From an uncultured Microthrixaceae bacterium (GTDB lineage Bacteria; Actinomycetota; Acidimicrobiia; Acidimicrobiales; DATDAH01): a stretch of DNA of 64,000 nucleotides. The DNA lies in assembly GCA_963701565.1 (NCBI GenBank), contig CAVPAN010000010.1, positions 445,698 to 509,697 on the forward strand, in the 5' to 3' direction. The translations under genes and the position numbers were made by a program. Shown here one piece after another: positions 1 through 64,000 of this stretch. The notes beneath the pieces were generated by a model. It searched no databases, had not been told where the DNA came from, and worked only from the letters and a program-made list of their open reading frames with translations. Numbering within the stretch: position 1 is the stretch's first letter; each line of letters begins with the position of its first letter.

Positions 1-985
1 TGTCCAGCGGACCGAGCTCGACGTGCACGGCCGACCCGGCCGCCGACAGGTCGGCCACGAGGGCGTCGACCGCATCGGTACCGGGACGGACCGTGCCGAC
101 CACCAGGAGCGGCACGGGATCCTCTCGACCGGCGACCAGCTCGAGGACGTCGAGTGTGCTGTCGTCAGCCAGGTGGAGGTCCTCGAGGACGATGGTGGTC
201 GGCTGGTCACGGGCCAGAGCGGCGAGCGCCTCGGCGCCCTCGCGGAGCATGCGTTGGCGGGCCCCCCCGAGCAGTCGACGCTCGAGGCGCGTGGCGGTCT
301 CGTCGTCGACGAGGGTGGGTAGCTGGACGAGCCACGACGGCGCGACCCGGTCCAGGGTCTCCCGGGTCAGGTCGGGCTCGACGGCCGCGAGGGCCCCGAG
401 GGCGTCGAGCAGGGCGAAATACGGCTCGGGTCCGCTGCGGGGGCGAAGACACCGACCCCGCAGGACCAGCCAACCGTCGAGGCCGTCGGTCTCCTCGAGG
501 AACTCGGCGACGACGGTGGACTTGCCGACCCCTGCGGGCCCGGTCACGAGGGCCGTCACCTGCTCGCCATCGAAGGCCCGAGCGGCCGCCTCGACGAGCC
601 GACCGATTTCCTGTTCCCGACCCACCACGCCGGGCCCCGAGGACGGCGCGACCGTTCCGACGGTGACCCTCCCACCGCGCTGCACGACCGGGGCCACCAG
701 GCGATAGCCGCGCCCGTGCACCGTCTTGATCACACCCTGGGCCTGGCCACTGTCGCCACAGGCACGACGGGCGAGCTTGATGCGGGAGGTGAGCGCCGTC
801 TCGGAGACGAACCGGTCGCCCCAGACCTCGTCGAGCAGCTCGATCTTGGTGACGAGCCGGTCCGGGTGGGTGACGAGGTGCTCGATGACGGCGAGCACCT
901 GTGGCTCCACCGCGACCAGCTCGCCGTCGCGTCGCAACTCTGCGGCCGCGGTGTCGAGGAGGCAGTTCCCGAACTCGTAGATCAC
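1..985 (-). CDS. Transcriptional regulator: OmpR/PhoB-type winged-helix DNA-binding domain fused to a P-loop (AAA_16/STAND-like) NTPase; 3' part lies outside the window
   Basis: Own minus-strand translation from GTG at 983-985 gives VIYEFGNCLLDTAAAELRRDGELVAVEPQVLAVIEHLVTHPDRLVTKIELLDEVWGDRFVSETALTSRIKLARRA...KTVHGRGYRLVAP, followed by Walker A GPAGVGKST. It is absent from the ORF track because no stop lies inside the window. Confidence 0.75.
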   Translation of the reverse strand, partial: MIYEFGNCLLDTAAAELRRDGELVAVEPQVLAVIEHLVTHPDRLVTKIELLDEVWGDRFVSETALTSRIKLARRACGDSGQAQGVIKTVHGRGYRLVAPVVQRGGRVTVGTVAPSSGPGVVGREQEIGRLVEAAARAFDGEQVTALVTGPAGVGKSTVVAEFLEETDGLDGWLVLRGRCLRPRSGPEPYFALLDALGALAAVEPDLTRETLDRVAPSWLVQLPTLVDDETATRLERRLLGGARQRMLREGAEALAALARDQPTTIVLEDLHLADDSTLDVLELVAGREDPVPLLVVGTVRPGTDAVDALVADLSAAGSAVHVELGPLD

Positions 986-1151
986 CGATGCAGCCAGATC
1001 GCTCTCGCCGCCATCAGCGCCAATGGTAGCCCTGTCCGGATGCCGGCCCGGACGCCCGGGACGGCGGCGGCGCCGGGTTCCGGGCCCGTCGGCCACGCGA
1101 CGGCGCCGGCACCTCCGGGCCTCGTGAGGCCGACGGTGGTGCCGACGCCGT

Positions 1152-1177
1152 GGGGGTCGGGGGCCGGGGGTCGGGGG
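1152..1177 (+). other. Four consecutive G5 tracts (G5-TC-G5-CC-G5-TC-G5), a canonical G-quadruplex-forming motif (C5 tracts on the transcribed minus strand)
   Basis: Read directly: tGGGGGtcGGGGGccGGGGGtcGGGGGtcc. It lies in the gap between the dsrE-like stop (1191) and the regulator start (985). Confidence 0.5.
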
Positions 1178-1190
1178 TCCGGTGTCGGGC

Positions 1191-1568
1191 TCAGAGGCAG
1201 ATCGTGGCCGCGCCCTCCTTGATGAGGTCGTAGACGGGCCCGGCCCCGGTGATGGTCACGCCGTCGATGAACTGGTCCTCGGTGTAGCCCCGCAGCGACG
1301 AGCAGGGCGGGCAGGCCCACACGGTGCCGCCGTTGCTCATGAACTTGGTGATGAGCTCCTTCATCGAGGGGTCGTGGGGGTTCATCTGGACGACCTCGGC
1401 GGCCCCCTTGCGCAGGACGTCGACGCCGGCGCTGACGCAGAACACGGTGACGTCCTGGCCGTTGGCGACACCGGCGTTGGCCAGGGTCCAGGCCACGGTG
1501 GCCCGCTCGTCGTCGATGCTGCGGGAGAGCAGGACGATGGTCTTGTCAGTGGTGGTGGAATCGGACAT
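1191..1568 (-). CDS. DsrE/DsrF-like sulfur-relay family protein
   Basis: 125-aa ORF MSDSTTTDKTIVLLSRSIDDERATVAWTLANAGVANGQDVTVFCVSAGVDVL...VWACPPCSSLRGY. The size, Rossmann-like N-terminus and CxxC-type motif are typical of the DsrE family. Confidence 0.7.
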   Translation of the reverse strand: MSDSTTTDKTIVLLSRSIDDERATVAWTLANAGVANGQDVTVFCVSAGVDVLRKGAAEVVQMNPHDPSMKELITKFMSNGGTVWACPPCSSLRGYTEDQFIDGVTITGAGPVYDLIKEGAATICL

Positions 1569-2430
1569 GGCATTGCTCCTTCTGTTTGGGTAGGTAGTCG
1601 CCGTTCGGCGACGTCGCCGGGCTCAGGCGGTCGCCCGCCGGGTGCCCGAGATCAGGGTCCCGGGCGGCGGCGTTGGCCCCCCGGTAGGCCTCGACCGAGG
1701 CCAGAAGACGGAATTCGGTCGGCCCCAGGACGTCCTGGACGGGCCCGATCTGGCTCCGATGGCAGGCCATGGCCTCCTGCTTGCGGTCGAGCGGGGCGCC
1801 GTCGAGGCGGGTGGTGACGTGGGGGCGGTCGACGCCGCGCTCCGGGTAGCCGGGCCAGAACGCCTCGATCTGATGGAGCCGGTCCACGCAGACCTCGGGC
1901 CAGGCGGCGCCGGCGGCGGTGGTGAGGTGTGGGATGCGGTCGCCCCGCTGCCGGAGGGCCAGATCGGTCCACCGACCGACGGCGCGGTGGTCGGGATGGC
2001 CGGTGACCCCGTCGGGGCCGAACCCCAGCACCAGGTCGGGGCGGACCTCGTCGATGATCGAACCGACACGGCGGGCACCCAGCGCGTCGGGGACCTGCTC
2101 GCAGGCACCGTCGCTGTAGCCGAGGACGATGCCGTGCTCGGCGCCGAGCACACCCAGCGCGGCGTCGAGCTCTTCGCGCCGCTCGGCGGCCAGCTCGACG
2201 GGCGGGCGCCGGGTCGGGTCGGGGGTCCCGTGCTCGCCGACAGTGGCGGTCACGTTGATGACCCGGCCGCCCCGCCGGGCGATCTCGGCCATGAGCCCTG
2301 CGCCGAGGAAGCTCTCGTCGTCGGGGTGGGCCCAGACCGCCAGCAGCACCGACGGGGTCGGGGCGAGCCGGTCGGCGAATTCCTCGATCGTCTCGTCGGT
2401 GCCTGTGGTCGTGGCGGGGGCGAAGCTCAT
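1546..2430 (-). CDS. PIG-L/LmbE family N-acetylglucosaminyl deacetylase
   Basis: 294-aa ORF with the family motifs VWAHPDDESF and GHPDHRAVG. It overlaps the downstream dsrE-like start by 23 nt. Confidence 0.85.
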   Translation of the reverse strand: MSFAPATTTGTDETIEEFADRLAPTPSVLLAVWAHPDDESFLGAGLMAEIARRGGRVINVTATVGEHGTPDPTRRPPVELAAERREELDAALGVLGAEHGIVLGYSDGACEQVPDALGARRVGSIIDEVRPDLVLGFGPDGVTGHPDHRAVGRWTDLALRQRGDRIPHLTTAAGAAWPEVCVDRLHQIEAFWPGYPERGVDRPHVTTRLDGAPLDRKQEAMACHRSQIGPVQDVLGPTEFRLLASVEAYRGANAAARDPDLGHPAGDRLSPATSPNGDYLPKQKEQCHVRFHHH

Positions 2431-2671
2431 GGCCCGATGATCCAGATCCGCGCCCGCCCAAGCTTGGCGATCATCGGGCGATCAGGTGGTTTTCGGGCCG
2501 CCCCGTCGTCACAACTCCGTCACGATCGCCCCGGGCGCTCTCCGCGGCCCTGGTCCAGAGGGGTGCCGGTGGAACGCGCCCTGGCCGTACGCGGCAACAT
2601 CGGCTCGGTGGCACTCGCTCAGCTCCGCGACGTGATCGCGGTCATCCTTGACCTTCCGAGCTAGCGCCCTC

Positions 2672-2756
2672 GGCTTGAAGCCCACGCCGAACCCTCGATC
2701 CGCAGAGGTGGGTCATCTGGCCCTGCACCCCGGTGGGCGGCTGGGCCTGACAGGCG
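2672..2756. repeat. Copy 1 of a conserved ~85-nt intergenic element (second copy at 23016-23102)
   Basis: ggcttgaagcccacgccgaaccctcgatccgcagaggtgggtcatc...ctgggcctgacaggcg. The first 46 nt differ at 2 positions from copy 2, the last 16 nt are identical, and the centre is variable. Confidence 0.6.
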
Positions 2757-2779
2757 CGAGTCCCCTCCGTCGCCGTCGC

Positions 2780-3334
2780 TCAGCGGGGGACCTCTCGGCC
2801 GGCGAGGGCCATCAGGAGCTCGGTGTCGGTGGCATCGGCGGGGGGCGCGGTCGGGGATGCGATGAGGTCCAGGGCGCGCACGTCGTCGGTGCACACCGCC
2901 TCCACCAGCGTCGAGATGGCGGGCCGCGCCTCCTCTGCGAACTCGATCGGGCGACCGACGCTCACCGAGAGGTCCCAGGCATGGGCCAGCGCGTCAATGG
3001 CGGGAAAGCCGATGACCACCGAACCGGGCAGATCGCCGAACGGGGTCGTGTGGACGGCGTCGAGCACGCCGTCTCCCCGCCACATCGCCAACGCCCGTTG
3101 GACGGTGTCGTCGGCGAAGGCCACCAGGTCGCCGTCGTAGGGCACTGCGCCCACGGTGACCTCGATCGAGACGATGTCCTGACCCGTGACGACGCCGCCC
3201 CACAGGAGCTGGTGGTGCACCCAGTCGATGGTCTTCTTGGCCTTGGCGGCTGGCTCGACGGCGAAGACGTGGTCGTACTTGTTCTTGAAGCAGCGAGCCT
3301 CGTTCGCCCGCAGCCCGGCCAGTGCGGCCGCCAC
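2780..3334 (-). CDS. MDMPI_N/DinB-superfamily protein (actinobacterial TIGR03086-type)
   Basis: 184-aa ORF. The C-terminal pattern ...AHAWDLSVSVGRPIEF...DTELLMALAGRE resembles TIGR03086-type proteins. The ORF follows the vapC stop in the same frame after 5 codons, so the first helix may be missing. Confidence 0.55.
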   Translation of the reverse strand: MAAALAGLRANEARCFKNKYDHVFAVEPAAKAKKTIDWVHHQLLWGGVVTGQDIVSIEVTVGAVPYDGDLVAFADDTVQRALAMWRGDGVLDAVHTTPFGDLPGSVVIGFPAIDALAHAWDLSVSVGRPIEFAEEARPAISTLVEAVCTDDVRALDLIASPTAPPADATDTELLMALAGREVPR

Positions 3335-3349
3335 CGGCGAGACGCGGGA

Positions 3350-3721
3350 TCAGTACGGCTCGGCCAGGCCGGCGAACATCGGGTAGTGGCGGACGTTGTG
3401 GGTCGCTAGCGCGGCGCCCACGTGCCGAGTCGTGGCTGCGACCACGAGGTCGGCCACCGCCAGGCCGTGCGAGGCCCGGTACTGCCGCCCCAGCTCACCG
3501 GCCAGCCGGGCGATCGGCTGGGTCACCTCAGCCCAGTCGAGTCCGGCGAAGAGCGCCTCGGCCGCACTTCGCTCCGGTGAACGCAGGCCCCGGATCACCT
3601 CGATGCGGGAGATCTCCGAGCACGTCGGCACCTCGTCCAGCCCGGCCAGCCACCGTCTGGCAGGGGCGTGGCCCCGCAGGACGTCGATCAGGACGGTGGT
3701 GTCGAGGACGACAGGCCCCAA
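3350..3721 (-). CDS. vapC: Type II toxin VapC (PIN domain)
   Basis: 123-aa ORF MGPVVLDTTVLIDVLRG...ADLVVAATTRHVGAALATHNVRHY, with the PIN acidic residues in their usual positions. Confidence 0.85.
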   Translation of the reverse strand: MGPVVLDTTVLIDVLRGHAPARRWLAGLDEVPTCSEISRIEVIRGLRSPERSAAEALFAGLDWAEVTQPIARLAGELGRQYRASHGLAVADLVVAATTRHVGAALATHNVRHYPMFAGLAEPY

Positions 3722-4005
3722 CGGTCCTCCACCACCCGGTCACGATCACGGTCCGTCGCCCGGGCGGTCTCGACGAAGTCCCCGCCCGGGGGCAGGTCGG
3801 GCACCGCTCCGAAGGAGGCGTCCACCGCAGCCTGGAAGCGCCCCAAGCGGGAGTCCGTGTCCTGGCGCCCGCCCCCGATCAGACGATCGAGGGCCTCCCG
3901 GATGAGCTCGGACTTGGTCCGCCGCTGGCGGCTCGCCTGCTCGTCCAGCCAGCGGTGCTGGTCGTCATCGAGGTAGATCTGCGTGCGCCGCACGATGTAT
4001 AGCAT
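3688..4005 (-). CDS. vapB: Ribbon-helix-helix (CopG-type) antitoxin VapB
   Basis: Internal ATG at 4003-4005 of ORF 3688..4218 gives MLYIVRRTQIYLDDDQHRWLDEQASRQRRTKSELIREALDRLIG. It lies directly upstream of vapC and overlaps it. Confidence 0.7.
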   Translation of the reverse strand: MLYIVRRTQIYLDDDQHRWLDEQASRQRRTKSELIREALDRLIGGGRQDTDSRLGRFQAAVDASFGAVPDLPPGGDFVETARATDRDRDRVVEDRWGLSSSTPPS

Positions 4006-4009
4006 ACAT

Positions 4010-4115
4010 CGCTGAATCGAGGATGGCCCGGTGATGTCGATGACCGTCGCGCTGACCCGCCAGGTCACGGTCACCTCGGTGCCGATCAGGCCGGGTGGGA
4101 CCGAGTAGCCGTTGC
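4010..4115 (-). mobile_element. Remnant of an IS21-family transposase (IstA C-terminal segment)
   Basis: The same reading frame upstream of vapB reads GVSVGNGYSVPPGLIGTEVTVTWRVSATVIDITGP. This resembles the conserved IstA block (...gnrYsvP..l.G..v.vr.....v.i). There is no start and no remainder of the gene. Confidence 0.3.
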
Positions 4116-4172
4116 CCACACTGACACCAGAGCGTTGTCCGCGACCTTGTGGACCCGTGCCAGCTCGGCCGG

Positions 4173-6221
4173 TCAGCGCCCCGACACCACCCCACCGAGG
4201 CCGACTGCGTCGCGGCACACCGCGGCGAGGGTGGCCTCCCAGTCCACAGGCCGGTAGTGCAGGAACAGCGAGGCGTAGTACCGGCCCCGCAGCGGGGTCG
4301 GGCGGCTGTGGGGCAGCTTGGCGCTCTCATAGAGCAGCATCTGGCCGGGCTCGAGCACGATGTCGTGGGCCCGGCCGGCTGCGTCCTCGATCCGCAGGGG
4401 CCAGGGCTCGTCGGTGTCGGCGGCGATGTGGACCACGGAGCTGATGACGTGGGTGGCCACCCGGTCACAGTGCCGATGCAGGGTCTGGCCCTCGCCGTAG
4501 AGCCGGATGCCGTAGGCGGCACTCGCGACCAGGGGGCCGCCGTACCACTCCTCGTGGAGCTCCTGCATCTCCTGGAGGATCTCCTGGCCCGCCTCCCCCA
4601 CCGGGATGATCGACGGGTCCCCCGACGGGAGGTAGGTGGCGTCGCTGTGCTCCGCCTCGGCCCGGTCCCGGTTGTCCTCGAACAGCGAGCGCAGGCGGGC
4701 GTGGACCGCGGGTGGCGTGTCGATCACCCGGAAGCCGTCGGCCGTGCGCGTGGGGACGAGCTCGTGCTGGCGGGCGGTGAGGGTGTCGGCGTCTCCGGAG
4801 AAGACGGAGTCGACGGGCAGGGCCCTGCGAGCCCAGAAGACGACGGTGAACCGCTGGTCGGCGAAGTCCAGGGACTCGGCGTCGACCGGGCGCACCTCGT
4901 GGAACGCGTCACTGCGGAAGAAGACCAAGCGGTTGTCGAGCGGCGCGATCTCGGTGTATGTGGCCACGGGGTCGATGACGCCGCCCCGGTCGACGGTGTC
5001 GAAGAGGCGCAGGGCCCCGCCGGAGAACCGCCGCGGCTCCCGGTTGAAGTAGTAGACGGCGCTGACCACCCGGGTCTCCGTGTCGGGGCTGCCGGCGTCC
5101 GTGTGGAGCGTGAAGTGGTCACCGGGACCGTGGACGGTGAGCTGACGTTCGATGTGTTGCAGGGAGAACCAGGGGACGTCGAGCTCACGGCGCACGTGGG
5201 GCAGGAGCCGGGTGATCGGTCCTTCGAAGAGGTCCCAGACCTCCGCGAGGTCGAACAGCGTCTGGGAGCGCCGGAGCTCCAGGTACGGGCCGCCCGAGTC
5301 CTCGTCGGGCCGGGTGACGCCGCTCGCCACGAAGTCCGCTTCCCGGGCCAGGGCGAAGGTCAGGAGGCGGGCGTGACCCTCCGGGTCGAGGAAGTCGTCG
5401 AACTGGACGAAGCGGGGGGCGACCGATTCGGGCTCGGGTGGCTCCGCGACGCCCACCGGATCGGGCGGCGACTCGGGCTGGGGGACCACGACCCGTTGGG
5501 CCCGCTCCAGGATCTCGGCCGCGACGTCGGCGGCCTCCGGACGGGGGCCACGGAGCGTGAGCACGTGCTCGGCCAGCCGGGTGACGAGGGCACGGGTCGC
5601 CGGCGTGGTGGCCGGCGGCGCCACCAGGTGGCCGAGGAGCGGGAGGACCGCTCGGGCCCCGGTCACCTCGGCGGGCTCCCAGTCCACGCCGTCGACGAAG
5701 GCCGTGTCCACGATCGCCGCGATGGGGAGGGCGGGCCGATCGGCCCCGGGCGCCTGTCCCTCCATCGGGCCGATCGCCATCGGGAGCACCCGCCCCGAGG
5801 GCTCGATGGCGACGAGGCCGTCGGCGTAGAGGTCGGCACCGGCGGCGACGAGCGCGCCCAGAAGGGTGGACCGACCCGAGCCGGCGGGCCCGAGGACGAC
5901 CACCGCCTGTGGCCCGGCGGCGACGACACCGGCCCGGACGATGACCGTTCCCGGGCGGAGGCGGACGACGATCCCCGGCAGGTCGGCGACGAGCTCCGCG
6001 ATGGCCGTCTCGGCGTCGACCTCCCGGCGCAGACCGCCGTGGTCCCGTTCCAGGTCGTACAAGCCGGGGCCCTCGGCGGTGATGGCGTAGTGCAGGTCGA
6101 CCCGGCCCCCCGAGGTGGAGGGCGGGGGACCGTCGACGGCGGCGCGCCACACGGCGACGAGCTCAGGCGGGAGCTCGACCTCGACCTGGATGCCGCCGAG
6201 GCCCAGCGACAGTGGGCTCAC
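4173..6221 (-). CDS. Tri-domain fusion: HprK-related P-loop kinase-like domain + two 2OG-Fe(II) oxygenase (prolyl 4-hydroxylase-type) domains
   Basis: 682-aa ORF. The N-terminal part has VVLGPAGSGRSTLLGALVAAGADLYADGLVAIE, an HPr-kinase C-domain-like P-loop. The middle part has FTLHTDAGS...RLVFFRSDAFHEVRPV...RFTVVFW (HxD...H...R). The C-terminal part has LHRHCDRVATHVISSVVHI...LLYESAKLPHSRP...GRYYASLFLHYRP (HxD...H). Confidence 0.8.
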   Translation of the reverse strand: MSPLSLGLGGIQVEVELPPELVAVWRAAVDGPPPSTSGGRVDLHYAITAEGPGLYDLERDHGGLRREVDAETAIAELVADLPGIVVRLRPGTVIVRAGVVAAGPQAVVVLGPAGSGRSTLLGALVAAGADLYADGLVAIEPSGRVLPMAIGPMEGQAPGADRPALPIAAIVDTAFVDGVDWEPAEVTGARAVLPLLGHLVAPPATTPATRALVTRLAEHVLTLRGPRPEAADVAAEILERAQRVVVPQPESPPDPVGVAEPPEPESVAPRFVQFDDFLDPEGHARLLTFALAREADFVASGVTRPDEDSGGPYLELRRSQTLFDLAEVWDLFEGPITRLLPHVRRELDVPWFSLQHIERQLTVHGPGDHFTLHTDAGSPDTETRVVSAVYYFNREPRRFSGGALRLFDTVDRGGVIDPVATYTEIAPLDNRLVFFRSDAFHEVRPVDAESLDFADQRFTVVFWARRALPVDSVFSGDADTLTARQHELVPTRTADGFRVIDTPPAVHARLRSLFEDNRDRAEAEHSDATYLPSGDPSIIPVGEAGQEILQEMQELHEEWYGGPLVASAAYGIRLYGEGQTLHRHCDRVATHVISSVVHIAADTDEPWPLRIEDAAGRAHDIVLEPGQMLLYESAKLPHSRPTPLRGRYYASLFLHYRPVDWEATLAAVCRDAVGLGGVVSGR

Positions 6222-6246
6222 GGACGGGAGCGGCGCGGGTCAGGCG

Positions 6247-6861
6247 TCAGCCGGTGGAGGCGGGCCGGGCGGCGACGGGACCTTCGCCGTCGTTGTCAAC
6301 GTTGTTCGGGTCGACGTTCGGGTCCGGGGTCGGTGCCGGCGTGGGGCCCGGCACGGGTGCCGGCGTCGGAGCCGGGTTCGGCGCCGGCGTCGGCTGCGGA
6401 TTCGGCGCCGGCGTCGGCTGCGGATTCGGCGCCGGGGTCGGCTGCGGGTTCGGCGCCGGGGTCGGCGGGATGCCCGCCGCCGCCTGCTGGGTCACGGTCA
6501 CGATCGACTCGACGAAGGGCAGTGCCGCGGCCGCGGCCGCGGTCAGGCCCAGCTTGGCGATCAGGCGCCGTCGTCCCATGCCGGGGGCGCCGGCTGCGGC
6601 CAGTTCGATCAGGCCCGCGTCGACCAGTTCCTCGATGGCCAGTTCCACCACCTGCTGGTCGGCGGGCAGCCCGCTGGCCTCGGCCAGGCGCGGCACCATG
6701 TCCGCGAGGCTGGTGGCGCCGTCACAGAGGTCATAGACGGTCGCTGCGGTCTCGTTGAGGGCAAAGGCCTCTGCGGAGATGTCGTTGAAGACGAGCAGTT
6801 CGTTGTTGGTGCGTTCCACCAGAAGGCCGTCGATGCGCTGCGGGCGGGCGGTGGGATCCAT
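6247..6861 (-). CDS. PqqD-like (RRE-type) domain, then a twin-arginine/hydrophobic segment, then a proline-rich (PTPAPNPQ)n tail; candidate substrate of the neighbouring enzymes
   Basis: 204-aa ORF. Residues 10-85, LLVERTNNELLVFNDISAEAFALNETAATVYDLCDGATSLADMVPRLAEASGLPADQQVVELAIEELVDAGLIE, are PqqD-like. GMGRRRLIAKLGLTAAAAAALPFV follows. The tail is IPPTPAPNPQPTPAPNPQPTPAPNPQPTPAPNPAPTPAPVPGPTPAPTPDPNVDPNNVDNDGEG. Confidence 0.8.
   Translation of the reverse strand: MDPTARPQRIDGLLVERTNNELLVFNDISAEAFALNETAATVYDLCDGATSLADMVPRLAEASGLPADQQVVELAIEELVDAGLIELAAAGAPGMGRRRLIAKLGLTAAAAAALPFVESIVTVTQQAAAGIPPTPAPNPQPTPAPNPQPTPAPNPQPTPAPNPAPTPAPVPGPTPAPTPDPNVDPNNVDNDGEGPVAARPASTG
6377..6470. repeat. 24-bp tandem repeat (about 4 units) encoding PTPAPNPQ
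   Basis: ttcggcgccggcgtcggctgcgga occurs twice exactly (6377-6400 and 6401-6424), followed by two slightly diverged units. Confidence 0.9.
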
Positions 6862-6898
6862 CCGAGGAACCTACCACCGCGCGGCACGGGGCCGGGGC

Positions 6899-7996
6899 TT
6901 ACGGGCGCACCTCGGGCCATTCACGCATCCAGGCGTGGACGTCGGAACTGACGGGATAGTCCAGGCGGTTCCAGCTGTAGCGGCCTTCGCGGACGGGCTG
7001 ATACTCGGCCGCCTCGAACCGGCACGATCCGCGGAGGAAGTCGGCCGTGAACCAGAAGGCGGCATCGGGGTCCCGCAGGCACCGCTCCCGGTGGATCATC
7101 CCGGTGAACGTGCTGGAGAAGGTCCCGGCGAAGCCCTCGGCGAGTACGGCGACCTCCTGGCTCACCGCCGCCAGCGCACTGTCGTCATGGCGGGGCAGGG
7201 CGGCGAAGCGCTCGGCGACGGGGCCGCCGTCGAGGATGTGCCGGTTGAGGAAGACGACGTCGGTGAAGTGCTCCAGGAGGGGGGCGAAGAACCCCGAGGT
7301 CGGGTCGGCCTCGGTGCAGACCACCAACCGCTGGTCCGCCCGAAAGCGTGCCGCGAGGTTGTCCCGGACCTCCCAGGGCATGACCCGGCGGGCGTCGGGC
7401 ACGCCGATGAGGTGGTCGGTGCGACGGATGTGGGCCGCGTTGTACTCGCCCAAGCCCTCGCTCAGGGCGGCGCCGAGGTCGCGATAGGGGGCACGGAGCC
7501 GCACGCCCTCCAGGAGGGTGAAGAGCTCCCGGCGGCGCCGGGGGTTCAGGAAGAAGACGTAGGAGTAGTACCCGAGGGTCCGTCCGGGGACCTCGAGCAC
7601 CGGGTCCTCGGCCCATGCCGGATCGAAGCTCACGACCGGGCGCCCGTGGGCGAACTCAGCCCGGTTCTCGTCGTCCTGCCCGGCTCCCTGGGCGTCGGTG
7701 ACCATGATGGCCGAGCAGTCGGGCCAGTCCAGGACCCGAGCGGGGCCCGCTGCCTCGGTGGCGAACGCGGCGGTGTCCAGCACCGGCACCGGTAGCTCGT
7801 AGAGGTCGATCAGCCTCGACGGTCGGCCGGCGGCGTCGCCCGTCAGCGCCGGCCTCGGGCCCCACCCGATGGGCTCGTCGACCGGCAGGGCCAGCCGGCG
7901 CCCGCTGAGATGGGCCAGGCCGATGGCCACCTCGAGGGCCATCCGCTTGTTGGAGAGGTAGCCGGGATCCAGACCGACCCGCAGGATCGCGGTCAC
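6899..7996 (-). CDS. GDP-fucose protein O-fucosyltransferase-like glycosyltransferase (O-FucT family; GT65/GT68/GT106-type fold)
   Basis: 365-aa ORF with GYLSNKRMALEVAIGLAHLSGRRLALP (compare GGLNQQR....A..LN.TLV.P). It also has the HxRRxD-type motif AAHIRRTDH and GFAGTFSSTFTGMI (compare F.GT..STFS). No signal peptide or TM segment is visible. Confidence 0.7.
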   Translation of the reverse strand: MTAILRVGLDPGYLSNKRMALEVAIGLAHLSGRRLALPVDEPIGWGPRPALTGDAAGRPSRLIDLYELPVPVLDTAAFATEAAGPARVLDWPDCSAIMVTDAQGAGQDDENRAEFAHGRPVVSFDPAWAEDPVLEVPGRTLGYYSYVFFLNPRRRRELFTLLEGVRLRAPYRDLGAALSEGLGEYNAAHIRRTDHLIGVPDARRVMPWEVRDNLAARFRADQRLVVCTEADPTSGFFAPLLEHFTDVVFLNRHILDGGPVAERFAALPRHDDSALAAVSQEVAVLAEGFAGTFSSTFTGMIHRERCLRDPDAAFWFTADFLRGSCRFEAAEYQPVREGRYSWNRLDYPVSSDVHAWMREWPEVRP

Positions 7997-8043
7997 CCCG
8001 GGATCCTACGGGCGGGGCCCGCCCCCCTCGGTAGCCTCGCTCG

Positions 8044-9033
8044 GTGCCGTCCCGGGACGCCTCGAAGATCTTCGTCGCGCTGGCGTCCTACTGTGAGCCG
8101 GAGCTGGCGCTGACCATCGAGGACTGCCTCGCCCGGGCCGCCCGGCCCGAGCGACTGACGTTCGGGGTGCTGCACCAGTTCGACGAGGACGGCGGCCCCG
8201 ACCTCGGCGAGGACGCCCTCGCCCGGTTCTCGGGCGACGACCGGTTCCGCATCGTCACCCGCGACCATCGGGAGAGCCGGGGGGGCTGCTGGGCCCGCCA
8301 CCACGTCCAGGGCCTCGAGGACGGCGAGGCGTTCACCCTCCAGGTCGACGCCCACACCCGCTTCGCCGACGACTGGGACGACGAGCTGATCACGATGGCT
8401 GCCGACACCGGCGCCGAACGGCCGCTCATCACCGGGTTCCCCCCGCTCTACCACCGCGTCGACGACGTCGATGTCCTCGATCGGGGCGACCGGGACCCGG
8501 TGCCGTCGGTGCGAGTGACCCACTGGTCCCCCGAGGGATGGATCGACCACCCAACCGAGATCGTCGACCACGGCGTGGCGCCGCCGCGACGGACCCGGGT
8601 GCTGTCGGGCGCCTTCGTCTTCGCCCCCGGCTCGTGGAGCCGGGACGTGCGCCAGGATCCCGGCTTCCTCTACACCGGCGAGGAGTTCGCGTTGACCCTG
8701 CGCTCCTTCACCCACGGCTTTGAGCTCTTCCAGCCGGCCCGGGTCGTGGTCTGGCACCGCAACCATCCCCAGCCGAACCGCAAGTGGATCAGCGACGCTG
8801 ATCGACCGGCGGTCGACCAGCGCCATCAGCGGGCGACGGCTCGACTGCGGCTGCTCCTGGCCGGTGACCCCGACGGGCGGCTCGGGACCTACTCCCTGGG
8901 GCGACGCCGCACCCTGGAGGACTACCGGCGGTTCTCGGGCCTCGACTGCGCGAACCGGACCATCCATCCCGATGCCTTCCGCGGGATCCCGCCCGACCCG
9001 GTGACCGTCCCCGACGACGCCGACTGGCAGTGA
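8044..9033 (+). CDS. GT60-like 'GlcNAc' glycosyltransferase (Skp1 hydroxyproline GlcNAc-transferase Gnt1 family)
   Basis: 329-aa ORF with IFVALASYCEPELALTIEDCLARAARPERLTFGVLHQ and FTLQVDAHTRFADDWDDELI, matching the family signatures IFVSIASYRD.EC and Q.DSH..F...WD. It is divergent from the O-FucT-like gene across a 47-bp gap. Confidence 0.75.
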   Translation: MPSRDASKIFVALASYCEPELALTIEDCLARAARPERLTFGVLHQFDEDGGPDLGEDALARFSGDDRFRIVTRDHRESRGGCWARHHVQGLEDGEAFTLQVDAHTRFADDWDDELITMAADTGAERPLITGFPPLYHRVDDVDVLDRGDRDPVPSVRVTHWSPEGWIDHPTEIVDHGVAPPRRTRVLSGAFVFAPGSWSRDVRQDPGFLYTGEEFALTLRSFTHGFELFQPARVVVWHRNHPQPNRKWISDADRPAVDQRHQRATARLRLLLAGDPDGRLGTYSLGRRRTLEDYRRFSGLDCANRTIHPDAFRGIPPDPVTVPDDADWQ

Positions 9034-9044
9034 CCGCCGGGGGC

Positions 9045-9944
9045 TCAGCGCTGTTTGGTGGCGACGAAGTCCCGCAGGATGACGAGGAGATCGCGGCAGT
9101 AGTCCAGCCGGGCGTCCTCGGGGTCCACGTCGATCGGGGTCCAGGGCCGGTAGCCCTGCTTGAACCACAGGGTGGCGCCGTCGCGGTCCTCGATCGGTTG
9201 GCAGTAGTGGATGATGGGGGCGCCGGCGACGGCCTCGTCGGGCCAGTTGGTGAACGCGCCGAGGGTCCGGGGCGTCCAGGTCAGGCCCTGTTCCGCCGAG
9301 GCGGCGATGAAGGCGAACATGTCGCTCTCCCAGGCGCCGACCTCCTCGCGGGCGATAGCGGTGAGCTCGATCCAGCGAGGCAGGAGGGCCTCCGAGATCT
9401 CTCGGTGTGGACCAGCGCCGGCCAGGTGATGCCCTGCATCGCCGTCGGGTCCACGCCCGTCTCGCGGGCCAGCACGTCCAGGGTGTCACCGCCGGCGTGG
9501 AAGCCGTACCAGGGTTGGGCGATCGGGGCCCCGGGGACGACCCGGGTGGGCACCGGCGCCCGGAACACCATGTCGGGGTCGAGGAACAGGACGGTGCCGA
9601 CGGGCTGTTCGGTCTGGAGCCATTCCAGGGTCGAGAACAGGCGGTTGTAGGGCACGTAGTGGTCGCCGGTGCGGGGGTGGACGTTGGGGGCCCGGGTCGC
9701 CACCACCCGGGCGTGGCGGTGGGTCGGCAACGGCCCGCCCTGGGGGGCGGCGACCAGGCGGACGAGCTCGCCGGGCTGGGCCACCGCGTGCCAGGTGTGG
9801 GCGAGGATCTGGACCTGCCAGTTGGCGTAGGCCTGGGTGTCGGTGGCCACGATCGAGTAGATCGGCTCGACGTCGGGCGGCGGGCCGGGGTCGGCCACGG
9901 CGGCTTCGGGCACCGGGAGGTCGCGGACGATGCGGGGGCCCCAT
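9045..9944 (-). pseudogene. Hydroxyproline O-arabinosyltransferase (HPAT, GT95)/SGT1-like glycosyltransferase, interrupted by at least one frameshift
   Basis: Frame 1 reads PIYSIVATDTQAYANWQVQILAHTWH...DHYVPYNRLFSTLEWLQTEQPVGTVLFLDPDMVF...ITWPALVHT. After a shift near 9395-9405, frame 2 reads EISEALLPRWIELTAIAREEVGAWESDMFAFIAASAEQGL...APIIHYCQPIEDRDGATLWFKQGYRPW. Block order and motifs parallel plant HPAT1. The start is uncertain (GTG 9913, or ATG 9944 if a second shift is present). Confidence 0.7.
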
Positions 9945-10038
9945 CCCTCCGTCGGACTTCGGCCACAGGAGGTACTGGGTCGCCGGGGCGGCCAGCTCGA
10001 GGTCGAGGCTGAGGACCCGGGTGCGTCGGACGAGCAGC

Positions 10039-11130
10039 TCAGGGCTCGGTCAGGTCCCGGCGGAACAGCTCGGTGCCGTCGGCGTCCATGAGCGTGAACA
10101 CCCAGACCTCGTAGTCGTCCCGTTCGGGGACCGCGTCGGTGTCGAGGCGGACGATCCGGCGGAACCGCTCGGGCCGACGTTCGTCCCGGGACCGGCGCCG
10201 GGCCGCGAAGTCGACGCCGGCCTACGCCTCGTACTCGGCCACCGTGCGCACCGGGCCCAGCCCGTAGGGCTCGAGCGAGGCGGCGTCGCCGAGCAGCAGG
10301 GTCTCGATGCGAGCCCGGCCCCGCTCGTTGGCCTGCTGCCTGGGTGTCGCTGTGGTCGGTCCAGTGCAGCGGGGCACCGTGGTCGTAGTGGTGCCAGAGG
10401 AGGTTCTCGTTGGGATGGCGCAGGTCATAGCCGTGGGTGAAGGCCCGCACGGCCAGGGTGATCTCCTCGCCGGAGAAGTACAGCTCAGGGTCATAGGGGA
10501 CGTCTTCACAGAACCGGCCCAGGGTGAAGATCATCCCGGCGGCGACGAAGGGGCTCGGCCCGGCGCACGGTCGGGTCGGGCGCGGGATCGCCCTGCTGCA
10601 CCGTGGTGAGGTCGGCCCGCAGCTCGACCAGGCCGAGCCGCTCGATGCCGGTGTCGGGGTCGAGCACGTCCCGGCCGTCGCGGCGCCAGTAGGCCTTGGG
10701 GTAGCCGGTGATCAGCGGCCGGTCGGCCTCGATCTCCGCCAGCATGGCGATGAACCGCTCGTCCCAACCGGGGGCGAAGCGGGTGTGGGCGTCGATCTGG
10801 AGCGTGTAGGCCTCACCGTCGTAGAGCCGCCCGACCCGGCTCCGGGCCCAGCAGCACCCCTGGCTCTCGACGGTGGGGCACCGCATCGATCCGGAACCGG
10901 GCGTCGTTGGCCCAGGGCCCCAGGTCGTCGACCGTCTCGTCGTCGTACTGGGCGCAGATCCCGAACCGCAGCCGCTCCGGCTCCGCCGCCTCGGCCAGGG
11001 CGCTGGCGATCGTCCGCGGCAGCTCGGGGTCACGGTAGGACGCGATCTGCACGAAGATCTCGGTCCGGCCCGCCACCCGGCCGAGCCTACGGTGACGCTG
11101 CGGTCCCGGACCCCGGCGCAGCCAGGACAT
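10039..11130 (-). pseudogene. Second GT60-like GlcNAc-transferase paralogue, decayed (three frameshifts plus an in-frame TAG)
   Basis: IFVQIASYRDPELPRTI...RFRIDAVPHR, then a shift (~10866-10875), then ESQGCCWARSRVGRLYDGEAYTLQIDAHTRFAPGWDERFIAMLAEIEADRPLITGYP. A shift at ~10548-10556 leads to FVAAGMIFTLGRFCEDVPYDPELYFSGEEITLAVRAFTHGYDL. A shift at ~10331-10350 leads to QANERGRARIETLLLGD...RTVAEYEA. TAG at 10222-10224 is followed by AGVDFAARR...VWVFTLMDADGTELFRRDLTEP. The whole is collinear with 8044..9033. Confidence 0.7.
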
Positions 11131-11179
11131 CGGCCATCCCGGTCACCCCGCTCATCGGCAGCAGTAGCCTGCCCGGGGC

Positions 11180-11983
11180 ATGGCGGCACTGGTCCCCGGG
11201 GGTGCCCCGAACACGGTCGACGCACCGGTCGGCGGCGGCCCCGCCGTCCGCTTCGTGCAGATCTTCGGCGAGCGGTGCTCGGGGACGAACTACCTCGCAC
11301 GCCTGATCGACAAGAACTTCGGCCCGGTCGAGATCACCACGTCGTTCGGCGGCAAGCACTGGTTCATCAAGGGTCATGAGCCCCGGGGCCGACCGAATCG
11401 ATCGACCGACCTCGAGTGCGTCCGGCGCCTGACCGACGGCGACGACACCCTGTTCCTTGTCATCTTCCGCGATCCGATCGACTGGCTGCGCTCCCTTCAC
11501 GCCCGGCCCTACCACGCGCCGGGGCACTGGAACCTCTCCGTTCGCCGACTTCATCCGGAAGCCGTGGATCTGCTGGGAGCCCGAACGGGCCAATCCCCTC
11601 TGGCCCGGGCCGGGTCCCTACTTCATCGAGGACGCCGACAACGTCGTTCGGCTGCGCAGCCAGAAGATCCGGCATCTCACCGACCTGGAGGGGACGGTGG
11701 CCAACGTCGCCTTCGTGACCTACGAGGCGTTGGTGGACGATCTCGGCGCCTTGGCCGAGGATCGCCGACAGGTTCGGCATCCCGCTGAGCCATCGGCCGT
11801 TGCTCGACGAGACGGCGCTACTTCGGCCAGGCGGAGCGGGCAGACCGTTCGTCGGGCCTCGGACCTACCCGCCGGTCGCCCGCCGGGACCTTCGGTTCAT
11901 CCTTCAGCAACCTCGACCACGACCTCGAGGCGAGCATCGGCTACGACCTGCCGGCCGACGCCGGGGGCGAAGGCACCGCCTGA
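11180..11983 (+). pseudogene. Sulfotransferase-like gene with about three frameshifts
   Basis: RFVQIFGERCSGTNYLARLI resembles a 5'-PSB-like motif and FLVIFRDPIDWLRS a 3'-PB-like motif. The coding sense jumps frame near 11534-11546, 11755-11770 and 11898-11906. The gene ends ...SNLDHDLEASIGYDLPADAGGEGTA* at 11981-11983. Confidence 0.55.
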
Positions 11984-11985
11984 TC

Positions 11986-12936
11986 GTGAGCGGAGGCCCA
12001 CAGGATCCGCCGATTTCGGCCGGCGGTAGTCTCTGGCCCTTGGATCCCGAAGGGCGAGCGGCCGCTGACGGCCCACCGCCCCCTCGGTTGGCCATCCTGG
12101 TGCTGGGCTGCCGGCTACCGGTGTATGACCGGTGCATCCACGCCATACGTTCGACGTGGGGCGCCCGCCCGCCTGTCGATGTCGACGTCCTCTACCTCTA
12201 CGGCCGACCGATCTCCAGCGGCCAGGAGGGCATCGACCTCGGTCCCGTGATCGGCCGGGCCGAGCCCGACCTGGACGAGAACGAGACCGTCAGGCTGGGG
12301 GACGTCATCCTCTGTGGGACGGGGGACGTCTACGCCGATCAGGTCGACTGCATCCTGCGCAAGCGGCTGCTGGCCTTCGCCGCGCTGGCGGAACTCGACG
12401 AGTACGACTTCGTCTACACGGTGTGCGCGTCGAGCTATGTCGACGTGTACGAGCTGCGTCGGTACGTCCGGGGCCTCCCGGCGACGGGCGTCTACCACGG
12501 GCCGCTCGGCGTCTGCGGGTTCAGCGGGTACCCGTTCGTGTCCGGCGCATCCCTCTTGCTGTCCAAGGACATGGTCGCTCACCTCGCGGGTGCCGCCGAT
12601 GAGATCATCGCGACCAACGCCGGCCGTCATGCCGATGATGTGGCCATGGGCCGCTGGATCGCCGAGGCGCTGTGTGAGGAGTCCCTGTCGGACATATGCG
12701 ACCGGATCGCGGCGGGTGAGCCCGCCACCCTCGGGCAGGCGTTCGTGCTCCCCAACGGACGGGGGATGACGAACTGGGTCCAGCCGTCCCCCAAGGACCG
12801 GACACCGCACCCGCACGTCTATCACTACCACTTCCACTCCCGGCGAATCGGGGAGCTCGAGCGCTTTCACCGCCGCTTCTTCGCACCCGTCCCCGGTGCT
12901 GGCGACCGCTCAGCGGACCGGGCCGAACCAGCCTGA
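11986..12936 (+). CDS. GT31/Fringe-like glycosyltransferase (the family of plant Hyp-O-galactosyltransferases)
   Basis: LAILVLGCRLPVYDRCIHAIRSTWG (compare ..R..AIR.TWG), YPFVSGASLLLSKDMVAHL and HADDVAMGRWIAE (compare EDV..G..). The DxD position is atypical (SSYVD). The GTG at 11986 is in frame 2 nt after the sulfotransferase stop; later TTG starts are possible. Confidence 0.55.
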   Translation: MSGGPQDPPISAGGSLWPLDPEGRAAADGPPPPRLAILVLGCRLPVYDRCIHAIRSTWGARPPVDVDVLYLYGRPISSGQEGIDLGPVIGRAEPDLDENETVRLGDVILCGTGDVYADQVDCILRKRLLAFAALAELDEYDFVYTVCASSYVDVYELRRYVRGLPATGVYHGPLGVCGFSGYPFVSGASLLLSKDMVAHLAGAADEIIATNAGRHADDVAMGRWIAEALCEESLSDICDRIAAGEPATLGQAFVLPNGRGMTNWVQPSPKDRTPHPHVYHYHFHSRRIGELERFHRRFFAPVPGAGDRSADRAEPA

Positions 12937-13074
12937 GCCGGCCGACGTCGGCGCTCGTTGCGGTCGGAGTGGTCGTCTGGATGCCCGGACCCCGCACGCC
13001 CGGTCCGGCCGGAACGACGCACACGAGTCGCCGTAACCTTCACCAACCTCGTCTTTGTTGAAAGTTGGTATCTA

Positions 13075-13136
13075 TCCGATCGGTTGCTACGAAGCGTTGA
13101 CGTCCACCTCGCGCGCCGCTACCAGGAGGACCGATG
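13075..13136 (+). pseudogene. 3'-terminal remnant of a BrnT-like toxin gene (intact copy at 40063..40374)
   Basis: Nucleotide homology to 40314-40374 starts at tccgatcggttgctacga. A 2-nt length difference breaks the frame (..YPIGCYEA..). Confidence 0.5.
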
Positions 13137-13376
13137 AGCACCACTCCCAAGAAGATGACTCGTCAGGAAGAACACGACTTCTACGCCAAGCCGGAGAATC
13201 AGGAGCCCCAAGGCCCCGCTCGACGTCGGCGAGCCCGCCTCACCGAAGTCGTGCCCGTCCGCTTTCCTGAAGACACCCTCGAAAAGCTTCGTGACCGGGC
13301 CGAGGCTGACGATCGGTCAGTCAGCTCCTGGATTCGGCGAGCGGTCGAACACGAACTCCGTCGCGACGTCGGCTGA
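13134..13376 (+). CDS. Ribbon-helix-helix antitoxin (BrnA/CopG-like)
   Basis: 80-aa ORF ...RLTEVVPVRFPEDTLEKLRDRAEADDRSVSSWIRRAVEHEL. It differs at one residue from 40371..40613. Confidence 0.7.
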   Translation: MSTTPKKMTRQEEHDFYAKPENQEPQGPARRRRARLTEVVPVRFPEDTLEKLRDRAEADDRSVSSWIRRAVEHELRRDVG

Positions 13377-13636
13377 CCAAGTCGCCCAAGACCTGCGGCA
13401 GCCTCCCGACGGCGGAACTCGTCCCCCAGCCGTCGTTCGGTCCGTCGCCGCTACGTGATGGGCACGTCGGACGCTCATCCGATTGTGCGTCGGGTGAACG
13501 ATCTGAAGGTCGATCGGATGGTCGGATCGTGCGCCCGGATGTCGGCCGGCGCGATCGGTCCAGCACAGCAGGCTGTCTGGACCGCGGCGACATGGGTGAA
13601 CGCGGCACGTGAGCGCGCCCTCCCCGCTGCTGCCGC

Positions 13637-14741
13637 TCATGCGCTTCCGACCTTGTGAACGGTGGCCCTGTAGGCCTTGACGGGCCGGCCCTCGGCGTCG
13701 AGCAGGCGCCCAGCGTAAAGCAGCCCGGTGACGACGTGCTGCGGCCTTGGAGCGGCCGCAGTGGGCTCTGTCCCGGAGGCTCACGACGAGCTGGCCGGCC
13801 GTCTGCGTGCCGGGGGAACCGTCGACGACCCTGATGGACGATGGCCTCGAGTTCGGCCCGGCCGGCATCGTCGAGGGTGACCTTCCGCTTCCCACCGGCG
13901 GTCTCGGTTCCTGTCCCCTCGGCCTCGGCGCCCATGGGGGCTTCGGCTCTTTCGACCAGCCGTAGATTTCGTCCCGGCACCGTGGTGGCGCCGAGCTTGG
14001 CGGCGTGGGCTTCGACCTCACCGGGCCCCATGATCCGGATCGAGAAGAACTCCTCGGCGATCACCGCCTTCGTCGGAGTCCAACCGCGGCGCGACCACCA
14101 CGGCCCGGTCACCCTCGACGCCGACGATGCGGGTCACATCGCCGAAACGGGGAAGGCTCTCGGCCACCCGGTGGCCGGACTTGCATTCGAAGACCACCGG
14201 CGCGCCGCCGACGATCGCCACGACGTCGAGCTCCAGCTCGCCGTGGGCCGGGTGCTCGGCTTGGAGGTTGCGGGCGACCTCGGCGTCCTCACCGAGCACC
14301 GACCGCAGGACCTGCTCGACGCCGATCTCGAGCCACGGACCGGCGACGAAGGCCCGCAGGCGGGCACCGGCCTGCGAGCGCTGTGCGTTGAGGCTGAAGT
14401 CGAGCACGGCGTCCGAACGGTTGACCGCCCGGAGCAGCCCGACCGCGGCCAGCGATTGGGCGACGCCGAGGGCCAGCTGGTTCTGGTGCTCGTCAGGACC
14501 GAGCTGGATGCATCCGCTCGACGGCTCCTCCTTCGACAGCTTGGAGTGGAGGTCACCGAGGAGGCGGCCGGCAGGCTCGGAGCGCACCGCGTCAGCGGCG
14601 ATGCGACAGAAGAGGGAATCCGCCGGCTGGAGCAGAGCGCGTCGCCGTTCGGCGAGCTGCGCTCGCTACGAGCCACTGGTCGATGAGCGGCGTGGCGGAC
14701 GGCCTCGTCGATGATCCGGCCGGGACGGCGAGAACGTTCAT
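13637..14741 (-). pseudogene. Decayed copy of the PD-(D/E)xK nuclease-like gene (intact copy at 38777..39877)
   Basis: Homologous peptide blocks are split over three frames (ORFs 14018..14587, 13321..14112 and 13317..14021). Examples are ...ELELDVVAIVGGAPVVFECKSGHRVAESLPRFGDV..., then KAVIAEEFFSIRIM..., then VVDGSPGTQTAGQLVVSLRDR... Confidence 0.65.
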
Positions 14742-15046
14742 GGCTGGCCTCCTGGTCACGAGGGCTACCTAGTGCCCGTGCCCGTGCCGATGTCGGCCCC
14801 GCATCTCGGCGCCCTGAGCTCGTCATCGGGCGGGCAGAGTCGGGGGTTGAGTCCGACCATTTCCGGCTACCCATTCGGGCATCTCGTACAAAGTCGATCG
14901 AGTCATCGGTCCGTCGGCGTCCGCTTGTGGGCGGAGTCCGGCGTCGACCCTTCTGGGCCAGCATCCGATGTCAGTGGCAGCCCTACGAGCGCTCCGCTGA
15001 TCGGACGACCGGCTGGTCGGCCGCTGGCTAGTCCTCCAGCTCAGCT

Positions 15047-15235
15047 TCAGCGCTGGTACTGCGTACCAGCGATAGTGCCCGTGGCCATTGCGAAGGACAG
15101 CTTGGCCTTGTGACCCTGATCCGGGTTTACGGGCTCCTCAGGGATCCGCGGCTCATTTGCGACTGCGTCAGCGATAGCGGACTCCGCAGCGCCCTCGAAG
15201 CCCTCCAGCGACGTCCCTATTCCTCTGGCACCCAT
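15047..15235 (-). CDS. Small protein, weakly dodecin-like
   Basis: 62 aa. GIGTSLEGFEGAAESAIADAV resembles the dodecin N-terminal block (VGTSP.G...A). The rest is not convincing. Confidence 0.3.
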   Translation of the reverse strand: MGARGIGTSLEGFEGAAESAIADAVANEPRIPEEPVNPDQGHKAKLSFAMATGTIAGTQYQR

Positions 15236-15948
15236 CAGGCAACATCCCCCCCGTCATCCGGATCATGCGGCGATCATCGCCGCCATGGCAGTAATCACAC
15301 TTACACCGCTATTTGTACGGATGGGGCACCGGGCGCGGTAACCATTGCACGGACCCCGAATGCGTCGGTCGAGTCGTGGGAGATACAGCCATCGTCGGCG
15401 AGGTGCGCGATCGTGAGTGGCAACCCCTCACTCCTTGCCGACGCTGGCCTTGTCCCCAACGACGACGAGCGGGGACCAACACTGCCGGAGGTGACGGCGC
15501 TTCGCGAACGGATTGGTGTCAGGCGACGGTGAAGGGCACCGCCATGCCGGACGCGACGTGGGGCTGTGCGTCCGCTTCGACGCGGCTGCACTCGACTCCG
15601 CGTCGGAGAAGGCCCAGGTGGCCTGAGGAGCGGTCCGAGTTCCCATCGAACCCTCCCCGCCCCTGCAGTCGAGAGGTCGTCGCACACCTGTCCGGGGCAT
15701 AGCGGCCGCTGGTGCGTCCAGCCCCCAGCGGTCAGGCCCTCCACCGGGGTTTGTCACTCGGCTCCGCCACCGCTGGCAGACAACTTCGGTGCGGTGATCA
15801 ACGATCCCAAACCGCTCGCCTCGGGCCAGACAGCAGCAGCCAGCCGGATCTGCATCTCGCCGTCATCATCCACTGGTGGCGCACCACCTAACCGACCCGA
15901 CCGGCCTCATCCCCTTCTCGGTCCCTTCTCGGTGAGGCCCTGGTCCCG

Positions 15949-16269
15949 CTACCCGCGGTCGATCTGCATGAGTTCGACCGGCGCTCCGTTGACCTCGATG
16001 AACGCGACAGTCACCCCGACGCTCGGACTGTTCGGCTCGATGATCACGCGCTGCCCCTCCAGCGCGGCGACGAGGTCCTCGACCTCAAAGGCGACATGGG
16101 GGACGGACTTCACCAGCTCCGGATACGGCGCACCTTCCCAGTACCGCTGCCACTGGATCCCGAACGGGTTGTTCAGATGATCACTCACCGTCATCTTCAG
16201 GTGCGGCAGGTCGATCTCACCGTCGAAACGGCCGGTGGTCGGAATCCCGATGTGATCGGACTTCACCAA
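15949..16269 (-). CDS. VOC (glyoxalase/bleomycin-resistance/dioxygenase) family protein
   Basis: 106-aa ORF ...VPHVAFEVEDLVAALEGQRVIIEPNSPSVGVTVAFIEVNGAPVELMQ. Confidence 0.65.
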   Translation of the reverse strand: MVKSDHIGIPTTGRFDGEIDLPHLKMTVSDHLNNPFGIQWQRYWEGAPYPELVKSVPHVAFEVEDLVAALEGQRVIIEPNSPSVGVTVAFIEVNGAPVELMQIDRG

Positions 16270-16715
16270 GCCTTGACCGTAGGTGGTGGCACCCGCAGCT
16301 AACCGATCGATTCGACCACGACGGCTGGCCCCTCAGGACACTCGACCGGGCGGCGACGGGGCCTCCCGAATCGTTGGTGAGGTCCCGTCAGGAGCGCCGA
16401 GGCACCCCGGATGCAAGCGGCTACGGGACGAGAAGCTTGCGAGCACTGTGAGACACTGCATCGTGACTTTCGGGTCTGGCCCCCGGGCCTACCTCGAAGG
16501 CCACGTTCGGTCGGCAGTGAGCAACAGGACTCGCTCCTAGAAGGGGTCGCCCTCATGGTCATGCGATGTTCTCAGGCGGGGTCACCGCGTGGTCCTCGTC
16601 GTCGCCGTCCGGATTGCCGCTCGCGTTGTCACCCGTACGTCGTGCATGGCCGTCTTGGCTTCCACCTGGGCACCGCCTGATGGCATCGGGTCCGGGCGAC
16701 GATCCCGCTCACGCG

Positions 16716-17375
16716 ATGGGCGACCGCGAGCAAATCGACGCCGTCCAGCAGCGCCTCCGCAGTCCCGACCGGGTCGTGGCGCTCAGTGACGGTGTGTTCG
16801 CCATAGTCCTCACGATCCTGGTTCTTGATATCGCCGTCCCCTCGGAACTGTCCGACCAGTCGCTCAAGGCGGTCCTCGAAGAACTGCGGCCCACGCTGTT
16901 CGCCTGGGTGATCAGCTTCCTGATCACCGGCATGTACTGGGTGACCCACCGGGACCTGTTCACCCGCGTCCGGGTGGTCAGCCGAGACCTGGTCTGGTTG
17001 AACCTGCTCTTCCTGCTCCCGGCCAGCCTGATCCCGTTCGCCGCGTCTCTCCTCGGCGAGTACCCCGACGAGCCGATCTCACTCCACATCTACGGCGTGG
17101 TGATGATCGCGGTCTCGGTGATCCGCCTCGCCATGTACTGGTACGTCATCCGACGGCCCGACCTGCTCTGGGACGAGATCAGCGACCGGTCCCGGCTCGG
17201 ACTCGTCCTCGCCGGTGCCCCGATAGCGGTCTACACGCTCGCGATGGCCGTCGCCCCGGCGTCCACGACCGCGACCGCGTGCCTCTTCTTCTCGGTCCCG
17301 GTGCTCTACTTCACGCTCATCACGGTCCTACGGGACCGAACCGGAACACGAAGCGAAGCCGAAGACTTCTCCTGA
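16716..17375 (+). CDS. TMEM175/DUF1211 family membrane protein (potassium channel-like)
   Basis: Internal ATG 16716 gives MGDREQIDAVQQRLRSPDRVVALSDGVFAIVLTILVLDI... followed by multiple TM helices. RxxxFSDGVFAI-type signature. Confidence 0.8.
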   Translation: MGDREQIDAVQQRLRSPDRVVALSDGVFAIVLTILVLDIAVPSELSDQSLKAVLEELRPTLFAWVISFLITGMYWVTHRDLFTRVRVVSRDLVWLNLLFLLPASLIPFAASLLGEYPDEPISLHIYGVVMIAVSVIRLAMYWYVIRRPDLLWDEISDRSRLGLVLAGAPIAVYTLAMAVAPASTTATACLFFSVPVLYFTLITVLRDRTGTRSEAEDFS

Positions 17376-17544
17376 CCTCCGGGACAGGTCAGGCGTCCTG
17401 AGCATCCTTCCGGTACGACTCAGGCATCACCCCTGACGGTGAGCATTGTGGGCGTTCACCCGCGACTGGCGGCCGGGACTGCTGGCCGCCTCGCCCAGCA
17501 TGGCCGCGGTCGTCGTCGCGGTTCGCGATCGCTACGCCGCCTCC

Positions 17545-18327
17545 TCATGAGCGGCACACGAAGTCGGCGACGATCTCGACCACCTGCGGGTCGCGGGCGG
17601 TGCGGCGGTGGCTCAGGCCCTCGACACCGACGAACTCGGCCCGGGGGTGGCGACCGGCCATCTGCTCGGAGCCGACGAACGGGAAGCGCTCGTCGTCGGT
17701 GGAGTGCACCATGAGCACCTCGGCCTGCAGGCCGAGGAACGCGGCGTCGACGTCGACGGCGGCCCGGTCGATCCCGACCCTCGCCTCGTAGGCCTCCTTG
17801 GCCGCCTGCACCAACTCGGGGGACGCCCCGTGGCGCTCACCGTGCCGCGTCCAGAAGTCGCCCGCACCGAAGGCCCCGGCGATCAGGACAGCCCGGTCGA
17901 ACCCCAGGCCCTCGTGCACGGCGAGCAGCACCGGCCCGGACCCGGCCGAGTGGCTGACCACCGCGTCCACCGGCCCCAGCGCGGCCGCCACGGCCAGGAC
18001 GCCGTCCACGGTCGACTGGGCCAGCCCCCAGCGGCCCTCGGAGAACCCGTGGGCGGGAAGGTCCAGGGCGACCAGCGGCCGGTCCCGGAGGATCAGGGCC
18101 TCAATGAGCACGGACCAGAGGGAGTGGTCATCGGCGTAGCCGTGGACCAGCAGTACCGCCGGACCTTCGCCGACCCGCCACGCGGCCACCGCCCCCTGGC
18201 GGCTCGGGAGCATGTGCCGCTCGACCGACGCCAGCGCTTCCGCCAGGCGAGGCTCCTCCCGCCGGGGCGGCACCACGTTCAACTCGACGAAGGCCTCGAC
18301 CTCCGCTCGTGACGGAGACGAACTCAC
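17545..18327 (-). CDS. Alpha/beta-fold hydrolase
   Basis: GTG 18327. VLLVHGYADDHSLW, the nucleophile elbow VSHSAGS and C-terminal ...GLSHRR. The longer 379-aa ORF prefix is compositionally non-coding. Confidence 0.8.
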   Translation of the reverse strand: MSSSPSRAEVEAFVELNVVPPRREEPRLAEALASVERHMLPSRQGAVAAWRVGEGPAVLLVHGYADDHSLWSVLIEALILRDRPLVALDLPAHGFSEGRWGLAQSTVDGVLAVAAALGPVDAVVSHSAGSGPVLLAVHEGLGFDRAVLIAGAFGAGDFWTRHGERHGASPELVQAAKEAYEARVGIDRAAVDVDAAFLGLQAEVLMVHSTDDERFPFVGSEQMAGRHPRAEFVGVEGLSHRRTARDPQVVEIVADFVCRS

Positions 18328-18484
18328 CGCCCCAGTCTGGTCGACGCGCCGCGACCCTGCTGGGGAAGACCACTCGTCTGGGTACCGCTCGTTGGTCTGC
18401 GTAGGGACTGTGTGCGGGTCACCCGGGGGCGTGAAGGGACGTTCGGCCCTGTCAGCGGGGGGGCAGGGGGCGACGGTCAGAGCT

Positions 18485-19059
18485 ATGACGGGTGTTTGGC
18501 TGGTTCGGGTTCGGGTCGTCCGGTTGGTCGTGGTGGCGTTGCTGGTGTCGACGGCGACCGTGGTCGGCGAGGCCGGACCTGTTGCAGCGGCCGAATTTCC
18601 GCCAGCGTTCATCACCACCTGGGGCAGGTGGGGCACCGACAACGGCCAGTTCCGGGGGCCGGACAGGGTGGCCGTCGACCCCACTACCGGCGACGTCTAT
18701 GTCACCGACAACGAGACCGACCGGGTCCAGAAGTTCACCTCGACGGGCACCTTCCTCACCAAGTGGGGTACCCGCGGCGCCAGCAACGGCCGGTTCGACG
18801 GGCCATCGATGGCGACCTCGGGCCCCAGACCGAGGAAGCCATCCGCGAGTTCCGAGCCGCCGCCGGGCTCACCGTCGACGGCCTGCTCGGGCCCCAGACC
18901 GAGGAGGCCCTGCAGGAGGCAGCCGCCGAGGGAGCCACGCTCTGCGCCGGCGCGGGCGCCACCCCGACCACCGACCCCCCGGATGACGGCGGTGGCGCCG
19001 TCGACGGCAGCACCACCACCACCCTGGTCGAGTCCACGGTCGACGAGGGGTACCTGTAG
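18485..19059 (+). pseudogene. Chimeric or frameshifted ORF: signal peptide + NHL-repeat fragment joined out of frame to a peptidoglycan-binding (PG_binding_1-like) domain
   Basis: Frame 1 reads MTGVWLVRVRVVRLVVVALLVS...FITTWGRWGTDNGQFRGPDRVAVDPTTGDVYVTDNETDRVQKFTSTGTFLTKWGTRGASNGRFDGP. From about 18800 the sense continues in another frame: IDGDLGPQTEEAIREFRAAAGLTVDGLLGPQTEEAL... Confidence 0.5.
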
Positions 19060-19354
19060 GCGGCCCGGGCAGGCTCGTTCTTGGCGGACCGCCTGCATCT
19101 GACAGCACGCGGCCGCCGCATCGGGCGACCTCGCCCCTGGGCCCCTGGGCGCCCAAGGGAGAGAGCATCGGTTTCCTACGCCAGGGTCGCCAGGTCCAGG
19201 ATCATGAAAGGACCGTTCGTCGTGCTCGAGGTTGGAGGCAATGCCCTCGACCCGGCCACCGCTGCGCTCGGCGGTGTAGCGGTGATGCCAGTGGCCGTGC
19301 ACGGTGCTCCGGAAGGGACAGGATGATCGATCCGAACGTGGCTCGAGGCCGCCC

Positions 19355-20971
19355 TCAGCAGGTGGGTGGGCTCCCGTCGAACGGGAAGGAGCCGGCGAAG
19401 GCCCCCTCGACATAGACGTCGACCCGGAACGCCACCGGGCGGCAGGTCCGGTCGACCGGCACCGACCCGGACGAGGCCCCGTCCCCGGTGACCCGGACGA
19501 ACCGGGCCAGCTCGGCGGGCTGGACGGGGGCGGCGGACTCGGTCGGGTGCTCGTAGACGTAGACCGACAGGGCCGCGTCCTCCGGCATCCCCTCGTAGGC
19601 GAGCCCGACCGTCAGGGTGCCGGCCTCGAAGCGGCCGTCGTCGAGGCTGACCCGCGCCCCGGCCGGCACCTGTCCGTCGACCTGGGCGAAGACCAGGCCC
19701 GCCTCCCCGAGGGCCAGGCGGCGCCGCACCTCGTCCACGTCGGCGGCCCGCTCGGGGACGGCGACCTGGACCTGCTCGATCAGCGAGAACAGGTCGGCGG
19801 CCAGGGCCCGGTTCCGATCGGAGTCCTCGTCCAGGTCGAGCAGGCCCACGGCCCGGTCGATGGCCTCGGTGGCGGCGTCGAGGTCGCCGGCACCCAGCTC
19901 GGAGGCGGCGACGGCCAGGGGGACCTCGGCGGCGCGGTCGTTGATCGCCGCCGCCCGGTCGAGGTGGTCGATGGCACCCTCGTAGTCGCCGCCGTAGAAC
20001 CGGTACAGGCCGGCCAGGAAGAGGCCGGCGAAGTCCCGCCCGTCGCCGAGGCGGACCGCCTCCTCGGCGTCGGCGAGGGCGAGGTCGACCTCCGGGCCCT
20101 CGGCGTGGACGACGGCCCGGGTGGCCGGGAAGTCGGGGTTGACGGCCAAGAACGAAGACAGCGACCGGCCGGTGTAGCCGGCCACGAAGTCCTCGTCGAT
20201 CCCGATCGCCGTCGAGTAGCGCTCGGTGGCGGCGTCGAACTCCCCGAACGCGTCGTGCACCGCCCCCTCGGCGGCGGCGTCGATCGCCGCCGGGTCGGTG
20301 GTGGGCACGTCCTTCTGGTGCAGGAACACGGCCCAGCCCGCCACGTAGGCGGCGAGGATCACGCCGGGCACCAGGACCGGGGGCCGGGTGCGCCGGTCCA
20401 GCACCAGCGTGAAGCCCACCAGGAACAGGGCGACGGCCAACGTGGTGAGCACCGTCTCGTACTGCGAGGTCCGGTTGTTGTAGGTCACCCGGGTCTGGGC
20501 CAGCGCCTTGCGGGTGAGATCGAGCTGTTCCGCCTCGAAGGTCTGGTCGCGGGCCAGGTCCTCGCGGTCCTGCTCACCCAGCCCCTCGGCGCTACCGAGG
20601 AGGTCGGCCGCCTCCTCGGGATCCCCGAGGTCTTCGGGCAGCGCCGGCTCGGCCAGGGCGAGGGCGGCCTGCTCGGCGTCGAGGTCGACCTCCAGGCCGG
20701 CGACCACCGCCCGGTTGACATTGGCCCGCAGCGACTGGACCGCCGTGCGGGTGGTCTCCCGGGCGTAGGTGGCCTCGTTGTTGGCCGAGTCGATGCGGAC
20801 GATGCCGATCCAGGCGCCCAGCACCCCCAGCAGGGCCAGCACGACGGCGACCCGCCGCTTGTAGGGGTCGATGTCGTCGGCGCCGGAGTCGGCGTGGTTG
20901 GGGTCGATGTCGTCGGGGTCGGCGTCGTCGAGGTCGATGTCGTCGGCAGTCGATGCCGGTTCCTCGGTCAT
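19355..20971 (-). CDS. Membrane protein with acidic DDID-repeat N-terminus, TM helices, TPR-like helical repeats and a C-terminal beta-rich domain
   Basis: ATG 20971 (MTEEPASTADDIDLDDADPDDIDPNHADSGADDIDPYKRR...) overlaps the upstream stop as ATGA. The composition is coding-like throughout. Confidence 0.6.
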   Translation of the reverse strand: MTEEPASTADDIDLDDADPDDIDPNHADSGADDIDPYKRRVAVVLALLGVLGAWIGIVRIDSANNEATYARETTRTAVQSLRANVNRAVVAGLEVDLDAEQAALALAEPALPEDLGDPEEAADLLGSAEGLGEQDREDLARDQTFEAEQLDLTRKALAQTRVTYNNRTSQYETVLTTLAVALFLVGFTLVLDRRTRPPVLVPGVILAAYVAGWAVFLHQKDVPTTDPAAIDAAAEGAVHDAFGEFDAATERYSTAIGIDEDFVAGYTGRSLSSFLAVNPDFPATRAVVHAEGPEVDLALADAEEAVRLGDGRDFAGLFLAGLYRFYGGDYEGAIDHLDRAAAINDRAAEVPLAVAASELGAGDLDAATEAIDRAVGLLDLDEDSDRNRALAADLFSLIEQVQVAVPERAADVDEVRRRLALGEAGLVFAQVDGQVPAGARVSLDDGRFEAGTLTVGLAYEGMPEDAALSVYVYEHPTESAAPVQPAELARFVRVTGDGASSGSVPVDRTCRPVAFRVDVYVEGAFAGSFPFDGSPPTC

Positions 20972-21666
20972 CCCCGGAACCCCGTCGCCAGCACGCCCAC
21001 CCAGGTCACTGCGATGAGCACCGTCCCCAGCGCCAGGCCCGACCGGCGCAGCCCACGGCTGACCGTGACCTCCGCACCGGTCAGCAGCACGACGGCCAAC
21101 AGGAGCAGCGCCACCCAGTAGGTGAGGTTGCGGATCCGCTCCCGGATGCCGTCGGCCTCGTCGGCCCACTGCTGCGGGTGGAGGTCGGAGGACGAGTCCA
21201 GACCGGTGCTCTCCTCGGCCAGCAACGAGTCGATGCGGGTCGCCAGGTCGAAGGGCAGCGGCTCGACGCCGACCTCGCCGGGTTCCGCCTCCAGCACAGC
21301 GATTCCGAAGACGCCGGCCGCCTCGGCCCGATCCGTGGCGGCCGTTCGCAGGGCTGTGGCCTCCGAGCGGGCCGCGTCGGCCGCCTCCGGGCGGCCCGTC
21401 GAGCCCAGCATCTCGGCGTCGGCGTCCAGCTCGGCGGCCAGCTCGTACTCAGCCAGGTACCGGTCGTACTGGCGGGCCTGGCGGGAAGCCTCCACGGCCA
21501 CGTCGATGCGGACGTTCTCCTGGTCGACCTGCTCCCCGATCGACTGCCGGTCCTCGTAGGCGGCCGTCGAACCGATCTGACCCGCCCGCCAGGTCATGAG
21601 GCCGGCGCTGATGGTGCCGATGCCGATCATCAGCGCGATCAGTCGCTTGACCGTCTCCTTGGACAT
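20968..21666 (-). CDS. Membrane protein (N-terminal TM, helical region, C-terminal TM pair), hypothetical
   Basis: 232-aa ORF MSKETVKRLIALMIGIGTISAGL...TYWVALLLLAVVLLTGAEV..LALGTVLIAVTWVGVLATGF. It is translationally coupled to 19355..20971. Confidence 0.6.
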   Translation of the reverse strand: MSKETVKRLIALMIGIGTISAGLMTWRAGQIGSTAAYEDRQSIGEQVDQENVRIDVAVEASRQARQYDRYLAEYELAAELDADAEMLGSTGRPEAADAARSEATALRTAATDRAEAAGVFGIAVLEAEPGEVGVEPLPFDLATRIDSLLAEESTGLDSSSDLHPQQWADEADGIRERIRNLTYWVALLLLAVVLLTGAEVTVSRGLRRSGLALGTVLIAVTWVGVLATGFRG

Positions 21667-21782
21667 CGGCGGGCGACGTTAGGCCATGGTCGCAGCGCAC
21701 CCGGCCGGGGACCGGGCCGGCGCCTGACCTTCGCCGGCCATCGGACAATGTGTCCGTTCACGGACGACCGCACCGACGAGGG

Positions 21783-21980
21783 TCAGGAGGCGGCGGCGAC
21801 GACCTGGTGCTCGGCGGCCCAACAGGTGGCCGCGGCGCGGTCGGAGGTCCCGATCTTGGTGTGGATGTTCTGGACGCGGTGCTCGGCGGTGCGGGCCGAG
21901 ATGAACAGCTGGGCGGCGATCTCGGCCGAGGTCCGGCCCTCGGCGACCGGGCCCAGCACCTCCAGCTCTCGCCGGCTCAA
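21783..21980 (-). CDS. Stand-alone LuxR/GerE-type HTH domain (probably the remnant of a larger regulator)
   Basis: LSRRELEVLGPVAEGRTSAEIAAQLFISARTAEHRVQNIHTKIG. An in-frame stop lies about 24 codons upstream, so no receiver or sensor domain is attached. Confidence 0.55.
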   Translation of the reverse strand: MSRRELEVLGPVAEGRTSAEIAAQLFISARTAEHRVQNIHTKIGTSDRAAATCWAAEHQVVAAAS

Positions 21981-22171
21981 CCCGCCCGGCCGCTCCTCGC
22001 GTGGACTGGGGATCGGCTCACGTCGCCCCGGGGTTCGAGCGCCGCATGCTCACGAGGTTGGCCTCGGCGGTGGCGGACCGTGTCCGGATGGGCCATCAGC
22101 TCGGCGGCGATCGCCCGATGGAGCGCCAGGCTGCGGGCCCGGTCGACGAGATGTATCACAGGTGATACACT

Positions 22172-22414
22172 GTGATGGTGGCCGAAGTGAGCATCCGAGA
22201 TCTGCGCAACCACGGCGGTGAGGTGGTCAAGCGCGTCCTCGCCGGCGAGTCCCTCGTGGTCACCCGTTCCGGGGAGCCCGTCGCCGAGCTCCGCCCCGTG
22301 AGGGGCCCAGGCGTCGAGGCCCGAACCCTTCTCCAACGGTGGAAGCACCTGCCCCCGGTCGACCCCGACAAGCTGAGAGCCGACATCGACGACCTCCTCG
22401 ACGCGCGCCTGTGA
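22172..22414 (+). CDS. Phd/YefM-type antitoxin
   Basis: MMVAEVSIRDLRNHGGEVVKRVLAGESLVVTRSGEPVAELRPV... Its stop overlaps the vapC start (GTGA). Confidence 0.8.
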   Translation: MMVAEVSIRDLRNHGGEVVKRVLAGESLVVTRSGEPVAELRPVRGPGVEARTLLQRWKHLPPVDPDKLRADIDDLLDARL

Positions 22415-22839
22415 CCTCGACGAACCGGCGGGGCGTACTCGACACGAGCACCGTGGTACTCCTGTCAAGGCTGACCGACGCCGACCAGCTCCCGGTCGAG
22501 CCGGCCATCACCACCATCACCCTCGCCGAGCTCTCCGTCGGGCCCCTCGTCACCGACGACAACGGCGAACGAGCCGCACGTCAGGCGCATCTCCAACAAG
22601 CCGAATCCGACTTCGAGCCCCTCCCCTTCGACGCCGCCGCCGCCCGCGCGTTCGGTCAGGTCGCCGCCGACCTGCGAAAGGCCGGACGAACCACACGCGC
22701 CCGCGCCTACGACGCGCTCATCGCCGCCGTCGCAGTCGCCGAGCAGCTACCGCTCTACACCGTGAACCCCCGGGACTTCGAGCACATTTCCGGCCTCGAG
22801 GTCATCGCCATACCTCACCCCGGCGCCGACAGCCGCTAA
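22411..22839 (+). CDS. vapC: Type II toxin VapC (PIN domain)
   Basis: GTG 22411 gives VTSTNRRGVLDTSTVVLL...ITLAELSVG...AYDALIAAVAVAEQLPLYTVNPRDFEHI. Confidence 0.85.
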   Translation: MTSTNRRGVLDTSTVVLLSRLTDADQLPVEPAITTITLAELSVGPLVTDDNGERAARQAHLQQAESDFEPLPFDAAAARAFGQVAADLRKAGRTTRARAYDALIAAVAVAEQLPLYTVNPRDFEHISGLEVIAIPHPGADSR

Positions 22840-23015
22840 CCGTCCAGTCGGAGTCGACCCTCCGACCGAACGACGCAGACCGTTCCGTCCGAGGACGGAT
22901 CCGACAGACGTTCGGGTCACAGGTCCGAGCGACGTTCGGCCGAGTGATCCGTGCATCGCTCGGCGAACGGCCCGAGGGCCGGCCGAGTCGGGCGGCAGTT
23001 GTCTGTCGTCCTCTA

Positions 23016-23102
23016 GGCTTGAAGCCCAAGCCGAACCCTTGATCCGCAGAGGTGGGTCATCGAAGCCCTGCGCCTGCGGCGCGCGGCTGGGCCTGACAGG
23101 CG
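23016..23102. repeat. Copy 2 of the conserved ~85-nt intergenic element (see 2672-2756)
   Basis: ggcttgaagcccaagccgaacccttgatccgcagaggtgggtcatc...ctgggcctgacaggcg, about 175 nt downstream of vapC. Confidence 0.6.
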
Positions 23103-23142
23103 GTCGGGTCGCGCGTAGCCTCGGAACATCAGCGACGAAGAT

Positions 23143-23337
23143 GTGATCGGCCGGGTGGCCTCGGAGATGCGACCCGAGGGCTGGGAGGCGGGTGGTCTTG
23201 CCGTGCACCTGGGGCTGGACCCTGGTGTCGTAACCGACGCGCTCGACGAGTTGGTGCGCCGCGACCAGCTGTCGGTCACCTGGGTGGACGCCGGCGATCC
23301 GCAGGGCTCCGCGGCGCACATCTACACCCCCAAGTAG
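23143..23337 (+). CDS. Small hypothetical protein, possibly winged-helix
   Basis: 64-aa ORF ...GGLAVHLGLDPGVVTDALDELVRRDQLSV... Supported only by composition and a helix-turn-helix-like segment. Confidence 0.3.
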   Translation: MIGRVASEMRPEGWEAGGLAVHLGLDPGVVTDALDELVRRDQLSVTWVDAGDPQGSAAHIYTPK

Positions 23338-23501
23338 GGCTCCGCGGCGCTCCTGGCAGCACAGACAGCGCCCTCTCCCGCCCACCAGGTGCCTGGCTAC
23401 ATAGGCACCACGACAAGCAAGCTGTCGATCACCCCTTCATCATCCTGGGACTGATGCAGATCCGAGGGCCCACCGCCGTCCGGACCGGACACACTACCGC
23501 C

Positions 23502-24680
23502 ATGCGCTCCCCTGCCCTGCTCGTCCGCCGCCGGATCCTGGTGGCCCTGGCCCTGATGCTGGTGGCCGCCGCCTGCGGGTCCGACGACACCGCGGGCACC
23601 GCGGAGCCCGCCGAGACCACCACCGCGGCCCCTCGCGCGCCCGCCATCGAGGTGCCCGACGTGAGCGGGGCCTACGACGACCTAGACCTCTGGCACTGCC
23701 ACCCCGACAAGGCTGAGGATGTCTGCTCGTCAGGCTTCGACGCCACCCGGGTGGAGCCCGACGGCACGTTCACCCCGGTGCCGTTCGTGCCCGCAACGGC
23801 CCCCGAGTTCGACTGCTTCTACGTGTACCCGACGCTGGACTACTCCCCGACCCCGGGGAACCACTCCTTTGACGAGGCCAACCCGCTGGAGCCGGTCACC
23901 GTCCAGGGCCAGGTGGGTCGGTTCGGCGAGCTGTGCCGGATGTTCGTGCCCCGGTACCAGCAGGCCACGATCGGCAGCTATGACGCCGCGGTCGACGGCC
24001 GCATCTTCGACGTGCCCGCCTTCGCCACCGCCTACGCCGACGTTCTCGGCGCGTTCCACCACTACCTGGCCGAGGAAAACGACGGTCGCCCCTTCGTGCT
24101 CCTGGGCCACTCGCAGGGCTCGCACCACCTCACCCGACTCCTCCAGGACGAGTTCGACGACGACGAGGCCCTGCGCAGCCAGCTCATCTCCGCCCTCCTC
24201 GTCGGCGCGACCGGCCGAGTGCGTGTCCCCGAGGGCGAGAATCTCGGGGCCACGTTCCAGAACCTGCCCCTGTGCGCGGTCGAGGACCAGACCGGCTGTG
24301 TCGTCTCCTTCGACTCCTACGCCGGCGAGCGTCCGCCCGACTACCCCGCCCCCACCGATGGGACCGTCTCCGCATGTGTCAACCCGGCCGACCTCAGCGG
24401 CGACCGGGCCGGGCTGGCCGGCGCCTACTTCGGCCGCACCATCCCCGAGGTGCCCACGTTCTACGAGCTCATCGAGGACTACTACACCGCGACGTGCGCG
24501 GTGACGGCCGACGGGCTGGCCTACCTGGAGGTCGACCCCGACCCGGCGCCGGGCGACACCCGGGACCTACGCCACATCGAGACCCAGCTGGCCACCAGCG
24601 ATTCGCTGCACACCCTGGACTACAACTTCACGCTCGGTGACCTGCTGGCCCTCGTCCGCCGCCAGGCTGCCGGCTTCTGA
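23502..24680 (+). CDS. DUF3089-type lipoprotein (alpha/beta hydrolase fold)
   Basis: MRSPALLVRRRILVALALMLVAAACGSDD (lipobox), FDCFYVYPT and GHSQGS. Confidence 0.7.
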   Translation: MRSPALLVRRRILVALALMLVAAACGSDDTAGTAEPAETTTAAPRAPAIEVPDVSGAYDDLDLWHCHPDKAEDVCSSGFDATRVEPDGTFTPVPFVPATAPEFDCFYVYPTLDYSPTPGNHSFDEANPLEPVTVQGQVGRFGELCRMFVPRYQQATIGSYDAAVDGRIFDVPAFATAYADVLGAFHHYLAEENDGRPFVLLGHSQGSHHLTRLLQDEFDDDEALRSQLISALLVGATGRVRVPEGENLGATFQNLPLCAVEDQTGCVVSFDSYAGERPPDYPAPTDGTVSACVNPADLSGDRAGLAGAYFGRTIPEVPTFYELIEDYYTATCAVTADGLAYLEVDPDPAPGDTRDLRHIETQLATSDSLHTLDYNFTLGDLLALVRRQAAGF

Positions 24681-24686
24681 GCCGGA

Positions 24687-25034
24687 TCATCCCGGATCCC
24701 TCGGCCCAAGGCCGCGCAGCAGCGATAACGCCTCGCTCATCGAACCAGCCTGAGCGGCGAAGGTCGCGGTGACGCCGAGGACTTGGGCGTGGTGGCGGAG
24801 GGTCTGGGCGACTGCAAACAGTAGCCACTGATGGCCGTCGAGAAGGCCGAAGACCGGGTGGGGTCGACCGACCGTTCGGGGGTCGGCCTCTTCGAAGCGG
24901 GCGTCGTCCATGAAGGCCTGCACGCTGGCGTCCAGGTCGGCCAGAGCGACTGAGCGGTCGGTCCACACCAGCCCGGGATCGAAGCAGGCGACGAGGTCGG
25001 CTCCTGGCGCCACGACGACCACGTCCTGGTCCAC
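24687..25034 (-). CDS. DinB-like protein (C-terminal half only); start uncertain
   Basis: ...HPVFGLLDGHQWLLFAVAQTLRHHAQ... The next in-frame ATG (25148) would place the AT-rich operator inside the gene, so GTG 25034 is given. The N-terminal DinB helices are not seen. Confidence 0.4.
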   Translation of the reverse strand: MDQDVVVVAPGADLVACFDPGLVWTDRSVALADLDASVQAFMDDARFEEADPRTVGRPHPVFGLLDGHQWLLFAVAQTLRHHAQVLGVTATFAAQAGSMSEALSLLRGLGPRDPG

Positions 25035-25088
25035 CCCGCGGGTCGCCGCCTGCAGCCCTTGACAGACACGGGCCTCGGGCGCATACTC

Positions 25089-25120
25089 CTGACACTGTTC
25101 GGTAATTAGAACGCTGTCAG
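25089..25120. promoter_or_regulatory. Imperfect palindrome in the divergent TetR promoter region (candidate operator)
   Basis: ctgacactgttc-ggtaatta-gaacgctgtcag, with 10 of 12 arm positions complementary. It sits in an AT-rich island 27 nt upstream of the TetR ATG. Confidence 0.5.
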
Positions 25121-25146
25121 TTTTAGCGAACCTTATCAGGGGGGAC

Positions 25147-25744
25147 ATGAGCGATCGACGGGCTGCCCGACGCCAGGAGACCATCGAGGAGATCGTGGCC
25201 GCCGCCTGGGACATCGTGCGCGGAGCGGGACTCGGCGGGCTCTCGATCGCGCGACCTGGGGACTCGCGTCGGGATGAAGGCCCAGTCGATCTACTCCTAC
25301 TTCGCCTCCAAGAACGACATCTACGACGCCATGTTCCACCAGGGGTACCTGGCCTCCGCGGCGTCCCTGGCCGTGGGCACCGATGACGAACCCGCTGACC
25401 CCCGCCAGGCGGCGCACCGGTTCTTCGACTTCTGCACCGCCGACCCGGTCCGCTACCAGCTGCTCTTCCAACGCACGATCCCCGACTTCGAGCCGTCCGC
25501 CGAGAGCTACGCGGTCGCCGTCGCCGTCTTCGAGGCGATGGAGGCACAGCTGGCGAGCATCGGCGTCACCGACCCGGCCGCCGTCGACCTGTGGACGGCG
25601 ATGCTGACCGGCCTCACCGACCAGCAGATCTCCAACGATCCGTCCGGCGACCGCTGGAAGCGCATCGTCGACCGCGCGGTCGACATGACCCTGCGCGAGA
25701 TCACCCCACCTGAACCCACATCAAGCCCTGGAGGGAACCCATGA
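25147..25744 (+). pseudogene. TetR/AcrR family regulator with a +1 frameshift inside the HTH
   Basis: MSDRRAARRQETIEEIVAAAWDIVRGAGLGGLSI, then a shift at ~25247-25252, then RDLGTRVGMKAQSIYSYFASKNDIYDAMF... (ORFs 25147..25386 and 25274..25744). Confidence 0.7.
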
Positions 25745-26517
25745 CCAACGCACACCGCACCGACGTCACCGCACTGGCGCCGCTCTCTCACGAGGAGGCG
25801 ATGCAGTTGCAGGCCGTCGAGCTCGAGCGGACCCTGGATCTGCTCCGCACCCTCGACGACGCCGACTGGTCCAAGCAGACCGAATGCCCGGCCTGGGACG
25901 TGCGCCAGATGTACCTGCACGTGCTGGGGGCCTGCGAGGCGGGCGCCTCCCTCACCCAGAACGTCCACCAGATGCGCGCCGGTCGGCGCCACCAGAAGGA
26001 CCACGGAGGGCCCCTCGAGGCCGGGCTCTCGGCGGTGCAGGTGCAGGACCGCATCGACCTCGGCCCGGCCGAGCTGGTCGAGCGCCTCACGGCCGTCGCC
26101 CCGGTCACGGTGCGCAAGCGCACGAAGCTCCCCGCATTGGTGCGCCGGCTGCCGATGAAGATCGACGGCCCGGTGGTCGAGACCTGGGCCCTGGGCTACC
26201 TCGTTGACACGATCTACCTGCGCGACCTCTGGATGCACCGCGTCGACACCACCCGGGCCACCGGGCGCGAGCTCGTGCTCAGCGAGGACCACGACGGGCG
26301 CATCGTCGCCGACGTGGTCGCCGAGTGGGCCCGCCGCCACGGCCAGGCGTTCGACCTCACCCTCACCGGCCCCGCCGGCGGGACCTATTCGGGGACCGGC
26401 GACGGCACGAGCTCCGACACGCCCGCCGTCCTCGAGCTCGACGCGGTCGAGTTCTGTCGCACCCTCGGCGGCCGCGCCGAGGGCGAGGGCCTGCTCACCA
26501 CGATCGTCCCCTTCTGA
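25741..26517 (+). CDS. Mycothiol-dependent maleylpyruvate isomerase-like (MDMPI_N, TIGR03083-type) protein
   Basis: 258-aa ORF ...WSKQTECPAWDVRQMYLHVLG... It has an ATGA overlap with the TetR stop. Confidence 0.75.
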   Translation: MTNAHRTDVTALAPLSHEEAMQLQAVELERTLDLLRTLDDADWSKQTECPAWDVRQMYLHVLGACEAGASLTQNVHQMRAGRRHQKDHGGPLEAGLSAVQVQDRIDLGPAELVERLTAVAPVTVRKRTKLPALVRRLPMKIDGPVVETWALGYLVDTIYLRDLWMHRVDTTRATGRELVLSEDHDGRIVADVVAEWARRHGQAFDLTLTGPAGGTYSGTGDGTSSDTPAVLELDAVEFCRTLGGRAEGEGLLTTIVPF

Positions 26518-26713
26518 CCACCTCACCCCCGTTCCTCGGCCTCGAGGACGAACTGGCCGACGGCGCCCCGCTGGACCACCCGCTCTTCCCCGTCCTCTGG
26601 GAGCGTCTGGCCTGAGCCCAGCAGCCGGACCAGGGTGAAGACGGCGCCCCTGCGCATCGGGTCCTTCGTCCCAGGCATTCGACGGCGACACCGCCGCCGC
26701 TCACCGACCGGTG

Positions 26714-27001
26714 TCAGGCGGAGGGTTCGCCCTCGTTGCGACGCATCTCCGCTTCAATGTCGGACTCGGAGATGGGGCGTTCCCCGAAGGTCTTCCAGGC
26801 GTGCAGCACCAAGCCGATGCCCCAGCCCAGGATCGGCCAGATCGGCCAGAAGTAGCCGGCGCCGGTGAAGGCCCATATGCCGACCAGGAAGCCGTTGACG
26901 ACCACATAGGTCACCACGTGGGTCTTGAAGTCCCGCCTCTCCTCGAGGCGCTTGATCGCAGCGGCGCGACGTTCCTCGTCTTCCATGCGACCAGAATCCA
27001 C
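26714..27001 (-). CDS. 2TM-domain membrane protein
   Basis: ...AIKRLEERRDFKTHVVTYVVVNGFLVGIWAFTGAGYFWPIWPILGWGIGLVLHAW... Confidence 0.7.
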   Translation of the reverse strand: MDSGRMEDEERRAAAIKRLEERRDFKTHVVTYVVVNGFLVGIWAFTGAGYFWPIWPILGWGIGLVLHAWKTFGERPISESDIEAEMRRNEGEPSA

Positions 27002-27124
27002 CTACAGGGGTTGACTGTCACGGGCCGAACGTCCCGGGCGTCAACCGGCTCGAGTTTGGTGGTGCCCACCGATCGCGAGAGGTGACGGCATGAGCCACGC
27101 ACAGGGCGGACCTACAGTCGGGTA

Positions 27125-27805
27125 GTGGACATCGGGTCGGGCCGCGCCGAGGTCACGTCAGTCCGGGTGTCGTCGGCCGGCGGGCGGGTGAAGGTGGTCG
27201 CCGAGGACCGAGGCGACGTGTGGGTGCGGGGCGACGCGACGCTGCAGCACGACGGGAGCACGGCGACGGTCGAAGCCCCTCCCGGCCGGCTGGAGATCCG
27301 GGTTCCGTCAGGCGTTGACCTCGTGGTGGGCTCGAACTCGGGCCGGGTGGAGGTGGAGGGCCCATTGCGAGTCGTCGCCGTCGTCACGGAGTCTGGGCGG
27401 ATCACCGTCGAGCAGGCCGCCGCCGTAGACGTCCGCACGTCGAGCGGCAGGGTGGCGATCGGACGCGTCGAGGGAAGCAGTCGGGTCCGGACGAACTCGG
27501 GTCGGGTCACCGTGGACGAGACTGCGGGCGCCGACGTCGCCACCGTCTCGGGGAGGATCGACCTTCGATCGGTCACGGGTCGCACGACGGCGCACTGCGT
27601 GAGCGGCCGGATCGAGATCCGGCTCGACGCCGCCGCGGACGTCGAGGCGGAGACTGTGAGCGGTCGGATCACGGTTCACGTCGCCGACGCCGTTCGGATC
27701 CACTCGGTGACCGGGCCGCTGCCCGCAGATTTCGAGTCTCGCGGGGACGACTGCACCATCGCCACCCGAACGGTCAGTGGTCGCGTTTCGATCACCTCAC
27801 CGTGA
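27125..27805 (+). CDS. DUF4097-type beta-repeat protein (putative adhesin fold)
   Basis: Repeated SGRV/SGRI strands: SNSGRVEVEG, ESGRITVEQ, SSGRVAIGR, NSGRVTVDE, VSGRIDLRS, VSGRIEIRL, VSGRITVHV, VSGRVSITS. Confidence 0.75.
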   Translation: MDIGSGRAEVTSVRVSSAGGRVKVVAEDRGDVWVRGDATLQHDGSTATVEAPPGRLEIRVPSGVDLVVGSNSGRVEVEGPLRVVAVVTESGRITVEQAAAVDVRTSSGRVAIGRVEGSSRVRTNSGRVTVDETAGADVATVSGRIDLRSVTGRTTAHCVSGRIEIRLDAAADVEAETVSGRITVHVADAVRIHSVTGPLPADFESRGDDCTIATRTVSGRVSITSP

Positions 27806-28371
27806 CCGGCACGCCGGGACCTGTGGTCGACGGCCGCGTCGGAGCCCTGCTTTTCACCGACCTCGTCGGTTTCACCGAGTACACCGACACTGAGGGCGAC
27901 GTCGCCACGCTCGAAGTGCTCGAGGCCCAGACGCGGATGATGAGCGGGATCACCGACGCCCGGCCCGACGCCCGGATCGTGAAGGAGCTCGGTGACGGAC
28001 TGATGGTCTGGTTCGAGGCGCCGTCGGATGCCTTCGAAGGTGCCATCGCCATGCTCCTCGCGGTCGAAGCGGCCCGGAGGGCCGACGCGTTCCCCGTTGC
28101 CATCCGGATGGGGCTCCACGCCGGTGAGGTGCTCCCACGTGGCGGTGACTTCATCGGCACCACCGTCAACGTCGCGGCCCGCATCACCGCGCTCGCCGGC
28201 CCCGGCGAGCTCCTCGCCTCCGAGGTCGCGGTGGACGCCTGCGGAGACTGGCCGCCGGCGGCCCGGCTCGACCCCGTGGGCCCGGTGCCGGTCAAGGGCG
28301 TCAGCACGCCGGTCTGGCTCGTTCGCGTCAGCCCGGACCGCAAGGCGTCTGGAACCCGCCAGCGCCATTGA
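27802..28371 (+). CDS. Class III adenylate/guanylate cyclase, catalytic domain only
   Basis: ALLFTDLVGFTEYTD...VKELGDGLMVWF...IRMGLHAGEV...GDFIGTTVNVAARI. It has a GTGA overlap with the upstream gene. Confidence 0.85.
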   Translation: MTGTPGPVVDGRVGALLFTDLVGFTEYTDTEGDVATLEVLEAQTRMMSGITDARPDARIVKELGDGLMVWFEAPSDAFEGAIAMLLAVEAARRADAFPVAIRMGLHAGEVLPRGGDFIGTTVNVAARITALAGPGELLASEVAVDACGDWPPAARLDPVGPVPVKGVSTPVWLVRVSPDRKASGTRQRH

Positions 28372-28562
28372 GCCGCTGGTCGACGCCGACCACCGCAGGC
28401 AGGCTGCGTACGAGGCCGGCGTCTGGCCGCAGTCGGGGGAACGATCCGAGTGCGCTTCGGCCTGGTCATCCGAATGCGGGCGGACCACGTCATTCGCCCG
28501 GCGCAAGCGGCCTCGGCCCGCGACGTGACATACACAACTCTGCGGGGCTTCGGTTCCCGCGC

Positions 28563-29063
28563 TCAGGCCCCGCCTTCGAGGATCGCCTTGAGCCTCCGGA
28601 GCTCCGTGTTCAGCTCTCGTAGCCCCAACGGCCGCACGAACGGTCGCAGCAGGCGGGTGGCGAGCGAGTTCCCGACGATGTCGCCGGCGCTGAAGCAGAA
28701 CGAACCACGGCCCTGCGGCCTGATCCCCCAGAGGGCATCGGCTCGCACCGGACCGTCGATCACGACCTACCGGAACCGCGACGGCGGCTCCCACTCCGTC
28801 ACGCGACAAGCCAGGTGGACGTTACGGAAGGGTCCGAGTGACGAGAGGCCGTCGAAGATCGCCCCGACCCCACCTGGCTCATCGTGCCAGCGCAGTCCTT
28901 CGAGCCGCGGACGCCATTCGGGCATCCGGCGGACATCGGAGACCATGGCCCACACGTCGTCCGGCGGGCACTCGATGTACGTCCCGGCGGTTGCGTCGTC
29001 CTCGGACAGGTCCGCTGTGGGCTCGTCACCGGCCACCACGACTACATGCTGCCGGATCCCCAC
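28563..29063 (-). pseudogene. SRPBCC (polyketide cyclase/START-like) gene interrupted by an in-frame TAG
   Basis: ORFs 28767..29063 and 28563..28763 are in one frame: ...VTEWEPPSRFR-TAG(28767-28769)-VVIDGPVRADALWGIRPQG... A Trp (TGG) is the usual residue at the stop position. Confidence 0.6.
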
Positions 29064-29201
29064 CCGGCCGTCGACTGCTCCATCGGCGACCGAGCCCGGT
29101 GAGAGAGGTCGGCATCAGGGACCGGCCGAAACCGTCAGTCCAGGGAACCACTCGGACCGGGCCGGGCCAACACGCCACGGGACTCACACGACGGACGCCG
29201 C

Positions 29202-29552
29202 TCACTCGTACTGCTCGGCCCAGCCTTCGGTGTAGTACGAGATGTCCGGCGGGGCTTGGACCCCGAGGTCCTGCATCTTGGCCCGAAGGTCCGGCGAGGT
29301 CAGGAAGGCGCGGAGGGCCTCCGGGGTCTCGGCCTGGTGGTACACGATCACCACCGACGGGTCCTCGGTCGACTGGTTGACGGCGTGGCCCACGATCCCT
29401 GCGGCCGACCGGAAGTCCGCGGCGCCGTCGTAGCCCTCGAGCCAGGCCCCACATCGGCGACGGGGTGGCTGATGATGGCGCCGGGCAGCTGGCGGTCCCA
29501 GACGATGTCCTCCCGCAGCGGGGTCATCCGCAGCATCTCCGGCGGCGCCTGT
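29202..29552 (-). pseudogene. 5'-truncated, frameshifted paralogue of 37927..38529
   Basis: QAPPEMLRMTPLREDIVWDRQLPGAIISHPVADV, then a shift at ~29445, then WLEGYDGAADFRSAAGIVGHAVNQSTEDPSVVIVYHQAETPEALRAFLTSPDLRAKMQDLGVQAPPDISYYTEGWAEQYE. Confidence 0.55.
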
Positions 29553-29750
29553 CTCGCTCGACCACCCCTACCTCGACCGATGGGCACCTGAGCTCGGCAT
29601 CTCCGAGCTGCTGAGCCGGGCCCGCCTCCTTGCCGAAGGTTGACCAGCAGACATCGGGCGAGCAGAAGCGGTTCCCGCTGAGGCCGTCTCGGTCGAGTCC
29701 ACCGAGTCGGTTGCGGTCGACACCCGCCGACCTCCGGCGCGACGACGGGA

Positions 29751-29779
29751 TTGACGCCTCGGCTACCCTCGCCTACAGT
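29751..29779 (+). promoter_or_regulatory. Near-consensus sigma-70-type promoter
   Basis: TTGACG, a 17-nt spacer, then TACAGT. AAGGAGG follows at 29801-29807 and the ATG at 29816. Confidence 0.55.
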
Positions 29780-29815
29780 TTTTAGTGCTAATTCACCACC
29801 AAGGAGGAGCTCCAA

Positions 29816-30073
29816 ATGAAGACCAAGATTGCCGCGGCAGTGGCTGCAGCCGGATTGACCCTCGGTCTCGGCGCCGGCGTGGCATCGGCTGGTCCCGGCA
29901 TCGGAAACACCGTGAAGTCCTGCACCGGCGGTCTCAGCTTCGGGCAGGCGAACAGCGCGGTGGTGCGGGGCGTGGTCGAGCATCCCTACTTCCCCGGCTA
30001 CCAGGCCGGCGGTGCGAATGGCCTGGTCAACGCGGTGATTGCGGGAGCGCATCCCTGCGCCGACGGAGGCTGA
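29816..30073 (+). CDS. Small secreted protein (signal peptide, two Cys)
   Basis: MKTKIAAAVAAAGLTLGLGAGVASA|GPGIGNTVKSCTGG...AGAHPCADGG, with a strong RBS and promoter. Confidence 0.65.
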   Translation: MKTKIAAAVAAAGLTLGLGAGVASAGPGIGNTVKSCTGGLSFGQANSAVVRGVVEHPYFPGYQAGGANGLVNAVIAGAHPCADGG

Positions 30074-30457
30074 CAGACCCACACACAAGCTGACGTCGGC
30101 CCTCACCTCGGGTGGGGGCCGACTCGCGTCCAGGCCCGGATGACCCGTTCTGGTCGAGAGCTTGGGGATCGGGCCATCGGCAACGCATCGCCGTCCACCT
30201 CGACGCCGAGCCCGACGAGGAGGGCGCCCCCGAAGCGCTGGGCGCCGACTCACTTGGCATCCACCTTGTGTCCATGCGGCGCACCGTCACCTCCCCGTCA
30301 AGGATGGTGAACGCTTCACGACACGGAGCCGCAGCGAGCCAACCCGACCCGTGTGGTCGGGCGCTCCGCCTGCCAGGTTGATCACAAAGCCGGTGGATCG
30401 CAGCCGACGGTCCCGGCGCCTGCTCTACCGTGGCCCGAACGGGCAGGGGGAGCCACC

Positions 30458-32341
30458 GTGAACCTGATCGGCGACTACGGGGTGATCGGCGACTGCCACT
30501 CCCTGGCGCTGGTGGGGCGGGACGGGTCGATCGACTGGTGCTGCTTCCCCCGGTTCGACTCGCCCTCGGTGCTGGCCCGGGTGCTGGACGAGGACGGAGG
30601 CGGGCACTTCACCATCGCCCCGGCCGAGTCGCCCCGGGCCACCGAGCGCGCCTACCTACCCGCCACCAACGTCCTGGCCACCCGGTTCCACACGGGCACC
30701 GGCGTGCTCGAGGTCACCGACTGCATGCCGGTGGCACCCTTCGATCCCGCCCACCCGGCCGAGGTGACCACCCGCCACTCGATCCTGCGCCGAGTCCGGT
30801 GCCTGGAGGGCCGCGTCACCGCCGAAGTCCGACTCGATCCCCGCCCCGAGTACGGGGTGGTTCGGCCCCGGTTCACCCGCACGTCGGCCACCGCCTGGTC
30901 GATCGTCGGCGGGCCCGACGCCCTGTGGGTTCGGGCCACCCTGCCGGTCGAGGGGAACGACGACGGCGTGGCCGCCACCTGGGCGCTCGAGGCCGGCCAG
31001 GAGGAGCTCATCGAGATGGCGTGGACCCCGGCCGCCGACCACCCCGCCCAGGGCTCGGTCGACACCCGGGCTGCGCTCGGCACCCGCTTCACCGACACCG
31101 TCGCCTTCTGGCAGGACTGGTTCGCCCACGACATCTCCTACGACGGCGAGCACGCCCGCAAGGTCCACCGCTCGGCCCTCGTCCTCAAGGCCCTCACCTA
31201 CGCCCCCACCGGCGCCGTCGTCGCGGCGGGCACGACCTCGCTGCCCGAGTGGATCCGCGAGGGCCGCAACTGGGACTACCGCTTCACCTGGATCCGCGAC
31301 GCCACGCTCACCCTCGCCTCGCTCGTCATCCTCGGCTCGCTCCACGAGGCCGGCGCCTTCAAGGGCTGGCTCGAGCGCACGGCGGCGGGACGGCCCGAGG
31401 ACCTGCAGATCATGTACCGGGTCACCGGCGAGCGGCTCCTCCCCGAGGTCGAGCTCGACCACTTGGCCGGCCACCGGGGCTCACTACCGGTGCGGGTCGG
31501 CAATGGGGCCGCCAGACAGGTCCAGCTCGACTCCTACGGGCAGCTCATCGAGGCCGCATACGGCTTCGCCGAGGCCGGCGGCGAGCTTTCCGCCTCCAAC
31601 GGCGAGTTCCTCGCCCGCGTGGCCGACCTCGCCGTCGAGTCCTGGCGCCTACCCGACCAGGGCATCTGGGAGATCCGCGACGAGCCCCGCCACTTCGTGC
31701 ACTCCAAGCTCAACTGCTGGGTCGCCCTCGACCGGGCCGTCCGCCTGACCGAGGCCGGGCGCATCGCCGGCGACGTCGACCGGTGGATCCACGAGCGGGA
31801 CCTGCTGGCCGAATGGCTGCGCAGCGAAGGCTCCCCCGACGGCTGGTTCACCCAGGCCGGCGGCCGCCCCGTGGCCGACGCCGCCACCCTGCTCGTCCCC
31901 GCGCTCGGCTTCCTGCCGGTCGCCCACCCGGCCGTTGACCGCACGGTCGAGACCGTCACCCGCGACCTCAGCGACGGCACGCTGGTCCACCGCTACCTCG
32001 ACCCGGACGGTCTCGACGGCAAGGAGGGGGCGTTCCTGCTGTGCTCGTTCTGGCTCCTCGACTGCCTGACCCACGCCGGCCGCATCGACGAGGCCGACGA
32101 GCTGATGGAGGCGCTGCTCGGCCACGCCAACGACGTGGGCCTCTTCTCCGAGATGGTTGATCCCACCACCGGCGAGGCGCTCGGCAACACCCCCCAAGCG
32201 TTCACCCACATGGCCGTCGTTACCTCAGCCGACGCCCTCACCGCCGCCCGCCACGGCGACCTCCCACCACCCGAACAGGCCTACGCCTTCGCCCTCGAGG
32301 CCATCCGACGACGTCGGCGAGCGGTCGAGCCCGGCGGCTGA
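30458..32341 (+). CDS. Glycoside hydrolase family 15 (glucoamylase/trehalase-like)
   Basis: GTG 30458 gives VNLIGDYGVIGDCHSLALVGRDGSIDWCCFPRFDSPSV...NWDYRFTWIRDA...AFLLCSFWL. Confidence 0.9.
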   Translation: MNLIGDYGVIGDCHSLALVGRDGSIDWCCFPRFDSPSVLARVLDEDGGGHFTIAPAESPRATERAYLPATNVLATRFHTGTGVLEVTDCMPVAPFDPAHPAEVTTRHSILRRVRCLEGRVTAEVRLDPRPEYGVVRPRFTRTSATAWSIVGGPDALWVRATLPVEGNDDGVAATWALEAGQEELIEMAWTPAADHPAQGSVDTRAALGTRFTDTVAFWQDWFAHDISYDGEHARKVHRSALVLKALTYAPTGAVVAAGTTSLPEWIREGRNWDYRFTWIRDATLTLASLVILGSLHEAGAFKGWLERTAAGRPEDLQIMYRVTGERLLPEVELDHLAGHRGSLPVRVGNGAARQVQLDSYGQLIEAAYGFAEAGGELSASNGEFLARVADLAVESWRLPDQGIWEIRDEPRHFVHSKLNCWVALDRAVRLTEAGRIAGDVDRWIHERDLLAEWLRSEGSPDGWFTQAGGRPVADAATLLVPALGFLPVAHPAVDRTVETVTRDLSDGTLVHRYLDPDGLDGKEGAFLLCSFWLLDCLTHAGRIDEADELMEALLGHANDVGLFSEMVDPTTGEALGNTPQAFTHMAVVTSADALTAARHGDLPPPEQAYAFALEAIRRRRRAVEPGG

Positions 32342-32497
32342 GAGCCACACCGCATACGAAGCCACGTTCGGACGATGGATCCGAATCCGCGATCGTCCCG
32401 CGACGAATCCAACACGCGGTGGATCGGGACGTTGGACCCTGGGTGCACGACCGCCCAAGGTCACACCATGGGGTGCAGGAGAAGGAGGGTTCGTCTC

Positions 32498-32890
32498 ATG
32501 CCAGAGCACCCCAATGCCAAGTTGATCCTCCGCTGCTACGAGGCCTTCTCGAGCGACGACACCGGAGCGCTCGGTGAGGTGCTGGATGCCGCGGTCGTCT
32601 GGCACGAGCCCGGCCAGAGTCCCCTCGGGGGTGACCACGCCGGGCAGAACGGTGTCCGCGACCTTCTCGAGAAGTTCGGGACGTTGAGCGGCGGAACGTT
32701 CAAGCTCGATCTTGTCGACATCTTGGCCAACGCGAACCGAGCGGTCGCTCTGCACGAGATGACGGCCAGCCGGGGCGACCGTCAGCTGGACATGGCCAGT
32801 GCCGTCGAGTTCGAGATCCATCAGGGCAAGGTCACCGAAGTGACCGTGTACCACGACGACACGTACCACTTCGACGCGTTCTGGGCCTGA
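32498..32890 (+). CDS. SnoaL-like/NTF2-fold protein
   Basis: GAAGGAGG lies 9 nt upstream of ATG 32498. MPEHPNAKLILRCYEAFSSDDTGALGEVLDAAVVWHEPG... Confidence 0.7.
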   Translation: MPEHPNAKLILRCYEAFSSDDTGALGEVLDAAVVWHEPGQSPLGGDHAGQNGVRDLLEKFGTLSGGTFKLDLVDILANANRAVALHEMTASRGDRQLDMASAVEFEIHQGKVTEVTVYHDDTYHFDAFWA

Positions 32891-32981
32891 CCGCAGAGCA
32901 AGGGAGTCGGCCCACCAACGTGTCCTCAGGCGACGCGTTGAGCGGCGACCCGGTACGACGTTTCGTGATACACTTCGCCGT

Positions 32982-33221
32982 ATGGGTTCTGCCATCTCAG
33001 TCCGCCTCGATGACGAAGCCGAACAGGCACTCCGCACGCTCGAAGCAGCAGGGTTGTCGCGGTCAGAGGCGATCCGAGATGCCTTGGTGCGATCTGCCAA
33101 TCGGCTTCGCCGCAGTTCCGAACTCGCCGCCGAGGTGGCCGCCCTCGAGGCTGACGAGGCCGACCGCAACGAGATGGGTGCGGTCGCCGACCTGATGGAG
33201 TCGCTGCGTGCTCCACGGTGA
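32982..33221 (+). CDS. mazE: Ribbon-helix-helix antitoxin (MazE-position)
   Basis: MGSAISVRLDDEAEQALRTLEAAGLSRSEAIRDALV... It overlaps the mazF start. Confidence 0.7.
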   Translation: MGSAISVRLDDEAEQALRTLEAAGLSRSEAIRDALVRSANRLRRSSELAAEVAALEADEADRNEMGAVADLMESLRAPR

Positions 33222-33525
33222 CATCTACCGGTTCAAGCTCCCGAAAGGCATCGGACACGAGCAGCACGGCGACCGGTTCGGCGTCGTAGTCCAGGCCGAG
33301 GAGTTCTTGCCTCGCTCCGTGGTGATCGTCGCGCCCACCTCCCGCAGCGCTCGCGCGGCGTCGTTTCGTCCGGAGATCGAGGTGAACGGTGAGGGCACCC
33401 GGGTGCTCGTCGAACAGATCGGCGCCGTGGACGCGCAGCGGCTCGGCGAACTCGCAGGTCATCTCAGCCGCGAGGAACTCTGGGGCGTTGACGAAGCCCT
33501 CCTGACGGTCCTCGGCCTGCGCTGA
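33208..33525 (+). CDS. mazF: MazF/PemK-family toxin
   Basis: LHGDIYRFKLPKGIGHEQHGDRFGVVVQAEEFLPRSVVIVAPTS...RVLVEQIGAVD. Confidence 0.85.
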   Translation: MLHGDIYRFKLPKGIGHEQHGDRFGVVVQAEEFLPRSVVIVAPTSRSARAASFRPEIEVNGEGTRVLVEQIGAVDAQRLGELAGHLSREELWGVDEALLTVLGLR

Positions 33526-33875
33526 ATCCTCCCCGAACTGCCCCCTATGGGCACCTCAGCCGCCTCCGGGGTGGGGCTGCCGTGCTCAATCAGCTGCGGG
33601 TGGCTCCCGGTCACCGCGCCACCGGTGCCGGCGGCTTGGTCGACCACGGTGGGGCTGCCGTGCTCGATCAGCTGCGGGTGGTTCGGGACCACGACCTCGG
33701 CGGCTTGGTCGACCGCGGTGGGGCTGCCGTGCTCGATCACCTGTTGGTGGTTCGGGGTATCGACCTCGCTGTCGGGTCGGAGGGCGAAGAAGGTCAGGAT
33801 GACCGCCGCCACGGCGCCGACCAGGACCAACAGCCATGTCGGGCTCCAGTCCCGGGTCGTCTCCGCCGGGAGCAC
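33459..33875 (-). pseudogene. Truncated paralogue of the HQQLIEHGSP-repeat membrane protein (3 repeats; N- and C-terminal ends replaced)
   Basis: ...LPAETTRDWSPTWLLVLVGAVAAVILTFFALRPDSEVDTPNHQQVIEHGSPTAVDQAAEVVVPNHPQLIEHGSPTVVDQAAGTGGAVTGSHPQLIEHGSPTPEAA... Homology to 41017..41718 starts at LPAETT. The 3' end runs into mazF. Confidence 0.45.
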
Positions 33876-34094
33876 CCTTGGGCTGCATTCGTTCCCACCC
33901 GGAGCGAGCCCCCGCCGCCAACTGACGTCACGGAAAAGCTCCGACTTCGACCTGGGCAACGAGTTCCTCCGCGGCCTGACGGAGCTCCACCTCGAGTTCC
34001 AGCCGCTGGCCTGATCCCGCGGGCGCTGGACAGGTCCTAGCCGATCGCCCACCATGGGGATCGCTGAACCTGCCGACCCGAGGAGGAGGGCGCA

Positions 34095-34865
34095 ATGGCC
34101 GAGACGGTCGTCGACACCGAGGAACTGCGGGAGCAGGTCCGGATCAAGTACCGGGAGGTGGCCGAGGAACCCGACCGCGAGTTCCACTTCCACACCGGGC
34201 GCCACCTGGCCGCCCACCTCGGCTACCCGGCCGAGGAGGTGGACCGCCTGGCGAACCGGGCGGTCGAGTCCTTCGCCGGCGTGGCCAACCCCTTCGCCCT
34301 CCGCCGTCCGGCGCCCGGTGAGCGGGTGGTGGACGTCGGCGTGGGCGCCGGCTTCGACGCCTTCCTGGCTGCCGAGCAGGTGGGTCCCAGCGGCTGCGTC
34401 GTCGGCGTCGACATGACCCAGGAGATGCTCGACAAGTTCCGGGCCACGACCGCGGAGATGGGCCTCGACAACGTCGAGGGGCGGGAGGGCTACGCCGAGG
34501 ACCTCCCCGTCGAGGACGGCTGGGCCGACGTCGTGATGGCCAACGGCGTCATCAACCTCTGCCCGGACAAGCAGGCCGTCTTCGCCGAGATCCACCGCGT
34601 CCTGCGCCCCGGCGGGACCCTCCAGTTCGCCGACATCGCCAATGGGCAGCAGGTGCCCGCCGAGGCGGTGAGGGACATCGACCTCTGGACGGCCTGAATT
34701 GCCGGAGGGCTGCCCCGTGCGGGCTGGCAGAAGATGATGGAGGACAGCGGGTTCACCGACATCGAGATCGGTGACCCGGTCGACACGTTCGGCGGCGCCG
34801 GCGGCGAGGCGAATGCCCGGACCTTCGAGGTGTTCGGCTACCCGTTCATGGCCCGCCGGCCCTGA
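34095..34865 (+). CDS. ArsM-like SAM-dependent methyltransferase with an in-frame TGA (34695-34697) at the conserved Cys position; Sec-containing or nonsense-mutated
   Basis: ...VVDVGVGAGFD (SAM motif I)...RDIDLWTA-TGA-IAGGLPRAGWQKMMEDSGFTDIEIGDPVDTF...FMARRP* The coding sense continues for 55 codons to TGA 34863-34865. Compare ArsM ..LLWVGCLAGAL....GF. Confidence 0.7.
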
Positions 34866-35105
34866 CCCGAAGTACCGTCGCCCCGATCGGCGCTCGACGA
34901 GAGCTCGGGCTCACCGGGGAGATGGGCTCGCCCGCCCTCGCCCTGCGCACGACCTGTGACCGCTTCGCGCTCGAGCGCGAGCACGGCGCCGCCGAGGAGT
35001 GGCGGGAGCGGTTGCGCGACCTGGTCGCTCGCTACGACGGGCAGGAGCCGCCCCCCGACGCCGTCCGGGGCCGGACGCTCCTCGACGGCTGATGCCCGTG
35101 GGACG

Positions 35106-36362
35106 ATGACCTCCATGCCGGCGACGCGCTCGACCACCGTGGTCGTCGTCGGAGGGGGCCACAACGGCCTGGCGATGAGCCGCCGGCTCTCGGAGCGGGT
35201 CATCGACCACGTCGTGCTGGAGCGGGGCGAGGTGGCCTGCTCGTGGCGGACCCAGCGTTGGGACTCGTTCACACTGCTCACCCCGAACTGGCAGAGCCGC
35301 CTCCCCGGGCACCGCTACGACGGCGACGACCCCGACGGGTTCATGGACGCGGCCGAGATCGTGGCCTTCCTCGAGGGCTACGCCGACGTCCTCGACTCAC
35401 CCGTCGTCACCGGCACCACCGTGACCGCCGTCCGGCCGGCCGACGGCGGCTACGACGTCGTCACCGACATGGGGACCTGGCGCGGCCGATGCGTCGTGCT
35501 CGCCGGGGGGGCCGGCAACCTGCCGAGCCTGCCCGGCTTCGCCCCGGCGGTCCCGCCCGAGGTCGAGCAGGTGAACCCGCTCGACTACCGCAACCCCGAT
35601 CAGCTGCCCGACGGCGGCGTGCTGGTGGTCGGCGCCGCCGCCACCGGCATCCAACTGGCCGAGGAGATCCACGCATCCGGGCGTCCGGTCACCCTGTCGG
35701 TGGGCGAGCACGTCCGCCTGCCCCGCACCTACCGGGGCCGCGACATCCAGCACTGGATGGAGGCCATCGGGCGGCTGGACGAGCGCTACGACGAGGTCGA
35801 GGAGATCCTGAAGGCCCGTGGCGTGGCGTCGCCGCAGCTCGTCGGGACGCCGGAACGGCGCACGCTGAACCTGAACCACCTGACCGACGCCGGGGTGGCG
35901 CTGCGGGGACGACTCGGCACCGTCCGCGACGGCGAGGCGCTGTTCTCCGGCGGGCTCCGCAACCACTGCGCGCTGGCGGACCAGAAGCTCGACCGGTTGC
36001 TCGACGACATCGACGAGTGGATCACCGAGCACGGCCTGGACGGCGAGGTCGGCCCGGTCGAGCGCTACGAGCCCACCCGGACCGAACGCGGGGTGCCCCT
36101 GACGATGGACCTGCGCACGGGCCGGATCAGGGCGGTCGTCTGGGCCACCGGGTTCCGGCCCGACCTGTCGTGGGTCGAACTGCCCGTGTTCGGGCCGGAC
36201 GGGCGGCTGCGCCACGACGGCGGGGTCGTCGACGCCCCCGGCGTGTACCACCTCGGGGCCACCTTCCTGCGGCGACGGAAGTCGAGCTTCATCCACGGTG
36301 CCGAGGACGACACGGCCGACCTGGCCGACCACCTGGCGGGCTACCTGGCCGGCCCGGGTTGA
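35106..36362 (+). CDS. FAD/NAD(P)-binding oxidoreductase (flavin monooxygenase-like)
   Basis: MTSMPATRSTTVVVVGGGHNGLAMS... (GxGxxG), a second dinucleotide motif VLVVGAAATGIQLA, and ATGFRPD. Confidence 0.8.
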   Translation: MTSMPATRSTTVVVVGGGHNGLAMSRRLSERVIDHVVLERGEVACSWRTQRWDSFTLLTPNWQSRLPGHRYDGDDPDGFMDAAEIVAFLEGYADVLDSPVVTGTTVTAVRPADGGYDVVTDMGTWRGRCVVLAGGAGNLPSLPGFAPAVPPEVEQVNPLDYRNPDQLPDGGVLVVGAAATGIQLAEEIHASGRPVTLSVGEHVRLPRTYRGRDIQHWMEAIGRLDERYDEVEEILKARGVASPQLVGTPERRTLNLNHLTDAGVALRGRLGTVRDGEALFSGGLRNHCALADQKLDRLLDDIDEWITEHGLDGEVGPVERYEPTRTERGVPLTMDLRTGRIRAVVWATGFRPDLSWVELPVFGPDGRLRHDGGVVDAPGVYHLGATFLRRRKSSFIHGAEDDTADLADHLAGYLAGPG

Positions 36363-36363
36363 G

Positions 36364-37146
36364 TCAGCGCTTGGCGCCCACGTAGCCGAAGACCTGGAGG
36401 GGGGCCCGCAGCGGGAGCCCGTCGCGGACGTGGGCCTCGGCCAGTTCGGTGGCCCGGGCCCGGAACTCCTCCTCGCCGATGTGCTGGATCGCCTCGTAGG
36501 CGGGCCCGGTGGACGCGACGGTCCGGGCGAAGGTCGGCGGATCGGCGAACTCGAACACGAACGGGACCTCGAAGCGCTCGGCCACGTCGAAGCCCCGGTC
36601 CTCGAGGAAGGCCTCGCCCACCCCGGGACGGCCCAGGGACACCATGTCGGCCTGGTGCTGGACCGAGTCGTCGGTGGCCCACCGGAACGGGGCCAGTGCC
36701 CACGCCCCGGGGGACTTGCCCACGTTGCCCCACACCGTCAACCCGAGGCGTCCGCCCGGGACGAGCACCCGACGGGCCTCGTCGACCGCGTCGGGCGTCG
36801 TCCCCCAGATCCCGCGGAAGCTGGTGATCACGTCGAAGGAGGCGTCGGCCCAGGGCAGAGCGGCCATGTCGCCGACCCGGATGTCGGCGTCGGGGTTTCG
36901 GTCCCGGGCCACGGCCGCCAGGCGGGGCGAGGCGTCGATGCCCGCGCAGGTCGCCCCGCGGATGGCCGCCAGCTCGAGGGCGAGCCCCGAACCGCAGGCG
37001 GCGTCGAGCAGGCGGTCGCCCGCTCCGACGTCCAGCCGCTGGTGCAGGGCCAGGTACTCCCGGCAGGCCGCCGGCTCGCCGAGGGTGGCGAACTCGGCGG
37101 CCCGTCGCCCCCATCCCTCGTCGACCATCTTCCAGGACACCCGCAT
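36364..37146 (-). CDS. Class I SAM-dependent methyltransferase
   Basis: MRVSWKMVDEGWG...RLLDAACGSGLALE...FDVITSFRGIW...LVPGGRLGLTVW. Confidence 0.8.
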   Translation of the reverse strand: MRVSWKMVDEGWGRRAAEFATLGEPAACREYLALHQRLDVGAGDRLLDAACGSGLALELAAIRGATCAGIDASPRLAAVARDRNPDADIRVGDMAALPWADASFDVITSFRGIWGTTPDAVDEARRVLVPGGRLGLTVWGNVGKSPGAWALAPFRWATDDSVQHQADMVSLGRPGVGEAFLEDRGFDVAERFEVPFVFEFADPPTFARTVASTGPAYEAIQHIGEEEFRARATELAEAHVRDGLPLRAPLQVFGYVGAKR

Positions 37147-37252
37147 CGCCCCCCTCGTCCGAGTCGGCCCCACCCTAGGACAGGTCACTCCACCCCCGGC
37201 ACGGATCCGGCAGCGCCACTAGCGTCGGTGCCGAGCGACTCCGAGGAGGACC

Positions 37253-37798
37253 ATGGCCGAAGAGATCAACGGGGTGCCCTGCGACAAGATGTTCGGTGCC
37301 ATCGCCCGCTTCCGCGACGACGGCGATCTGGCCCAGTTCCGCTTCTCGGCGGTGAACACCTGGGTCGAGGGCACGGCCAGCGAGTCGTCCATCTTCGAGT
37401 GGTTCGGCATCGGCGCCGACCAGGAGCACGTCGAGCGGTTCAGCTTCCGGGCCGATCACCCGACGCTCGGGCACGGGCACGGCCCGACGCCGCAGGAGTA
37501 CGTGCTGCACGCGCTCGCCGCCTGCATCACCGCCGGCGTCGCCACCGGCGCCGCCGCCCGCAACATCGAGCTGCGCAGCGTGTCGTCGAAGGTGAGCGCC
37601 GACATCGACGTGCGGGGCGTGCTGGGCATCGACCCCGACGTCCGCAAGGGCTTCAGCAACGTCGACGTCGAGTTCGAGGTCGACGCGGACTGCGACGACG
37701 AGACGATGGACGCGCTGGTCGCCGCCGGGACCAAGTACTCGGCGGTCTACGACATGTTGGCCAACCCCACCGAGGTCAACGTCACCCGCAAGCTCTGA
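37253..37798 (+). CDS. OsmC family peroxiredoxin-like protein
   Basis: 181-aa ORF ...GHGPTPQEYVLHALAACITAG...KYSAVYDML. Confidence 0.8.
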   Translation: MAEEINGVPCDKMFGAIARFRDDGDLAQFRFSAVNTWVEGTASESSIFEWFGIGADQEHVERFSFRADHPTLGHGHGPTPQEYVLHALAACITAGVATGAAARNIELRSVSSKVSADIDVRGVLGIDPDVRKGFSNVDVEFEVDADCDDETMDALVAAGTKYSAVYDMLANPTEVNVTRKL

Positions 37799-37926
37799 CG
37801 CGGCAGAGGCGCTCGGGCGCGTGCCGCCGGCGAGGCGGCCGCGAGCACTGGACCGGCCGGTGCCCTACCATCGGCAGCGCCCAGCCGATGGCCGGTGGGA
37901 AGGGGGGCCCGCCCAGAGGAGGGGAC

Positions 37927-38529
37927 ATGGCCGACAACCCGCTTCCACTCGCCGCCGTGGTCATCCAGTCCACGGTTGCCGACTTCGACGCCTGGAAGGC
38001 GACCTTCGACGGGGCGGAGGACCTTCGCCGCTCGGGCGCCGTCATCGGCCACCACATCAACCGCAGCACCGACGACCCCAACCGCATCGCCGTCTACTTC
38101 GCCTCCTCGGACGAGGAGGCCACGCGGGCCTGGTCCACCTCGGACGAGCTGCGGGAGGTCATGCGGAAGGCGGGGGTGCAGGCCCCGCCCGAGATGTTGT
38201 GGATGACCCCGTTGCGCGAGGACATCGTCTGGGACCGCGAGCTGCCTGCGGCGATCATCAGCCACCCCGTGGCCGACGTGGCGACCTGGCTCGCCGGCTA
38301 CGACGCCGCCGCAGACTTCCGGGACGACGCCGGCATCGTGGGCCACGCCGTCAACCAGTCGATGGACGACCCGTCGGTGGTGGTCGTCTACCACCAGGCC
38401 GAGACCTCCGAGGCCCTCGACGCCTTCCTGTCCTCACCCGACCTGCAGGAACGGATGCAGAGCTTGGGCGTCACCGCCCCGCCCGAGATCTCCCACTACA
38501 TCGGGGGCTGGGGCAAGCAGTACACGTAG
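37927..38529 (+). CDS. Hypothetical protein with two tandem ~95-aa domains (ferredoxin-like/ABM-like by pattern)
   Basis: ATG 37927. The halves AVVIQSTVADFDAWKATFDG...GVQAPPEMLWM and AIISHPVADVATWLAGYDAA...GVTAPPEISHY are internal repeats. Only the last 200 aa of track ORF 36298..38529 look coding. Confidence 0.6.
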   Translation: MADNPLPLAAVVIQSTVADFDAWKATFDGAEDLRRSGAVIGHHINRSTDDPNRIAVYFASSDEEATRAWSTSDELREVMRKAGVQAPPEMLWMTPLREDIVWDRELPAAIISHPVADVATWLAGYDAAADFRDDAGIVGHAVNQSMDDPSVVVVYHQAETSEALDAFLSSPDLQERMQSLGVTAPPEISHYIGGWGKQYT

Positions 38530-38585
38530 GCCGCGGCCCGGGTTCGCCCAGCGCGGCGAGGTCGTGCAGGTCCTTCGAGAAGATG

Positions 38586-38634
38586 GTTGAGGCGTGAATC
38601 CCCCTCGGGTTCGGATTCCGATCGCATCGTCTGA
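38586..38634. repeat. Left copy of a 48-49-nt direct repeat (right copy at 42507-42554)
   Basis: gttgaggcgtgaatccccctcgggttcggattccgatcgcatcgtctga versus gttgagacgtgaatcccctcgggttcggattccgatcgcatcgtctga. It contains a tRNA T-arm-like tcggg-ttcggat-tccga. Confidence 0.8.
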
Positions 38635-38776
38635 TGGACGATCCGAAGGTCGATCGGATGGTCGGATCGTGCGCCCGAATGTCGGCCGGCGCGATCGGTC
38701 CAGCACTGCAGGCTGTCTGGACCGCGGCGACATGGGTGAACGCAGCGCGTGAGCGCGCCCCTCCCGCTGCTGCCGC

Positions 38777-39877
38777 TTATGCGCTTCTGACCTTGTGTAC
38801 GGTGGCTCTGTAGGCCTTTACGGGCCGGCCCTCGGCGTCGAGCAGGCGCCCAGCGTGAAGCAGCCCGGTGACGACGTGCGCGGCCTTGGAGCGGCCGCAG
38901 TGGATTCTGTCCCGGAGGCTCACAACGAGCTGGCCGGCCGTCTGGGTGCCGGGGGAACCGTCGACGACCTGATGGACGATGGCCTCGAACTCGGCCCGGC
39001 TGGCCTCATCGAGGATGACCTTCCGCTTCCCACCGGCGGGCTCGTTCCCTGTCCCCTCGGCCTCGGCGCTCATGGAGGCTTCGGCTCGTTCGACCAGCCG
39101 TAGGTTTCGTCCAGGCTCAGCGGTGGCGCCGAGCTTGGTGGCATGGGCCTCGACCTGACCGGGCTCCATGATCCGGATCGAGAAGAACTCCTCGGCGATG
39201 ACCGCCTTGTCGGAGTCCAACCGCGGAGCGACCACCACGGCCCGGTCACCGTCGACGCCGACGATGCGAATCACATCGCCGAAACGGGGAAGGCTCTCGG
39301 CCACCCGGTGGCCGGACTTGCATTCGAAGACCACCGGCGCTCCGCCGACGATCGCTACGACGTCGAGCTCCAGCTCGCCATGGTCCGGGTGGTCCACGTG
39401 AACGTTGCGGGCGACTTGGGCGTCCTGACCGAGCACCGACCGCAGCACCTGTTCCACGCCGATCTCTAGCCACGGACCGGCGACGAAGGTTCGCAGGCGG
39501 GCACCGGCCTGCGTTCGCTGCGCGTTGAGGCTGAAGTCGAGCATCGCATCCGACGAGTTCACCCCCCGGAGCAACCCGACCGCGGCCAACGACTGGGCGA
39601 CGTCGAGGGCCAGCTGGTTCTGGTGCTCGTCAGGACCGAGCTGGATGCATCCGCTCGACTGCTCCTCCTTCGACAGCAAAGAGTGGAGGTCACCAAGGAG
39701 GCGGCCCGCAGGCGCAGAGCGCACCCCGTCAGCCGCGATTCGACAGAAGAGGGAATCCGCCGGCTGGAACACAGCGGAACGCCGTTCGACGAGCTGCCTA
39801 CTTGCGAGCCACTGGTCGATGAGCGGCGTGGCGGCCGGCCTCGTCGACGATCCGACCGGAACGGCGAGAACGCTCAT
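38777..39877 (-). CDS. PD-(D/E)xK nuclease-like protein (Card1/DUF1887-like core) with C-terminal winged-helix-like tail
   Basis: GAGGAGG lies 4 nt upstream of ATG 39877. MSVLAVPVGSSTRPAATPLI...GELELDVVAIVGGAPVVFECKSGHR (D...ExK)...QLVVSLRDRIHCGRSKAAHVVTGLLHAGRLLDAEGRPVKAY. Confidence 0.55.
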   Translation of the reverse strand: MSVLAVPVGSSTRPAATPLIDQWLASRQLVERRSAVFQPADSLFCRIAADGVRSAPAGRLLGDLHSLLSKEEQSSGCIQLGPDEHQNQLALDVAQSLAAVGLLRGVNSSDAMLDFSLNAQRTQAGARLRTFVAGPWLEIGVEQVLRSVLGQDAQVARNVHVDHPDHGELELDVVAIVGGAPVVFECKSGHRVAESLPRFGDVIRIVGVDGDRAVVVAPRLDSDKAVIAEEFFSIRIMEPGQVEAHATKLGATAEPGRNLRLVERAEASMSAEAEGTGNEPAGGKRKVILDEASRAEFEAIVHQVVDGSPGTQTAGQLVVSLRDRIHCGRSKAAHVVTGLLHAGRLLDAEGRPVKAYRATVHKVRSA

Positions 39878-40062
39878 GGCTGGCCTCCTCGTCACGAGGG
39901 CTACCTACTGCCCGTTCCCGTGCCGATGTCGGCCCCGCATCTCGGCGCCCTGAGCTACTCATCGGGCGGGCAGAGTCGGGGGTTGAGTCCGACCATTTCC
40001 GGCTGCCCATTCTCACGGATCCGCGGCTGGCCAAGTGTAGCCGTTTGTAATACACTTGGTCA

Positions 40063-40374
40063 GTGGATGGCTCCGACCTCCTCGACCTCGACCTGCTTGA
40101 TGACGACGATCCCTTCGAGATCGACGACCAAGCTGCCCATCTGTTCAAGCACGCGGCTCTGGGAATCGACGACATCAACGAGGTCTGGCAATCAGACCCT
40201 GTCTTCTACCCGGCCAAGCCACCGGCGGACTGGCTGATGGTGGCCGACGTAGCCGGCCGTGTCCTCGTCGTACCCCTGGCACGGCCTGACTCGAGCGACC
40301 CCACCAAGTGTCGTCCGATCGGTTGCTACGAGGCCGCCGACCACCTCGCGCGCCGCTACCAGGAGGACCGATGA
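40063..40374 (+). CDS. BrnT-like (DUF497/RelE-fold) toxin candidate
   Basis: ...FEIDDQAAHLFKHAALGIDDINEVWQSDPVF...RVLVVPLARP...CRPIGCYEAADHLARRYQE. ATGA overlap with the antitoxin. Confidence 0.45.
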   Translation: MDGSDLLDLDLLDDDDPFEIDDQAAHLFKHAALGIDDINEVWQSDPVFYPAKPPADWLMVADVAGRVLVVPLARPDSSDPTKCRPIGCYEAADHLARRYQEDR

Positions 40375-40613
40375 GCACCACTCCCAAGAAGATGACTCGT
40401 CAGGAAGAACACGACTTCTACGCCAAGCCGGAGAATCAGGAGCCCCAAGGCCCCGCTCGACGTCGGCGAGCCCGCCTCACCGAAGTCGTGCCCGTCCGCT
40501 TTCCTGAAGACACCCTCGAAGAGCTTCGTGACCGGGCCGAGGCTGACGATCGGTCAGTCAGCTCCTGGATTCGGCGAGCGGTCGAACACGAACTCCGTCG
40601 CGACGTCGGCTGA
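40371..40613 (+). CDS. Ribbon-helix-helix antitoxin (BrnA/CopG-like)
   Basis: MSTTPKKMTRQEEHDFYAKPENQEPQGPARRRRARLTEVVPVRFPEDTLEELRDRAEADDRSVSSWIRRAVEHEL. Confidence 0.7.
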   Translation: MSTTPKKMTRQEEHDFYAKPENQEPQGPARRRRARLTEVVPVRFPEDTLEELRDRAEADDRSVSSWIRRAVEHELRRDVG

Positions 40614-41016
40614 CCAAGTCGCCCAAGACCTGCGGCAGCCTCCCGACGGCGGAACTCGTCCCCCAGCCGTCGTTCGGTCCGTCGCCGCTACGTGATGGGC
40701 ACGTCGGACATCCCAACCCGAATGCCGCCCTGGGTCGAAGTCCGTGACCGCGCACGGGTGGCCGCTCCCTCCACACCATGATCGGAGCGTCTGGTCGGTC
40801 GGCGCGGACTTCGAGCCCGCATGTCCATTACGACACCTCCGAAGCCATACACACTTTGGGTGCTTCGTCGCATTCCGGCGCCGGCGACGCTTGCTGCATG
40901 AGACCGAGCCCCGTATGGCCCACCAAGCGCCTCCCCCGGTCAGATGGCGAAGGCACCGGCGACGCCGCCTCCGAGGAGGGCGGCGTCGCCGGTGCGAGCT
41001 TCGGCTGGGCTTCGCG

Positions 41017-41718
41017 TCAGGACGAGGCGGCTTGGTCGACCGCGATGGGGCTGCCGTGCTCGATCAGCTGCTGATGGCTCGGGGTATCGACCTCGCTATC
41101 GGTGCCGGCGGCTTGGTCGACCGCGGTGGGGCTGCCGTGCTCGATCAGCTGCGGGTGGTTCGGGACCACGACCTCGGCGGCTTGGTCGACCGCGGTGGGG
41201 CTGCCGTGCTCGATCAGCTGCTGATAGCTCCCGGTCACCGCGCCACCGGTGCCGGCGGCCTGGTCGACCGCGGTGGGGCTGCCGTGCTCGATCAGCTGCT
41301 GATGGCTCCCGGTCACCGCGCCACCGGTGCCGGCGGCTTGGTCGACCGCGATGGGGCTGCCGTGCTCGATCAGCTGCTGATGGCTCGGGACCACGACCTC
41401 GGCGGCCTGGTCGACCGCGGTGGGGCTGCCGTGCTCGATCAGCTGCTGATGGCTCGGGACCACGACCTCGGCGGCCTGGTCGACCGCGGTGGGGCTGCCG
41501 TGCTCGATCAGCTGCTGATGGCTCGGGGTATCGACCTCGCTATCGGGTCGGAGGGCGAAGAAGGTCAGGATGACCGCCGTCACGGCGCCGACCAGGACCA
41601 ACAGCCATGTCGGGCTCCAGTCCCGGGTCGTCTCCGCCGGGAGAGACGACGTGGGCGGCGCGGTCTCCTCGACCAGGGTGCGCTCTTCGACCTGGGTGCG
41701 CTCTTCGGTGAGTGTCAT
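41017..41718 (-). CDS. Single-pass membrane protein carrying eight HQQLIEHGSPTAVDQAA tandem repeats
   Basis: GAAGGAG lies upstream of ATG 41718. MTLTEERTQVEERTLVEETAPPTSSLPAETTRDWSPTWLLVLVGAVTAVILTFFALRP is followed by 8 x [S/N/Y]H[Q/P]QLIEHGSP[T/I]AVDQAA. The repeats are separated by EVVVP, GTGGAVTG or GTDSEVDTP linkers. Confidence 0.7.
   Translation of the reverse strand: MTLTEERTQVEERTLVEETAPPTSSLPAETTRDWSPTWLLVLVGAVTAVILTFFALRPDSEVDTPSHQQLIEHGSPTAVDQAAEVVVPSHQQLIEHGSPTAVDQAAEVVVPSHQQLIEHGSPIAVDQAAGTGGAVTGSHQQLIEHGSPTAVDQAAGTGGAVTGSYQQLIEHGSPTAVDQAAEVVVPNHPQLIEHGSPTAVDQAAGTDSEVDTPSHQQLIEHGSPIAVDQAASS
41030..41560. repeat. In-frame coding tandem repeats of 60-72 bp (8 units)
   Basis: The core ggc(t/c)tggtcgaccgcg(g/a)tggggctgccgtgctcgatcagctgc recurs with three linker types. 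Confidence 0.85.
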
Positions 41719-42506
41719 GATGGCTCCTTCGTGTCCGGGGATCGGGTCTTCGTCCAGTAGCGCACGGCCCCGGTCCGGCGTCTGTCGCCTGGCGCACACT
41801 CCCGTGCCACGATGAGCGCTGGCCAGGGGGGACGATGCGGTCGTCGGCTCCCAGACCGGGACGGCCAAGAGGTCCAACGTGACCCGACTCCCCGGCGCCT
41901 GCGGCCACCGGGGCATCACGGTTGAGGTGAGGATGAGGTCCACCAGCCGCCACTCGTCGTCGCCGACATGGTCGGCCCTGCACACGAAGTACGCACGCAC
42001 GGACGCCAGCATCGTTCTCGCTGTCCACCTGCGAACTGACCCGGTAGTCGATGTCGGGCCTCAAGACGGCGGTGACCTCCCCGTCGTCCTCGTGGAGGTC
42101 GGAATGGGGTCGGTTCTGGGTTTGGGCGTTCAGTTGGCGTCGTAACAGGCGAGTGCAATGCGGGCATTGCCGGTGTCTGCACGGCATGCGCCAGCGACGA
42201 CGAGCTGGCCGTCGGCCTGGGGTCAATGCCCACCGGCATGTCGTCGGGCTCGAGGTCTCCTCGGCGGGCCACCCGCGAGCCGCGTCACCAACCTGGCAGG
42301 GCACAACACCTAGCCCTGACCCTGTGCATCAACGACCGGGTGCCGCCCGACCGCGAGCTCCTGGTCACGACGGCGCAGTACGAGCTCGGGCCGCAGGCGA
42401 GAGCCGCGGACCCCGACGTCCAGGCGCTCTACGAGCAGCTGACCGAGGCGGCGCAAGCGTGCGCCGTCGAGCTGCTCGGGGCCGGCTGACGGACGCGTTC
42501 AAGAGA

Positions 42507-42554
42507 GTTGAGACGTGAATCCCCTCGGGTTCGGATTCCGATCGCATCGTCTGA
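42507..42554. repeat. Right copy of the 48-49-nt direct repeat
   Basis: See 38586-38634. It differs by one substitution and one C-run length difference. Weaker similarity extends about 10 nt further 5' in both copies. Confidence 0.8.
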
Positions 42555-42620
42555 CCGGCCCTCCGACTGCGGCAATTCGCAGCCGTGAGGTATCACTCTG
42601 ATACCGTCGTTGTCGTGGCC

Positions 42621-42818
42621 ATGACGCTCCGCCTCAGTGACGCCGAGCAGTCCGCTCTTCGCGAGCGCGCCGCAGCCGAGGGCATCTCGATGCAGGAGGC
42701 AGCGCGGCGGGCTGTCCGTGACTATCTCGCCCGTCAGGCCCACCAAGAACGGGTCGAAGCGGCCGCGGTGGTCATCACCGAAGCCCACGCCGAGGCGCTC
42801 GAGCGTCTCGGTCAGTGA
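42621..42818 (+). CDS. Ribbon-helix-helix antitoxin (Phd position of a Doc module)
   Basis: MTLRLSDAEQSALRERAAAEGISMQEAARRAVRDYLARQ... Confidence 0.7.
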   Translation: MTLRLSDAEQSALRERAAAEGISMQEAARRAVRDYLARQAHQERVEAAAVVITEAHAEALERLGQ

Positions 42819-43219
42819 GCGACCGGCCCGAGTACCTCGACCTCGAAGACCTGCTGGCGCTCGCTCGACGGCTACTCGGTGATCCGCCACCGGTTCGCGA
42901 CATCGGGCTGTTGGCATCTGCGGTCGCTCGGCCCCAGGCGAGCGTGTTCGGCGAGGACGCCTACCCGGACATCTGGACCAAGGCCGCGGCACTGCTCCAG
43001 TCGACCGTGAGCAACCACGCCCTGGTCGACGGGAACAAGCGCCTGGGCTGGCTGGCGACCGCCGTCTTCCTCAACCTCAACGGGGCGCCCGTGGAACGCG
43101 CCCGAAACGCCGACGTCTACGACCTCGTCATCAGGGTGGCCGGCGGTGAGGCGGACGTCGCGACCATCGCCGCGCACCTGCAACAGATCATCGAGGGGCC
43201 GCAGTCGCCCGTCAGATGA
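42815..43219 (+). CDS. doc: Doc (Fic-fold) toxin
   Basis: GTGA overlap with the antitoxin. ...STVSNHALVDGNKRLGWLATAVFL... (Doc motif H.(F/L).DGNKR). Confidence 0.85.
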   Translation: MSDRPEYLDLEDLLALARRLLGDPPPVRDIGLLASAVARPQASVFGEDAYPDIWTKAAALLQSTVSNHALVDGNKRLGWLATAVFLNLNGAPVERARNADVYDLVIRVAGGEADVATIAAHLQQIIEGPQSPVR

Positions 43220-43425
43220 TGCACCCCAGCGATCGTCGGAGTCAGGTCTCCGACCGACCTTCGGGTCATAGATCCGACGGTCAGCTCCTCCAGAAGTCGG
43301 TTCCTATCTCCCAACGTGCTGCGGTGACGCGGGCGTGCGCCTGGCCCGTGGAGGATGAGCCCCGTAGGCCGTGCTTTCAAGCCGGCCGAGTTGACCGTGG
43401 AATCGGCATCCGTTAGCCACGAGGA

Positions 43426-44250
43426 GTGACCCTCATTCTGGACCGATCGAGCCCGGCTGCTGGCGCTGACCAAACCACCGCCACCCTTCCGGCGGCCACC
43501 GCCCAACGGCTCCGTGCCGCCAATCTGGCCGCCGCGGCGTTCCACTTCGCATCCGCGGTCCTCTTCCTGATCCTGGCCAACGACTTCGACCTACCGATCA
43601 GCGCTTCGTACCCGACCGAGGACCCGGCCCTGACCGAACAGCTCTTCCCGGCCGAGGTCCTCGCCGAGGTCACCGTCGTCTACGGCGTGGCCGCCTTCTC
43701 CCTGTTGAGCGCCATGTTCCACCTGCTCGTCGGCACGATCGCGAACCGCACCTACAACCGGGGGGTGGCGGCCACCCAGAACCCGTTCCGATGGATCGAG
43801 TACTCGGTCAGCTCCACGCTGATGATCGTCCTCATCATCATGTTGCTGGGCGACTACGACATCGGCGCGCTGATCGGCGTCGCGGCGGCGAATGTGTCGA
43901 TGATCCTTTTCGGATGGCTGATGGAGCGCCACAACACCCCCGGAGCCGACGATGTCGACTGGTATCCGTTCATCTTCGGCTGCCTCGCCGGGATCGCGCC
44001 GTGGATCATCGGACTGATCTACTTCGCCGGCGCACTGGGCAACGCCGACGAGGCGGTGCCCACCTGGGTCTGGGCGCTATTCATCAGCGTGTTCGCCCTG
44101 TTCAACTGCTTCGCAGTGAACCAGTTCCTCCAATACCGAGGGACGGGGCGTTGGCGTGACTACGTGTTCGGGGAGAGCGTGTACATCGGTCTGTCCTTCA
44201 TCGCCAAGACCGCCCTCATGTGGCAGATCTTCTTCGGCACCGTCCGCTGA
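43426..44250 (+). CDS. Heliorhodopsin
   Basis: Seven TM helices. FRWIEYSVSSTLMIVLI carries the TM3 Glu counter-ion position and GLSFIAKTALMWQIFFG the TM7 Schiff-base Lys. His residues lie in TM1 (AAAFHFA) and TM2 (SAMFHLL), as in characterised heliorhodopsins. Confidence 0.85.
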   Translation: MTLILDRSSPAAGADQTTATLPAATAQRLRAANLAAAAFHFASAVLFLILANDFDLPISASYPTEDPALTEQLFPAEVLAEVTVVYGVAAFSLLSAMFHLLVGTIANRTYNRGVAATQNPFRWIEYSVSSTLMIVLIIMLLGDYDIGALIGVAAANVSMILFGWLMERHNTPGADDVDWYPFIFGCLAGIAPWIIGLIYFAGALGNADEAVPTWVWALFISVFALFNCFAVNQFLQYRGTGRWRDYVFGESVYIGLSFIAKTALMWQIFFGTVR

Positions 44251-44415
44251 CACCCGAGGGTTGGTTCGGCCAGTCATCGTCACCCCGTACCCGCTCGATC
44301 TCGGCCGGCAGCGAGTCGACGCTGAGGGCAATGAAGCTGCCCCCCTCACACGAGCCACGGCCTCCACGTCCTCCGCCAGGTCCTCAGCGACTCGTACCGT
44401 CGTCTGACGTGCCAT
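44250..44415 (-). pseudogene. Remnant of an RHH antitoxin gene (frameshift in a G7 run, 3' part lost)
   Basis: MARQTTVRVAEDLAEDVEAVARVRG, then a shift, then GSFIALSVDSLPAEIERVRG. No toxin gene follows; the remnant abuts the heliorhodopsin stop. Confidence 0.4.
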
Positions 44416-44790
44416 GACACCGCGATAGGTACCGGCGGGTTTGGCATCCGAATTGGCGGGAAGAAGCGCCGACGCGGGCTTCCGAGCCTCGGTCGGACGA
44501 TGGATCCGGATGTCCAACGAGCCCAACGGCCGGGCAGCCACTGATGTTCACTCGGCTCGGGGTAGCGCTCCCGGTTGATGACCGTGTTGCGTTTGGACGG
44601 CGGGCCGCTACAGCCCAGTCCACCCCCGTCGAGGTCGACTTCTGATCCGACGGCGCCGCCTTCGGCCCCGCCATGACGGGCCACCGATCTCGCAGTCGTG
44701 TTCCGCGTCGCAGGCATGACCGGCCCCGACGGCCCCCTGCGCCTCGCCCGCCAGGTCCTGGGCACCTGAGCGGGTCGGGCGCCTCGGCGG

Positions 44791-45588
44791 TCAGTCGGCC
44801 CGCGGCGGGGTCCGCCGTCGTCGCATCACCACCAGGCCCCCGGCGGCCAACGCCAGCACGACGCCCCCGGCTACCAGCAGGCCAGCTCCGGAGCCGCTGC
44901 TGTCGGGGGGCGCAGCGGCCTGCTCCTGGCCCTCGCTCGGGGTGGTGACCGGAGCCGTACCCTCGGTCCCGTTCGGCAGCGGGGGTTCGACCGGCGCGGT
45001 CGTCGGCGGTGGGGTGGCGTACCAGGCGTCGAGGGCGCCGAGCGGTTGGCGTTCGTAGCCCTCGACCGGGGTCCCGAACTGTTCGGTCCGGCCGGTGGCC
45101 AGGGTGAAGCGTGAGGGGATCTCCGACGACACGGTGACGAGGTAGGTGCCGGCGACGGCTGGCTCCACCCGCTCGATGAGGCGGAGGTAGGAGGTCTGGC
45201 TGAACGGCTCGTCGAAGGCGCCGAGGGGGGTGGAGGCGGTGAGCGGGGTCACCGCCCCGGCCGGGTCGGTGATGGTGACGGCGAGGTGGGAGTAGTCCTC
45301 ATGCTCGTTTTCGGGAGGTTGGTCGGGCACCAAGAGCTCGAGCACCAGTTGGTCACCGTCGACCAGGTCGAGGCGGAGGTGGGCCGTGCCCCCGGGCTCG
45401 CCGATCACGCCGTAGGTGGCGAAGGAGACGCTGCCGTCGATGATGCGGGGGCTGGCGTCGGCGCCAGCGTCGTCGTCCACGAAGATCGGATCGTGGGCGG
45501 CGGCGGGCCCGGCGAGGAGGCCGATGACGGCCATCGCCATCGCCACTGCCGCCGCGACGGTCGATCTGCTCGGCCGGGACATCGTCAC
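44791..45588 (-). CDS. Secreted, C-terminally membrane-anchored protein with mature N-terminal His (hypothetical)
   Basis: The signal peptide ...AVIGLLAGPAAA|HDPIF is followed by a beta-rich domain, a Pro/Thr-rich linker, the TM segment LLVAGGVVLALAAGGLVV and then MRRRR. Confidence 0.6.
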   Translation of the reverse strand: MTMSRPSRSTVAAAVAMAMAVIGLLAGPAAAHDPIFVDDDAGADASPRIIDGSVSFATYGVIGEPGGTAHLRLDLVDGDQLVLELLVPDQPPENEHEDYSHLAVTITDPAGAVTPLTASTPLGAFDEPFSQTSYLRLIERVEPAVAGTYLVTVSSEIPSRFTLATGRTEQFGTPVEGYERQPLGALDAWYATPPPTTAPVEPPLPNGTEGTAPVTTPSEGQEQAAAPPDSSGSGAGLLVAGGVVLALAAGGLVVMRRRRTPPRAD

Positions 45589-45713
45589 GGCTGGCGGTGA
45601 TCGCCTCGGCGATCGATGCCGCAGAGCGACTCACCGATCCGACAGAACGTGTAGTGGGTGTCGGTGGGCATCGGGCCTCCGGGCCGGCGGGGGAATCAGA
45701 GTAGAACGGAGGC

Positions 45714-46640
45714 ATGGAGCAACGGGTGCGGGTCGGCCCGCGGAACTCGCCGTCACGGGCGGTGTCCTTCGTCGTCGTAGGCTGCGCGTATCTCGTCGCC
45801 GTAGGGGCGGGCATCGTGGCGGGCGGTCTGGTGGGCGACGTCCATCCGCTGTGGGTCGCGGGTGTGGGCATGGTGGCCGGGACCCTGGTGCTGTTCGTCG
45901 GTGCCCGGGCGGTCAACAACACCTCGCTGTTCGACGCCTACTGGAGCGTGGCGCCTCCGGGGGTGGCGCTCTACTTCCTCGCCGTCGCTCGGCCCGGTGT
46001 GCCCGGCGTGCGTCAGGGACTGGTGGTGGCGCTGGTGTTCGCGTGGGCCCTGCGCCTCACGGCCAACTGGGCCCGCAACTGGCCCGGCCTCCAGCACGAG
46101 GACTGGCGGTACACCGAGATGCGCACCAACGGCCATCCGTACTGGGTGCAGAGCTGGTTCGGCCTGCACCTGTTCCCGACCGTGCAGGTCTGGCTGGGCT
46201 GCCTGGCGCTCTACCCGGCTCTGAGCGTGGGCACCGGCGCGGTGGGCGCCCTCGATGCCCTGGCCCTGCTGGTCACCGCCGGGGCGATCACGCTGGAGGC
46301 CGTCGCCGACGAGCAATTGCGGGGTTTCAACCGCACCAAGGTCTCTGGTGACATCTGCGCCGTCGGGCTGTGGTCGTGGTCCCGGCATCCCAACTACCTG
46401 GGGGAGCAGTTGTTCTGGTGGGGCCTCTGGTTGTTCGGCCTGGCCGCGGCGGCCGGGTGGTGGTGGACCGTGGTCGGTCCATTGGCGATGACCGTGATGT
46501 TCTTGACGGCATCGATCCCGATGCTCGAGCGCCGCAGCGCCGAACGCCGCCCCGGCTGGGAGGACTACTGCCGGCGCACGTCGTTGCTCATCCCTCGCCC
46601 GCCCCGCCCGTCGGCCGCGGGTCGATCGGCGGCCCGGTAA
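45714..46640 (+). CDS. DUF1295 family membrane protein (steroid 5-alpha-reductase/ICMT-like)
   Basis: ...GLWSWSRHPNYLGEQLFWWGLWL... Confidence 0.8.
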   Translation: MEQRVRVGPRNSPSRAVSFVVVGCAYLVAVGAGIVAGGLVGDVHPLWVAGVGMVAGTLVLFVGARAVNNTSLFDAYWSVAPPGVALYFLAVARPGVPGVRQGLVVALVFAWALRLTANWARNWPGLQHEDWRYTEMRTNGHPYWVQSWFGLHLFPTVQVWLGCLALYPALSVGTGAVGALDALALLVTAGAITLEAVADEQLRGFNRTKVSGDICAVGLWSWSRHPNYLGEQLFWWGLWLFGLAAAAGWWWTVVGPLAMTVMFLTASIPMLERRSAERRPGWEDYCRRTSLLIPRPPRPSAAGRSAAR

Positions 46641-46663
46641 CCGTTCCCTCCGACCTTGGCGGA

Positions 46664-47428
46664 TCAGGCCACCGGCTGCAGCCGTCCGACTCGGACGGGC
46701 ACGCCGTCGGCGACGTGCACGAGGGGCTGGTCGACCGGCGGCGGCAGCCCTGCGGCGGCGACCAGGCCGTCGTCGAGGTCGAGCAGGCGACCCCGGCGCA
46801 GCGGCCAGGGCGGGTGGTCGACCGCACCGTGGAGCAGCCGGCCCCGCCGGAGGGTGAGGAGGCCGAAGCGGGCGGTGAGGAAGTGCTCGAGCTCGGTGGT
46901 GGCCTCGGCGGTCACGGGTTCGGCGGCGGCGACGGCGATCCGGGTGGTCGCCGGTGCATGGGGGCGGCGGCGGGCGACCCGGTAGTGGAGCCGGTCGCCG
47001 TGCCGTTCGACGGTGGCGTCGGCCCAGAAGTACGGGAGCCCGAAGGCCAGCCGGGCCACCCCGATGGCGGGGACCCGGGGAGCGTCGAGGGACCAGAACC
47101 ACACTGCCCGCCGGCCGTCGGGGGTCAGGACGTAGGTACGGACGTTGACCTCGGCGAAGGTGGTCAGCCAGGGCACGGCGGGCAGGCCCGGTGGGCGGAG
47201 GCGGGTCATGCGGAAGGGCACGAGGCCGACCCACGCCTGGCCGGCGAAGGTGTCCACCCGGACCTGCGGTGGCAGCAGGGCCTGGACCAGGTCGGGATCG
47301 TGGGCCCAGTGCAGCCAGGTGATGTCGTTCCAGTGCTGGACCATGATCGGCCGCCCAACGGGCCGGGGCGAGGCGGCCGTCACCGGCTCGGCGCCGACGG
47401 CGGTCGTGGCGGCCGGGGACCCGGTCAC
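46664..47428 (-). CDS. DUF2071 (YqjF-like) family protein
   Basis: ...MVQHWNDITWLHWAHDPDLVQALLPP...FAEVNVRTYV... GTG 47428 overlaps the upstream stop (GTGA). ATG 47344 is the alternative start. Confidence 0.7.
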   Translation of the reverse strand: MTGSPAATTAVGAEPVTAASPRPVGRPIMVQHWNDITWLHWAHDPDLVQALLPPQVRVDTFAGQAWVGLVPFRMTRLRPPGLPAVPWLTTFAEVNVRTYVLTPDGRRAVWFWSLDAPRVPAIGVARLAFGLPYFWADATVERHGDRLHYRVARRRPHAPATTRIAVAAAEPVTAEATTELEHFLTARFGLLTLRRGRLLHGAVDHPPWPLRRGRLLDLDDGLVAAAGLPPPVDQPLVHVADGVPVRVGRLQPVA

Positions 47429-47865
47429 GCCCCCATCACCAGCACCACCATCGCCAGCGCCACGGCCCCGCGTCCGCTCCAGCCCACCGTGCGGATCCAG
47501 TTGGTGGCGACGAGGCGGGCGATGACGGCCTGGTCCTTCCCGGCCGAGAGGTGGACGTGGAGCGGGGCGGACACGAAGGCGGTCGTGGCCAGCACGACCA
47601 GTAGGAGCGCGACGCCGGCCACCAGGAGCCCGAGCGGGACAGGCCCGGGTCGCACCAGCACCAAGGCGAGGGCGGTCACGGCCTCGATGGCCATCGTCGG
47701 GCCGACGATCAGGCTGATCCGGCGACGGTGCTGGTCCTCGTAGGCGGCGAAGGCCTCGTCGGGCACGAGGGCCATGAGCGGGTAGTGGACGAGCTGCATC
47801 ACCCAGAGGACGCCGACCATGCACAGGCTGGCCACCGCCTGGGCCGACACCAGGGTGGTCGTCAT
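47425..47865 (-). CDS. DUF1772-type (anthrone oxygenase-like) membrane protein
   Basis: MTTTLVSAQAVASLCMVGVLWVMQLVHYPLMALVPDEAFAAYEDQHRRRISLIVGPTM... Confidence 0.65.
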   Translation of the reverse strand: MTTTLVSAQAVASLCMVGVLWVMQLVHYPLMALVPDEAFAAYEDQHRRRISLIVGPTMAIEAVTALALVLVRPGPVPLGLLVAGVALLLVVLATTAFVSAPLHVHLSAGKDQAVIARLVATNWIRTVGWSGRGAVALAMVVLVMGA

Positions 47866-47943
47866 GGCCGGCTCCGGCCATCGGGCCTGCCCATCACCGG
47901 CGCGCCCGTCCCCGGCACCGGACAACCAGGCGGCGGGCGGCGG

Positions 47944-48470
47944 TCACCGGTCGTTCCCGGCGGTGAAGGCTTCGGCCGGGAGTTCGCGGGTACCGCGCTC
48001 GATGGCGCCACGATCACCTCGGCGACCACGTCGGGGGCGAGTCCGGGCGGTAGGTCGGGCGCGGCGCCGGCGATGGGTCGGTCGGCCAGGCCCGTCTCGG
48101 TGTGGGGCGGCCGCACGTCGATCACGTCGGTCCGCTGTCGGCGGACCTCACGGCGCAGCGCGGTGGCGGCGGCAGTGAGGCCCGCCTTCGTGGACGCGTA
48201 GGCGACCATGCCCGCCGGTGGCTGCTCGGCGACCACCGCCGAGATGTTGACCACGAATCCGCCCTCGAGATGAGGAAGGGCGGCCCGCACGATGCGCAGC
48301 GGTCCGAGGAGGTTCGACGCCACGAGCCTGTCGAGGGCGGCGTCGTCCACCTCGGCGAGAGGGCCGAACGCCACTTCGCCGGCCGCGTTGACGAGACCGT
48401 CGAGGCGGCCGTAGGCCGCGAGCGCCGCCTCGACGGCCACCAGGGCGGACGTCACCGCCACCATCGCCGC
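47944..48470 (-). pseudogene. Short-chain dehydrogenase/reductase, C-terminal ~175 codons only, with a frameshift near 47990
   Basis: ...AAYGRLDGLVNAAG...VVNISAVVAEQPPAGMVAYASTKAGLTAAATALRRE...IDVRPPHTETG...DVVAEVIVA, then a shift, then AIERGTRELPAEAFTAGNDR*. No Rossmann TGxxxGIG part is attached. Homology starts at the dps stop. Confidence 0.6.
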
Positions 48471-48474
48471 CCCC

Positions 48475-48951
48475 CTAATCCAGGAGGCTGCGCAGCATCC
48501 AGGCCGTCTTCTCGTGGACCTGGAGGCGCTGGGTGAGCAGGTCGGCGGTGGCCTCGTCGTGGGCCCCCTCGACGACCGGGAACACCGAGCGGGCGGTGCG
48601 AGCCACCGCCTCCTGGCCAGAGACCAGACGGCGGACCATCTCGGTGGCGTCGGGGCGGTCACCCTCCTCGGCGATGGACGACAGCTCGGTGAACTCGCGA
48701 TAGCTGCCCGGCGCCGGGGCCCCAAGAGAGCGGATGCGTTCGGCGATCGAGTCCACGGCCAGCGCCAGTTCGTCGTACTGCGCTTCGAACATCAGGTGCA
48801 GCGTCTGGAACATCGGGCCGGTGACGTTCCAGTGGTAGTTGTGGGTCTTGAGGTAGAGCGTGTAGCTGTCGGCCAGCAGCCGGGCCAGCCCGTCGGCGAT
48901 GGCCTGGCGATCGGCTTCTTCGATGCCGATGTCGATGGTCAGGTCGGTCAT
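48475..48951 (-). CDS. dps: Dps (DNA protection during starvation) ferritin-like protein
   Basis: ...[38 protein letters not shown]... Confidence 0.9.
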
Positions 48952-49001
48952 GGCTGCTCCTCGGGATGCTCCCGCAACAGCGTTGAGAACGGGAGTCAGG
49001 T

Positions 49002-49017
49002 TATTTAGTGATAAATA
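49002..49017. promoter_or_regulatory. AT-rich palindrome between dps and the divergent DUF2236 gene (candidate operator)
   Basis: TATTTA-gtga-TAAATA, a perfect 6-4-6 inverted repeat in an otherwise GC-rich context. Confidence 0.35.
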
Positions 49018-49018
49018 G

Positions 49019-49987
49019 ATGGTAGCGTCGAATCATGGATGTCGTCTACCCGACCCACACCTCGTGATCGACGCCCTGAAGGATCGGGTGGCGGCGGCCA
49101 CCTCCGGCCTCTTCGCCCACGGTCCCCCACCGCTCGAGAAGACCCTCGACCACCGGGGTGACCCCGGTCTGCTCGGTCCCGAGTCGGTGTCGTGGTCGGT
49201 GCTGGGCGACGTGTCGTCCTTCGTCGGCGGCATCCGGGCCCTGCTGGTGCAGACCGCCCACCCCGAGGTGGTCGCCGGCGTGGAGCAGCACTCGCGCTAC
49301 CGGACCGACCCGCTGGGTCGCCTCACGCGGACGTCGGCGTATGTCACCGAGACCACCTACGGAGCGATGGCCGAGGTCGACGCCGCCGTCGCCGCGGTAC
49401 GAAAGGCCCACCGGCCCGTACGGGGTCGCTCCGAGCGGGGCGCCCTCTACAGCGCCGGGCAACCGGAGTTGGCCGCCTGGGTCCACAACGTGCTCACCGA
49501 ATCGTTCCTGGCCGCCTTCCAGGCCTACGGCCCTCGTCGCCTGACCGACGAGGAGGCCGATCGGTTCGTCGTCGAGCAGACCCGCATCGGGGCCCTGCTC
49601 GGCGCGGACCCGTTGCCCGACTCGGCGGTGGCGCTGGCCCACTGGGTGGGCGAGCACCCGGCCCTCCAGCGGTCGGCGGCCCAGGGCGCCACCATCGGCT
49701 TCCTCCGGTCGCCGCCGCTGCCTCTGGCCGTGCGACCCGGGTACCGCCTGATGTTCGAGGCCGCCGTGGCCACCCTTCCCCCCGCGGTGGCCGAGATCGT
49801 CGGCACCCGTCCCCTTCCAGCCGGCCGGGTCGTGGGGTGGGCGGGTGTCGGCAGCCTGCGCTGGATGCTCGGCTCGTCGCCGTCGTGGCACCTGGCGCTC
49901 GTCCGCGCCGGCGCCCCGGTCCCTCCGGGGCTCTTCCGGCAGCCGCTGCCCGAGGGGGCCGGGCCGGACCTGACAGCGGTTCAGTAG
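49019..49987 (+). CDS. DUF2236 (MpaB/Lcp-type oxygenase) family protein
   Basis: 322-aa ORF ...[50 protein letters not shown]... Confidence 0.7.
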
Positions 49988-51075
49988 CCGGCGAGGACCA
50001 GCTCGGCCGCCGCTCGACCGGAAAGAAACGCACCCTCCACCTTGGCGCCGGCGAACACCTCCCCCGCGAGCACCACCGGTGCGTCCCCCGGGACCGCGAC
50101 CGCCCCGTCGTCGAAGGTCGTCTGGGGCTCGGCGTAGCGCCATCGGTGGCCCCGGGCCGCAACGATGGTCGCCTCGAGGTGCGCCGCGGCGGCCGCGCAC
50201 AGCCGCGGGGTCCATTCGTCCGGATCGGCCTCGAGGTGCTCGGCAGCGAAGTCGGCCGAGGAGTGGATCGTGAGGGTCGACGTGGCCGAGGTGCCCTTGT
50301 CCTGGTTGTCACCCAGCCAGGCGACCGGGCCCTCGTCGAAGCTGGCGTGGCCGTCGGGGAGGCCGCTGGGACCGTCGAGTTCGGCCATCACCGCCAAACA
50401 GGCGTCGTAGCTGACGGCGGCGAGCCGGGACCGCAGGCCGGTGGGGAGCGCCAGACCACCGGCGTCGACCAGGGCGAGGAGCTGCGGGAGGGGCGGCGTG
50501 AGGATCACCCCGCGAGCGGCGATGGTCGCCCCGCCGTCGATCTCGGCGACGATGCCCCCGGGCGACCGCTTGACGGCGCCGACCGTGACCCCGGTGCGGA
50601 CACCGAGTCCCGCCGCCAGGTGTTCGGGGATGGAGCGCATCCCGCCGACACCGACGAACCGGGGTTCGATCCGGCCGGAACGCCCGCGGGTTCGGAACCA
50701 CTCCCGGGCGACCCCGGCCTCCACCCATCCGGCCAGTTCGCGACCGAAGGCGGCATCGCGCGTCCCGATGTGCTGAGCACCCTGGTCGAAACGGTCCGGC
50801 CCGACGGTGCGGGACGACATCCGCCCACCCACGGCCCGGGACTTGTCCACGACGACGGTGGCCACGCCCTCCCGCGCCAACTCGGTTGCCGCGATGAGGC
50901 CGGCCAGTCCCGCGCCGACGATGCACACCTCGGTGTCGACGCCGGCTGCCACCGAACCACCATGGGCCACCGTCCCGACCCCGGGCAACCGGTCCGGTGA
51001 CGGGCCCGGGACGACGGGCAACGGCCTCGCGGTCCGACCAGCGTTCGTCTCGGCCCTGACATCGGCGTGTCCCAT
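49981..51075 (-). CDS. FAD-dependent oxidoreductase (amine-oxidase/renalase-like); start uncertain
   Basis: ...EVCIVGAGLAGLIAATELAREGVATVVVDKSRAVGGRM... (GxGxxG...D/E...GGR). The C-terminal part reads ...LAGEVFAGAKVEGAFLSGRAAA. Confidence 0.75.
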   Translation of the reverse strand: MGHADVRAETNAGRTARPLPVVPGPSPDRLPGVGTVAHGGSVAAGVDTEVCIVGAGLAGLIAATELAREGVATVVVDKSRAVGGRMSSRTVGPDRFDQGAQHIGTRDAAFGRELAGWVEAGVAREWFRTRGRSGRIEPRFVGVGGMRSIPEHLAAGLGVRTGVTVGAVKRSPGGIVAEIDGGATIAARGVILTPPLPQLLALVDAGGLALPTGLRSRLAAVSYDACLAVMAELDGPSGLPDGHASFDEGPVAWLGDNQDKGTSATSTLTIHSSADFAAEHLEADPDEWTPRLCAAAAAHLEATIVAARGHRWRYAEPQTTFDDGAVAVPGDAPVVLAGEVFAGAKVEGAFLSGRAAAELVLAGY

Positions 51076-51125
51076 CGGCCACACTGTGCGCGGAGCCGGG
51101 CCGACCCACAAGGGACAGGGACGCC

Positions 51126-51265
51126 TTGGATCTCGACGGTCGCGTGCTGATCACCGGAGCGTCGCGGGGCATCGGCGAGGGGCGGGCCCGCCGTTTCGCC
51201 GAGGCGGGAGCGAGCGTGGCCCTCCTGCCCGCAACGAGGCGGCTCTGCTGGGCCTGACCGGATCC
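51126..51265 (+). pseudogene. N-terminal ~46 codons of a short-chain dehydrogenase (Rossmann motif), frameshifted
   Basis: LDLDGRVLITGASRGIGEGRARRFAEAGASVALL, then a 1-nt gap, then ARNEAALLGL. No downstream SDR sequence follows. Confidence 0.5.
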
Positions 51266-51447
51266 GCCACCGCCGCTGGAGTCGTCGAACTGGTCCTCGT
51301 CGGCGGCGTAGCACTCGACGCCGACCCCCCCAGTCTCGCCCACGACGGTCACCGTCGATGCGACAGTGCCGGGCGGTGTCTGCTGGGTACCGTGACGCCG
51401 TGGCCTTCGGCGGACGAGACGATGGGTCCGGGCCCGGCCTTGGCGGG

Positions 51448-51897
51448 GTGTGGGGGATCGACCAGGTCCGGGCGCATCTCGACGCTGCTCGCTATCCGGT
51501 GCGGCTGTCGTTCCTCGACGCCAGTGGCCACCCGCGGGTGGTGTCGCTGTGGTTCCAGCGTCGCGGCGATCACCTCTGGTGCGCCACGCAGCGGACGGCG
51601 GTGGTCGCGACGGCCATCGGCAACGACGGTCGTGTCGGCTTCGAGGTGGCCGCGGACTCGATCCCCTACCGGGGGGTGCGGGGTTGGGGGCACGCTTCGG
51701 TCCGCGACGAGGCCGGGCCGGAGGTCCTGCGGTCGCTCCTCAGCCGCTATCTGACCCCCACTGACTCCTTGGGGGCGCGGCTGCTCGCCCGGGCCACCAC
51801 CGAGGTCGCCATAGAGATCGTCCCCGAGCGGTGGTTCTCGTGGGACTTCTCGGACCGCATGCCCGTCTCGTCCGAGTCCGACGAGGTCGGTCGCTAG
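51448..51897 (+). CDS. Pyridoxamine 5'-phosphate oxidase-like (split-barrel flavin/F420-binding) protein; start uncertain
   Basis: ...VRAHLDAARYPVRLSFLDASGHPRVVSLWFQRRGDHLWCATQ...VGFEVAADSIPYRGVRGWG... Confidence 0.6.
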   Translation: MWGIDQVRAHLDAARYPVRLSFLDASGHPRVVSLWFQRRGDHLWCATQRTAVVATAIGNDGRVGFEVAADSIPYRGVRGWGHASVRDEAGPEVLRSLLSRYLTPTDSLGARLLARATTEVAIEIVPERWFSWDFSDRMPVSSESDEVGR

Positions 51898-51952
51898 GCG
51901 AGCTCCCCAAGCCGGCACCCTCGCCGGCTGGGCCTGACGGTAGGTTGCGCCG

Positions 51953-53116
51953 ATGGGGAAGCCGAACGGGCGCCGGCCGCGAGTGGTGATCCTGGGCGGC
52001 GGGTTCGCAGGTCTGGCGGCGGCGCAGGGCCTGGAGGCTGATCGCTTCGATGTCACCCTCGTCGACAGGCGCATGGCGTTCGAGTTCCTCCCGAACATCC
52101 ACGAGCTCCTGTCCGGCGTGAAGTCACCGGAGCTGCTGCAACTCGGCCTCGACCGGGCGCTGACCGGGTCGGGCCATCGATTCGTCAACGACACCGTCAC
52201 GGGCATCGATCCGGTAGAGCGTGCTGTCCATGTGGAGCGATGCGGTGGGCCGATCGGCTACGACGCGCTCGTCGTCGCGCTCGGCGGCGTCAATGCAACC
52301 CGTGGCGTCGCCGGCGTCACTGACCACGCCCATCCGTTCAAGTCGGTCGAGGACTGCGCACGGATCGGAAGCCGCCTGGCTGAGCTGGACGCCTCGGGCC
52401 AGCAGGCCAGCATCGTGATCATCGGAGGCGGGCTCGAAGGAGTTGAGGCGCTCGGCGAGATCCTCCGGCGCTACCGCCGGAACGGCCTGCTGGAGGTGAC
52501 CCTGGTGGAGGCCCGCGAGCGTCTCCTGCCGGAGGCTCCTGCTGTGGTCGATCGTCAGGTCCGGGAGCTCTGCCGGCCGTTCAACGTGGCCTTCGAGATG
52601 GACGCGCCGGTTGGCGGCATCGAGTCGGATCGAGTGCTCCTCCAGGACGGACGGTCGATCCCGGCCGATCTCGTCATCTGGACCGGCGGTCCCGCTCCGC
52701 CCCCAGTGCTGTGGATCTCCGGTCTTGCTCCCGAGGGTGCGTGGGCGGGCGTGAACGACTCGCTGCAGAGCAACGACTACGAAGAGGTGTTCGTCGTGGG
52801 CGATGCCGCCGAGGTACCAGAAGCCATCACCAAACAGGCCTACCACGCCCTCGACATGGGGGCATGCGTTGCCAGGAACGTCGCGCGATTCGTCGACGGC
52901 CGGGAGCTGGTGTCGTATCGACCGTCGCCCAAGCCCACGCTGATCTCGTTCGGGGATCTGACCTGCTTCATGGTCATCGGCGAGCGAGCGGCGTCGGGTG
53001 CCGCCCTCTCGGCGGCCAAAGAAGCAGTCTTCGAGCTGGTCATGACGCAACTGGATCCTGCGCCCTGGTGGCACAGGATCCCGGGCGCCACGGCACGCGG
53101 CAGGCAAAGCCGTTGA
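51953..53116 (+). CDS. NAD(P)/FAD-dependent oxidoreductase, type II NADH dehydrogenase-like
   Basis: RVVILGGGFAGLAAA...IVIIGGGLEGVEALGE...VFVVGDAA. Confidence 0.8.
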   Translation: MGKPNGRRPRVVILGGGFAGLAAAQGLEADRFDVTLVDRRMAFEFLPNIHELLSGVKSPELLQLGLDRALTGSGHRFVNDTVTGIDPVERAVHVERCGGPIGYDALVVALGGVNATRGVAGVTDHAHPFKSVEDCARIGSRLAELDASGQQASIVIIGGGLEGVEALGEILRRYRRNGLLEVTLVEARERLLPEAPAVVDRQVRELCRPFNVAFEMDAPVGGIESDRVLLQDGRSIPADLVIWTGGPAPPPVLWISGLAPEGAWAGVNDSLQSNDYEEVFVVGDAAEVPEAITKQAYHALDMGACVARNVARFVDGRELVSYRPSPKPTLISFGDLTCFMVIGERAASGAALSAAKEAVFELVMTQLDPAPWWHRIPGATARGRQSR

Positions 53117-53303
53117 CGAGCTCCTGTGGCCGACGCTGACATCGCCGCGTGCTCTGTTGCGCCAGACGAACCTGCGTTTGCTCTAGATCGCATCCGCCGA
53201 GCGCTGAACTGAACCGCCGCCTCCGGGGTCAGCTCGGCTCCGAGAGGGCGCCCCACCCCCCGTGGCTACCGTCGAGGGTGGTCCCCCTGAAAGGAACAGT
53301 CCC

Positions 53304-53687
53304 ATGAATCTGATCGGCAAGCTCGCCCAAACCGGCGCGGCGCTCTGGATCTTCAACGTCTGGTTCTTGAGGTTCAACAGGGACACGGGCTATCGAGGCG
53401 GCAGCGCGAAGAACATGAAGGAGGAGTTCGCGGTGTACGGGCTCTCCGAGCCGGCGATGTACGCCGTCGGAGCCACGAAGGTGGGCCTCGCAACCACGAT
53501 GCTGGTCGGGCACGCCGTGCCCCGAGTCACGCGGCCCGCCTCGATCGGCCTCGCCGCGATGATGCTCGGTGCGATCGGAATGCACATCAAGGTCGGGGAC
53601 CCGGTGAAGCAATACCTCCCTGCGCTCTCGGTCTTCGCGTTGGCCACCACCTCGGCCATCCTCAACGGAGACGGGCGCAGCGAATGA
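53304..53687 (+). CDS. DoxX family membrane protein
   Basis: MNLIGKLAQTGAALWIFNVWFLRF...GLAAMMLGAIGMHIKVGD... Confidence 0.7.
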   Translation: MNLIGKLAQTGAALWIFNVWFLRFNRDTGYRGGSAKNMKEEFAVYGLSEPAMYAVGATKVGLATTMLVGHAVPRVTRPASIGLAAMMLGAIGMHIKVGDPVKQYLPALSVFALATTSAILNGDGRSE

Positions 53688-53980
53688 GGCCCTCGTGGCT
53701 GAAGCACTGGCCATCAACAGCGCGGATCCGCCCGGAGCGCGTCCGATGACGGATGATGATGCGCCGCTGTGAGTAAGTATGCGTGCATCACCGGGGGACT
53801 GTGTCCTGCCATGTGTGTCCTGAGCGAGGCCACACCCGGATGATCAAGAAGAGCTGACCCGGCGGGTCGCCCCGACAGGCCCGCCGGCGTGGGCCTCGGC
53901 CCGCAACCCGGCCCGCACCGACGTGAGCAGATCACGGACCTCGGGTCCGGGGGCGACCGGCCCGGATCTACGCTCCCAGG

Positions 53981-54904
53981 GTGCTGCTGCTGGACGGGGC
54001 CATGGGGACCGAGCTCGAGGCCCGGGGGGTGCGGGTGCCCGACCACGTCACCTCGGTGTGGTCGGCGCTGGCCCTCGACGAGGCGCCCGAGGCTGTGGTC
54101 GGCGTCCATCGCGACCACCTGACTGCCGGGGCCGAGGTGATCACGGCCAACAACTACGCCGTGACCCGTCCGCTGTTGGCTCGGGAAGGGCTCGACGACC
54201 GGCTCGACGAGCTGACGCTCGCGGCCGTCGCCCTGGCCCAACGGGCCCGGGACGAGTCGGCGGGGGAGCGGCCGGTGCGGGTCGCCGGCTCGCTGCCGCC
54301 GTTGGAGACCAGCTACCGGGCCGACCTCGTCCTCGCCGACGAGGTGCTGGCCGAGGAGTACGGCCACCTGGCCCGGCTCCTGGCGCCCCGGGTCGACATC
54401 CTGCTCTGCGAGACGATGGCCAGCGCCCGGGAGGCCCGGGCGGCCGCCCGGGCCGCGTGCGCCGCCGCCGCCATGGCGCCCGACCGGCCCGAGGTGTGGG
54501 TGAGCTGGACGATGCAGGGCAACCGCCCCGGTCGCCTGCCCAGTGGTGAGAACGTCGAGGCCGCCCTGGCGTCGGTGTCGGACCTCCCGGTCGACGCCCA
54601 CCTGGTCAACTGCTGCGGGGCCAACTTCGTGGCCGACGCCGTCCGCCGCCTGCGGAACCTCACCGACACCCCGCTGGGGGGCTACGCCAACTCGTCCACC
54701 GTCGACCCCCTGCCGCCAGGCGAGCCGCCGGTGGCCCCCGACCAGGTCGAGCAGGTCCCCCAGACCCCGCTCGACGTCGAGGGCTACGCCGCCGAGGTCG
54801 CCACGTGGATCGACGCCGGCGCCACGGTCGTCGGTGGCTGCTGCTACACGACTCCTGCCCACATCGCCCGCCTCCGCCGCCTGCTGGACGAGCGTCCGAC
54901 CTGA
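53981..54904 (+). CDS. Homocysteine S-methyltransferase family protein
   Basis: LLLDGAMGTELEARG...VITANNY...ILLCETM...HLVNCCG...VVGGCCYTTPAHI (zinc-binding Cys pattern). Confidence 0.85.
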   Translation: MLLLDGAMGTELEARGVRVPDHVTSVWSALALDEAPEAVVGVHRDHLTAGAEVITANNYAVTRPLLAREGLDDRLDELTLAAVALAQRARDESAGERPVRVAGSLPPLETSYRADLVLADEVLAEEYGHLARLLAPRVDILLCETMASAREARAAARAACAAAAMAPDRPEVWVSWTMQGNRPGRLPSGENVEAALASVSDLPVDAHLVNCCGANFVADAVRRLRNLTDTPLGGYANSSTVDPLPPGEPPVAPDQVEQVPQTPLDVEGYAAEVATWIDAGATVVGGCCYTTPAHIARLRRLLDERPT

Positions 54905-54954
54905 CGAGATCCGGCGCCGGCCGCCACGGCGGCCCCTCCGGAGGCCACAGGAGA

Positions 54955-55030
54955 GGTCAACGGCCGGGTCGGGGTCTACATCCGGGTCTCCGACCCGTCA
55001 GCAGGCCGAGACCGGGCTCTCGCATCCGAA
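54955..55030 (+). mobile_element. Remnant of a serine recombinase N-terminus
   Basis: VNGRVGVYIRVSDPS, then a shift, then QQAETGLS. This resembles the catalytic-serine block (..vYiRVSt..Q...GLS). Nothing recognisable follows. Confidence 0.3.
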
Positions 55031-55104
55031 TGGGGACGACAACGCCCGGTCCGACTCGTCCGGGTCCCCGTCAGGTGCCCTGACGCTGCGACTTCGCCGG
55101 GCGT

Positions 55105-55380
55105 CTACGCCGAGATCTTGGCGGCGTACTTGCGCTGGGCGGCCTGCTTGGACACGCCGAGCATCGCTCCGATCTCGGACCAGGAACGATCAGCGTTGCG
55201 AGCATCTCGGATCGCATCGAGCAACGCCGCGTCGACGTCGTCTCGCCGTTCCACAAGCTCGGCGATGGTCCGAAGTGCTGCCGTCTTCGCCTCGACGAGA
55301 TCATCGGCGTCGACGTTGTCGGCCCAACGCTCGAGGGCGTCGGCGCGTTGTGCTCGTGTGGTCGTCATGGGGTCCACCAA
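55105..55380 (-). CDS. HTH-containing antitoxin candidate
   Basis: ...RSWSEIGAMLGVSKQAAQRKYAAK. It overlaps the upstream toxin-like ORF by 16 nt. Confidence 0.5.
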   Translation of the reverse strand: MVDPMTTTRAQRADALERWADNVDADDLVEAKTAALRTIAELVERRDDVDAALLDAIRDARNADRSWSEIGAMLGVSKQAAQRKYAAKISA

Positions 55381-55601
55381 CCTTTCAGGAACTGGGATCG
55401 GGCGGGCATCGCATGGATGACCGCGACGCCATCGGCATCATCGACGACACCAACTTCCAGCGGCTCACCCTTCGCTGACGGTCCGATGAACATCGTGACG
55501 TCGGGATCGTCGGTCTCGAAGCCTCGCCAGTGGTGTCGGAGTGCGTGGAGCATGTCGTCATCGGAGACACCGTGCTTGCGGGCGCTTGCCTCGATGTCCA
55601 C
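55365..55601 (-). CDS. BrnT-like (DUF497-type) toxin candidate
   Basis: MDIEASARKHGVSDDDMLHALRH...MFIGPSAKGEPLEVGVVDDADGVAVIHAMPARSQF. Confidence 0.45.
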   Translation of the reverse strand: MDIEASARKHGVSDDDMLHALRHHWRGFETDDPDVTMFIGPSAKGEPLEVGVVDDADGVAVIHAMPARSQFLKGWWTP

Positions 55602-56042
55602 TTGGTCAGGCTACGGCTCCAACCACCCGGACGTCAACATGTGTTGACGCTAGTCGTCGAGGTTAATAGTGATTGCACCCGGGTACTTGTCGAGATCGGC
55701 GCCGTCCGACGCGGTCGGATGAACGATCCGAATGCGCACCGAGGTAGTCATCCGAAGTGGCCGCGATGGCTACAGCGACGACTACTGATGGGCTGTCCAC
55801 GCTCGGCGGGTGGTTCAGTTACTTCGGTACCTCTGACCCAGAGCGGCCAAGATTGACTCCATGGCGAGAGAGCCGCACTCGGATCGGAGGGGTGAAGCCG
55901 CAGATCGCTTCGGATGGGCCCGTCGGCGCAGCCGAGTCGGGCCGGGTTTGGTCTATCGCACCGTGTACAAGACGCCGGTTGTTGGCCACGTGGTGGATCA
56001 GCTTCGGTCGGACCTCTTCGCGTGGACCACGACCGGAAACAT

Positions 56043-56741
56043 GTGACACCCAACACTCAGTGCCAGCGGTGCGGCACCACGTATCGGCATGTTCCAGCTA
56101 CGAGGAAGCAGATCGCCAAGCGAGCGGGTGGTCCCTACTCGTCCTTGCGCGACCGACGCTCCGTCAAGAAGGCGCTCAGGTACCAGCGATGTCCGAAATG
56201 CGGCTCGAATGAGACGAGGCTGATCGCTGTTGCCGGCTGGTACGCGGATCCGTACGGCGGAACGCGGCCCCGCTACTGGGACGGCTACGAATGGACGAGA
56301 CGCACACGGAAGGCTCCGGTCCGGCGCCTCGTCGGCCGGCGGCCCGAGTGCGTGGGCAAGTGCCGGGAGATCGTTGGCTGCAATGTCCCAGAGGAGGTCG
56401 AGATCGACTCGGTGAGGGTCCGCCTCGATCGATGGTCGACCCCGGCTGACCAAGTCGGCGGCGGTTGCGCACATGCGCCGGATGTCGTTGAGCCGCTTCC
56501 AGTCGCCTCTGCTCATAGGCGGACTGCGTCAGCGCGGATGTCGTCATCGTCGGGGAGCAACCCGCCCGCTGAGACCACGTCGACGTCGCGGCCCAGAAGC
56601 TCCTCGAGCTCCATCTCCACCCGGGCCAGATCGAACAGCGAGGCGCCTCGACCGAACTCGACAAGGAAGTCGAGATCGCTCCCCGGTCCTTCCTCTCCCC
56701 TGGCGACCGAGCCGAACAACGCAACCGACGTTCCCTTGTGA
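56043..56741 (+). CDS. Zinc-ribbon + DUF2510 protein; only the first ~95 codons are supported, the 3' extent is uncertain
   Basis: GTG 56043 gives VTPNTQCQRCGTTY...RYQRCPKCGSNETRLIAVAGWYADPYGGTRPRYWDGYEWT. The ORF has no stop before 56741 and overlaps hepT/mntA on the other strand. Confidence 0.45.
   Translation: MTPNTQCQRCGTTYRHVPATRKQIAKRAGGPYSSLRDRRSVKKALRYQRCPKCGSNETRLIAVAGWYADPYGGTRPRYWDGYEWTRRTRKAPVRRLVGRRPECVGKCREIVGCNVPEEVEIDSVRVRLDRWSTPADQVGGGCAHAPDVVEPLPVASAHRRTASARMSSSSGSNPPAETTSTSRPRSSSSSISTRARSNSEAPRPNSTRKSRSLPGPSSPLATEPNNATDVPL
56337..56516 (-). pseudogene. hepT: HepT-like (DUF86) toxin, internally deleted and without a nearby stop
   Basis: MSRGDWKRLNDIRRMCATAADLV...PHRVDLDLLWDIAANDLPALAHAL matches the HepT ends (L.DI.. 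and H.Y..vDldivW..v..dLP.L). The central ~50 aa, including Rx4HxY, is missing. ATGA overlap with mntA. Confidence 0.45.
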
Positions 56742-56824
56742 CGCGCCACGATCGACTTGATCTCCCTTCGGTGCGCCTCGACCAGCGCCCGTAGCGAACT
56801 CGTCGTCTCGACCACGGCGTTCAT
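56513..56824 (-). CDS. mntA: MNT-type nucleotidyltransferase antitoxin
   Basis: MNAVVETTSSLRALVEAHRREIKSIVARHKGTSVALFGSVARGEEGPGSDLDFLVEF... (GS.aRGe...SDlD). Confidence 0.8.
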   Translation of the reverse strand: MNAVVETTSSLRALVEAHRREIKSIVARHKGTSVALFGSVARGEEGPGSDLDFLVEFGRGASLFDLARVEMELEELLGRDVDVVSAGGLLPDDDDIRADAVRL

Positions 56825-57258
56825 CCTACGAGCGCCGCCAAGCGCTACCGGGAAGGTTCGACGCTCGGGGCACCGGCGGCAGATCGGGCCGGCGATGCCG
56901 CAGAGGAAGACATCGACGCCCCGGTCCCGGATCTCGTCGTCGACCAGGTCGGCGCCGCCCTGTTGGTGGATCGTGACGCCCGCCACCTCGATGGTGATGC
57001 CCCACACCCGGCCGCAGCGGTAGCGGCCGGCAGCCAGGTCGTCGAGGGCGTCGCAGGTCAGCTCGCCGTCGGAGGGCACCTTCACGCCCAGCACCAGCTT
57101 CGGAAGCGGTGCCGACGGATCGCTCATCGGTGCCCGAAGCGATGACCGCCACAAAGGTGACCCCGGCCCCGCCGTCCTCGGTGCAGAAGGCGCCGGTGAG
57201 CCGGTGCGCCGAGAAGGCATGGACCTTGACGAGTTCCAGCCCTACCGGCGGGACGCCC

Positions 57259-57696
57259 ATGGCCTCCGCGGCTCACGACCGCGGGCCACGCAATACTCGG
57301 CGGGTGCCCAACGCCTGCCGCCTCCACCACCTGACCCTCACGGTCACCGACCTCGAGGCCAGCGTCGCCTGGTACGGCCGGGTCCTCGGCCTCGACCGGT
57401 TCGCTGATCGCTCCGGGCCGGGATGGGAACGGATCCTGGTGGGCTCGCCCGGCGAACTGCTCATCGGCCTCACCCGGCACGACGCAACGGCGTCCGGCGA
57501 GGCGTTCGACCCGGCGCGGGTGGGTCTCGATCACCTCTCCGTCGCCTGCGAGGACCGATCCGAGGTCGAGGTCTGGGCCGATCACCTCAGCGCACTCGGC
57601 GTGGCCCACGAGGACATCGTCGACGCCCCCGCCGGCCACGTGCTGGTCTGCCAGGACCCCGACGGCATTCCCGTGGAGTTCTTCGCTTCCCGGTGA
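57259..57696 (+). CDS. VOC (glyoxalase/bleomycin-resistance) family protein
   Basis: ...RLHHLTLTVTDLEASVAWYGRVLGL...GLDHLSVACEDRSEVEVWADHL...PDGIPVEFF. Confidence 0.75.
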   Translation: MASAAHDRGPRNTRRVPNACRLHHLTLTVTDLEASVAWYGRVLGLDRFADRSGPGWERILVGSPGELLIGLTRHDATASGEAFDPARVGLDHLSVACEDRSEVEVWADHLSALGVAHEDIVDAPAGHVLVCQDPDGIPVEFFASR

Positions 57697-58006
57697 AGCG
57701 GGCAACTGGGCGGGAGATTGTCGCCCTGGTCGGGCTCGGGCTCGGGCACGTCGACGGTGTCCGACTGCGTTCCGGGGCAGGAGATCGTCGGCCTCGACGC
57801 CCTCGACCGGCGGGAGCCCGTGTTCTCCCGCGAACCGGGCCAGACCGGGTCGCTGTCAGCCGCCGGCGGCAACGTCGTGACTGCTTCCCCGAGCACGGTT
57901 CGGACGACCAGCCCCGTCCCCGTCATCGGCCCCGTCGCCTGAACACGTTCACCGAGGATCTGGGCTTAGGGTCGGGGCGATCCATCACGAGGGAGTGGGG
58001 GCCGGG

Positions 58007-59197
58007 ATGCAGGGCGCGCGGGTCAGGACGAAGGCTGTGGGTGCGGCGTTGGCGATGGCCGTGCTGGTGGTCGCCTGCGGCGGTGACGACAGCGGCGAAA
58101 GCGGCGAGGGATCGGAGTCGTCGCCGACCACCACGAGCCCGCCGACGGTGGCACTGGACGACTACGAGTGGGCCGAGGTGGCCGAAGGGGCGCCCTGGGG
58201 CGGCCGCGCCGGGCTTCGGGTCGTGGACCTCGACGGCACGTTGTTCCTGATGGGGGGCCGCACACCGCGGGACTCGCCCATCCCCGGCGACAGCGACCTC
58301 TGGGGTGACGTGTGGCGCAGCGACGACGGCGGCGTCACCTGGGCGGAGGTCGTGGCGACCGGTGACGCCTGGCCGGAACGGGCGTACTTCCAGGCGGTGA
58401 CCCTCGACGGGTCGATCTACGTGCTGGGCGGACAGAACTTCGCCCTGCCCAGCTCCACCTTCTACAACGACGTGTGGCGCAGCGACGACGGGGCGACCTG
58501 GGAACAGGTCACCGACGCCGCCCCGTGGGTCGGCCGGGCCGGGTTGATGGCCGCGGTCCTCGATGGCCAGATCTACGTCTTCGGCGGTTCCCGCAACGAC
58601 GACAGCGCCGTCGTGGGGCCGGGTGGACCGACACGCGAGTACTTCAACGACGTGTGGCGCAGCGACGACGGGGCGACCTGGGAACAGGTCACCGACGCCG
58701 CCCCGTGGTCACCACGGGCCGGGGGCGCTGCGGCCGTCAAGGACGACCGGCTGTTCCTGCTGGGCGGTGAGGAGGGGTTCGTCTGCTCGCCGCTACCCGA
58801 TTGCGAGCCCCCGTACTTCAACGACGTGTGGTCCACCGCCGACGGCACGACCTGGGAGGAGGTCACCCCGGCGGCGGACTGGTCCTCGCGCCCCGGACAC
58901 CAGTGTGAGGTCCTCGGCGACGAGATCGTCTGCTTCGGCGGGTTCGGCCAGCCCACGAACCCCGTGGACATGTGGTCGAGCCAGGACGGCGCGGACTGGG
59001 TGCTGCTGGACCAGACCCCCTGGAACGCCACGGACCCAGACCAGGTCCGGTACGACTTCGACTCGGTGGTGACCGACCGGGACGGCGGGCCGGCCATCCT
59101 CACCGTCGGCGGCGATCGCGAGACCTTCGACTTCACCGACCCGCTGAACTACACCCGGGTCGATGACGACGTCTGGGCCTTCTCGGCACCGGCCTGA
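58007..59197 (+). CDS. Lipoprotein with Kelch-type beta-propeller repeats
   Basis: MQGARVRTKAVGAALAMAVLVVACGG (lipobox). The blades NDVWRSDDGATWEQVTDAAPW..RAG......G.IYV.GG recur. Confidence 0.75.
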   Translation: MQGARVRTKAVGAALAMAVLVVACGGDDSGESGEGSESSPTTTSPPTVALDDYEWAEVAEGAPWGGRAGLRVVDLDGTLFLMGGRTPRDSPIPGDSDLWGDVWRSDDGGVTWAEVVATGDAWPERAYFQAVTLDGSIYVLGGQNFALPSSTFYNDVWRSDDGATWEQVTDAAPWVGRAGLMAAVLDGQIYVFGGSRNDDSAVVGPGGPTREYFNDVWRSDDGATWEQVTDAAPWSPRAGGAAAVKDDRLFLLGGEEGFVCSPLPDCEPPYFNDVWSTADGTTWEEVTPAADWSSRPGHQCEVLGDEIVCFGGFGQPTNPVDMWSSQDGADWVLLDQTPWNATDPDQVRYDFDSVVTDRDGGPAILTVGGDRETFDFTDPLNYTRVDDDVWAFSAPA

Positions 59198-59254
59198 CAT
59201 CTGGGCCGGCATGACCCAGAGCAGCTTCGATCCCAGCCGGTACCGGTGGCGTAG

Positions 59255-59539
59255 GTGACCGGCGACCCCGACGGCTCCTACCTCGTCCATCACGACTACA
59301 CGATCCTCGGCCACGACCTCGCGGCCGGGACCCTGGACATGATCGTGCGCTGGAACGGCGACGGCGGCCAATGCCCCATCCACCGCCACACCGCCACGAC
59401 GACCGAGTTGGTGCTCGAGGACGAGCAACACCTCTGGGCCATCGGCCCCGACGGGTCCCGGGGCGAGCACCGGGTCCGCCACGCCGGTGACTACGCGCTG
59501 ACCACCGCCGAGGCCCTCCGAGGAGCCACCCGAGCTTGA
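59255..59539 (+). CDS. Cupin-like small protein (weak call)
   Basis: ...GQCPIHRHTATTTELVLEDEQHLW... resembles ChrR-type cupin strands. The C-terminus is possibly truncated. Confidence 0.3.
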   Translation: MTGDPDGSYLVHHDYTILGHDLAAGTLDMIVRWNGDGGQCPIHRHTATTTELVLEDEQHLWAIGPDGSRGEHRVRHAGDYALTTAEALRGATRA

Positions 59540-59822
59540 GTTCTTCCGCAGATCACGTGCCCTTGGGATGGCTCGGATCGATCGCTGAGCTCCTCGATGA
59601 CCTGGGTGTGCCCTGGGTCCTCGCCGGTGCCCTCGCTGCCGATCGGTATCGGGCCGGGCCGCGCTACACCGCCGATCTCGACCTCCTGGTGACCTGGGAC
59701 GAACGCCTGCCACGAACAGGCCGACAACAGCACCGTCTACGACCTCGTGATGGCCGTCGCGGCGGGCGACGCCGAGCTCGCCGAGATCGCCCAGGCACTG
59801 CAGGAGCTCGTCGAAGGCGACT
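59536..59822 (+). pseudogene. Two fused gene remnants: a nucleotidyltransferase-fold N-terminus and a Doc toxin C-terminus
   Basis: ...IAELLDDLGVPWVLAGALAADRYRAGPRYTADLDLLV... is followed, in another frame, by ADNSTVYDLVMAVAAGDAELAEIAQALQELVEGD*. Compare Doc 42815..43219: NADVYDLVIRVAGGEADVATIAAHLQQIIEG. Confidence 0.45.
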
Positions 59823-59885
59823 AGGCACGTTCTCGCGTCGGTCTCTCCCCGATGGAGGACGCCACGACCACGTCCGACGGCGGGG

Positions 59886-60961
59886 TCAGTCACAGCCCGG
59901 CACCGAGAAGGCGGTGGCGGTGGCGTAGGTCATCTCGGGCAGATAGACGCCCATCGTGGTCGCCTCGTCCCCCGGGGCCTGGACCCGGGCTATGGCCTCC
60001 TGGAAGCCCGGGGCCGCCAGGATCTGGCGCAGGATCAGGGTGCCGGCGTAGTAGCCACCCTGCTCGGTGGCGTCGAGGCCGGCGATCTCCGCCTCCTGGG
60101 GGGTCCCCGCCCAGAACGACGACAGCAGCGCCTGGCGGGCGTTGAAGAACCGGGTCCACTGCGGCGGGTCCTGGGCCGGGTGGGTGGCCGGGTCACCGAG
60201 GGCCACCAGCTCCCGGTACTGGTCGACCGACAGCGTCGGCAGGTCGGTAGGAAGCGCCGTGACGGCCTCGAGGGCGATGCAGGCCTCCTCGCCAGTCGAC
60301 GTCGTGCCGTCCGCGGTCTGGAGCGCCGGCTCCGGCAGGGGCACCCCGCCGAGGAGGTCGGTGCCCTCGTCGGGGACGTAGACGCGGAAGATGATCTGGA
60401 CCTCGGTGACCTCACCCTCGGAGGCGGGAGATCGGGCGTAGAGCGTGTTCCTGGCCCGGTCGCCATCTGCCGGTCGCACCTCCCCCAGGACCTCGACGGT
60501 GTACGAGCGCTCGGTGACCGTGCGATCGGCGCCGGGCGCAAACGGGTTGGTCAGCCGTCGTCGGGCCCGATCTCGACGTCGGCCAAGGCATCCAGGGGCA
60601 GGCCCGGCTCGCCGGTCGCCGGGTCGGGGCCGTAGGCGTTGAACGACACGTACCGGCCGTGGGGGTACTCCCCGGCCAGGCGCAGGGTCGAGCCGGCGGG
60701 CAGCCGCACCGCGGTGAACCAGTAGGCGGCGCCGGTGTCGGGGTACTGGGTGTTGTTGGTGGCGAGGGTCGTGGGCTCGGACCAGAAGCACGGCGACCGA
60801 GCCGACGCCGTACTCGACGCCGGAGCGGCCTCGTCACCGGACCCGTCTTCCGAGCACGCCCCGGCCACGACGAGGAAGACCATCAGGAGAAGGACGGACC
60901 TCGATCGTCCCCTGGTCACGCGGTCGTGCCGGGGTGAGCCCGAACGAAACGGGTCCCTCAT
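59886..60961 (-). pseudogene. Lipoprotein of unknown function with one frameshift (~60551-60560)
   Basis: MRDPFRSGSPRHDRVTRGRSRSVLLLMVFLVVAGACSED...ADVEIGPDDG, then a shift, then TNPFAPGADRTVTERSYTVEVLGEV...FSVPGCD (ORFs 60551..60976 and 59886..60791). Confidence 0.55.
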
Positions 60962-61116
60962 CTCCTCGGGTCCCACACGTTCACGGAGCCTTCCCTGCCC
61001 TGGCGTCGCCCCATGGTGTCAGAGCGCTCCGCTGGAGGCCGCCCTCGGGGCTGCCGCACTCGGCCCCCGGATCGTTGTAGTAGCCGTCCGCCCTATTTTA
61101 GCACTAAACTCGGGTC

Positions 61117-63198
61117 GTGAGCTTCAAGACCGCCCTAGACGAGTTGGAGGGCGAGACAGGGGTCGCCCTGGCCCTGCGAGCGGCCGGGCGCCTGGCCGAC
61201 GCCGCGTCGCTCGAGGGCCCCTCGGTGGCGGATCCGCTGGCGGAAGCGGTGGCGGGCGGAGACCCGGTCCTGGCGATCGGAGCGCTCCACGCCCTCGCCG
61301 CGGTCGGTGGCCCGGCGGCGGACGGCGGGCTGACGACTGCCCTGGACGACGATCGGCCCTGGCTTCGGGAGCATGCCGCCTGGGCCCTGGCCGCCCGGGC
61401 CCCGCAGCCGCCCGCGTTCGGTCGGCTGGTCGCCTTGTTGGCCGCGTCGTCCGGGTTCACCGCAATGGTCGCCCAGCGAACGCTCCAGGGCTGGGCCCGC
61501 GCCGACCCGTCGATCGCGCCGGTGGTGGAGGCGGCGCTGGTGATGGCCGAGGCGGCCTCCGTCCGGCGGCGTTTGGTCGACACCCTCGGCGGCATGCCGG
61601 GGGAGCGGGTCACGGGACTCCTGCGCCGAGTGGCCAATGACCCCGCCGAGCATCTCGACACCCGGGTGGCCGCGATCGGGGCGCTGGGAGGTCGGCCCGG
61701 TCGGGGGGCGGCGGATGACCTGCGCGGCCTGGCCACCGGGGACTCAGCGCCGCTCGCCATTCAAGCGCTCCTGGCGCTCGAGGACGGTCGGGCCCAGCCC
61801 GGACCGCGGCCGGGGCAGCCTGGGCTTCGGGTAGCCCAGTTCAGCGTCGTCGGGGAGCTCGACGGGCAGCTGTCGCAGGGTGGTGCCGGTGACACCGGTG
61901 GGGTGGCGAGCCTGCTGGTTGCGCTCAGCGCCGAGCTGGCCGGACGGGCCGAGGTCGCTCACGTCCTCACCATCGGGAGGTCCTCACCGGCGGGTGAGCT
62001 GGCCGCGCTGGTGTCACCCGATGATCATCACCAGGGCTACGGCGCGGTCAGCTTCGGGGCGATCGGCGCGCCCCCATCTCTGGCCCACGAGTGGGAGTAC
62101 CGCCTCATGGTGGAGCGCGCCGTCCGGCGAGCGTTGCTGGCCCGGCCCCCCGTCGACCTGGTGCACCTGCGGATGGCCGACGTCGGCACGCTCGCGGCGT
62201 CGAGTGTGGCCCGACAGCTCGGCCTACCGACCGTGTTCACGTGCGCTGCCGATCCCCACGCCGCTCTGGCGGCCCGCCAACGGGCCGGCGGCATCGACCG
62301 TGACCGCTTCGGCGCAGCCGACCTCGACGAGCACCTCTGGTTCCGGGCGCGCATGGTTGAGCGCCTCGCCGCCACCGCCGACCACCTCGTCCTGTTCCCC
62401 CGACCGACCGCCAGCCGGGAGCTCACCGAACTCGTGGGCGTCCCCGCCGAGCGCCTCGCCGCCACCGCCACCGTGGTCCCCGAGGGCATCGACATCGGCG
62501 TGGTCGATGCGGCCCTGGCCGACGTGCGCGACCACGGTGCGACCCTGGCCGTGCTGTCGGACCTGGCCGACACCCTCCCCCGACACCGTCACGGTCTGCC
62601 CCTCGTGGTCTCGGTGGGCCGACTGCACCCGATCAAGGGGGTCGAGCGCCTGGTCGCCGCGTGGACCGGCGACCCGGTGCTCTCGGCGACCACGAACCTG
62701 GTGGTCGTGGGCGGTGATCTCGAACGCCCGAACCCAGCCGAGCGGTCGGTGCTCGACCGGATCCGCGTCTTGCTCACCGACGCCGGTGTAGCCGGGGACG
62801 GGGTGGCGCTGCTCGGCGCCCGGCCCCGCCGCCAGGCCGCCCAGGTCGTCGCTGCGGCCGCGGTCGGCGTGGGTGAGCTCACCCCGGGCGGAGGCGTCTA
62901 TGCCGACGGCGCCGCCAAGGAGGAGTTCGGCCTGGCCCTCCTCGAGGCGCTGGCCAGCGGGCTGCCGGTCGTCGCCCCTGCGGCGGGTGGACCGGCGACC
63001 TACGTCGACGACGGCGTCACCGGTGTCCTGGTCCCACCCGACGGCGACCTCGCCGCCGCCCTGCACCGCGCCCAGCGGCTCGATCGTTTGTCGGGCCGGG
63101 GCCGTCGCCGGGTGGAAGCGCTCTACACCGTGCAAGCGATGACCGACGCCCTGCTCCGCGCCTACACCGCCGTCCCGATCGCCGCGGAGACGACATGA
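61117..63198 (+). CDS. HEAT-repeat domain fused to a GT4 glycosyltransferase (sucrose-phosphate-synthase-like)
   Basis: The N-terminal ~230 aa contain repeated ...AL.AL..VGG..A...L...L.D....LREHAAWAL. Then come GGAGDTGGVASLLVALSAEL and the C-terminal GT-B motif EEFGLALLEALASGLPVVA. GTG 61117 lies 6 nt after TAAACT, so a leaderless transcript is plausible. Confidence 0.8.
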   Translation: MSFKTALDELEGETGVALALRAAGRLADAASLEGPSVADPLAEAVAGGDPVLAIGALHALAAVGGPAADGGLTTALDDDRPWLREHAAWALAARAPQPPAFGRLVALLAASSGFTAMVAQRTLQGWARADPSIAPVVEAALVMAEAASVRRRLVDTLGGMPGERVTGLLRRVANDPAEHLDTRVAAIGALGGRPGRGAADDLRGLATGDSAPLAIQALLALEDGRAQPGPRPGQPGLRVAQFSVVGELDGQLSQGGAGDTGGVASLLVALSAELAGRAEVAHVLTIGRSSPAGELAALVSPDDHHQGYGAVSFGAIGAPPSLAHEWEYRLMVERAVRRALLARPPVDLVHLRMADVGTLAASSVARQLGLPTVFTCAADPHAALAARQRAGGIDRDRFGAADLDEHLWFRARMVERLAATADHLVLFPRPTASRELTELVGVPAERLAATATVVPEGIDIGVVDAALADVRDHGATLAVLSDLADTLPRHRHGLPLVVSVGRLHPIKGVERLVAAWTGDPVLSATTNLVVVGGDLERPNPAERSVLDRIRVLLTDAGVAGDGVALLGARPRRQAAQVVAAAAVGVGELTPGGGVYADGAAKEEFGLALLEALASGLPVVAPAAGGPATYVDDGVTGVLVPPDGDLAAALHRAQRLDRLSGRGRRRVEALYTVQAMTDALLRAYTAVPIAAETT

Positions 63199-64000
63199 CC
63201 ACGTTGCTCGTCGCACCCGACTTCTACTCGCACTACCGACCGGTCGGTGTGCTCGGCCGGTCGCTCGCCGCCGCCGGCGAGCGGGTGGTCGTGGCCAGTG
63301 GGCCCACCATGGCGCCCTACGTGGTCGCCGACGGCCTCGACTGGGTCGAGGTGGCGCTGGGACCGGGGAGCAACGACGGCGTCGCTGCCGCCGACCGCCA
63401 CGACCGGGACGACGCCGAAGCGCTCGGCCAGTTCCTCGCCGCCACCCGGGCCGGGCTGGTCGCCACTCTCGACCACCAGGCGGTCAAGCGCCGCCACGAG
63501 CTCCTGTGGGAGCCGGTCGCCACCGGCAAGCGCCTCCTGCGCCTCCTCGACCACCTCGACCCCGACCACATCGTCGTCGACCAGGTCTCGTTGACCTCGA
63601 CCCTCAGCCTGGTGGCCAGCGGTCGCCCGTTTGTCACCTTCGTGCCCGGCCACCCGGCCCAGTTGCCGGTCGGCGACGAACTCTACGGCGACGCGCTCGC
63701 CTGGCCGGCGGCCTTCCGACCCGACCCGGCCGCCCTCGCCGACCTGCACGCCACCTGCCGCTCGGTCACCCGGGACGTCACCGACGCCTTCAACCAGGCC
63801 CTGGCCACGCTGGCGCCGAAGGTGCCGCCAGTCGACGACGCCTTTGCTGTCCACGGCGACCTCGTCGCCTACCGGTGGGAGACCGAGCTCCACGATCCGG
63901 ACCGGCGACCGCTCCTCCCCACCGCCCGCGTCGAGCTCGGCCCGCTCGTCGACCACGAGCCCCTGCCCGCGGAGCTGGTGGCCAGGCTCGACCAGTCTGG
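63195..64000 (+). CDS. GT1 family (MGT/UDP-glycosyltransferase-like) glycosyltransferase, 3' end outside the window
   Basis: Own translation from ATG 63195 (ATGA overlap with the upstream stop): MTTLLVAPDFYSHYRPVGVLGRSLAAAGERVVVASGPTMAPYVVADGLDWVEV... This is the typical GT1 N-terminal half. Confidence 0.65.
   Translation, partial: MTTLLVAPDFYSHYRPVGVLGRSLAAAGERVVVASGPTMAPYVVADGLDWVEVALGPGSNDGVAAADRHDRDDAEALGQFLAATRAGLVATLDHQAVKRRHELLWEPVATGKRLLRLLDHLDPDHIVVDQVSLTSTLSLVASGRPFVTFVPGHPAQLPVGDELYGDALAWPAAFRPDPAALADLHATCRSVTRDVTDAFNQALATLAPKVPPVDDAFAVHGDLVAYRWETELHDPDRRPLLPTARVELGPLVDHEPLPAELVARLDQS

Follow-up and report, generated by a model that had tools for sequence, protein, structure and literature searches.

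Do the oxygenase and glycosyltransferase genes clustered at this locus of an uncultured Microthrixaceae bacterium modify the Pro-rich protein encoded among them? The original prediction for the window, by which we mean the whole stretch of 64,000 nucleotides that was analysed, held that they do. The explanation that we favor, at roughly even odds (about 0.5), is that the Pro-rich protein ii is a precursor with its own recognition domain, and that its tail would undergo prolyl hydroxylation and O-glycosylation in the cytoplasm before being exported. On this best explanation, the core of the finding is positions 4173-9913, an Acidimicrobiia-specific cassette modifying one protein, ii. The features of the locus are as follows.

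4173..6221, minus strand: gene i, 682 aa, intact ORF with an HprK-related pseudo-kinase domain and two 2OG/Fe(II) dioxygenase (DSBH) domains
5487..6221, minus strand: i aa 1-245, HprK-related-kinase-A-like domain (TIGR04352, 1.7e-5)
4821..5414, minus strand: i aa ~270-467, DSBH domain 1, PHD-type prolyl-hydroxylase-like (profile against PDB, motif residues)
4242..4739, minus strand: i aa ~495-660, DSBH domain 2, divergent 2OG oxygenase (invariant motif, model)
6247..6861, minus strand: gene ii, 204 aa, intact ORF, putative precursor/substrate with PqqD domain, twin-arginine signal-like segment and X-Pro repeat tail
6577..6861, minus strand: ii aa 1-95, PqqD/RRE-type peptide-chaperone domain (Pfam PqqD, TIGR04353)
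6472..6576, minus strand: ii aa 96-130, GRRRLIAKLGLTAAAAAALPFVESIVTVTQQAAAG, putative internal Tat-like signal (RR motif, h-region, AxA)
6250..6471, minus strand: ii aa 131-204, tail of (PTPAPNPQ)n X-Pro repeats, acidic D/N-rich spacer and C-terminal ...RPASTG (tandem repeat)
6899..7996, minus strand: gene iii, 365 aa, GT-B fucosyltransferase-superfamily, protein-O-fucosyltransferase-like (profile and fold)
8044..9033, plus strand: gene iv, 329 aa, GT60/Gnt1-like GT-A glycosyltransferase (Pfam GlcNAc PF11397)
9045..9913, minus strand: gene v, GT95/HPAT-like glycosyltransferase with one frameshift (tblastn, Pfam HPAT on spliced product)
10039..11130, minus strand: gene vi, second GT60-like paralogue, pseudogene (three frameshifts, TAG near 10222)
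11180..11983, plus strand: gene vii, possible sulfotransferase-like pseudogene, window-specific (three frameshifts)
11986..12936, plus strand: gene viii, 316 aa, intact ORF of unknown family, window-specific (no family match)

Every peptide motif that the original prediction quoted is present in a six-frame translation, but its eight genes are neither all intact nor arranged in two divergent blocks. The order by strand is (-,-,-)(+)(-,-)(+,+). Genes i, ii, iii, iv and viii are intact and have a clean GC3 coding signal, whereas v, vi and vii are frameshifted and had been spliced silently. The single frameshift of v lies at about 9404-9407 in GAGAGATCTCG, which is not a homopolymer, and tblastn with the orthologues from loci L001 and L003 splits the gene across two frames; the ATG at 9944 is off-frame relative to the HPAT-like N-terminal part, for which in-frame GTG start codons occur at 9913 and 9898. 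The in-frame TAG of vi falls at a conserved aromatic position. Outside 9.4-12.1 kb, a codon-usage Viterbi scan shows that the window's coding signal mostly stops at stop codons, indicating that the disruptions are concentrated in this interval, which holds seven frameshifts and one nonsense codon. This concentration, the non-homopolymer contexts of the lesions and flanking toxin-antitoxin genes typical of variable regions all favor the view that the locus is a decaying remnant, in which the HPAT frameshift is as real as the lesions of vi and vii and no complete product is made. We regard this as a distinct possibility but not the probable one, given that the four genes i to iv are intact and strongly biased in codon use, and that an assembly error could account for the one indel in v, many split genes being seen in related long-read contigs such as L017. 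Given the HPAT frameshift and the dead vi and vii, the window copy of the cassette may be partly inactive.

The three genes beyond v do not belong to the cluster in the way that had been supposed. Gene vi, a GT60-like paralogue, matches Pfam GlcNAc at 4.3e-58 once spliced, but it is a pseudogene outside the conserved cassette. The sulfotransferase call for the pseudogene vii is weak (Sulfotransfer_3, E=0.079 only). Gene viii shows GT31-like motifs I and III by eye, lacks a DxD, and has no match in Pfam, NCBIfam or PDB sequences. No relatives of vii or viii were found in any other fetched locus. Thus, of the claim that all three families of hydroxyproline (Hyp) O-glycosyltransferases are represented here, GT60 and GT95 are borne out by profile matches and GT31 is unsupported.

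The genes that remain, v, iv, iii, ii and i, form a core that is syntenic in at least eight independent loci (HPAT> <GT60 FucT-like> PqqD-tail> oxygenase>). It is found tightly packed in L001, L002, L003, L005, L015, L016, L017 and the window, in unrelated neighbourhoods; in the window, toxin-antitoxin genes flank it. The loci that carry a label are Microthrixaceae, Acidimicrobiia or Acidimicrobiales MAGs, and the orthologues come from uncultured MAGs or metagenome contigs throughout. The five-gene cassette is a rare one, of uncultured Acidimicrobiia. Orthologues of ii and iv are present in every cassette, and ii is its sole non-enzyme gene. The intergenic gaps, of 25-60 bp, are too short to hold a further precursor gene. 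Some loci carry additions: in L003 and L017, a gene of PF03407, which we take to be the GT77 family and which the original prediction had missed, overlaps the HPAT start, and in L001, L005, L015 and L016 an NAD-dependent epimerase/dehydratase gene is convergent on i. In plants, GT77 enzymes extend the Hyp-arabinoside begun by HPAT (PMC5371791).

Protein ii has the predicted PqqD-like domain and Pro-rich tail, with matches to Pfam PqqD (6.8e-7, 30 bits; gathering score 23.4) and TIGR04353 (2.6e-5). Between them lies what had been described as an RRR-hydrophobic segment, and which from its sequence appears to be a twin-arginine signal-like element: an RR motif is followed by a moderately hydrophobic h-region (Kyte-Doolittle 1.6-1.9) and an AxA-type site. 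The family consensus is [ST]-R-R-x-[LV]-[IL]-[RK]-[KR]-L-G-L-Ala-rich-LP-VVES. RR occurs in 119/119 motif-bearing family members by construction, although the pattern allowed K/R at the first position and K occurs in none; AxA lies downstream in 90 of the 119. We know of no other Tat signal that follows a domain of 95 residues, and the segment may alternatively be a plain membrane anchor. In the Thr-rich tail, (PTPAPNPQ)n is encoded by a 24-nt tandem repeat of 4.5 copies (6359-6466). The tails of ii orthologues are hypervariable, with repeats of PTPAPNPQ, TPVPVP, APPP, APAP or PFPSPT, and always show X-Pro periodicity, with 27-38% Pro and 7 to 27% Ser+Thr. Since the tails vary yet keep the X-Pro register while Ser+Thr falls to 7%, the repeats offer no constant candidate acceptor other than Pro. 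The tail is the proposed site of hydroxylation and glycosylation. All cassette tails, and some unrelated ones, keep a C-terminal P-x-x-T-G.

Protein ii also belongs to a large, undescribed family, likewise missed before, that combines a PqqD domain, an internal twin-arginine signal-like segment with AxA, and a hypervariable tail of X-Pro repeats, (SPPPP)n, Gly-X-Y or Cys-rich sequence. Tails are Cys-rich in 46 of 103 motif-bearing members. In the distant relatives L006 and L018, a PqqD-RR-tail protein is again paired with an HprK-like/PHD-like oxygenase; that of L018 is 40% identical to i and accompanies a (SPPPP)n tail, with no GT60 or HPAT gene found nearby. The pairing therefore appears to be older than the glycosyltransferases, and the Cys-rich tails, together with the Pro-rich L018 tail, indicate that the PqqD-RR architecture is not specific to Hyp chemistry.

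The HprK-like part of gene i scores 24 bits against TIGR04352, far under the cut-off of 200. In its P-loop, GPAGSGRST (5865-5891), there is no Walker A lysine, and the loop is degenerate and unconserved in 15/15 aligned orthologues; an intact GxxxxGKS is present in the distant relatives L006, L007 and L018. Thus, an HprK-like domain exists as predicted, but in degenerate form, and phosphorylation of ii is unlikely. DSBH domain 1 matches Pfam 2OG-FeII_Oxy_3 (9.6e-22), and its motif (H373-x-D375, H441 in FHEVRPV, R457-F-T) is invariant in the 15-orthologue alignment. The only significant matches of its profile against the PDB are prolyl hydroxylases (PPHD 4iw3, 3.9e-7; DdPhyA 6t8m, 9.2e-7; PHD2, ~3e-6); 6iuq, deposited simply as 'prolyl 4-hydroxylase', is insignificant (E=0.26). 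Foldseek with the AF2 model of i (pLDDT 78.6) returns Tpa1/OGFOD1 (8e-12), then PPHD, PHD2 and DdPhyA. DSBH domain 2 is sub-threshold against 2OG-FeII_Oxy_3 (0.015); nevertheless, its HxD...H...R motif (H584-x-D586, H638, R647) is invariant in 15 orthologues, its region of the model is beta-rich with pLDDT above 90 and consistent with a DSBH, and in L013 a homologue of it is fused to a P4H-type domain. Profiles and models thus support 2OG-oxygenase domains of PHD/Tpa1 type in i, and not the collagen/plant P4H type that the original prediction implied.

The usual substrate of PHD/Tpa1-type enzymes is a single, specific proline of a folded or defined target and not a poly-Pro stretch, and this counts against a poly-Pro tail as the target of domain 1. 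As a rule, PHD-type hydroxylases act on particular proteins, for example EF-Tu or Skp1 (PMC7864055), PqqD/RRE proteins of known RiPP systems bind a separate precursor (PMC7470986), and NCBIfam names the ii family 'peptide chaperone'. Protein ii might then be a PqqD chaperone or scaffold, anchored in the membrane, that presents a different peptide or protein to the enzymes, its Pro-rich tail being an extracellular spacer. We find this improbable: around the cassette, neither a small ORF nor any further non-enzyme gene is conserved, and the flanks are different in each locus; no domain follows the tail, which therefore has nothing to space; and tails in the family are product-like (Cys-rich knottin-like, Gly-X-Y, (SPPPP)n), in each case downstream of an AxA cleavage-type site.

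The families originally assigned to the three core glycosyltransferases are supported. Gene iii, with HIRRTDH at 7412-7432, finds nothing above threshold in Pfam (O-FucT 0.027 here, 1.5e-5 and 3.5e-7 in orthologues), but a profile of 25 homologues matches POFUT2 (4ap5, 5.3e-6) in the PDB, and Foldseek with its AF2 model (pLDDT 88.3) returns POFUT1, POFUT2, AtFUT1, NodZ and FUT8 at 4e-8 to 1e-4. Gene iv matches Pfam GlcNAc PF11397 at 2.1e-43 (149.6 bits) and has the DxH motif VDAH at 8344-8355. The spliced product of v matches Pfam HPAT at 1.9e-7 (31.2 bits; gathering score 23.9), and 7/7 of its orthologues do so at or above the gathering score. As originally stated, no signal peptide was found in any of the enzymes, nor was a TM segment.

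POFUTs act on Ser/Thr. GT60 likewise includes Ser/Thr-directed polypeptide alpha-GlcNAc-transferases (PMC8724618), and so sugars could sit on the Thr of P-x-x-T-G or on scattered Ser/Thr. Given these enzymes, the Thr-rich tail in the window and the retention of P-x-x-T-G, the glycosyltransferases might act on Ser/Thr of ii (mucin-type or the P-x-x-T-G Thr) and not on Hyp, any proline hydroxylation merely stiffening a polyproline-II tail. This seems unlikely to us, as the same three glycosyltransferases are conserved in L002 and L017, whose repeat cores are almost without Ser/Thr, no activity other than Hyp-arabinosyl transfer is known for the HPAT family (Pfam PF23452; PMC5371791), and the same cassette also encodes prolyl-hydroxylase-like domains fused in tandem. 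Acceptors are not assignable to glycosyltransferase families from sequence, iii has AtFUT1, a xyloglucan fucosyltransferase, and NodZ among its structural matches, and several loci have a sugar-nucleotide epimerase and other glycosyltransferase genes nearby. These observations would also suit enzymes that make a non-protein glycan, or add to one, be it a cell-wall polymer, a glycolipid or a small molecule, with ii linked to them for regulatory reasons or by coincidence. We consider this very improbable: inheritance of ii is strictly coupled to that of the enzymes; in three of the four enzyme families (PHD/Tpa1, Gnt1, HPAT), the members that have been characterised best act on proteins; the closest solved relatives of iii include the protein O-fucosyltransferases POFUT1/2; and the conserved core is without a flippase, polymerase or lipid-carrier gene.

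The original interpretation thus stands in part. It loses GT31, phosphorylation, the P4H type and an intact HPAT; the case for ii as substrate is strengthened by its being the only non-enzyme gene, by its X-Pro-periodic hypervariable tail and by the oxygenase pairing in distant relatives. From gene content, family and fold assignments, catalytic-motif conservation and synteny, and from the architecture of the ii family and its variability, we infer a substrate, its chemistry (Hyp, sugars, acceptor), its docking and its export route. In the cytoplasm, the PqqD domain of ii would dock, purely by conjecture, onto the degenerate HprK-like domain of i, whose two dioxygenase domains would hydroxylate the tail prolines. 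Soluble iv, v and iii would then decorate the tail, joined in some genomes by the GT77-type enzyme and the sugar-nucleotide epimerase. The Tat pathway accepts pre-folded or pre-modified cargo, and the finished tail would be exported, plausibly by this route; cleavage at the AxA site would then set it free, or it would stay anchored. The outcome would be a hydroxyproline-rich glycopeptide located at the cell surface or outside the cell.

As the original prediction supposed, we found no description of such a bacterial system in the literature. The logic of the cassette resembles that of RiPP pathways. Its sugar-adding enzymes are of plant/protist type, and the cassette may represent a bacterial equivalent of the hydroxyproline glycoproteins of eukaryotes.

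The genes at issue form a compact cassette at positions 4173-9913 of the window, in which an HPAT-like glycosyltransferase gene (v) is followed by a GT60-like gene pointing the opposite way (iv), a further glycosyltransferase-like gene (iii), a gene for a protein with a Pro-rich tail (ii) and a gene for an HprK-like protein fused to tandem 2OG-oxygenase domains (i). The original prediction described eight genes, i to viii, between positions 4173 and 12936. Five of these are intact open reading frames with a strong third-position GC signal, in a window with a G+C content of 72%, whereas v, vi and vii had been spliced across frameshifts. The peptide motifs that it quoted are all present in the window. 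The intact reading frames are as follows.

4173-6221, minus strand: gene i, intact
6247-6861, minus strand: gene ii, intact
6899-7996, minus strand: gene iii, intact
8044-9033, plus strand: gene iv, intact
11986-12936, plus strand: gene viii, intact

Relatives of protein i are rare, numbering 29 among 5.8 billion sequences. When protein i alone was used as the query, a scan of a genome collection gave no match; with an alignment of it as the query, three of 185,579 species-representative genomes were matched, all of them Acidimicrobiia. The three genomes with the cassette are labelled Microthrixaceae, Acidimicrobiia and Acidimicrobiales, and a metagenome scan for protein i yielded four loci. 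The five genes keep the same compact order and orientation in every locus with enough flanking sequence, that is, in seven loci besides the window (L001, L002, L003, L005, L015, L016 and L017), so that synteny is conserved in related genomes. The neighbourhoods of these cassettes are unrelated to one another and hold trp/his genes, a 2-oxoglutarate dehydrogenase gene or toxin-antitoxin genes. A VapBC-like pair (RHH antitoxin and PIN toxin; 3350-4218) lies immediately downstream of gene i in the window, flanking the cassette, and a HipA-type module adjoins the cassette in L015, which suggests that the cassette resides in variable genome regions. Two further genes accompany it in some loci. A gene for an NAD-dependent epimerase/dehydratase (GDP-mannose dehydratase-like), absent from the window, converges on gene i and overlaps its 3' end in four loci, and a gene for a nucleotide-diphospho-sugar transferase of PF03407, which corresponds to the GT77 family, stands just upstream of the HPAT gene in two.

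L001, 12031-13062: epimerase/dehydratase gene
L005, 11995-12912: epimerase/dehydratase gene
L015, 7484-8527: epimerase/dehydratase gene
L016, 10090-11088: epimerase/dehydratase gene
L003, 5320-6327: PF03407 gene, overlapping the HPAT start
L017, 4558-5565: PF03407 gene, separated from HPAT by a gap in a fragmented locus

The reading that we favour, with a probability of about 0.5, is that protein ii would be a precursor with its own recognition element, the tail of which is hydroxylated, glycosylated and exported. Protein ii matches the Pfam PqqD model (PF05402) with 30 bits against a gathering score of 23.4, and TIGR04353 with 25 bits, below the cut-off of 35. Among its orthologues a conserved PqqD domain is followed by a segment of the form GRRxLIxKLGLTAAAAAxALPxVESIVT and then by wholly divergent tails built of repeats such as PTPAPNPQ, TPVPVP, APPP, APAP and PFPSPT. 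The tails contain 27-38% Pro in an X-Pro register, after which an acidic spacer leads to a C-terminal P-x-x-T-G. Their combined Ser and Thr content ranges from 27% down to 7%, which leaves proline as the one residue that all the repeats have in common. That the sugars would sit on Ser/Thr of ii, or on the conserved C-terminal Thr, is for such tails an unlikely alternative, one consistent with the presence of Ser/Thr enzymes in the GT60 and POFUT families (PMC8724618). The C-terminal P-x-x-T-G-COOH, often [AS]P-x-F-T-G, is found in all of the cassette-type tails (window 6250-6290, L002, L003, L005, L015, L016 and L017) and also in a few members of the family whose tails are larger and unrelated (P0138, P0168, P0179 and P0212; 9 of 173 sequences inspected). 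We considered it as a sortase signal and rejected this, as its spacing is unlike that of LPXTG or LAXTG and neither a transmembrane segment nor a charged tail comes after it.

The precursor reading draws further on the family to which protein ii belongs. An exhaustive phmmer search with the first 125 residues of ii, which comprise the PqqD domain and the RR segment, showed this family to be large: of clusters formed at 50% identity, at least 3,329 match at E<=1e-3, and 293 do so at the stricter E<=1e-10. The RR-segment motif is present in 103 of the best 149 hits of the 3,329 clusters, and these were pooled with earlier hits to give 119 motif-bearing members, for which the consensus is [ST]-R-R-x-[LV]-[IL]-[RK]-[KR]-L-G-L followed by an Ala-rich stretch and LPVVES. 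Ser or Thr precedes the two arginines in 76% of the 119; the search pattern fixed RR while permitting K at the first position, where K occurs in none of them. The arginines lie at median residue 97, after the PqqD domain and thus not at the N-terminus, the h-region is moderately hydrophobic (Kyte-Doolittle 1.6-1.9), and an AxA site follows the segment in 90 of the 119 members. As a predicted signal, the RR segment matches the twin-arginine consensus, save for its position behind a folded domain. We found no description of PqqD-Tat-fused precursors in the open-access literature. The tails of the 103 motif-bearing hits (P0088-P0236) are Cys-rich in 46 cases, Pro-rich in 25 and Gly-X-Y-like in four; the Cys-rich tails are small and knottin-like and stand after the AxA site, and a few tails carry collagen-like Gly-Pro-Thr or Gly-Ala-Thr triplets.

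One relative of protein ii, P0039, has a tail of (SPPPP)n, the extensin motif. Its gene, in locus L018, is directly upstream of one whose product, an HprK-like/PHD-like oxygenase, shares 40% identity with protein i. Glycosyltransferase genes are absent nearby and a PF14907 nucleotidyltransferase gene is present; a 353-aa neighbour is not a homologue of iii. The same pair, a PqqD-RR-tail protein and an HprK-like/PHD-like oxygenase, occurs in the gammaproteobacterium-like locus L006. From these two pairs we conclude that the PqqD-RR-tail protein and the HprK-like/prolyl-hydroxylase-like enzyme form an ancient unit, which in the Acidimicrobiia branch would have been extended by another oxygenase domain and by the three glycosyltransferases. 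That protein ii is a scaffold for some other substrate we regard as decidedly improbable.

The partner of the candidate precursor, protein i, had been predicted to contain prolyl-hydroxylase domains, and prolyl-hydroxylase-like domains of PHD/Tpa1-type are supported by profile (for domain 1), by fold and by invariant motif residues. Pfam detects one 2OG-FeII_Oxy_3 domain (9.6e-22), a model common to the PHD-type and the collagen/plant P4H-type. Two full HxD...H...R sets, H373/D375/H441/R457 and H584/D586/H638/R647, are invariant in an alignment of 15 orthologues. When the alignment profile was compared with the PDB, prolyl hydroxylases were the only matches: domain 1 matched PPHD of Pseudomonas (3.9e-7), PhyA of Dictyostelium (9.2e-7) and human PHD2 (~3e-6), and the only entry deposited simply as 'prolyl 4-hydroxylase', 6iuq, scored an insignificant E=0.26. 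The stretch 'HEVRPV...RFTVVFW' resembles the PHD2 segment 'HEVQP...RYAITVWY'. The AlphaFold (AF2) model of protein i (pLDDT 78.6) has a double-stranded beta-helix fold. In a Foldseek search with this model, Tpa1/OGFOD1 is the top match, spanning both domains (7.6e-12), and is followed by PPHD, PHD2 and PhyA; the top 50 matches are nearly all prolyl hydroxylases, with one oxalate decarboxylase at rank 35, and the TM scores of 0.56-0.71 are normalised to single-domain targets. Domain 2 is divergent, scoring 0.015 in Pfam, and its match to PiuC in the PDB profile search (0.4) is not significant. Homologues of domain 2 ('HTDRVETHIISS...') are encoded in L013 (237-1460), a low-GC marine contig, where the domain is fused upstream of a P4H-type domain, and in L014 (9-1391), a eukaryote-like transcript, where the protein has an N-terminal signal. 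These appear to represent an unnamed 2OG-oxygenase family.

The N-terminal 245 residues of protein i match the HprK-related kinase A model TIGR04352 only over residues 91-148 and reach 24 bits, where the cut-off is 200. The L006 protein scores 58.5 bits on the same model; the HprK-like domain of L018 had no match when searched against PDB sequences. The Walker A loop reads GPAGSGRST in the window and thus has no lysine. The lysine is present in none of the 15 aligned orthologues, several of which are without the loop altogether, and GxxxxGKS is intact in the distant relatives L006, L007 and L018. Because the loop is degenerate in the window and in all 15 orthologues, phosphorylation of ii by protein i, which the original prediction had entertained, is unlikely. 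We infer that the HprK-like domain serves as a docking module.

Three glycosyltransferase-like proteins complete the cassette. The assignment of iv to GT60 is secure: it matches Pfam GlcNAc (PF11397, modelled on Gnt1) at 2e-43, with 149.6 bits against a gathering score of 21, and has the DxH motif as QVDAH; as a single sequence it had no match among PDB sequences. GT60 holds both Hyp (Gnt1-type) and Ser/Thr acceptor specificities (PMC8724618). The assignment of v to GT95/HPAT holds for the spliced product, which scores 31.2 bits on PF23452 against a gathering score of 23.9, and for its orthologues, all seven of which pass that score (23.9-37.5 bits) with no competing family match; the gene in the window, however, is not intact. 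It contains a single frame change at ~9404-9407, in the non-homopolymer context GAGAGATCTCG, and has in-frame GTG starts at 9913 and 9898. An ATG at 9944 was ruled out as the start, being in another frame than the HPAT-like part. For iii, the O-FucT-like assignment (GT-B fold, GT65/GT68) fails at the Pfam threshold, as the PF10250 score is 14.5 bits for the window protein, 25.2 for its L002 counterpart and 30.6 for that of L007, all below the gathering score of 31.5, and as a single sequence iii had no match among PDB sequences. It is nonetheless supported by a profile of 25 homologues, which matches human POFUT2 in the PDB at 5.3e-6, by a model (pLDDT 88) that matches POFUT1, POFUT2, AtFUT1, NodZ and FUT8 in Foldseek, and by an HxRRxD motif (H189, R191, R192 and D194) that is invariant in the 25 homologues. 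No enzyme of the cassette has a signal peptide, as had been noticed originally, or a transmembrane segment. That the acceptor of these enzymes is a non-protein glycan is very improbable for genes that accompany ii in each of the cassettes.

The three genes beyond the cassette fared differently, and none of them occurs in the orthologous loci fetched. The second GT60-like copy, vi, belongs to the named family when spliced (Pfam GlcNAc, 197.9 bits; DxH motif QIDAH), but it has three frame changes, and a TAG interrupts its frame at the position of a conserved aromatic residue of its paralogue iv. The sulfotransferase call for vii falls away, with Sulfotransfer_3 at E=0.079 and 13.6 bits against 27, and with three frame changes. 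So does the GT31 call for viii: there is no match in Pfam (even at E<=1), NCBIfam or PDB sequences, and while AIRSTWG and DDVAMG resemble GT31 motifs I and III by eye, the expected DxD position is occupied by TVCASS. We take vi and vii to be genuine pseudogenes.

Between 9400 and 12100, then, seven frameshifts and one nonsense codon fall within ~2.7 kb, in v, vi and vii, and i-iv and viii are intact. In a Viterbi scan of codon usage along the entire window the coding signal elsewhere mostly ends at stop codons, and the lesions are therefore concentrated at 9.4-12.1 kb. This argues against general assembly noise as the source of the frameshifts in vi and vii; the scan does not settle whether the single indel in v arose by mutation or by misassembly. 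The pattern looks like local gene decay beside a conserved cassette, and for this genome only, a locus that is itself partly decayed is a serious possibility, though somewhat short of an even chance. In the long contig L017 many genes are split (TrpA, for example, into 111 and 184 aa) and ii and iii are shortened, which is typical of long-read indel errors and advises caution over single frameshifts in related MAGs. Just past viii, two stretches of about 1 kb (12862-13836 and 14636-15927; G+C ~67-68%) have no coding signal under the codon model, and Rfam and tRNA scans of the window, these stretches included, came back empty. Far from the cassette, with no link to it seen, are genes for a Kelch-repeat beta-propeller (57881-59197) and a HEAT-repeat/GT4 glycosyltransferase fusion (61108-63198).

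The core of the original prediction, that ii is hydroxylated and O-glycosylated, has withstood every computational test capable of overturning it and is extended by the comparative data, while its chemistry is a prediction. The analysis establishes which genes are present, their families and folds, the catalytic motifs, the synteny and the architecture of the ii family; the substrate, the acceptor residue, the sugars, the docking and the route of export are proposed. In the mechanism that we propose, the PqqD domain of ii would recruit protein i in the cytoplasm, and the two oxygenase domains would hydroxylate prolines of the tail, which the GT60-like, HPAT-like and POFUT-like enzymes would then glycosylate. 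In some genomes a GT77-type enzyme may join in, and the epimerase may supply the donor sugar. The modified tail would be exported via the twin-arginine-like signal and either be cleaved at AxA or be left anchored. We rate the cassette as a putative combination of eukaryote-style Hyp-glycosylation logic with RRE-guided bacterial peptide modification.

A wider reading, which we hold only tentatively and consider somewhat unlikely, is that PqqD-RR-tail proteins are an unrecognised class of self-chaperoned, Tat-exported precursors, of which the Acidimicrobiia cassette would be a Hyp-O-glycopeptide branch and a prokaryotic counterpart of the Skp1 and HRGP machineries; of the 3,329 clusters matched at E<=1e-3, the architecture was inspected in the best 149. 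In such a class a cis-acting RRE would recruit tailoring enzymes and might hold back the twin-arginine signal until modification is done, and the Acidimicrobiia cassette would use GT60, GT95, GT77 and FucT-type enzymes to make bacterial hydroxyproline-O-glycopeptides. It might then be an evolutionary source or sink of the Skp1 and plant HRGP machineries.

To our knowledge, Hyp O-glycosylation is confined to eukaryotes, where it is found on plant and algal wall glycoproteins, on peptide hormones and on protist Skp1, and in agreement with the original prediction we found no bacterial system with a GT60/GT95/P4H cassette described in the open-access literature. If the proposal is correct, the origin of these enzyme families, whether by prokaryotic ancestry or by horizontal transfer, becomes testable, as does the possibility that the cytoplasmic Skp1 pathway came first. 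Structural and mechanistic studies would also gain homologues of HPAT and Gnt1 that are soluble and membrane-free. For Acidimicrobiia, with a Microthrixaceae MAG among the labelled loci, the cassette would point to a novel type of glycopeptide, either secreted or at the surface. A family that joins a PqqD domain, an internal twin-arginine signal and a hypervariable tail suggests a general export route for cytoplasmically modified peptides, and even with Ser/Thr glycosylation as the chemistry, the architecture of the precursor would be new.

Several known systems resemble the cassette in part. Like the HPr-rel-A system (TIGR04352 and TIGR04353), it has a PqqD-type gene directly upstream of an HprK-related gene; L006 and L018 score on both HPr-rel-A models and carry PF14907 nucleotidyltransferases, and one member of the ii family bears the JGI name 'PqqD family protein of HPr-rel-A system'. 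Unlike that system, it has a degenerate P-loop, a fusion to prolyl-hydroxylase-like domains, scores far below the equivalog cut-offs and a PqqD protein that itself bears a signal and a variable tail. The cassette shares ancestry with the uncharacterised HPr-rel-A system. Lasso-peptide clusters with HPr-kinase-like tailoring kinases were considered on account of the PqqD, HprK-like and sulfotransferase-like genes and rejected, there being no lasso cyclase, leader protease or short precursor. More generally, the window cassette and the orthologous loci have none of the classical RiPP hallmarks (a separate short precursor, a cyclase or rSAM enzyme, a leader protease). The ribosomal-protein prolyl hydroxylases Tpa1/OGFOD1 have a tandem DSBH and, as the top Foldseek match, are similar to protein i. 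However, their second DSBH is not known to have iron ligands, whereas both domains of i keep HxD...H...R; the alignments have a high rmsd over the whole chain, and the N-terminal domain and genomic context differ.

The Skp1 pathway of Dictyostelium and Toxoplasma is cytoplasmic and consists of the prolyl hydroxylase PhyA, Gnt1 (GT60), the Gal/Fuc-transferase PgtA and AgtA (GT77). The cassette likewise combines a hydroxylase of PHD type with a subsequent GT60 enzyme, to which a fucosyltransferase-like enzyme and, in two loci (L003 and L017), one of GT77 type are added. Its enzymes, too, are soluble and have no signal peptide, and domain 1 of protein i counts DdPhyA among its best matches in both sequence and fold. 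It differs in that a pseudo-kinase domain is fused to the tandem domains of its hydroxylase, and in having a POFUT-like enzyme, not GT74, together with GT95. In the Skp1 pathway one proline is modified on a folded, conserved protein that remains cytoplasmic, whereas the candidate substrate of the cassette is a repetitive X-Pro tail behind an export-like signal.

In the plant and green-algal HRGP pathway, P4H, HPAT (GT95), RRA/XEG113 (GT77) and GT31 enzymes act on extensins, AGPs and CLE peptides. The cassette resembles it in the X-Pro or Ser-Pro4-type repeats (AP, TP, SP and VP, with (SPPPP)n in P0039) and in the presence of an HPAT-family enzyme in every cassette. In plants, GT95 HPAT starts the Hyp-arabinoside, which the GT77 enzymes RRA and XEG113 extend, and the GT77-type gene beside HPAT in two loci mirrors this order (PMC5371791). 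In plants the enzymes reside in the Golgi/ER as type II membrane proteins and modify their substrates within the secretory pathway, whereas the cassette enzymes are soluble and would modify theirs before export; the plant hydroxylase is P4H-type and that of the cassette PHD/Tpa1-type, and GT31 is unsupported in the window. By analogy, the cassette appears closest in its working to the cytoplasmic Skp1 and plant HRGP pathways. It is a member of neither, being set apart by its substrate, its fusions, the soluble location of its enzymes and its PqqD/Tat-like logic.

Follow-up and report, generated by a model that had tools for sequence, protein, structure and literature searches.

A fused HprK-like and dual-oxygenase protein of an uncultured Microthrixaceae bacterium as candidate hydroxylase of a proposed bacterial hydroxyproline glycosylation pathway

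The 682-aa fusion protein described here probably carries out the hydroxylation step of a conserved pathway, located in the cytoplasm, in which a proline-rich protein would be hydroxylated, O-glycosylated on the resulting hydroxyproline (Hyp) and then exported: this is the reading that we favour, on the strength of sequence comparison and structural models. The gene is located at 4173..6221 (-) of a 64,000-nucleotide stretch of DNA (the window). The open reading frame, Pfam, AF2 models and Foldseek together bear out the three-domain anatomy proposed in an earlier reading made from the letters alone (the sequence-only reading) and confirm the domain order: an N-terminal domain of HprK/PEPCK fold (N-domain), most likely a pseudokinase, followed by two unrelated PHD-type 2OG-Fe(II) oxygenase domains, the first of PHD/P4H type. 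The observation itself was thus sound; the interpretation built upon it holds in part, failing where it invoked kinase activity and hydroxylation of Asn/Lys.

The fusion ORF begins with a GTG codon, has a GC3 of 0.93 and shows a strong coding signal. No obvious ribosome-binding site was seen upstream of the GTG, and a scan of positions 3900-8200 for a sigma-70 promoter and an intrinsic terminator found neither. Environmental metatranscriptome contigs cover the gene at 4618-4987 and 5133-5380, while a further RNA contig (6075-6357) spans the junction with the gene for a PqqD-domain protein. The latter lies upstream on the same strand, its end separated from the start of the fusion gene by 25 nt. 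Of seven further Acidimicrobiia loci fetched, six have the two genes side by side, and one breaks off at the gene. The link to this neighbour, suggested in the sequence-only reading, therefore holds.

The neighbouring protein (204 aa; 6247..6861 (-)) is the presumed substrate. It consists of a PqqD/RRE domain (PF05402, E 7e-7, 30 bits against a cut-off of 23.4), a twin-arginine (RR) and moderately hydrophobic segment, a region of Pro-rich repeats and a C-terminal RPASTG. The hydrophobic segment, GRRRLIAKLGLTAAAAAALPFVESIVT (6490..6576 (-)), resembles a Tat signal or a membrane anchor: alignment shows its 'RR', 'LP' and 'VE' to be invariant across phyla, with a best 19-residue hydropathy of 1.6-2.2. 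It is internal, however, occupying residues 96-124 some 95 residues from the N-terminus; the TAT-target model TIGR02811 matches it weakly (E 0.05) and standard Tat-signal models do not match it. The repeat region (6301..6474 (-)) reads (PTPAPNPQ)n followed by PTPAPVPGPTPAPTPDP; at the DNA level PTPAPNPQ is encoded by a tandem repeat with a 24 nt unit, 4.5 copies and 92% matches. Orthologous proteins are 183-232 aa long, each with its RRE in cis, and their tails are built from (APPP)n, (PAPA)n or (PVPT)n. The repeat type varies, some tails being composed of Ala and Pro only, and Pro is the one residue common to all.

Domain 1 of the fusion (residues ∼270-472; 4806..5414 (-)) matches PF13640 with an E-value of 1e-21 and 78 bits, well beyond the cut-off of 27. 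Its H373-x-D375…H441 triad and R457 are invariant in 28 of 28 homologues. A profile search places DdPhyA, the Skp1 prolyl 4-hydroxylase (6t8m, E 1.3e-12), as the best solved relative, with PPHD and PHD2 next at ∼1e-7. Domain 2 (residues ∼478-676; 4194..4790 (-)) scores 16.7 against the same Pfam family, under the cut-off, and its assignment comes from structure: the AF2 model (pLDDT 93) has the double-stranded beta-helix fold, the triad and the Arg, and the best Foldseek matches are P. putida PPHD, PHD2 and PiuC (E ∼1e-9; TM ∼0.6 for PPHD and PHD2). PPHD, which acts on EF-Tu, and human PHD2 share with domain 2 both the HxD…H triad and an Arg nine residues past the distal His, although sequence similarity to PPHD is marginal (profile E 0.62, 4iw3) and genomic context and presumed substrate differ. 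The H584-x-D586…H638 triad and R647 show no variation among the 18 homologues that possess domain 2, and stand-alone homologues of the domain are found in gammaproteobacterial clusters. Conservation of the 2OG-binding Arg, which the sequence-only reading had named as a point to check, therefore extends to both domains. Alignment of domain 1 with domain 2 by hhalign gave E 0.16; this rules out a recent tandem duplication and agrees with the earlier view of two modules of differing sequence type, each with a complete triad.

By motif and by model, then, domains 1 and 2 are oxygenases. Homology to their nearest relatives, combined with tails in which Pro alone is shared, points to proline as the target residue, and we suggest that both domains hydroxylate prolines of the substrate's Pro-rich repeat tail. 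The dissimilarity of the modules probably reflects two regiochemistries (4-Hyp plus 3-Hyp, or 3,4-dihydroxy-Pro) or two sequence contexts. Hydroxylation of Pro by one module and of Asn/Lys by the other had also been entertained; we reject this as an account of the system in general, since only the repeat of the window has Asn and Gln.

Three or four glycosyltransferase (GT) genes of hydroxyproline-glycosylating families adjoin the fusion and its neighbour; they had been passed over in the sequence-only reading, and they change what the fusion enzyme is for. The first (365 aa; 6899..7996 (-)) encodes a fucosyltransferase-like (FucT-like) enzyme with a GT23/65/68-type 'HIRRTD' motif. PF10250 (O-FucT) matches all seven of its orthologues, at weak HMM scores (best E 1e-6), and a profile search matches POFUT2 (4ap5) at E 1.4e-3. 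The second (329 aa; 8044..9033 (+)) belongs to GT60, the family of the Skp1 Hyp-GlcNAc-transferase: it carries a DxH motif ('QVDAHTRF'), matches PF11397 at E 2e-43 and is kept in every orthologous locus with flanks. Single-sequence searches of the PDB with the GT60 and FucT-like proteins returned no matches.

Two further GT genes appear broken in the window. An HPAT-like enzyme of family GT95 (9048..9922 (-)) is recovered by tblastn in two frames, with a seeming frameshift near 9394-9404; PF23452 matches six of six orthologues, again at weak HMM scores (best E 2.4e-9; 1e-3 for the window copy). A second GT60 paralogue (10221..11135 (-)), supported by profile matches, is spread over three frames by tblastn. 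The frame breaks raised the suspicion that both are pseudogenes. We judge this not to be the likeliest reading, since single bases are absent from two independent metagenome assemblies exactly at the break points. Contigs from these metagenomes lack a single base at each of 9394 and 9404, and removing both yields a single HPAT-like ORF; the frameshift is probably due to two bases inserted in the assembly. Contigs likewise lack the bases at 10336, 10565 and 10872, and deleting these three gives a second GT60 ORF of 305 aa. In all, removal of seven bases restores both ORFs. Beyond these genes, Pfam found no families in the window ORFs at 11180-11500 and 11800-12936, and tblastn of the window for homologues of the NAD-epimerase and DUF5672/sulfotransferase genes of other loci found none.

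The arrangement is conserved as a cassette, [HPAT][GT60][FucT-like][PqqD-RR-ProRich][fusion], with the fusion ORF as its last gene. Besides the window, it occurs at six independent Acidimicrobiia loci, the flanks of which are mostly different; some loci add a GT77-like gene (L003) or an NAD-dependent sugar epimerase/dehydratase, and the cassette showed no protease gene. Outside the Acidimicrobiia the two oxygenases are encoded as separate proteins (OXY1 and OXY2), and the same modules lie together in one cluster in Luminiphilus, Halieaceae, Elongatibacter, Thiohalocapsa, Lysobacterales, a deltaproteobacterial MAG and an Acidobacteriota MAG. In Acidimicrobiia, Gammaproteobacteria, Deltaproteobacteria and Acidobacteriota alike, GTs of GT60/GT95 type accompany both oxygenases. 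A putative prolyl hydroxylase is thus found together with a GT60 and/or GT95 transferase, as in known Hyp O-glycosylation pathways; family membership and strict co-occurrence suggest that Hyp would be O-glycosylated by the GT60-type, HPAT-type and FucT-like enzymes.

It is unlikely, but deserves consideration, that the sugars go elsewhere: the oxygenases might act on other residues or another substrate, or Hyp might be an end in itself (stiffening a polyproline-II rod, for example), with the GTs directed at Thr/Ser or at a non-protein acceptor. The GT60 family does include Thr-modifying enzymes, namely those of trypanosomes, and Thr or Ser occurs in most of the tails, so that residues other than Hyp may carry the sugars; moreover, 2OG oxygenases are promiscuous in target type, and single-domain homologues of OXY1 type occur in many loci devoid of GTs (50 single-family loci). 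Against this, the (APPP)n repeats of L002 and the (PAPA)n repeats of L003 are almost without Ser or Thr, the closest solved relatives of both oxygenase domains are protein prolyl hydroxylases, and the pairing of both oxygenases with HPAT- and GT60-type GTs extends across phyla. We accordingly prefer Hyp as the acceptor.

The loci from other phyla bear also on the identity of the substrate. Somewhat less likely still than misdirected sugars is the possibility that the PqqD protein acts as an RRE chaperone anchored in the membrane, with a Pro-rich tail that is no more than a spacer, the true substrate being a separate small peptide or another protein. Such a role is in keeping with the name 'peptide chaperone' that NCBIfam gives to TIGR04353, with two ORFs of 40-41 aa upstream in loci of a sister clade (the short clade, below) and with the frequency of Pro-rich linkers in Actinobacteria. 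However, no conserved small ORF was seen in the Acidimicrobiia cassettes, and in L033, L037, L041 and L047, all from other phyla, there is a separate Pro/Thr-rich protein that has an RR…LP..VE-type hydrophobic segment and no PqqD domain. PqqD is found instead fused to HPAT-like GTs, as confirmed in L041 (PqqD domains at E 7e-13 and 2.5e-11) and L042. PqqD-less Pro-rich proteins together with PqqD-GT fusions fit a Pro-rich substrate to which PqqD serves as recruiter. In the Pro-rich proteins of other phyla 'AQAQ' or 'SAQ' follows the helix; the gammaproteobacterial versions are ∼124-190 aa long and have a helical N-terminal leader.

The remaining part of the fusion is the N-domain (residues 1-245; 5487..6221 (-)), modelled by AF2 at a pLDDT of 89. 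A Foldseek search against the PDB placed 17 chains at E ≤ 1e-3, every one an ATP-PEPCK or an HPr kinase/phosphatase (5e-5 to 1e-3), and HprK/P was the best match of the domain profile among PDB sequences (E 0.02-0.03), in support of the HprK-like fold predicted earlier. The P-loop string then quoted, GPAGSGRSTLLGALVAAGADLYADGLVAIE, was located at residues 111-140. TIGR04352 (HprK_rel_A) aligns to residues 91-148 only, with E 1.7e-5 and 24.1 bits, short of its curated cut-off of 200.

The P-loop is degenerate (GPAGSGRS). Where the Walker A motif requires G-x-x-G-x-G-K-[ST], the window protein has Arg in place of Lys (GSGRS), and the Lys is missing in 17 of 17 N-domain-bearing members of its clade (the long clade), that is, in the window protein and 16 others; among these 16 the position is occupied by T, E, R, S, P or G, and in several the entire loop is gone. 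Gammaproteobacterial O-FucT/N-domain fusions lack it too. In contrast, all nine proteins of the sister short clade, which comprise the N-domain and oxygenase 1 without a second oxygenase and have an adjoining PqqD gene, retain the Lys in an intact P-loop (GKS[T]). The acidic 'ADD' motif of HprK has likewise become 'ADG' in the window, the second acidic residue being replaced by Gly; relatives read SDG, SEG, SCG, STG or SIG, and the short clade 'SDE'. Loss of the Walker A Lys throughout the long clade, set against its retention throughout the short clade, makes the N-domain most likely a pseudokinase docking module, one probably retained as a scaffold to which the substrate docks through its own PqqD (RRE-type) domain, fused in cis. 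Because the window P-loop retains G-x-x-G-x-G-R-S-T, residual nucleotide binding is possible. That the protein is instead an active HprK-type kinase joined to two hydroxylases, working processively on the PqqD protein with phosphorylation as part of the chemistry, is highly improbable, since the fold, the still recognisable glycine-rich loop (GPAGSGRST), the GKS[T] of the short clade and the phosphorylation of precursors by lasso-peptide HPr-kinase homologues are outweighed by the replaced or lost Lys of the long clade, the missing second acid of 'ADD' and a TIGR04352 score far under threshold.

The two pieces of background on which the kinase proposal drew are themselves correct: the literature shows that lasso-peptide HPr-kinase homologues phosphorylate their precursors, and NCBIfam family names attest the pairing of HprK-related kinases with PqqD proteins. 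Those RiPP enzymes (PadeK, ThcoK, SyanK; the NCBIfam 'HPr-rel-A system', TIGR04352 with TIGR04353) share with the fusion the HprK fold and a PqqD/RRE partner. They differ in that here the P-loop Lys and catalytic acid are lost and the domain is fused to oxygenases; in that scores are far under the family cut-offs (24 against 200 for TIGR04352, and 25 against 35); and in that a RiPP substrate is a short leader-core peptide, whereas the candidate substrate is a protein of ∼200 aa with its RRE in cis. The N-domain has another fusion partner as well: loci L024, L033 and L037, all gammaproteobacterial, join it to the FucT-like GT. The N-domain profile found no such domain in the Luminiphilus FucT-like protein.

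Prolyl hydroxylation followed by sugar-coating is a chemistry known mainly from plants and amoebae, and to our knowledge Hyp O-glycosylation is regarded as a eukaryotic trait (cell-wall glycoproteins of plants and algae, Skp1 in protists). The Skp1 pathway of Dictyostelium and Toxoplasma (PhyA prolyl 4-hydroxylase, Gnt1 GT60 GlcNAc-transferase, PgtA and AgtA) resembles the cassette in its cytoplasmic setting, here proposed, and in the pairing of a PHD-type prolyl hydroxylase with a GT60 enzyme: domain 1 has DdPhyA as its nearest solved relative, and Gnt1, the partner of PhyA, falls with the neighbouring GT in Pfam family PF11397 (PMC6437050). PhyA and Gnt1 genes are frequently fused in protists (PMC6437050). 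The fucose and GT77-type extension enzymes of the Skp1 pathway have counterparts in the FucT-like GT and the GT77-like gene of L003. Skp1, however, is modified at one Pro of a folded protein, whereas the bacterial target would be a long Pro-rich repeat tail, and the cassette goes beyond the Skp1 pathway in its HPAT-like GT, its second, unrelated oxygenase, its PqqD domain and its HprK-like pseudokinase.

The hydroxyproline-rich glycoprotein pathway of plants and algae (P4Hs, HPAT/GT95, RRA, XEG113/GT77 and ExAD) likewise acts on Pro-rich repeats, and extensin- and AGP-like motifs (Ala-Pro, Thr-Pro, Ser-Pro, Pro-Pro-Pro) are common to plant substrates and bacterial tails. Both would proceed from prolyl hydroxylation to Hyp O-glycosylation begun by an HPAT-family enzyme and end in an exported product, as predicted on the bacterial side; in plants, Hyp-arabinosylation is initiated by HPAT/GT95 (PMC5371791). 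The resemblance of the bacterial GT to plant HPAT is weak (best PF23452 E 2e-9). Furthermore, plants use type II membrane proteins of the Golgi/ER that act in the secretory lumen, whereas the bacterial enzymes, from inspection of their N-termini by eye, are without signal peptides or membrane anchors, such that modification would precede export. It is conceivable that the internal twin-arginine/hydrophobic segment directs export of the bulky modified tail or anchors it, possibly via Tat, and that the end product is a surface or secreted hydroxyproline-rich glycoprotein.

A search of the literature found no description of such a bacterial hydroxylation/glycosylation system; the bacterial PHD-type prolyl hydroxylases discussed there are those that act on EF-Tu (PMC6437050). 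We advance, tentatively, a broader proposal: that several bacterial phyla possess a complete cytoplasmic, RRE-guided hydroxyproline-rich glycoprotein pathway, with two prolyl hydroxylases, glycosylation of Hyp by enzymes of GT60, GT95 and fucosyltransferase types, and export after modification. It would be the first bacterial instance of Hyp O-glycosylation, and might plausibly be the prokaryotic origin, or a sister, of the machineries for Skp1 (PhyA/Gnt1) in eukaryotes and for extensin (P4H/HPAT) in plants. If this is true, extensin- or mucin-like glycoproteins would gain a prokaryotic model, and the finding would help to explain where the eukaryotic enzymes came from. It would also mean that an RRE/PqqD domain and a pseudokinase derived from HprK have been put to new use as recruiters in the modification of a whole protein, and it would provide enzymes with which bacteria could be engineered to make Hyp-glycosylated polypeptides. 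The carriers include two cultured organisms, Luminiphilus syltensis NOR5-1B and Elongatibacter sediminis CH-27, which makes the pathway directly testable.

The gene at window 4173-6221 (minus strand) is one open reading frame encoding 682 amino acids from a GTG start; its third-position GC of 0.93 is usual for genuine genes of this window, which is 72% GC overall. An alignment of 28 homologues divides the protein into three parts. The anatomy proposed in a sequence-only reading, a kinase-like domain joined to two different oxygenases, is real, as folds, profile matches and invariant triads all attest. Pfam returned 2OG-FeII_Oxy_3 (PF13640, E 1e-21) over two stretches. The middle part is a genuine oxygenase of the PHD/P4H type. 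Among solved structures its profile best matches PhyA, the prolyl 4-hydroxylase of Dictyostelium Skp1 (6t8m, E 1.3e-12), five orders of magnitude ahead of PPHD or PHD2. For the second oxygenase (residues 478-682) sequence similarity is barely detectable; its predicted fold is a double-stranded beta-helix (pLDDT 93), and the top Foldseek matches are the P. putida EF-Tu prolyl hydroxylase, PHD2 and PiuC (E ~1e-9). Direct comparison of the two domains detected no similarity between them. H373/D375/H441/R457 are invariant across all homologues having oxygenase 1, and H584/D586/H638/R647 across all having oxygenase 2. The features of the 2OG oxygenase family are found twice over in the fusion, and from these residues both domains look catalytically competent.

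The N-terminal domain is of a different character. The P-loop-like string quoted in that reading corresponds to residues 111-140, and near residue 105 Pfam gave nothing but sub-threshold AAA-type matches. NCBIfam returned a weak, partial match to HprK-related kinase A (TIGR04352; E 1.7e-5), its 24 bits well short of the cut-off of 200. The predicted fold of residues 1-245 (pLDDT 89) matched, at E <= 1e-3 among solved structures in Foldseek, exclusively ATP-dependent PEP carboxykinases and HPr kinase/phosphatases; HprK/P was also the top match in a sequence-profile search. Homologues of the fusion form two clades: a long clade with all three domains and a short clade, found in Bryobacterales, Chloroflexota, Rokubacteria, Pseudonocardia and other taxa, that has just the N-domain and oxygenase 1. 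In the short clade, a canonical Walker A (GRSxTGKS[T]) is retained by all nine proteins, as is an 'SDE' aligned to the 'ADD' of HprK. The Walker A lysine is present in none of the 17 long-clade proteins carrying the N-domain: the window has GSGRS, near relatives have GSGTS or DAGTS, and in others the loop is wholly gone. The acidic pair in the window reads 'ADG'. Loss of the lysine recurs in Gammaproteobacteria, where the N-domain is joined to a different protein. Since conservation and a confident fold persist despite loss of these motifs, we read the domain as a putative pseudokinase, retained for binding instead of catalysis. The fusion lacks the catalytic features that define the HprK-type kinase family and is not to be classed as a kinase. 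The earlier suggestion of a kinase plus dual hydroxylase acting on the neighbouring protein therefore survives in part: a dual hydroxylase acting on its neighbour is plausible, whereas an active kinase is not, given the missing lysine and 'ADG'. In two short-clade loci with an intact P-loop (L004 8613-8963 and L005 8410-8760), a stand-alone PqqD gene is preceded on its 5′ side by two ORFs of 40-41 aa, which may encode precursor peptides.

Among 185,579 species representatives, every genome with the three-domain architecture belongs to Acidimicrobiia. Only 2 of 1.84 billion cluster representatives stand for clusters covering all three domains; didomain clusters number ~15 for oxygenases 1 and 2 and ~20 for the N-domain with oxygenase 1.

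The fusion is the 3′-most gene of a minus-strand run. Ending 25 nt 5′ of its start is the gene for a 204-aa protein (6247-6861, minus strand), which comprises, in order, a PqqD domain (PF05402, above cut-off), a twin-arginine and moderately hydrophobic segment, a Pro-rich tail and a C-terminal RPASTG. The tail is based on a 24-nt tandem repeat specifying PTPAPNPQ. Orthologous tails carry wholly different repeats (PVPT, APPP, PAPA, PFPSPT), and proline is the sole residue common to all types. If the repeats are what the two oxygenases modify, proline is therefore the likely target of both, and Asn or Lys, previously offered as a second target, is disfavoured as a general one. Sediment metatranscriptome data contain near-identical contigs within the fusion gene and one spanning the junction of the two genes (6075-6357). 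The latter fits co-transcription, although such libraries can contain DNA; aligned with the window, it shows 12 gap letters within the Pro-rich repeats, which suggests that repeat number varies in frame between strains.

The segment following the PqqD domain has the consensus RRxLIxxLxL(T/S)...LPxVE(S/T) in presumed substrates. In the alignment of window 6490-6576 with five other loci (L004, L009, L010, L016, L017), 'RR', 'LP' and 'VE' are invariant in PqqD-type substrates of the phyla represented. Such conservation exceeds the needs of a simple membrane anchor and may mark a recognition or sorting element. Acidimicrobiia substrates (window 6247-6270; L001, L002, L003, L086, L087, L089) all terminate in P-x-x-T-G: RPASTG, RPSSTG, SPDFTG, SPKLTG, QPSVTG, GPTFTG and NPDFTG were observed. 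This ending was not found in substrates of other phyla; one oxygenase, a glycosyltransferase or the processing machinery might recognise it.

The glycosyltransferase genes next door had been overlooked. Upstream of the PqqD gene lies one for a 365-aa FucT-like protein, related to GDP-fucose protein O-fucosyltransferases and bearing an 'HIRRTD' motif. Divergent from the run, and upstream of it, is a GT60-family gene (PF11397, E 2e-43). PF11397 includes Gnt1, the enzyme that attaches GlcNAc to Hyp143 of Skp1. Beyond it are a homologue of plant hydroxyproline O-arabinosyltransferases (HPAT-like, PF23452) and then a second GT60 paralogue. Both of the latter genes are split into several frames. Compared with contigs from two independent metagenomes, 97-99% identical to the window, the window has a single extra G or C at 9394, 9404, 9951, 10042, 10336, 10565 and 10872. 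Since the contigs lack these bases and their removal restores two unbroken ORFs, the breaks most likely reflect bases wrongly inserted in this assembly. On the plus strand at 11180-12936, overlapping ORFs in different frames (11180-11788 and 11457-12029; motif 'FGERCSGTNYL') read like one gene carrying another indel; a 378-aa ORF (11800-12936, 'DDVAMGRW') follows, and Pfam assigned no family to any ORF of this region.

Five genes (HPAT-like, GT60, FucT-like, PqqD/Pro-rich and fusion) recur in identical relative order and orientation in six other Acidimicrobiia loci amid mostly different flanks, which defines the cassette as the unit. Four of the six loci have a convergent NAD-dependent sugar epimerase/dehydratase gene (L001 12031-13062, L086 7484-8527, L087 7263-8255, L089 9995-10912), and one has a GT77-like (Nucleotid_trans) gene (L003 5320-6327); both are missing from the window. 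In plants, enzymes of family GT77 extend Hyp-arabinosides.

An HMM census of 90 sequences (89 fetched loci and the window) found the same parts clustered in Gammaproteobacteria (Luminiphilus syltensis NOR5-1B, Halieaceae, Elongatibacter sediminis, Thiohalocapsa, Lysobacterales), one deltaproteobacterial MAG and one Acidobacteriota MAG. There each oxygenase is a protein of its own. In three gammaproteobacterial loci (L024, L033, L037) the FucT-like protein carries the HprK-like domain at its C-terminal end; PqqD, for its part, is joined to HPAT-like transferases (confirmed for L041 and L042). In L033, L037, L041 and L047 a Pro/Thr-rich protein with a related RR and hydrophobic segment has a helical leader in place of PqqD. 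Modules fused differently across phyla would be expected to act in one pathway: the varied fusions are classic Rosetta-stone evidence, and the shuffling points to the Pro-rich protein as probable substrate and PqqD as its recruiter. The cultured gammaproteobacterium L. syltensis NOR5-1B (NZ_DS999411.1; L041 3436-13458) holds the entire system with other fusions: PqqD plus HPAT-like, HPAT-like plus PqqD, and a FucT-like protein with a long C-terminal extension. It also has stand-alone oxygenases 1 and 2, two GT60 genes and a 124-aa protein consisting of leader, RR-hydrophobic segment and Pro/Thr-rich region; a DUF5672 and Sulfotransfer_2 protein adjoins the cluster.

The fusion and its PqqD/Pro-rich neighbour co-occur strictly with GT60-, GT95- and FucT-like genes. 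We propose that the N-domain would dock onto the PqqD domain, that both oxygenases would hydroxylate tail prolines, differing in regiochemistry or context, and that the hydroxyprolines would then be O-glycosylated in the cytoplasm. Judged by eye, no enzyme of the cassette has a signal peptide. More speculatively, the RR segment might serve as a Tat-type signal or anchor, the bulky tail crossing the membrane after modification. The closest known systems are the Skp1 pathway of protists, which is cytoplasmic and employs PhyA and Gnt1, frequently fused (PMC6437050), and the plant extensin/AGP pathway, with P4H, HPAT/GT95 and GT77 (PMC5371791). The HprK/PqqD pairing is reminiscent of both lasso-peptide kinases (PMC8498205) and the NCBIfam 'HPr-rel-A system'. 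Full-text literature searches, whose incomplete coverage leaves absence unproven, found no bacterial system of this kind described; the putative pathway may be the first system for hydroxyproline glycosylation in bacteria.

Directly 3′ of the fusion gene, and not related to the cassette, are a VapB-like ribbon-helix-helix antitoxin and PIN-domain toxin (VapBC; 3350-4050, minus strand). Elsewhere the window encodes a DsrE-like protein and a PIG-L family deacetylase (1191-2430, minus strand) and, on the plus strand, a TMEM175-type K+ channel homologue (16566-17375), a GH15/trehalase-like hydrolase (30311-32341), a Kelch-repeat protein (57881-59197) and a HEAT and GT4 glycosyltransferase (61108-63198).

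Follow-up and report, generated by a model that had tools for sequence, protein, structure and literature searches.

Selenocysteine (Sec)-containing members of the arsenite S-adenosylmethyltransferase family (PRK11873/NF008823) are described from the GOS metagenome in PMC2398784, are assigned to 39 organisms in Peng et al. 2016 (PMC5029168), and stand, with the motif UxxG, among the experimentally verified selenoprotein families in Table 1 of a 2026 review (PMC13188914), which cites Fomenko et al. 2007 as the source for the family. The published representative is WP_011987699.1. Three NCBIfam models, ArsM_AhpD_UU (NF041537), ArsM_DUF2284_UU (NF041536) and MTase_UXPK_star (NF047649), describe proteins with a homologous methyltransferase domain and Sec in UxxG, in which this domain is fused with a second domain and further Sec residues are present. 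At the RNA level, the relevant model is the SECIS element of E. coli fdhF, the minihelix to which SelB binds.

In a stretch of DNA of 64 kb (hereafter the window), we found at positions 34095-34865 of the plus strand what is, with a probability of roughly 0.88 based on sequence comparisons and a structure model, one intact gene, whose product would be a SAM-dependent methyltransferase of 256 residues from the ArsM-like clade, and in which codon 201, a UGA, would specify Sec. The motif at residues 201-204, U-I-A-G, places the protein with the published UxxG arsenite methyltransferase selenoproteins. With these it has in common that it is an ArsM-like SAM methyltransferase, that a single Sec, in U-x-x-G, takes the place of a conserved Cys, and that the gene is of the bacterial SelB/SECIS type. 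This selenoprotein family is already established, and the window adds a member to it.

There are also differences from the published family. When the 256-residue product was scored against profiles with Cys in place of Sec at 201, its best NCBIfam match was the arsenite methyltransferase model NF008823, at 206.6 bits, which is under the curated cutoff of 263. The next matches were the three above-mentioned selenoprotein “exception” models with an ArsM-like methyltransferase domain, at 184-200 bits against cutoffs of 460-575; unlike the fusions that these models describe, the window protein has a single domain. Two canonical ArsM cysteines of the As(III) site are also absent from this protein (see below). 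Judged by its sequence, the protein thus fails as an ArsM proper on two tests, the sub-cutoff score and the two missing cysteines.

The reading frame and its stop codons

Positions 34095-34697 (plus strand) contain an ORF of 200 codons that runs from an ATG at 34095 to a TGA at 34695-34697, and ends in ...RDIDLWTA-TGA. A Shine-Dalgarno-like stretch, GGAGGAGG, which contains GGAGG, can be read in the sequence at 34082-34089, 5 nt upstream of the ATG. Past the TGA, the frame is open for another 55 codons (34698-34862), IAGGLPRAGWQKMMEDSGFTDIEIGDPVDTF...FMARRP, up to a second TGA at 34863-34865; the complete extension reads IAGGLPRAGWQKMMEDSGFTDIEIGDPVDTFGGAGGEANARTFEVFGYPFMARRP. A previous sequence-only reading of this DNA had already claimed that the ORF halts at this TGA and that the frame continues as coding sequence for 55 codons, and both can be read directly in the sequence. 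GC3 is 0.96 before the in-frame TGA and 0.91 after it. The second TGA is the true stop; relatives stop at the same place, 55-69 codons past the Sec codon. In a six-frame scan of the 64 kb, the TGA at 34695-34697 was the sole coding-like read-through of its kind. Two other same-frame pairs, at 3352 (minus strand) and at 32339 (plus strand), were considered as further selenoprotein candidates and rejected, since each consists of adjacent separate genes.

Contigs from marine sediment, sediment and estuary, which stem from three independent metagenome runs, all show the in-frame TGA without variant, so that it is not a sequencing or assembly error. An identical 200-residue product has also been called in the ENA bin Acidimicrobiales_JAEUJM01 and in a Logan assembly. 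In contigs of two estuary runs (X3 and X4), the Shine-Dalgarno-like stretch has C instead of G at 34082 and lacks one nucleotide at 34087, which is strain-level variation of the translation-initiation region.

Relation of the predicted protein to ArsM

Codons 1-200 (34095-34694) encode a SAM-binding Rossmann domain (Pfam Methyltransf_31/25/11, which are also the Pfam matches of the 256-residue product), and public gene calls stop at the end of this part, giving the 200-residue protein P0001. In a phmmer search of the PDB, CrArsM and CmArsM were the best matches (5evj/4fr0, E about 1e-23 to 1e-22). An AF2 model of the read-through protein (pLDDT 89.9, pTM 0.90) also had CmArsM, as 4fr0 and 6cx6, as its best matches in the PDB according to Foldseek, both at a TM of about 0.7 (for 4fr0, E 6.7e-19 and TM 0.69). 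Pfam, phmmer and Foldseek agree on a class I SAM methyltransferase fold whose nearest solved relative is ArsM. In the model, codons 202-256 (34698-34862) are the C-terminal part of the same protein, and contribute a helix (residues 208-217) and two strands (221-225 and 247-254) that are integral to the predicted fold, so a product of 200 residues would be incomplete.

Although CmArsM, CrArsM and human AS3MT (PDB 4fr0, 6cx6, 5evj and 8xt7) are the best sequence and structure matches of the window protein, the latter is shorter (256 residues) and is without their C-terminal domain, has Sec in place of Cys, and has a conserved FHFHTGR near its N-terminus. This FHFHTGR stretch (residues 30-36) is almost invariant in Sec-type and Cys-type proteins alike, and lies outside the phmmer alignment with CmArsM. 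Within that alignment, the TGA codon (34695-34697, residue 201) falls on Cys224 of CmArsM, in the loop GEC(L)(A/G)GAL, in line with the earlier claim that it occupies the conserved Cys of an ArsM block. The conserved cysteines of the As(III) site in CmArsM are Cys72, Cys174 and Cys224. One of these three positions is kept in the window protein (Cys224, as Sec). The other two, Cys72 and Cys174, correspond to Val63 and Gly151, and both replacements are invariant in 120 homologues. Cys-type homologues have a further Cys eight residues before the active Cys (C-x7-C; 100 of 120 sequences), whereas Sec-type proteins have Arg at that position (residue 193 in the window protein) in 89% of sequences.

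Conservation of the in-frame TGA

We collected relatives of the gene using its N-terminal 200 residues as the query, with one genome per species. As this query stops before the Sec site, the search introduces no bias on the codon found there. At the 80 genome loci obtained (64-75% identical), the codon is TGA in 77 cases and TAG in one; one locus has TAA with further stops, and another has lost 1 nt directly ahead of the TGA. Among 80 metagenome contigs, TGA is present in 72 and TAG in three, and in the remaining five the site is off the contig or unmatched. Of 79 TGA sequences examined, all have an open frame past the TGA, over 55-69 codons, or 108 codons in one of them. Amino-acid identity to the window protein is 70.4% downstream of the TGA compared with 70.2% upstream, and all near-invariant C-terminal residues of the relatives are kept in the window. 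Since the TGA is retained at almost all of these loci, with an open and equally conserved frame behind it, the comparison indicates that TGA is the ancestral state of the window's subclade, and not a recent lesion.

More distant homologues were represented by the 120 best hits in protein databases, 114 of which are full-length proteins with Cys at the Sec position. The alignments thus point to a classic Sec/Cys pair, as the sequence-only reading had supposed. That reading had also proposed an alignment of orthologues as a check, and in it the closest ones carry TGA and the same downstream hairpin, not TGC. The Cys-type (TGC) homologues are a distinct group, with the C-x7-C signature and different downstream DNA.

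Some individual sequences depart from the common pattern. Two relatives look damaged, namely the one that lacks 1 nt ahead of the TGA (L025, around 940-960) and the one in which the codon is TAA and is followed by two additional stops (L080, 3601-3700). In Blastococcus deserti, the codon at the Sec position is TGG (Trp; L085:10610-10612), while the hairpin sequence is fully preserved, and three proteins (P0076, P0101 and P0011) have the Sec-type signature with Trp or Leu at the Sec position. In the genes with TGG or a Leu codon, a Sec codon seems to have given way to a sense codon.

The codons around the UGA are skewed to U. In 79 relatives, Gly at position -1 is encoded by GGT in 63% of cases (19% expected) and Ile at position +1 by ATT in 47% (8% expected), and the resulting context is U-UGA-AUU (at the codons that correspond to 34692-34700 of the window). 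This U-rich context may be a tuning of Sec insertion versus termination.

A SECIS-like hairpin downstream of the UGA

Positions 34709-34728, starting 11 nt past the UGA, can form a hairpin of 7 bp (dG -8.5 to -9.9 kcal/mol). Its arms are GCUGCCC and GGGC-GGC, with U34725 bulged in the latter, and its loop is CGUGC (34716-34720). The sequence-only reading had described a 7-bp hairpin with a bulged U and a GU-containing pentaloop at this distance, and had likened the spacing to the E. coli paradigm; all of these elements are present, and the geometry of the hairpin is that of fdhF. If the U of the UGA is counted as nt 1, the hairpin occupies nt 15-34, and the stem starts at nt 15 in the window and in fdhF. 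The 5′ arm consists of G15-C21 in the window and of nt 15-21 in fdhF, and the 3′ arm of G27-C34 and nt 26-31, respectively. In both RNAs, G23-U24 is in the apical loop (34717-34718 in the window) and one U is bulged. However, the loop has 5 nt in the window (C22 G23 U24 G25 C26) compared with G22 G23 U24 C25 in fdhF, and the bulge is formed by U31 of the 3′ arm in the window, but by a U of the 5′ arm in fdhF. All pairs of the window stem are G-C or G-U.

The synonymous sites in the hairpin region are frozen. Arg at position +7 from the Sec codon is CGT in 52 of 52 TGA sequences, where 15% is expected from codon usage in these genes, Leu at +5 is CTG in 95% (42% expected), and Gly at +9 is GGC in 96% (52% expected). 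Between the window and the relatives nearest to it, dS drops from 0.66-0.81 upstream of the TGA to 0.29-0.49 past it. In a second class of sequences, which reads LPCAGW rather than LPRAGW, the 7-bp hairpin is kept with a CGUGY loop, but is shifted by 2 nt, and three related LPCAGW sequences have one compensatory G-C to U-A change. By contrast, TGC homologues have unrelated DNA downstream, without such a hairpin.

The window hairpin is not more stable than shuffled sequences (z = +0.95), and its stability relative to synonymous recoding, within the window's class, is no better than the null (median rank 0.36). Since a hairpin of this energy is unremarkable in sequence with 71% GC, we dropped stability as an argument. 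Thus, the stable SECIS-like fold that had been suggested as a check is borne out insofar as a 7-bp hairpin folds, but this hairpin is no stabler than GC-rich sequence yields by chance. With RNAalifold and pair counting, tried for two registers, about 88% of cells were paired but there was almost no covariation, and neither covariation nor compensatory changes were above shuffles in either register. Covariation tests are uninformative here because the hairpin hardly varies, and we therefore relied on the conservation of synonymous sites instead. A search of Rfam at gathering and permissive thresholds gave no match, which says nothing about bacterial SECIS elements. Finally, because the hairpin is intact in Blastococcus deserti in the presence of TGG, an intact hairpin is no proof of current use.

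Association with Sec machinery

We looked for the genes of Sec insertion with tblastn, using E. coli SelA, SelB and SelD, and with ARAGORN. Within the 64-kb window, selA, selB, selD and tRNA-Sec were not found. When the same scan was run over the 160 related loci, Sec machinery was detected at one of them only, in an alphaproteobacterial Rhodospirillaceae MAG (L066); a weak match to a SelB-like GTPase at another locus (L145) was disregarded. Positions 1-4809 of the Rhodospirillaceae locus contain, in this order, selB (9-1445), tRNA-SeC with the anticodon TCA (2806-2901), the methyltransferase gene (from 3001) and selD (3793-4809). The selenoprotein gene is thus embedded in a cluster of Sec machinery.

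A second link is provided by the sequences with TAG at the Sec codon. These are from Modestobacter sp. DSM 44400 (L018:3610-3612), Modestobacter being a member of Geodermatophilaceae, and from three soil contigs (L111, L119 and L143). Over the 55 downstream codons, the four sequences differ at 6-18 nt but at only 0-5 amino acids, and the hairpin is intact. As the differences are mostly synonymous, the region past the TAG is still under purifying selection. According to PMC5330540, which cites Mukai et al. 2016, selenoprotein genes of Geodermatophilaceae have UAG at the Sec site, and the tRNA-Sec of this family has the anticodon CUA. The codon in this gene thus changes in step with the tRNA-Sec anticodon of the lineage. 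UAG-encoded Sec in Geodermatophilaceae explains the TAG in these four sequences; in the window, where the codon is TGA, it plays no part. As selenoproteins of Geodermatophilaceae, PMC5330540 names FDH, AhpC and proteins with the UGSC motif, and the methyltransferase may be a UAG-Sec protein of this family that is not listed there.

The occurrence of the Sec trait in related organisms is also relevant. Pseudonocardia asaccharolytica DSM 44247, in which the gene has the TGA form and is 72% identical (L003), is recorded as SelD+, SelA+ and SelB+, with five selenoproteins, in Tables S1 and S2 of PMC5029168. Within Acidimicrobiales, Table S1 of the same paper records Ilumatobacter coccineus, I. nonamiensis and Candidatus Microthrix parvicella as SelD+, SelA+ and SelB+, and Table S2 gives 15 and 10 selenoproteins for the two Ilumatobacter species. 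We infer that selA, selB, selC and selD are present in the source genome of the window, and that selenium is incorporated in the source organism.

Proposed decoding and alternative explanations

By analogy with the SelB pathway of E. coli, the hairpin at nt 15-34 would display its G23-U24 loop to SelB. A complex of SelB-GTP and Sec-tRNA(Sec) would bind the hairpin and, competing with RF2, bring Sec to the ribosome, and translation would then run on through the last 55 codons, completing the fold. In the finished protein, the selenolate would stand in for the thiolate of ArsM Cys224, which holds the metalloid next to the methyl group of SAM, so that Sec201 would presumably be a substrate-binding or catalytic nucleophile.

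Among the other explanations, the one that survives best, though we consider it quite improbable, is that the gene is a relic in an organism that has lost its Sec machinery, such that the UGA terminates translation and yields a truncated, inactive product of 200 residues. The lack of Sec machinery within the 64-kb window would fit this explanation, as would the patchiness of the Sec trait in Actinobacteria, where Acidimicrobium ferrooxidans is recorded in PMC5029168 as being without it, and the existence of derived forms whose codon is now TGG, Leu or TAA, or whose frame is shifted. However, a relic would not be expected to match what we observe in the 55 downstream codons, which keep all near-invariant residues and are as conserved as the upstream part. 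Moreover, three independent populations have the same TGA and the same frame, and PMC5029168 documents marine and sediment Acidimicrobiales as Sec users with rich selenoproteomes.

Still less probable, in our estimation, is that the UGA is read through without Sec, by a near-cognate tRNA that inserts Trp or Cys or under a reassigned genetic code. Trp (TGG) variants of the Sec-type gene do exist, but most genes in the window, including the methyltransferase gene itself, have TGA as their normal stop codon, so the code is not reassigned. Read-through without Sec also conflicts with the occurrence of TAG in exactly the family whose tRNA-Sec reads UAG, with the position of the Rhodospirillaceae gene next to tRNA-SeC, selB and selD, and with the presence of a SECIS-like hairpin.

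The sequence-only reading had raised a third alternative, a nonsense mutation of TGC to TGA that made the gene a pseudogene in the source genome, and although these codons are one base apart and that reading deemed the window rich in pseudogenes, this explanation is refuted by the retention of the TGA, ancestral to the whole subclade, across about 150 diverged sequences, and by the separate standing of the Cys-type homologues, with their own signature and other downstream DNA.

Genomic neighbourhood and possible substrates

With Sec insertion as the preferred reading, the question arises of what the enzyme methylates. In about 38 of 80 related loci (flanks of L003-L082), the Sec methyltransferase gene follows a gene for a fusion of an ArsR-type HTH domain with rhodanese, and is often followed by a DsrE-like gene; a second methyltransferase gene and an MFS transporter gene are transcribed divergently in the same recurrent neighbourhood. 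In the window, the downstream genes encode a flavin monooxygenase-like protein (Pyr_redox_3, 34956-36362), a second methyltransferase (36364-37218, minus strand) and OsmC (37223-37798), an arrangement in common with two other loci (L022 and L081). Among the neighbours in the window, no arsC, acr3 or arsB was seen.

Since two of the canonical ArsM cysteines are missing, arsenite may not be the substrate of the Sec-type subclade. A tentative proposal, which we regard as rather doubtful, is that this subclade consists of selenolate-dependent methyltransferases for a substrate of the chalcogen or persulfide type, operating in a stress operon with the ArsR-rhodanese and DsrE-like proteins. Candidate substrates would be sulfide, selenide, tellurium species or a thiol. 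This idea is derived from the loss of two of the three As(III) cysteines together with the conserved FHFHTGR, from the loss in Sec-type proteins of the second Cys of the C-x7-C pair of Cys-type proteins, and from the placement of the gene, in about 40% of loci, between the ArsR-rhodanese regulator and the DsrE-like gene. Under this proposal, the DsrE-like protein would be a sulfur carrier and the ArsR-rhodanese protein a sensor.

Two further features lie upstream of the gene. At 32982-33525, a gene for a toxin of the PemK/MazF type (33208-33525, Pfam E 7.5e-18) comes after a small ORF, and the two together look like a type II toxin-antitoxin pair. This pair is directly upstream of a 69-nt tandem repeat (33629-33768; 2.0 copies, 88% match) that itself lies just upstream of the methyltransferase gene. 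On the minus strand, the repeat would encode a repeated HPQLIEHGSPT after a hydrophobic segment, and in the plus-strand frame tested the repeat region gave no Pfam match.

Significance

Public gene calls, for the window as well as for relatives, split the gene into a 200-residue product and a 43-residue ORF (L002:427-1197, with MMEDSGF... in L002, and L001:107-877). Such systematic splitting by gene callers hides the Sec form in protein databases, and the enzyme is consequently under-annotated in Acidimicrobiia, in other Actinomycetota and in Proteobacteria of soils and sediments. The annotation should be corrected to one selenoprotein gene of 256 codons, as the public calls that end at 200 residues are too short. 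The findings leave the current understanding of Sec decoding unchanged; within it, the switch from TGA to TAG in Geodermatophilaceae is a natural experiment that confirms tRNA-Sec as the reader of this codon. The gene adds to the known selenoproteins a widespread ArsM-like enzyme with a single Sec, and the make-up of its active site suggests that the substrate is not arsenite. The gene also marks the source organism, a member of Acidimicrobiales from sediment, as a probable selenium user.
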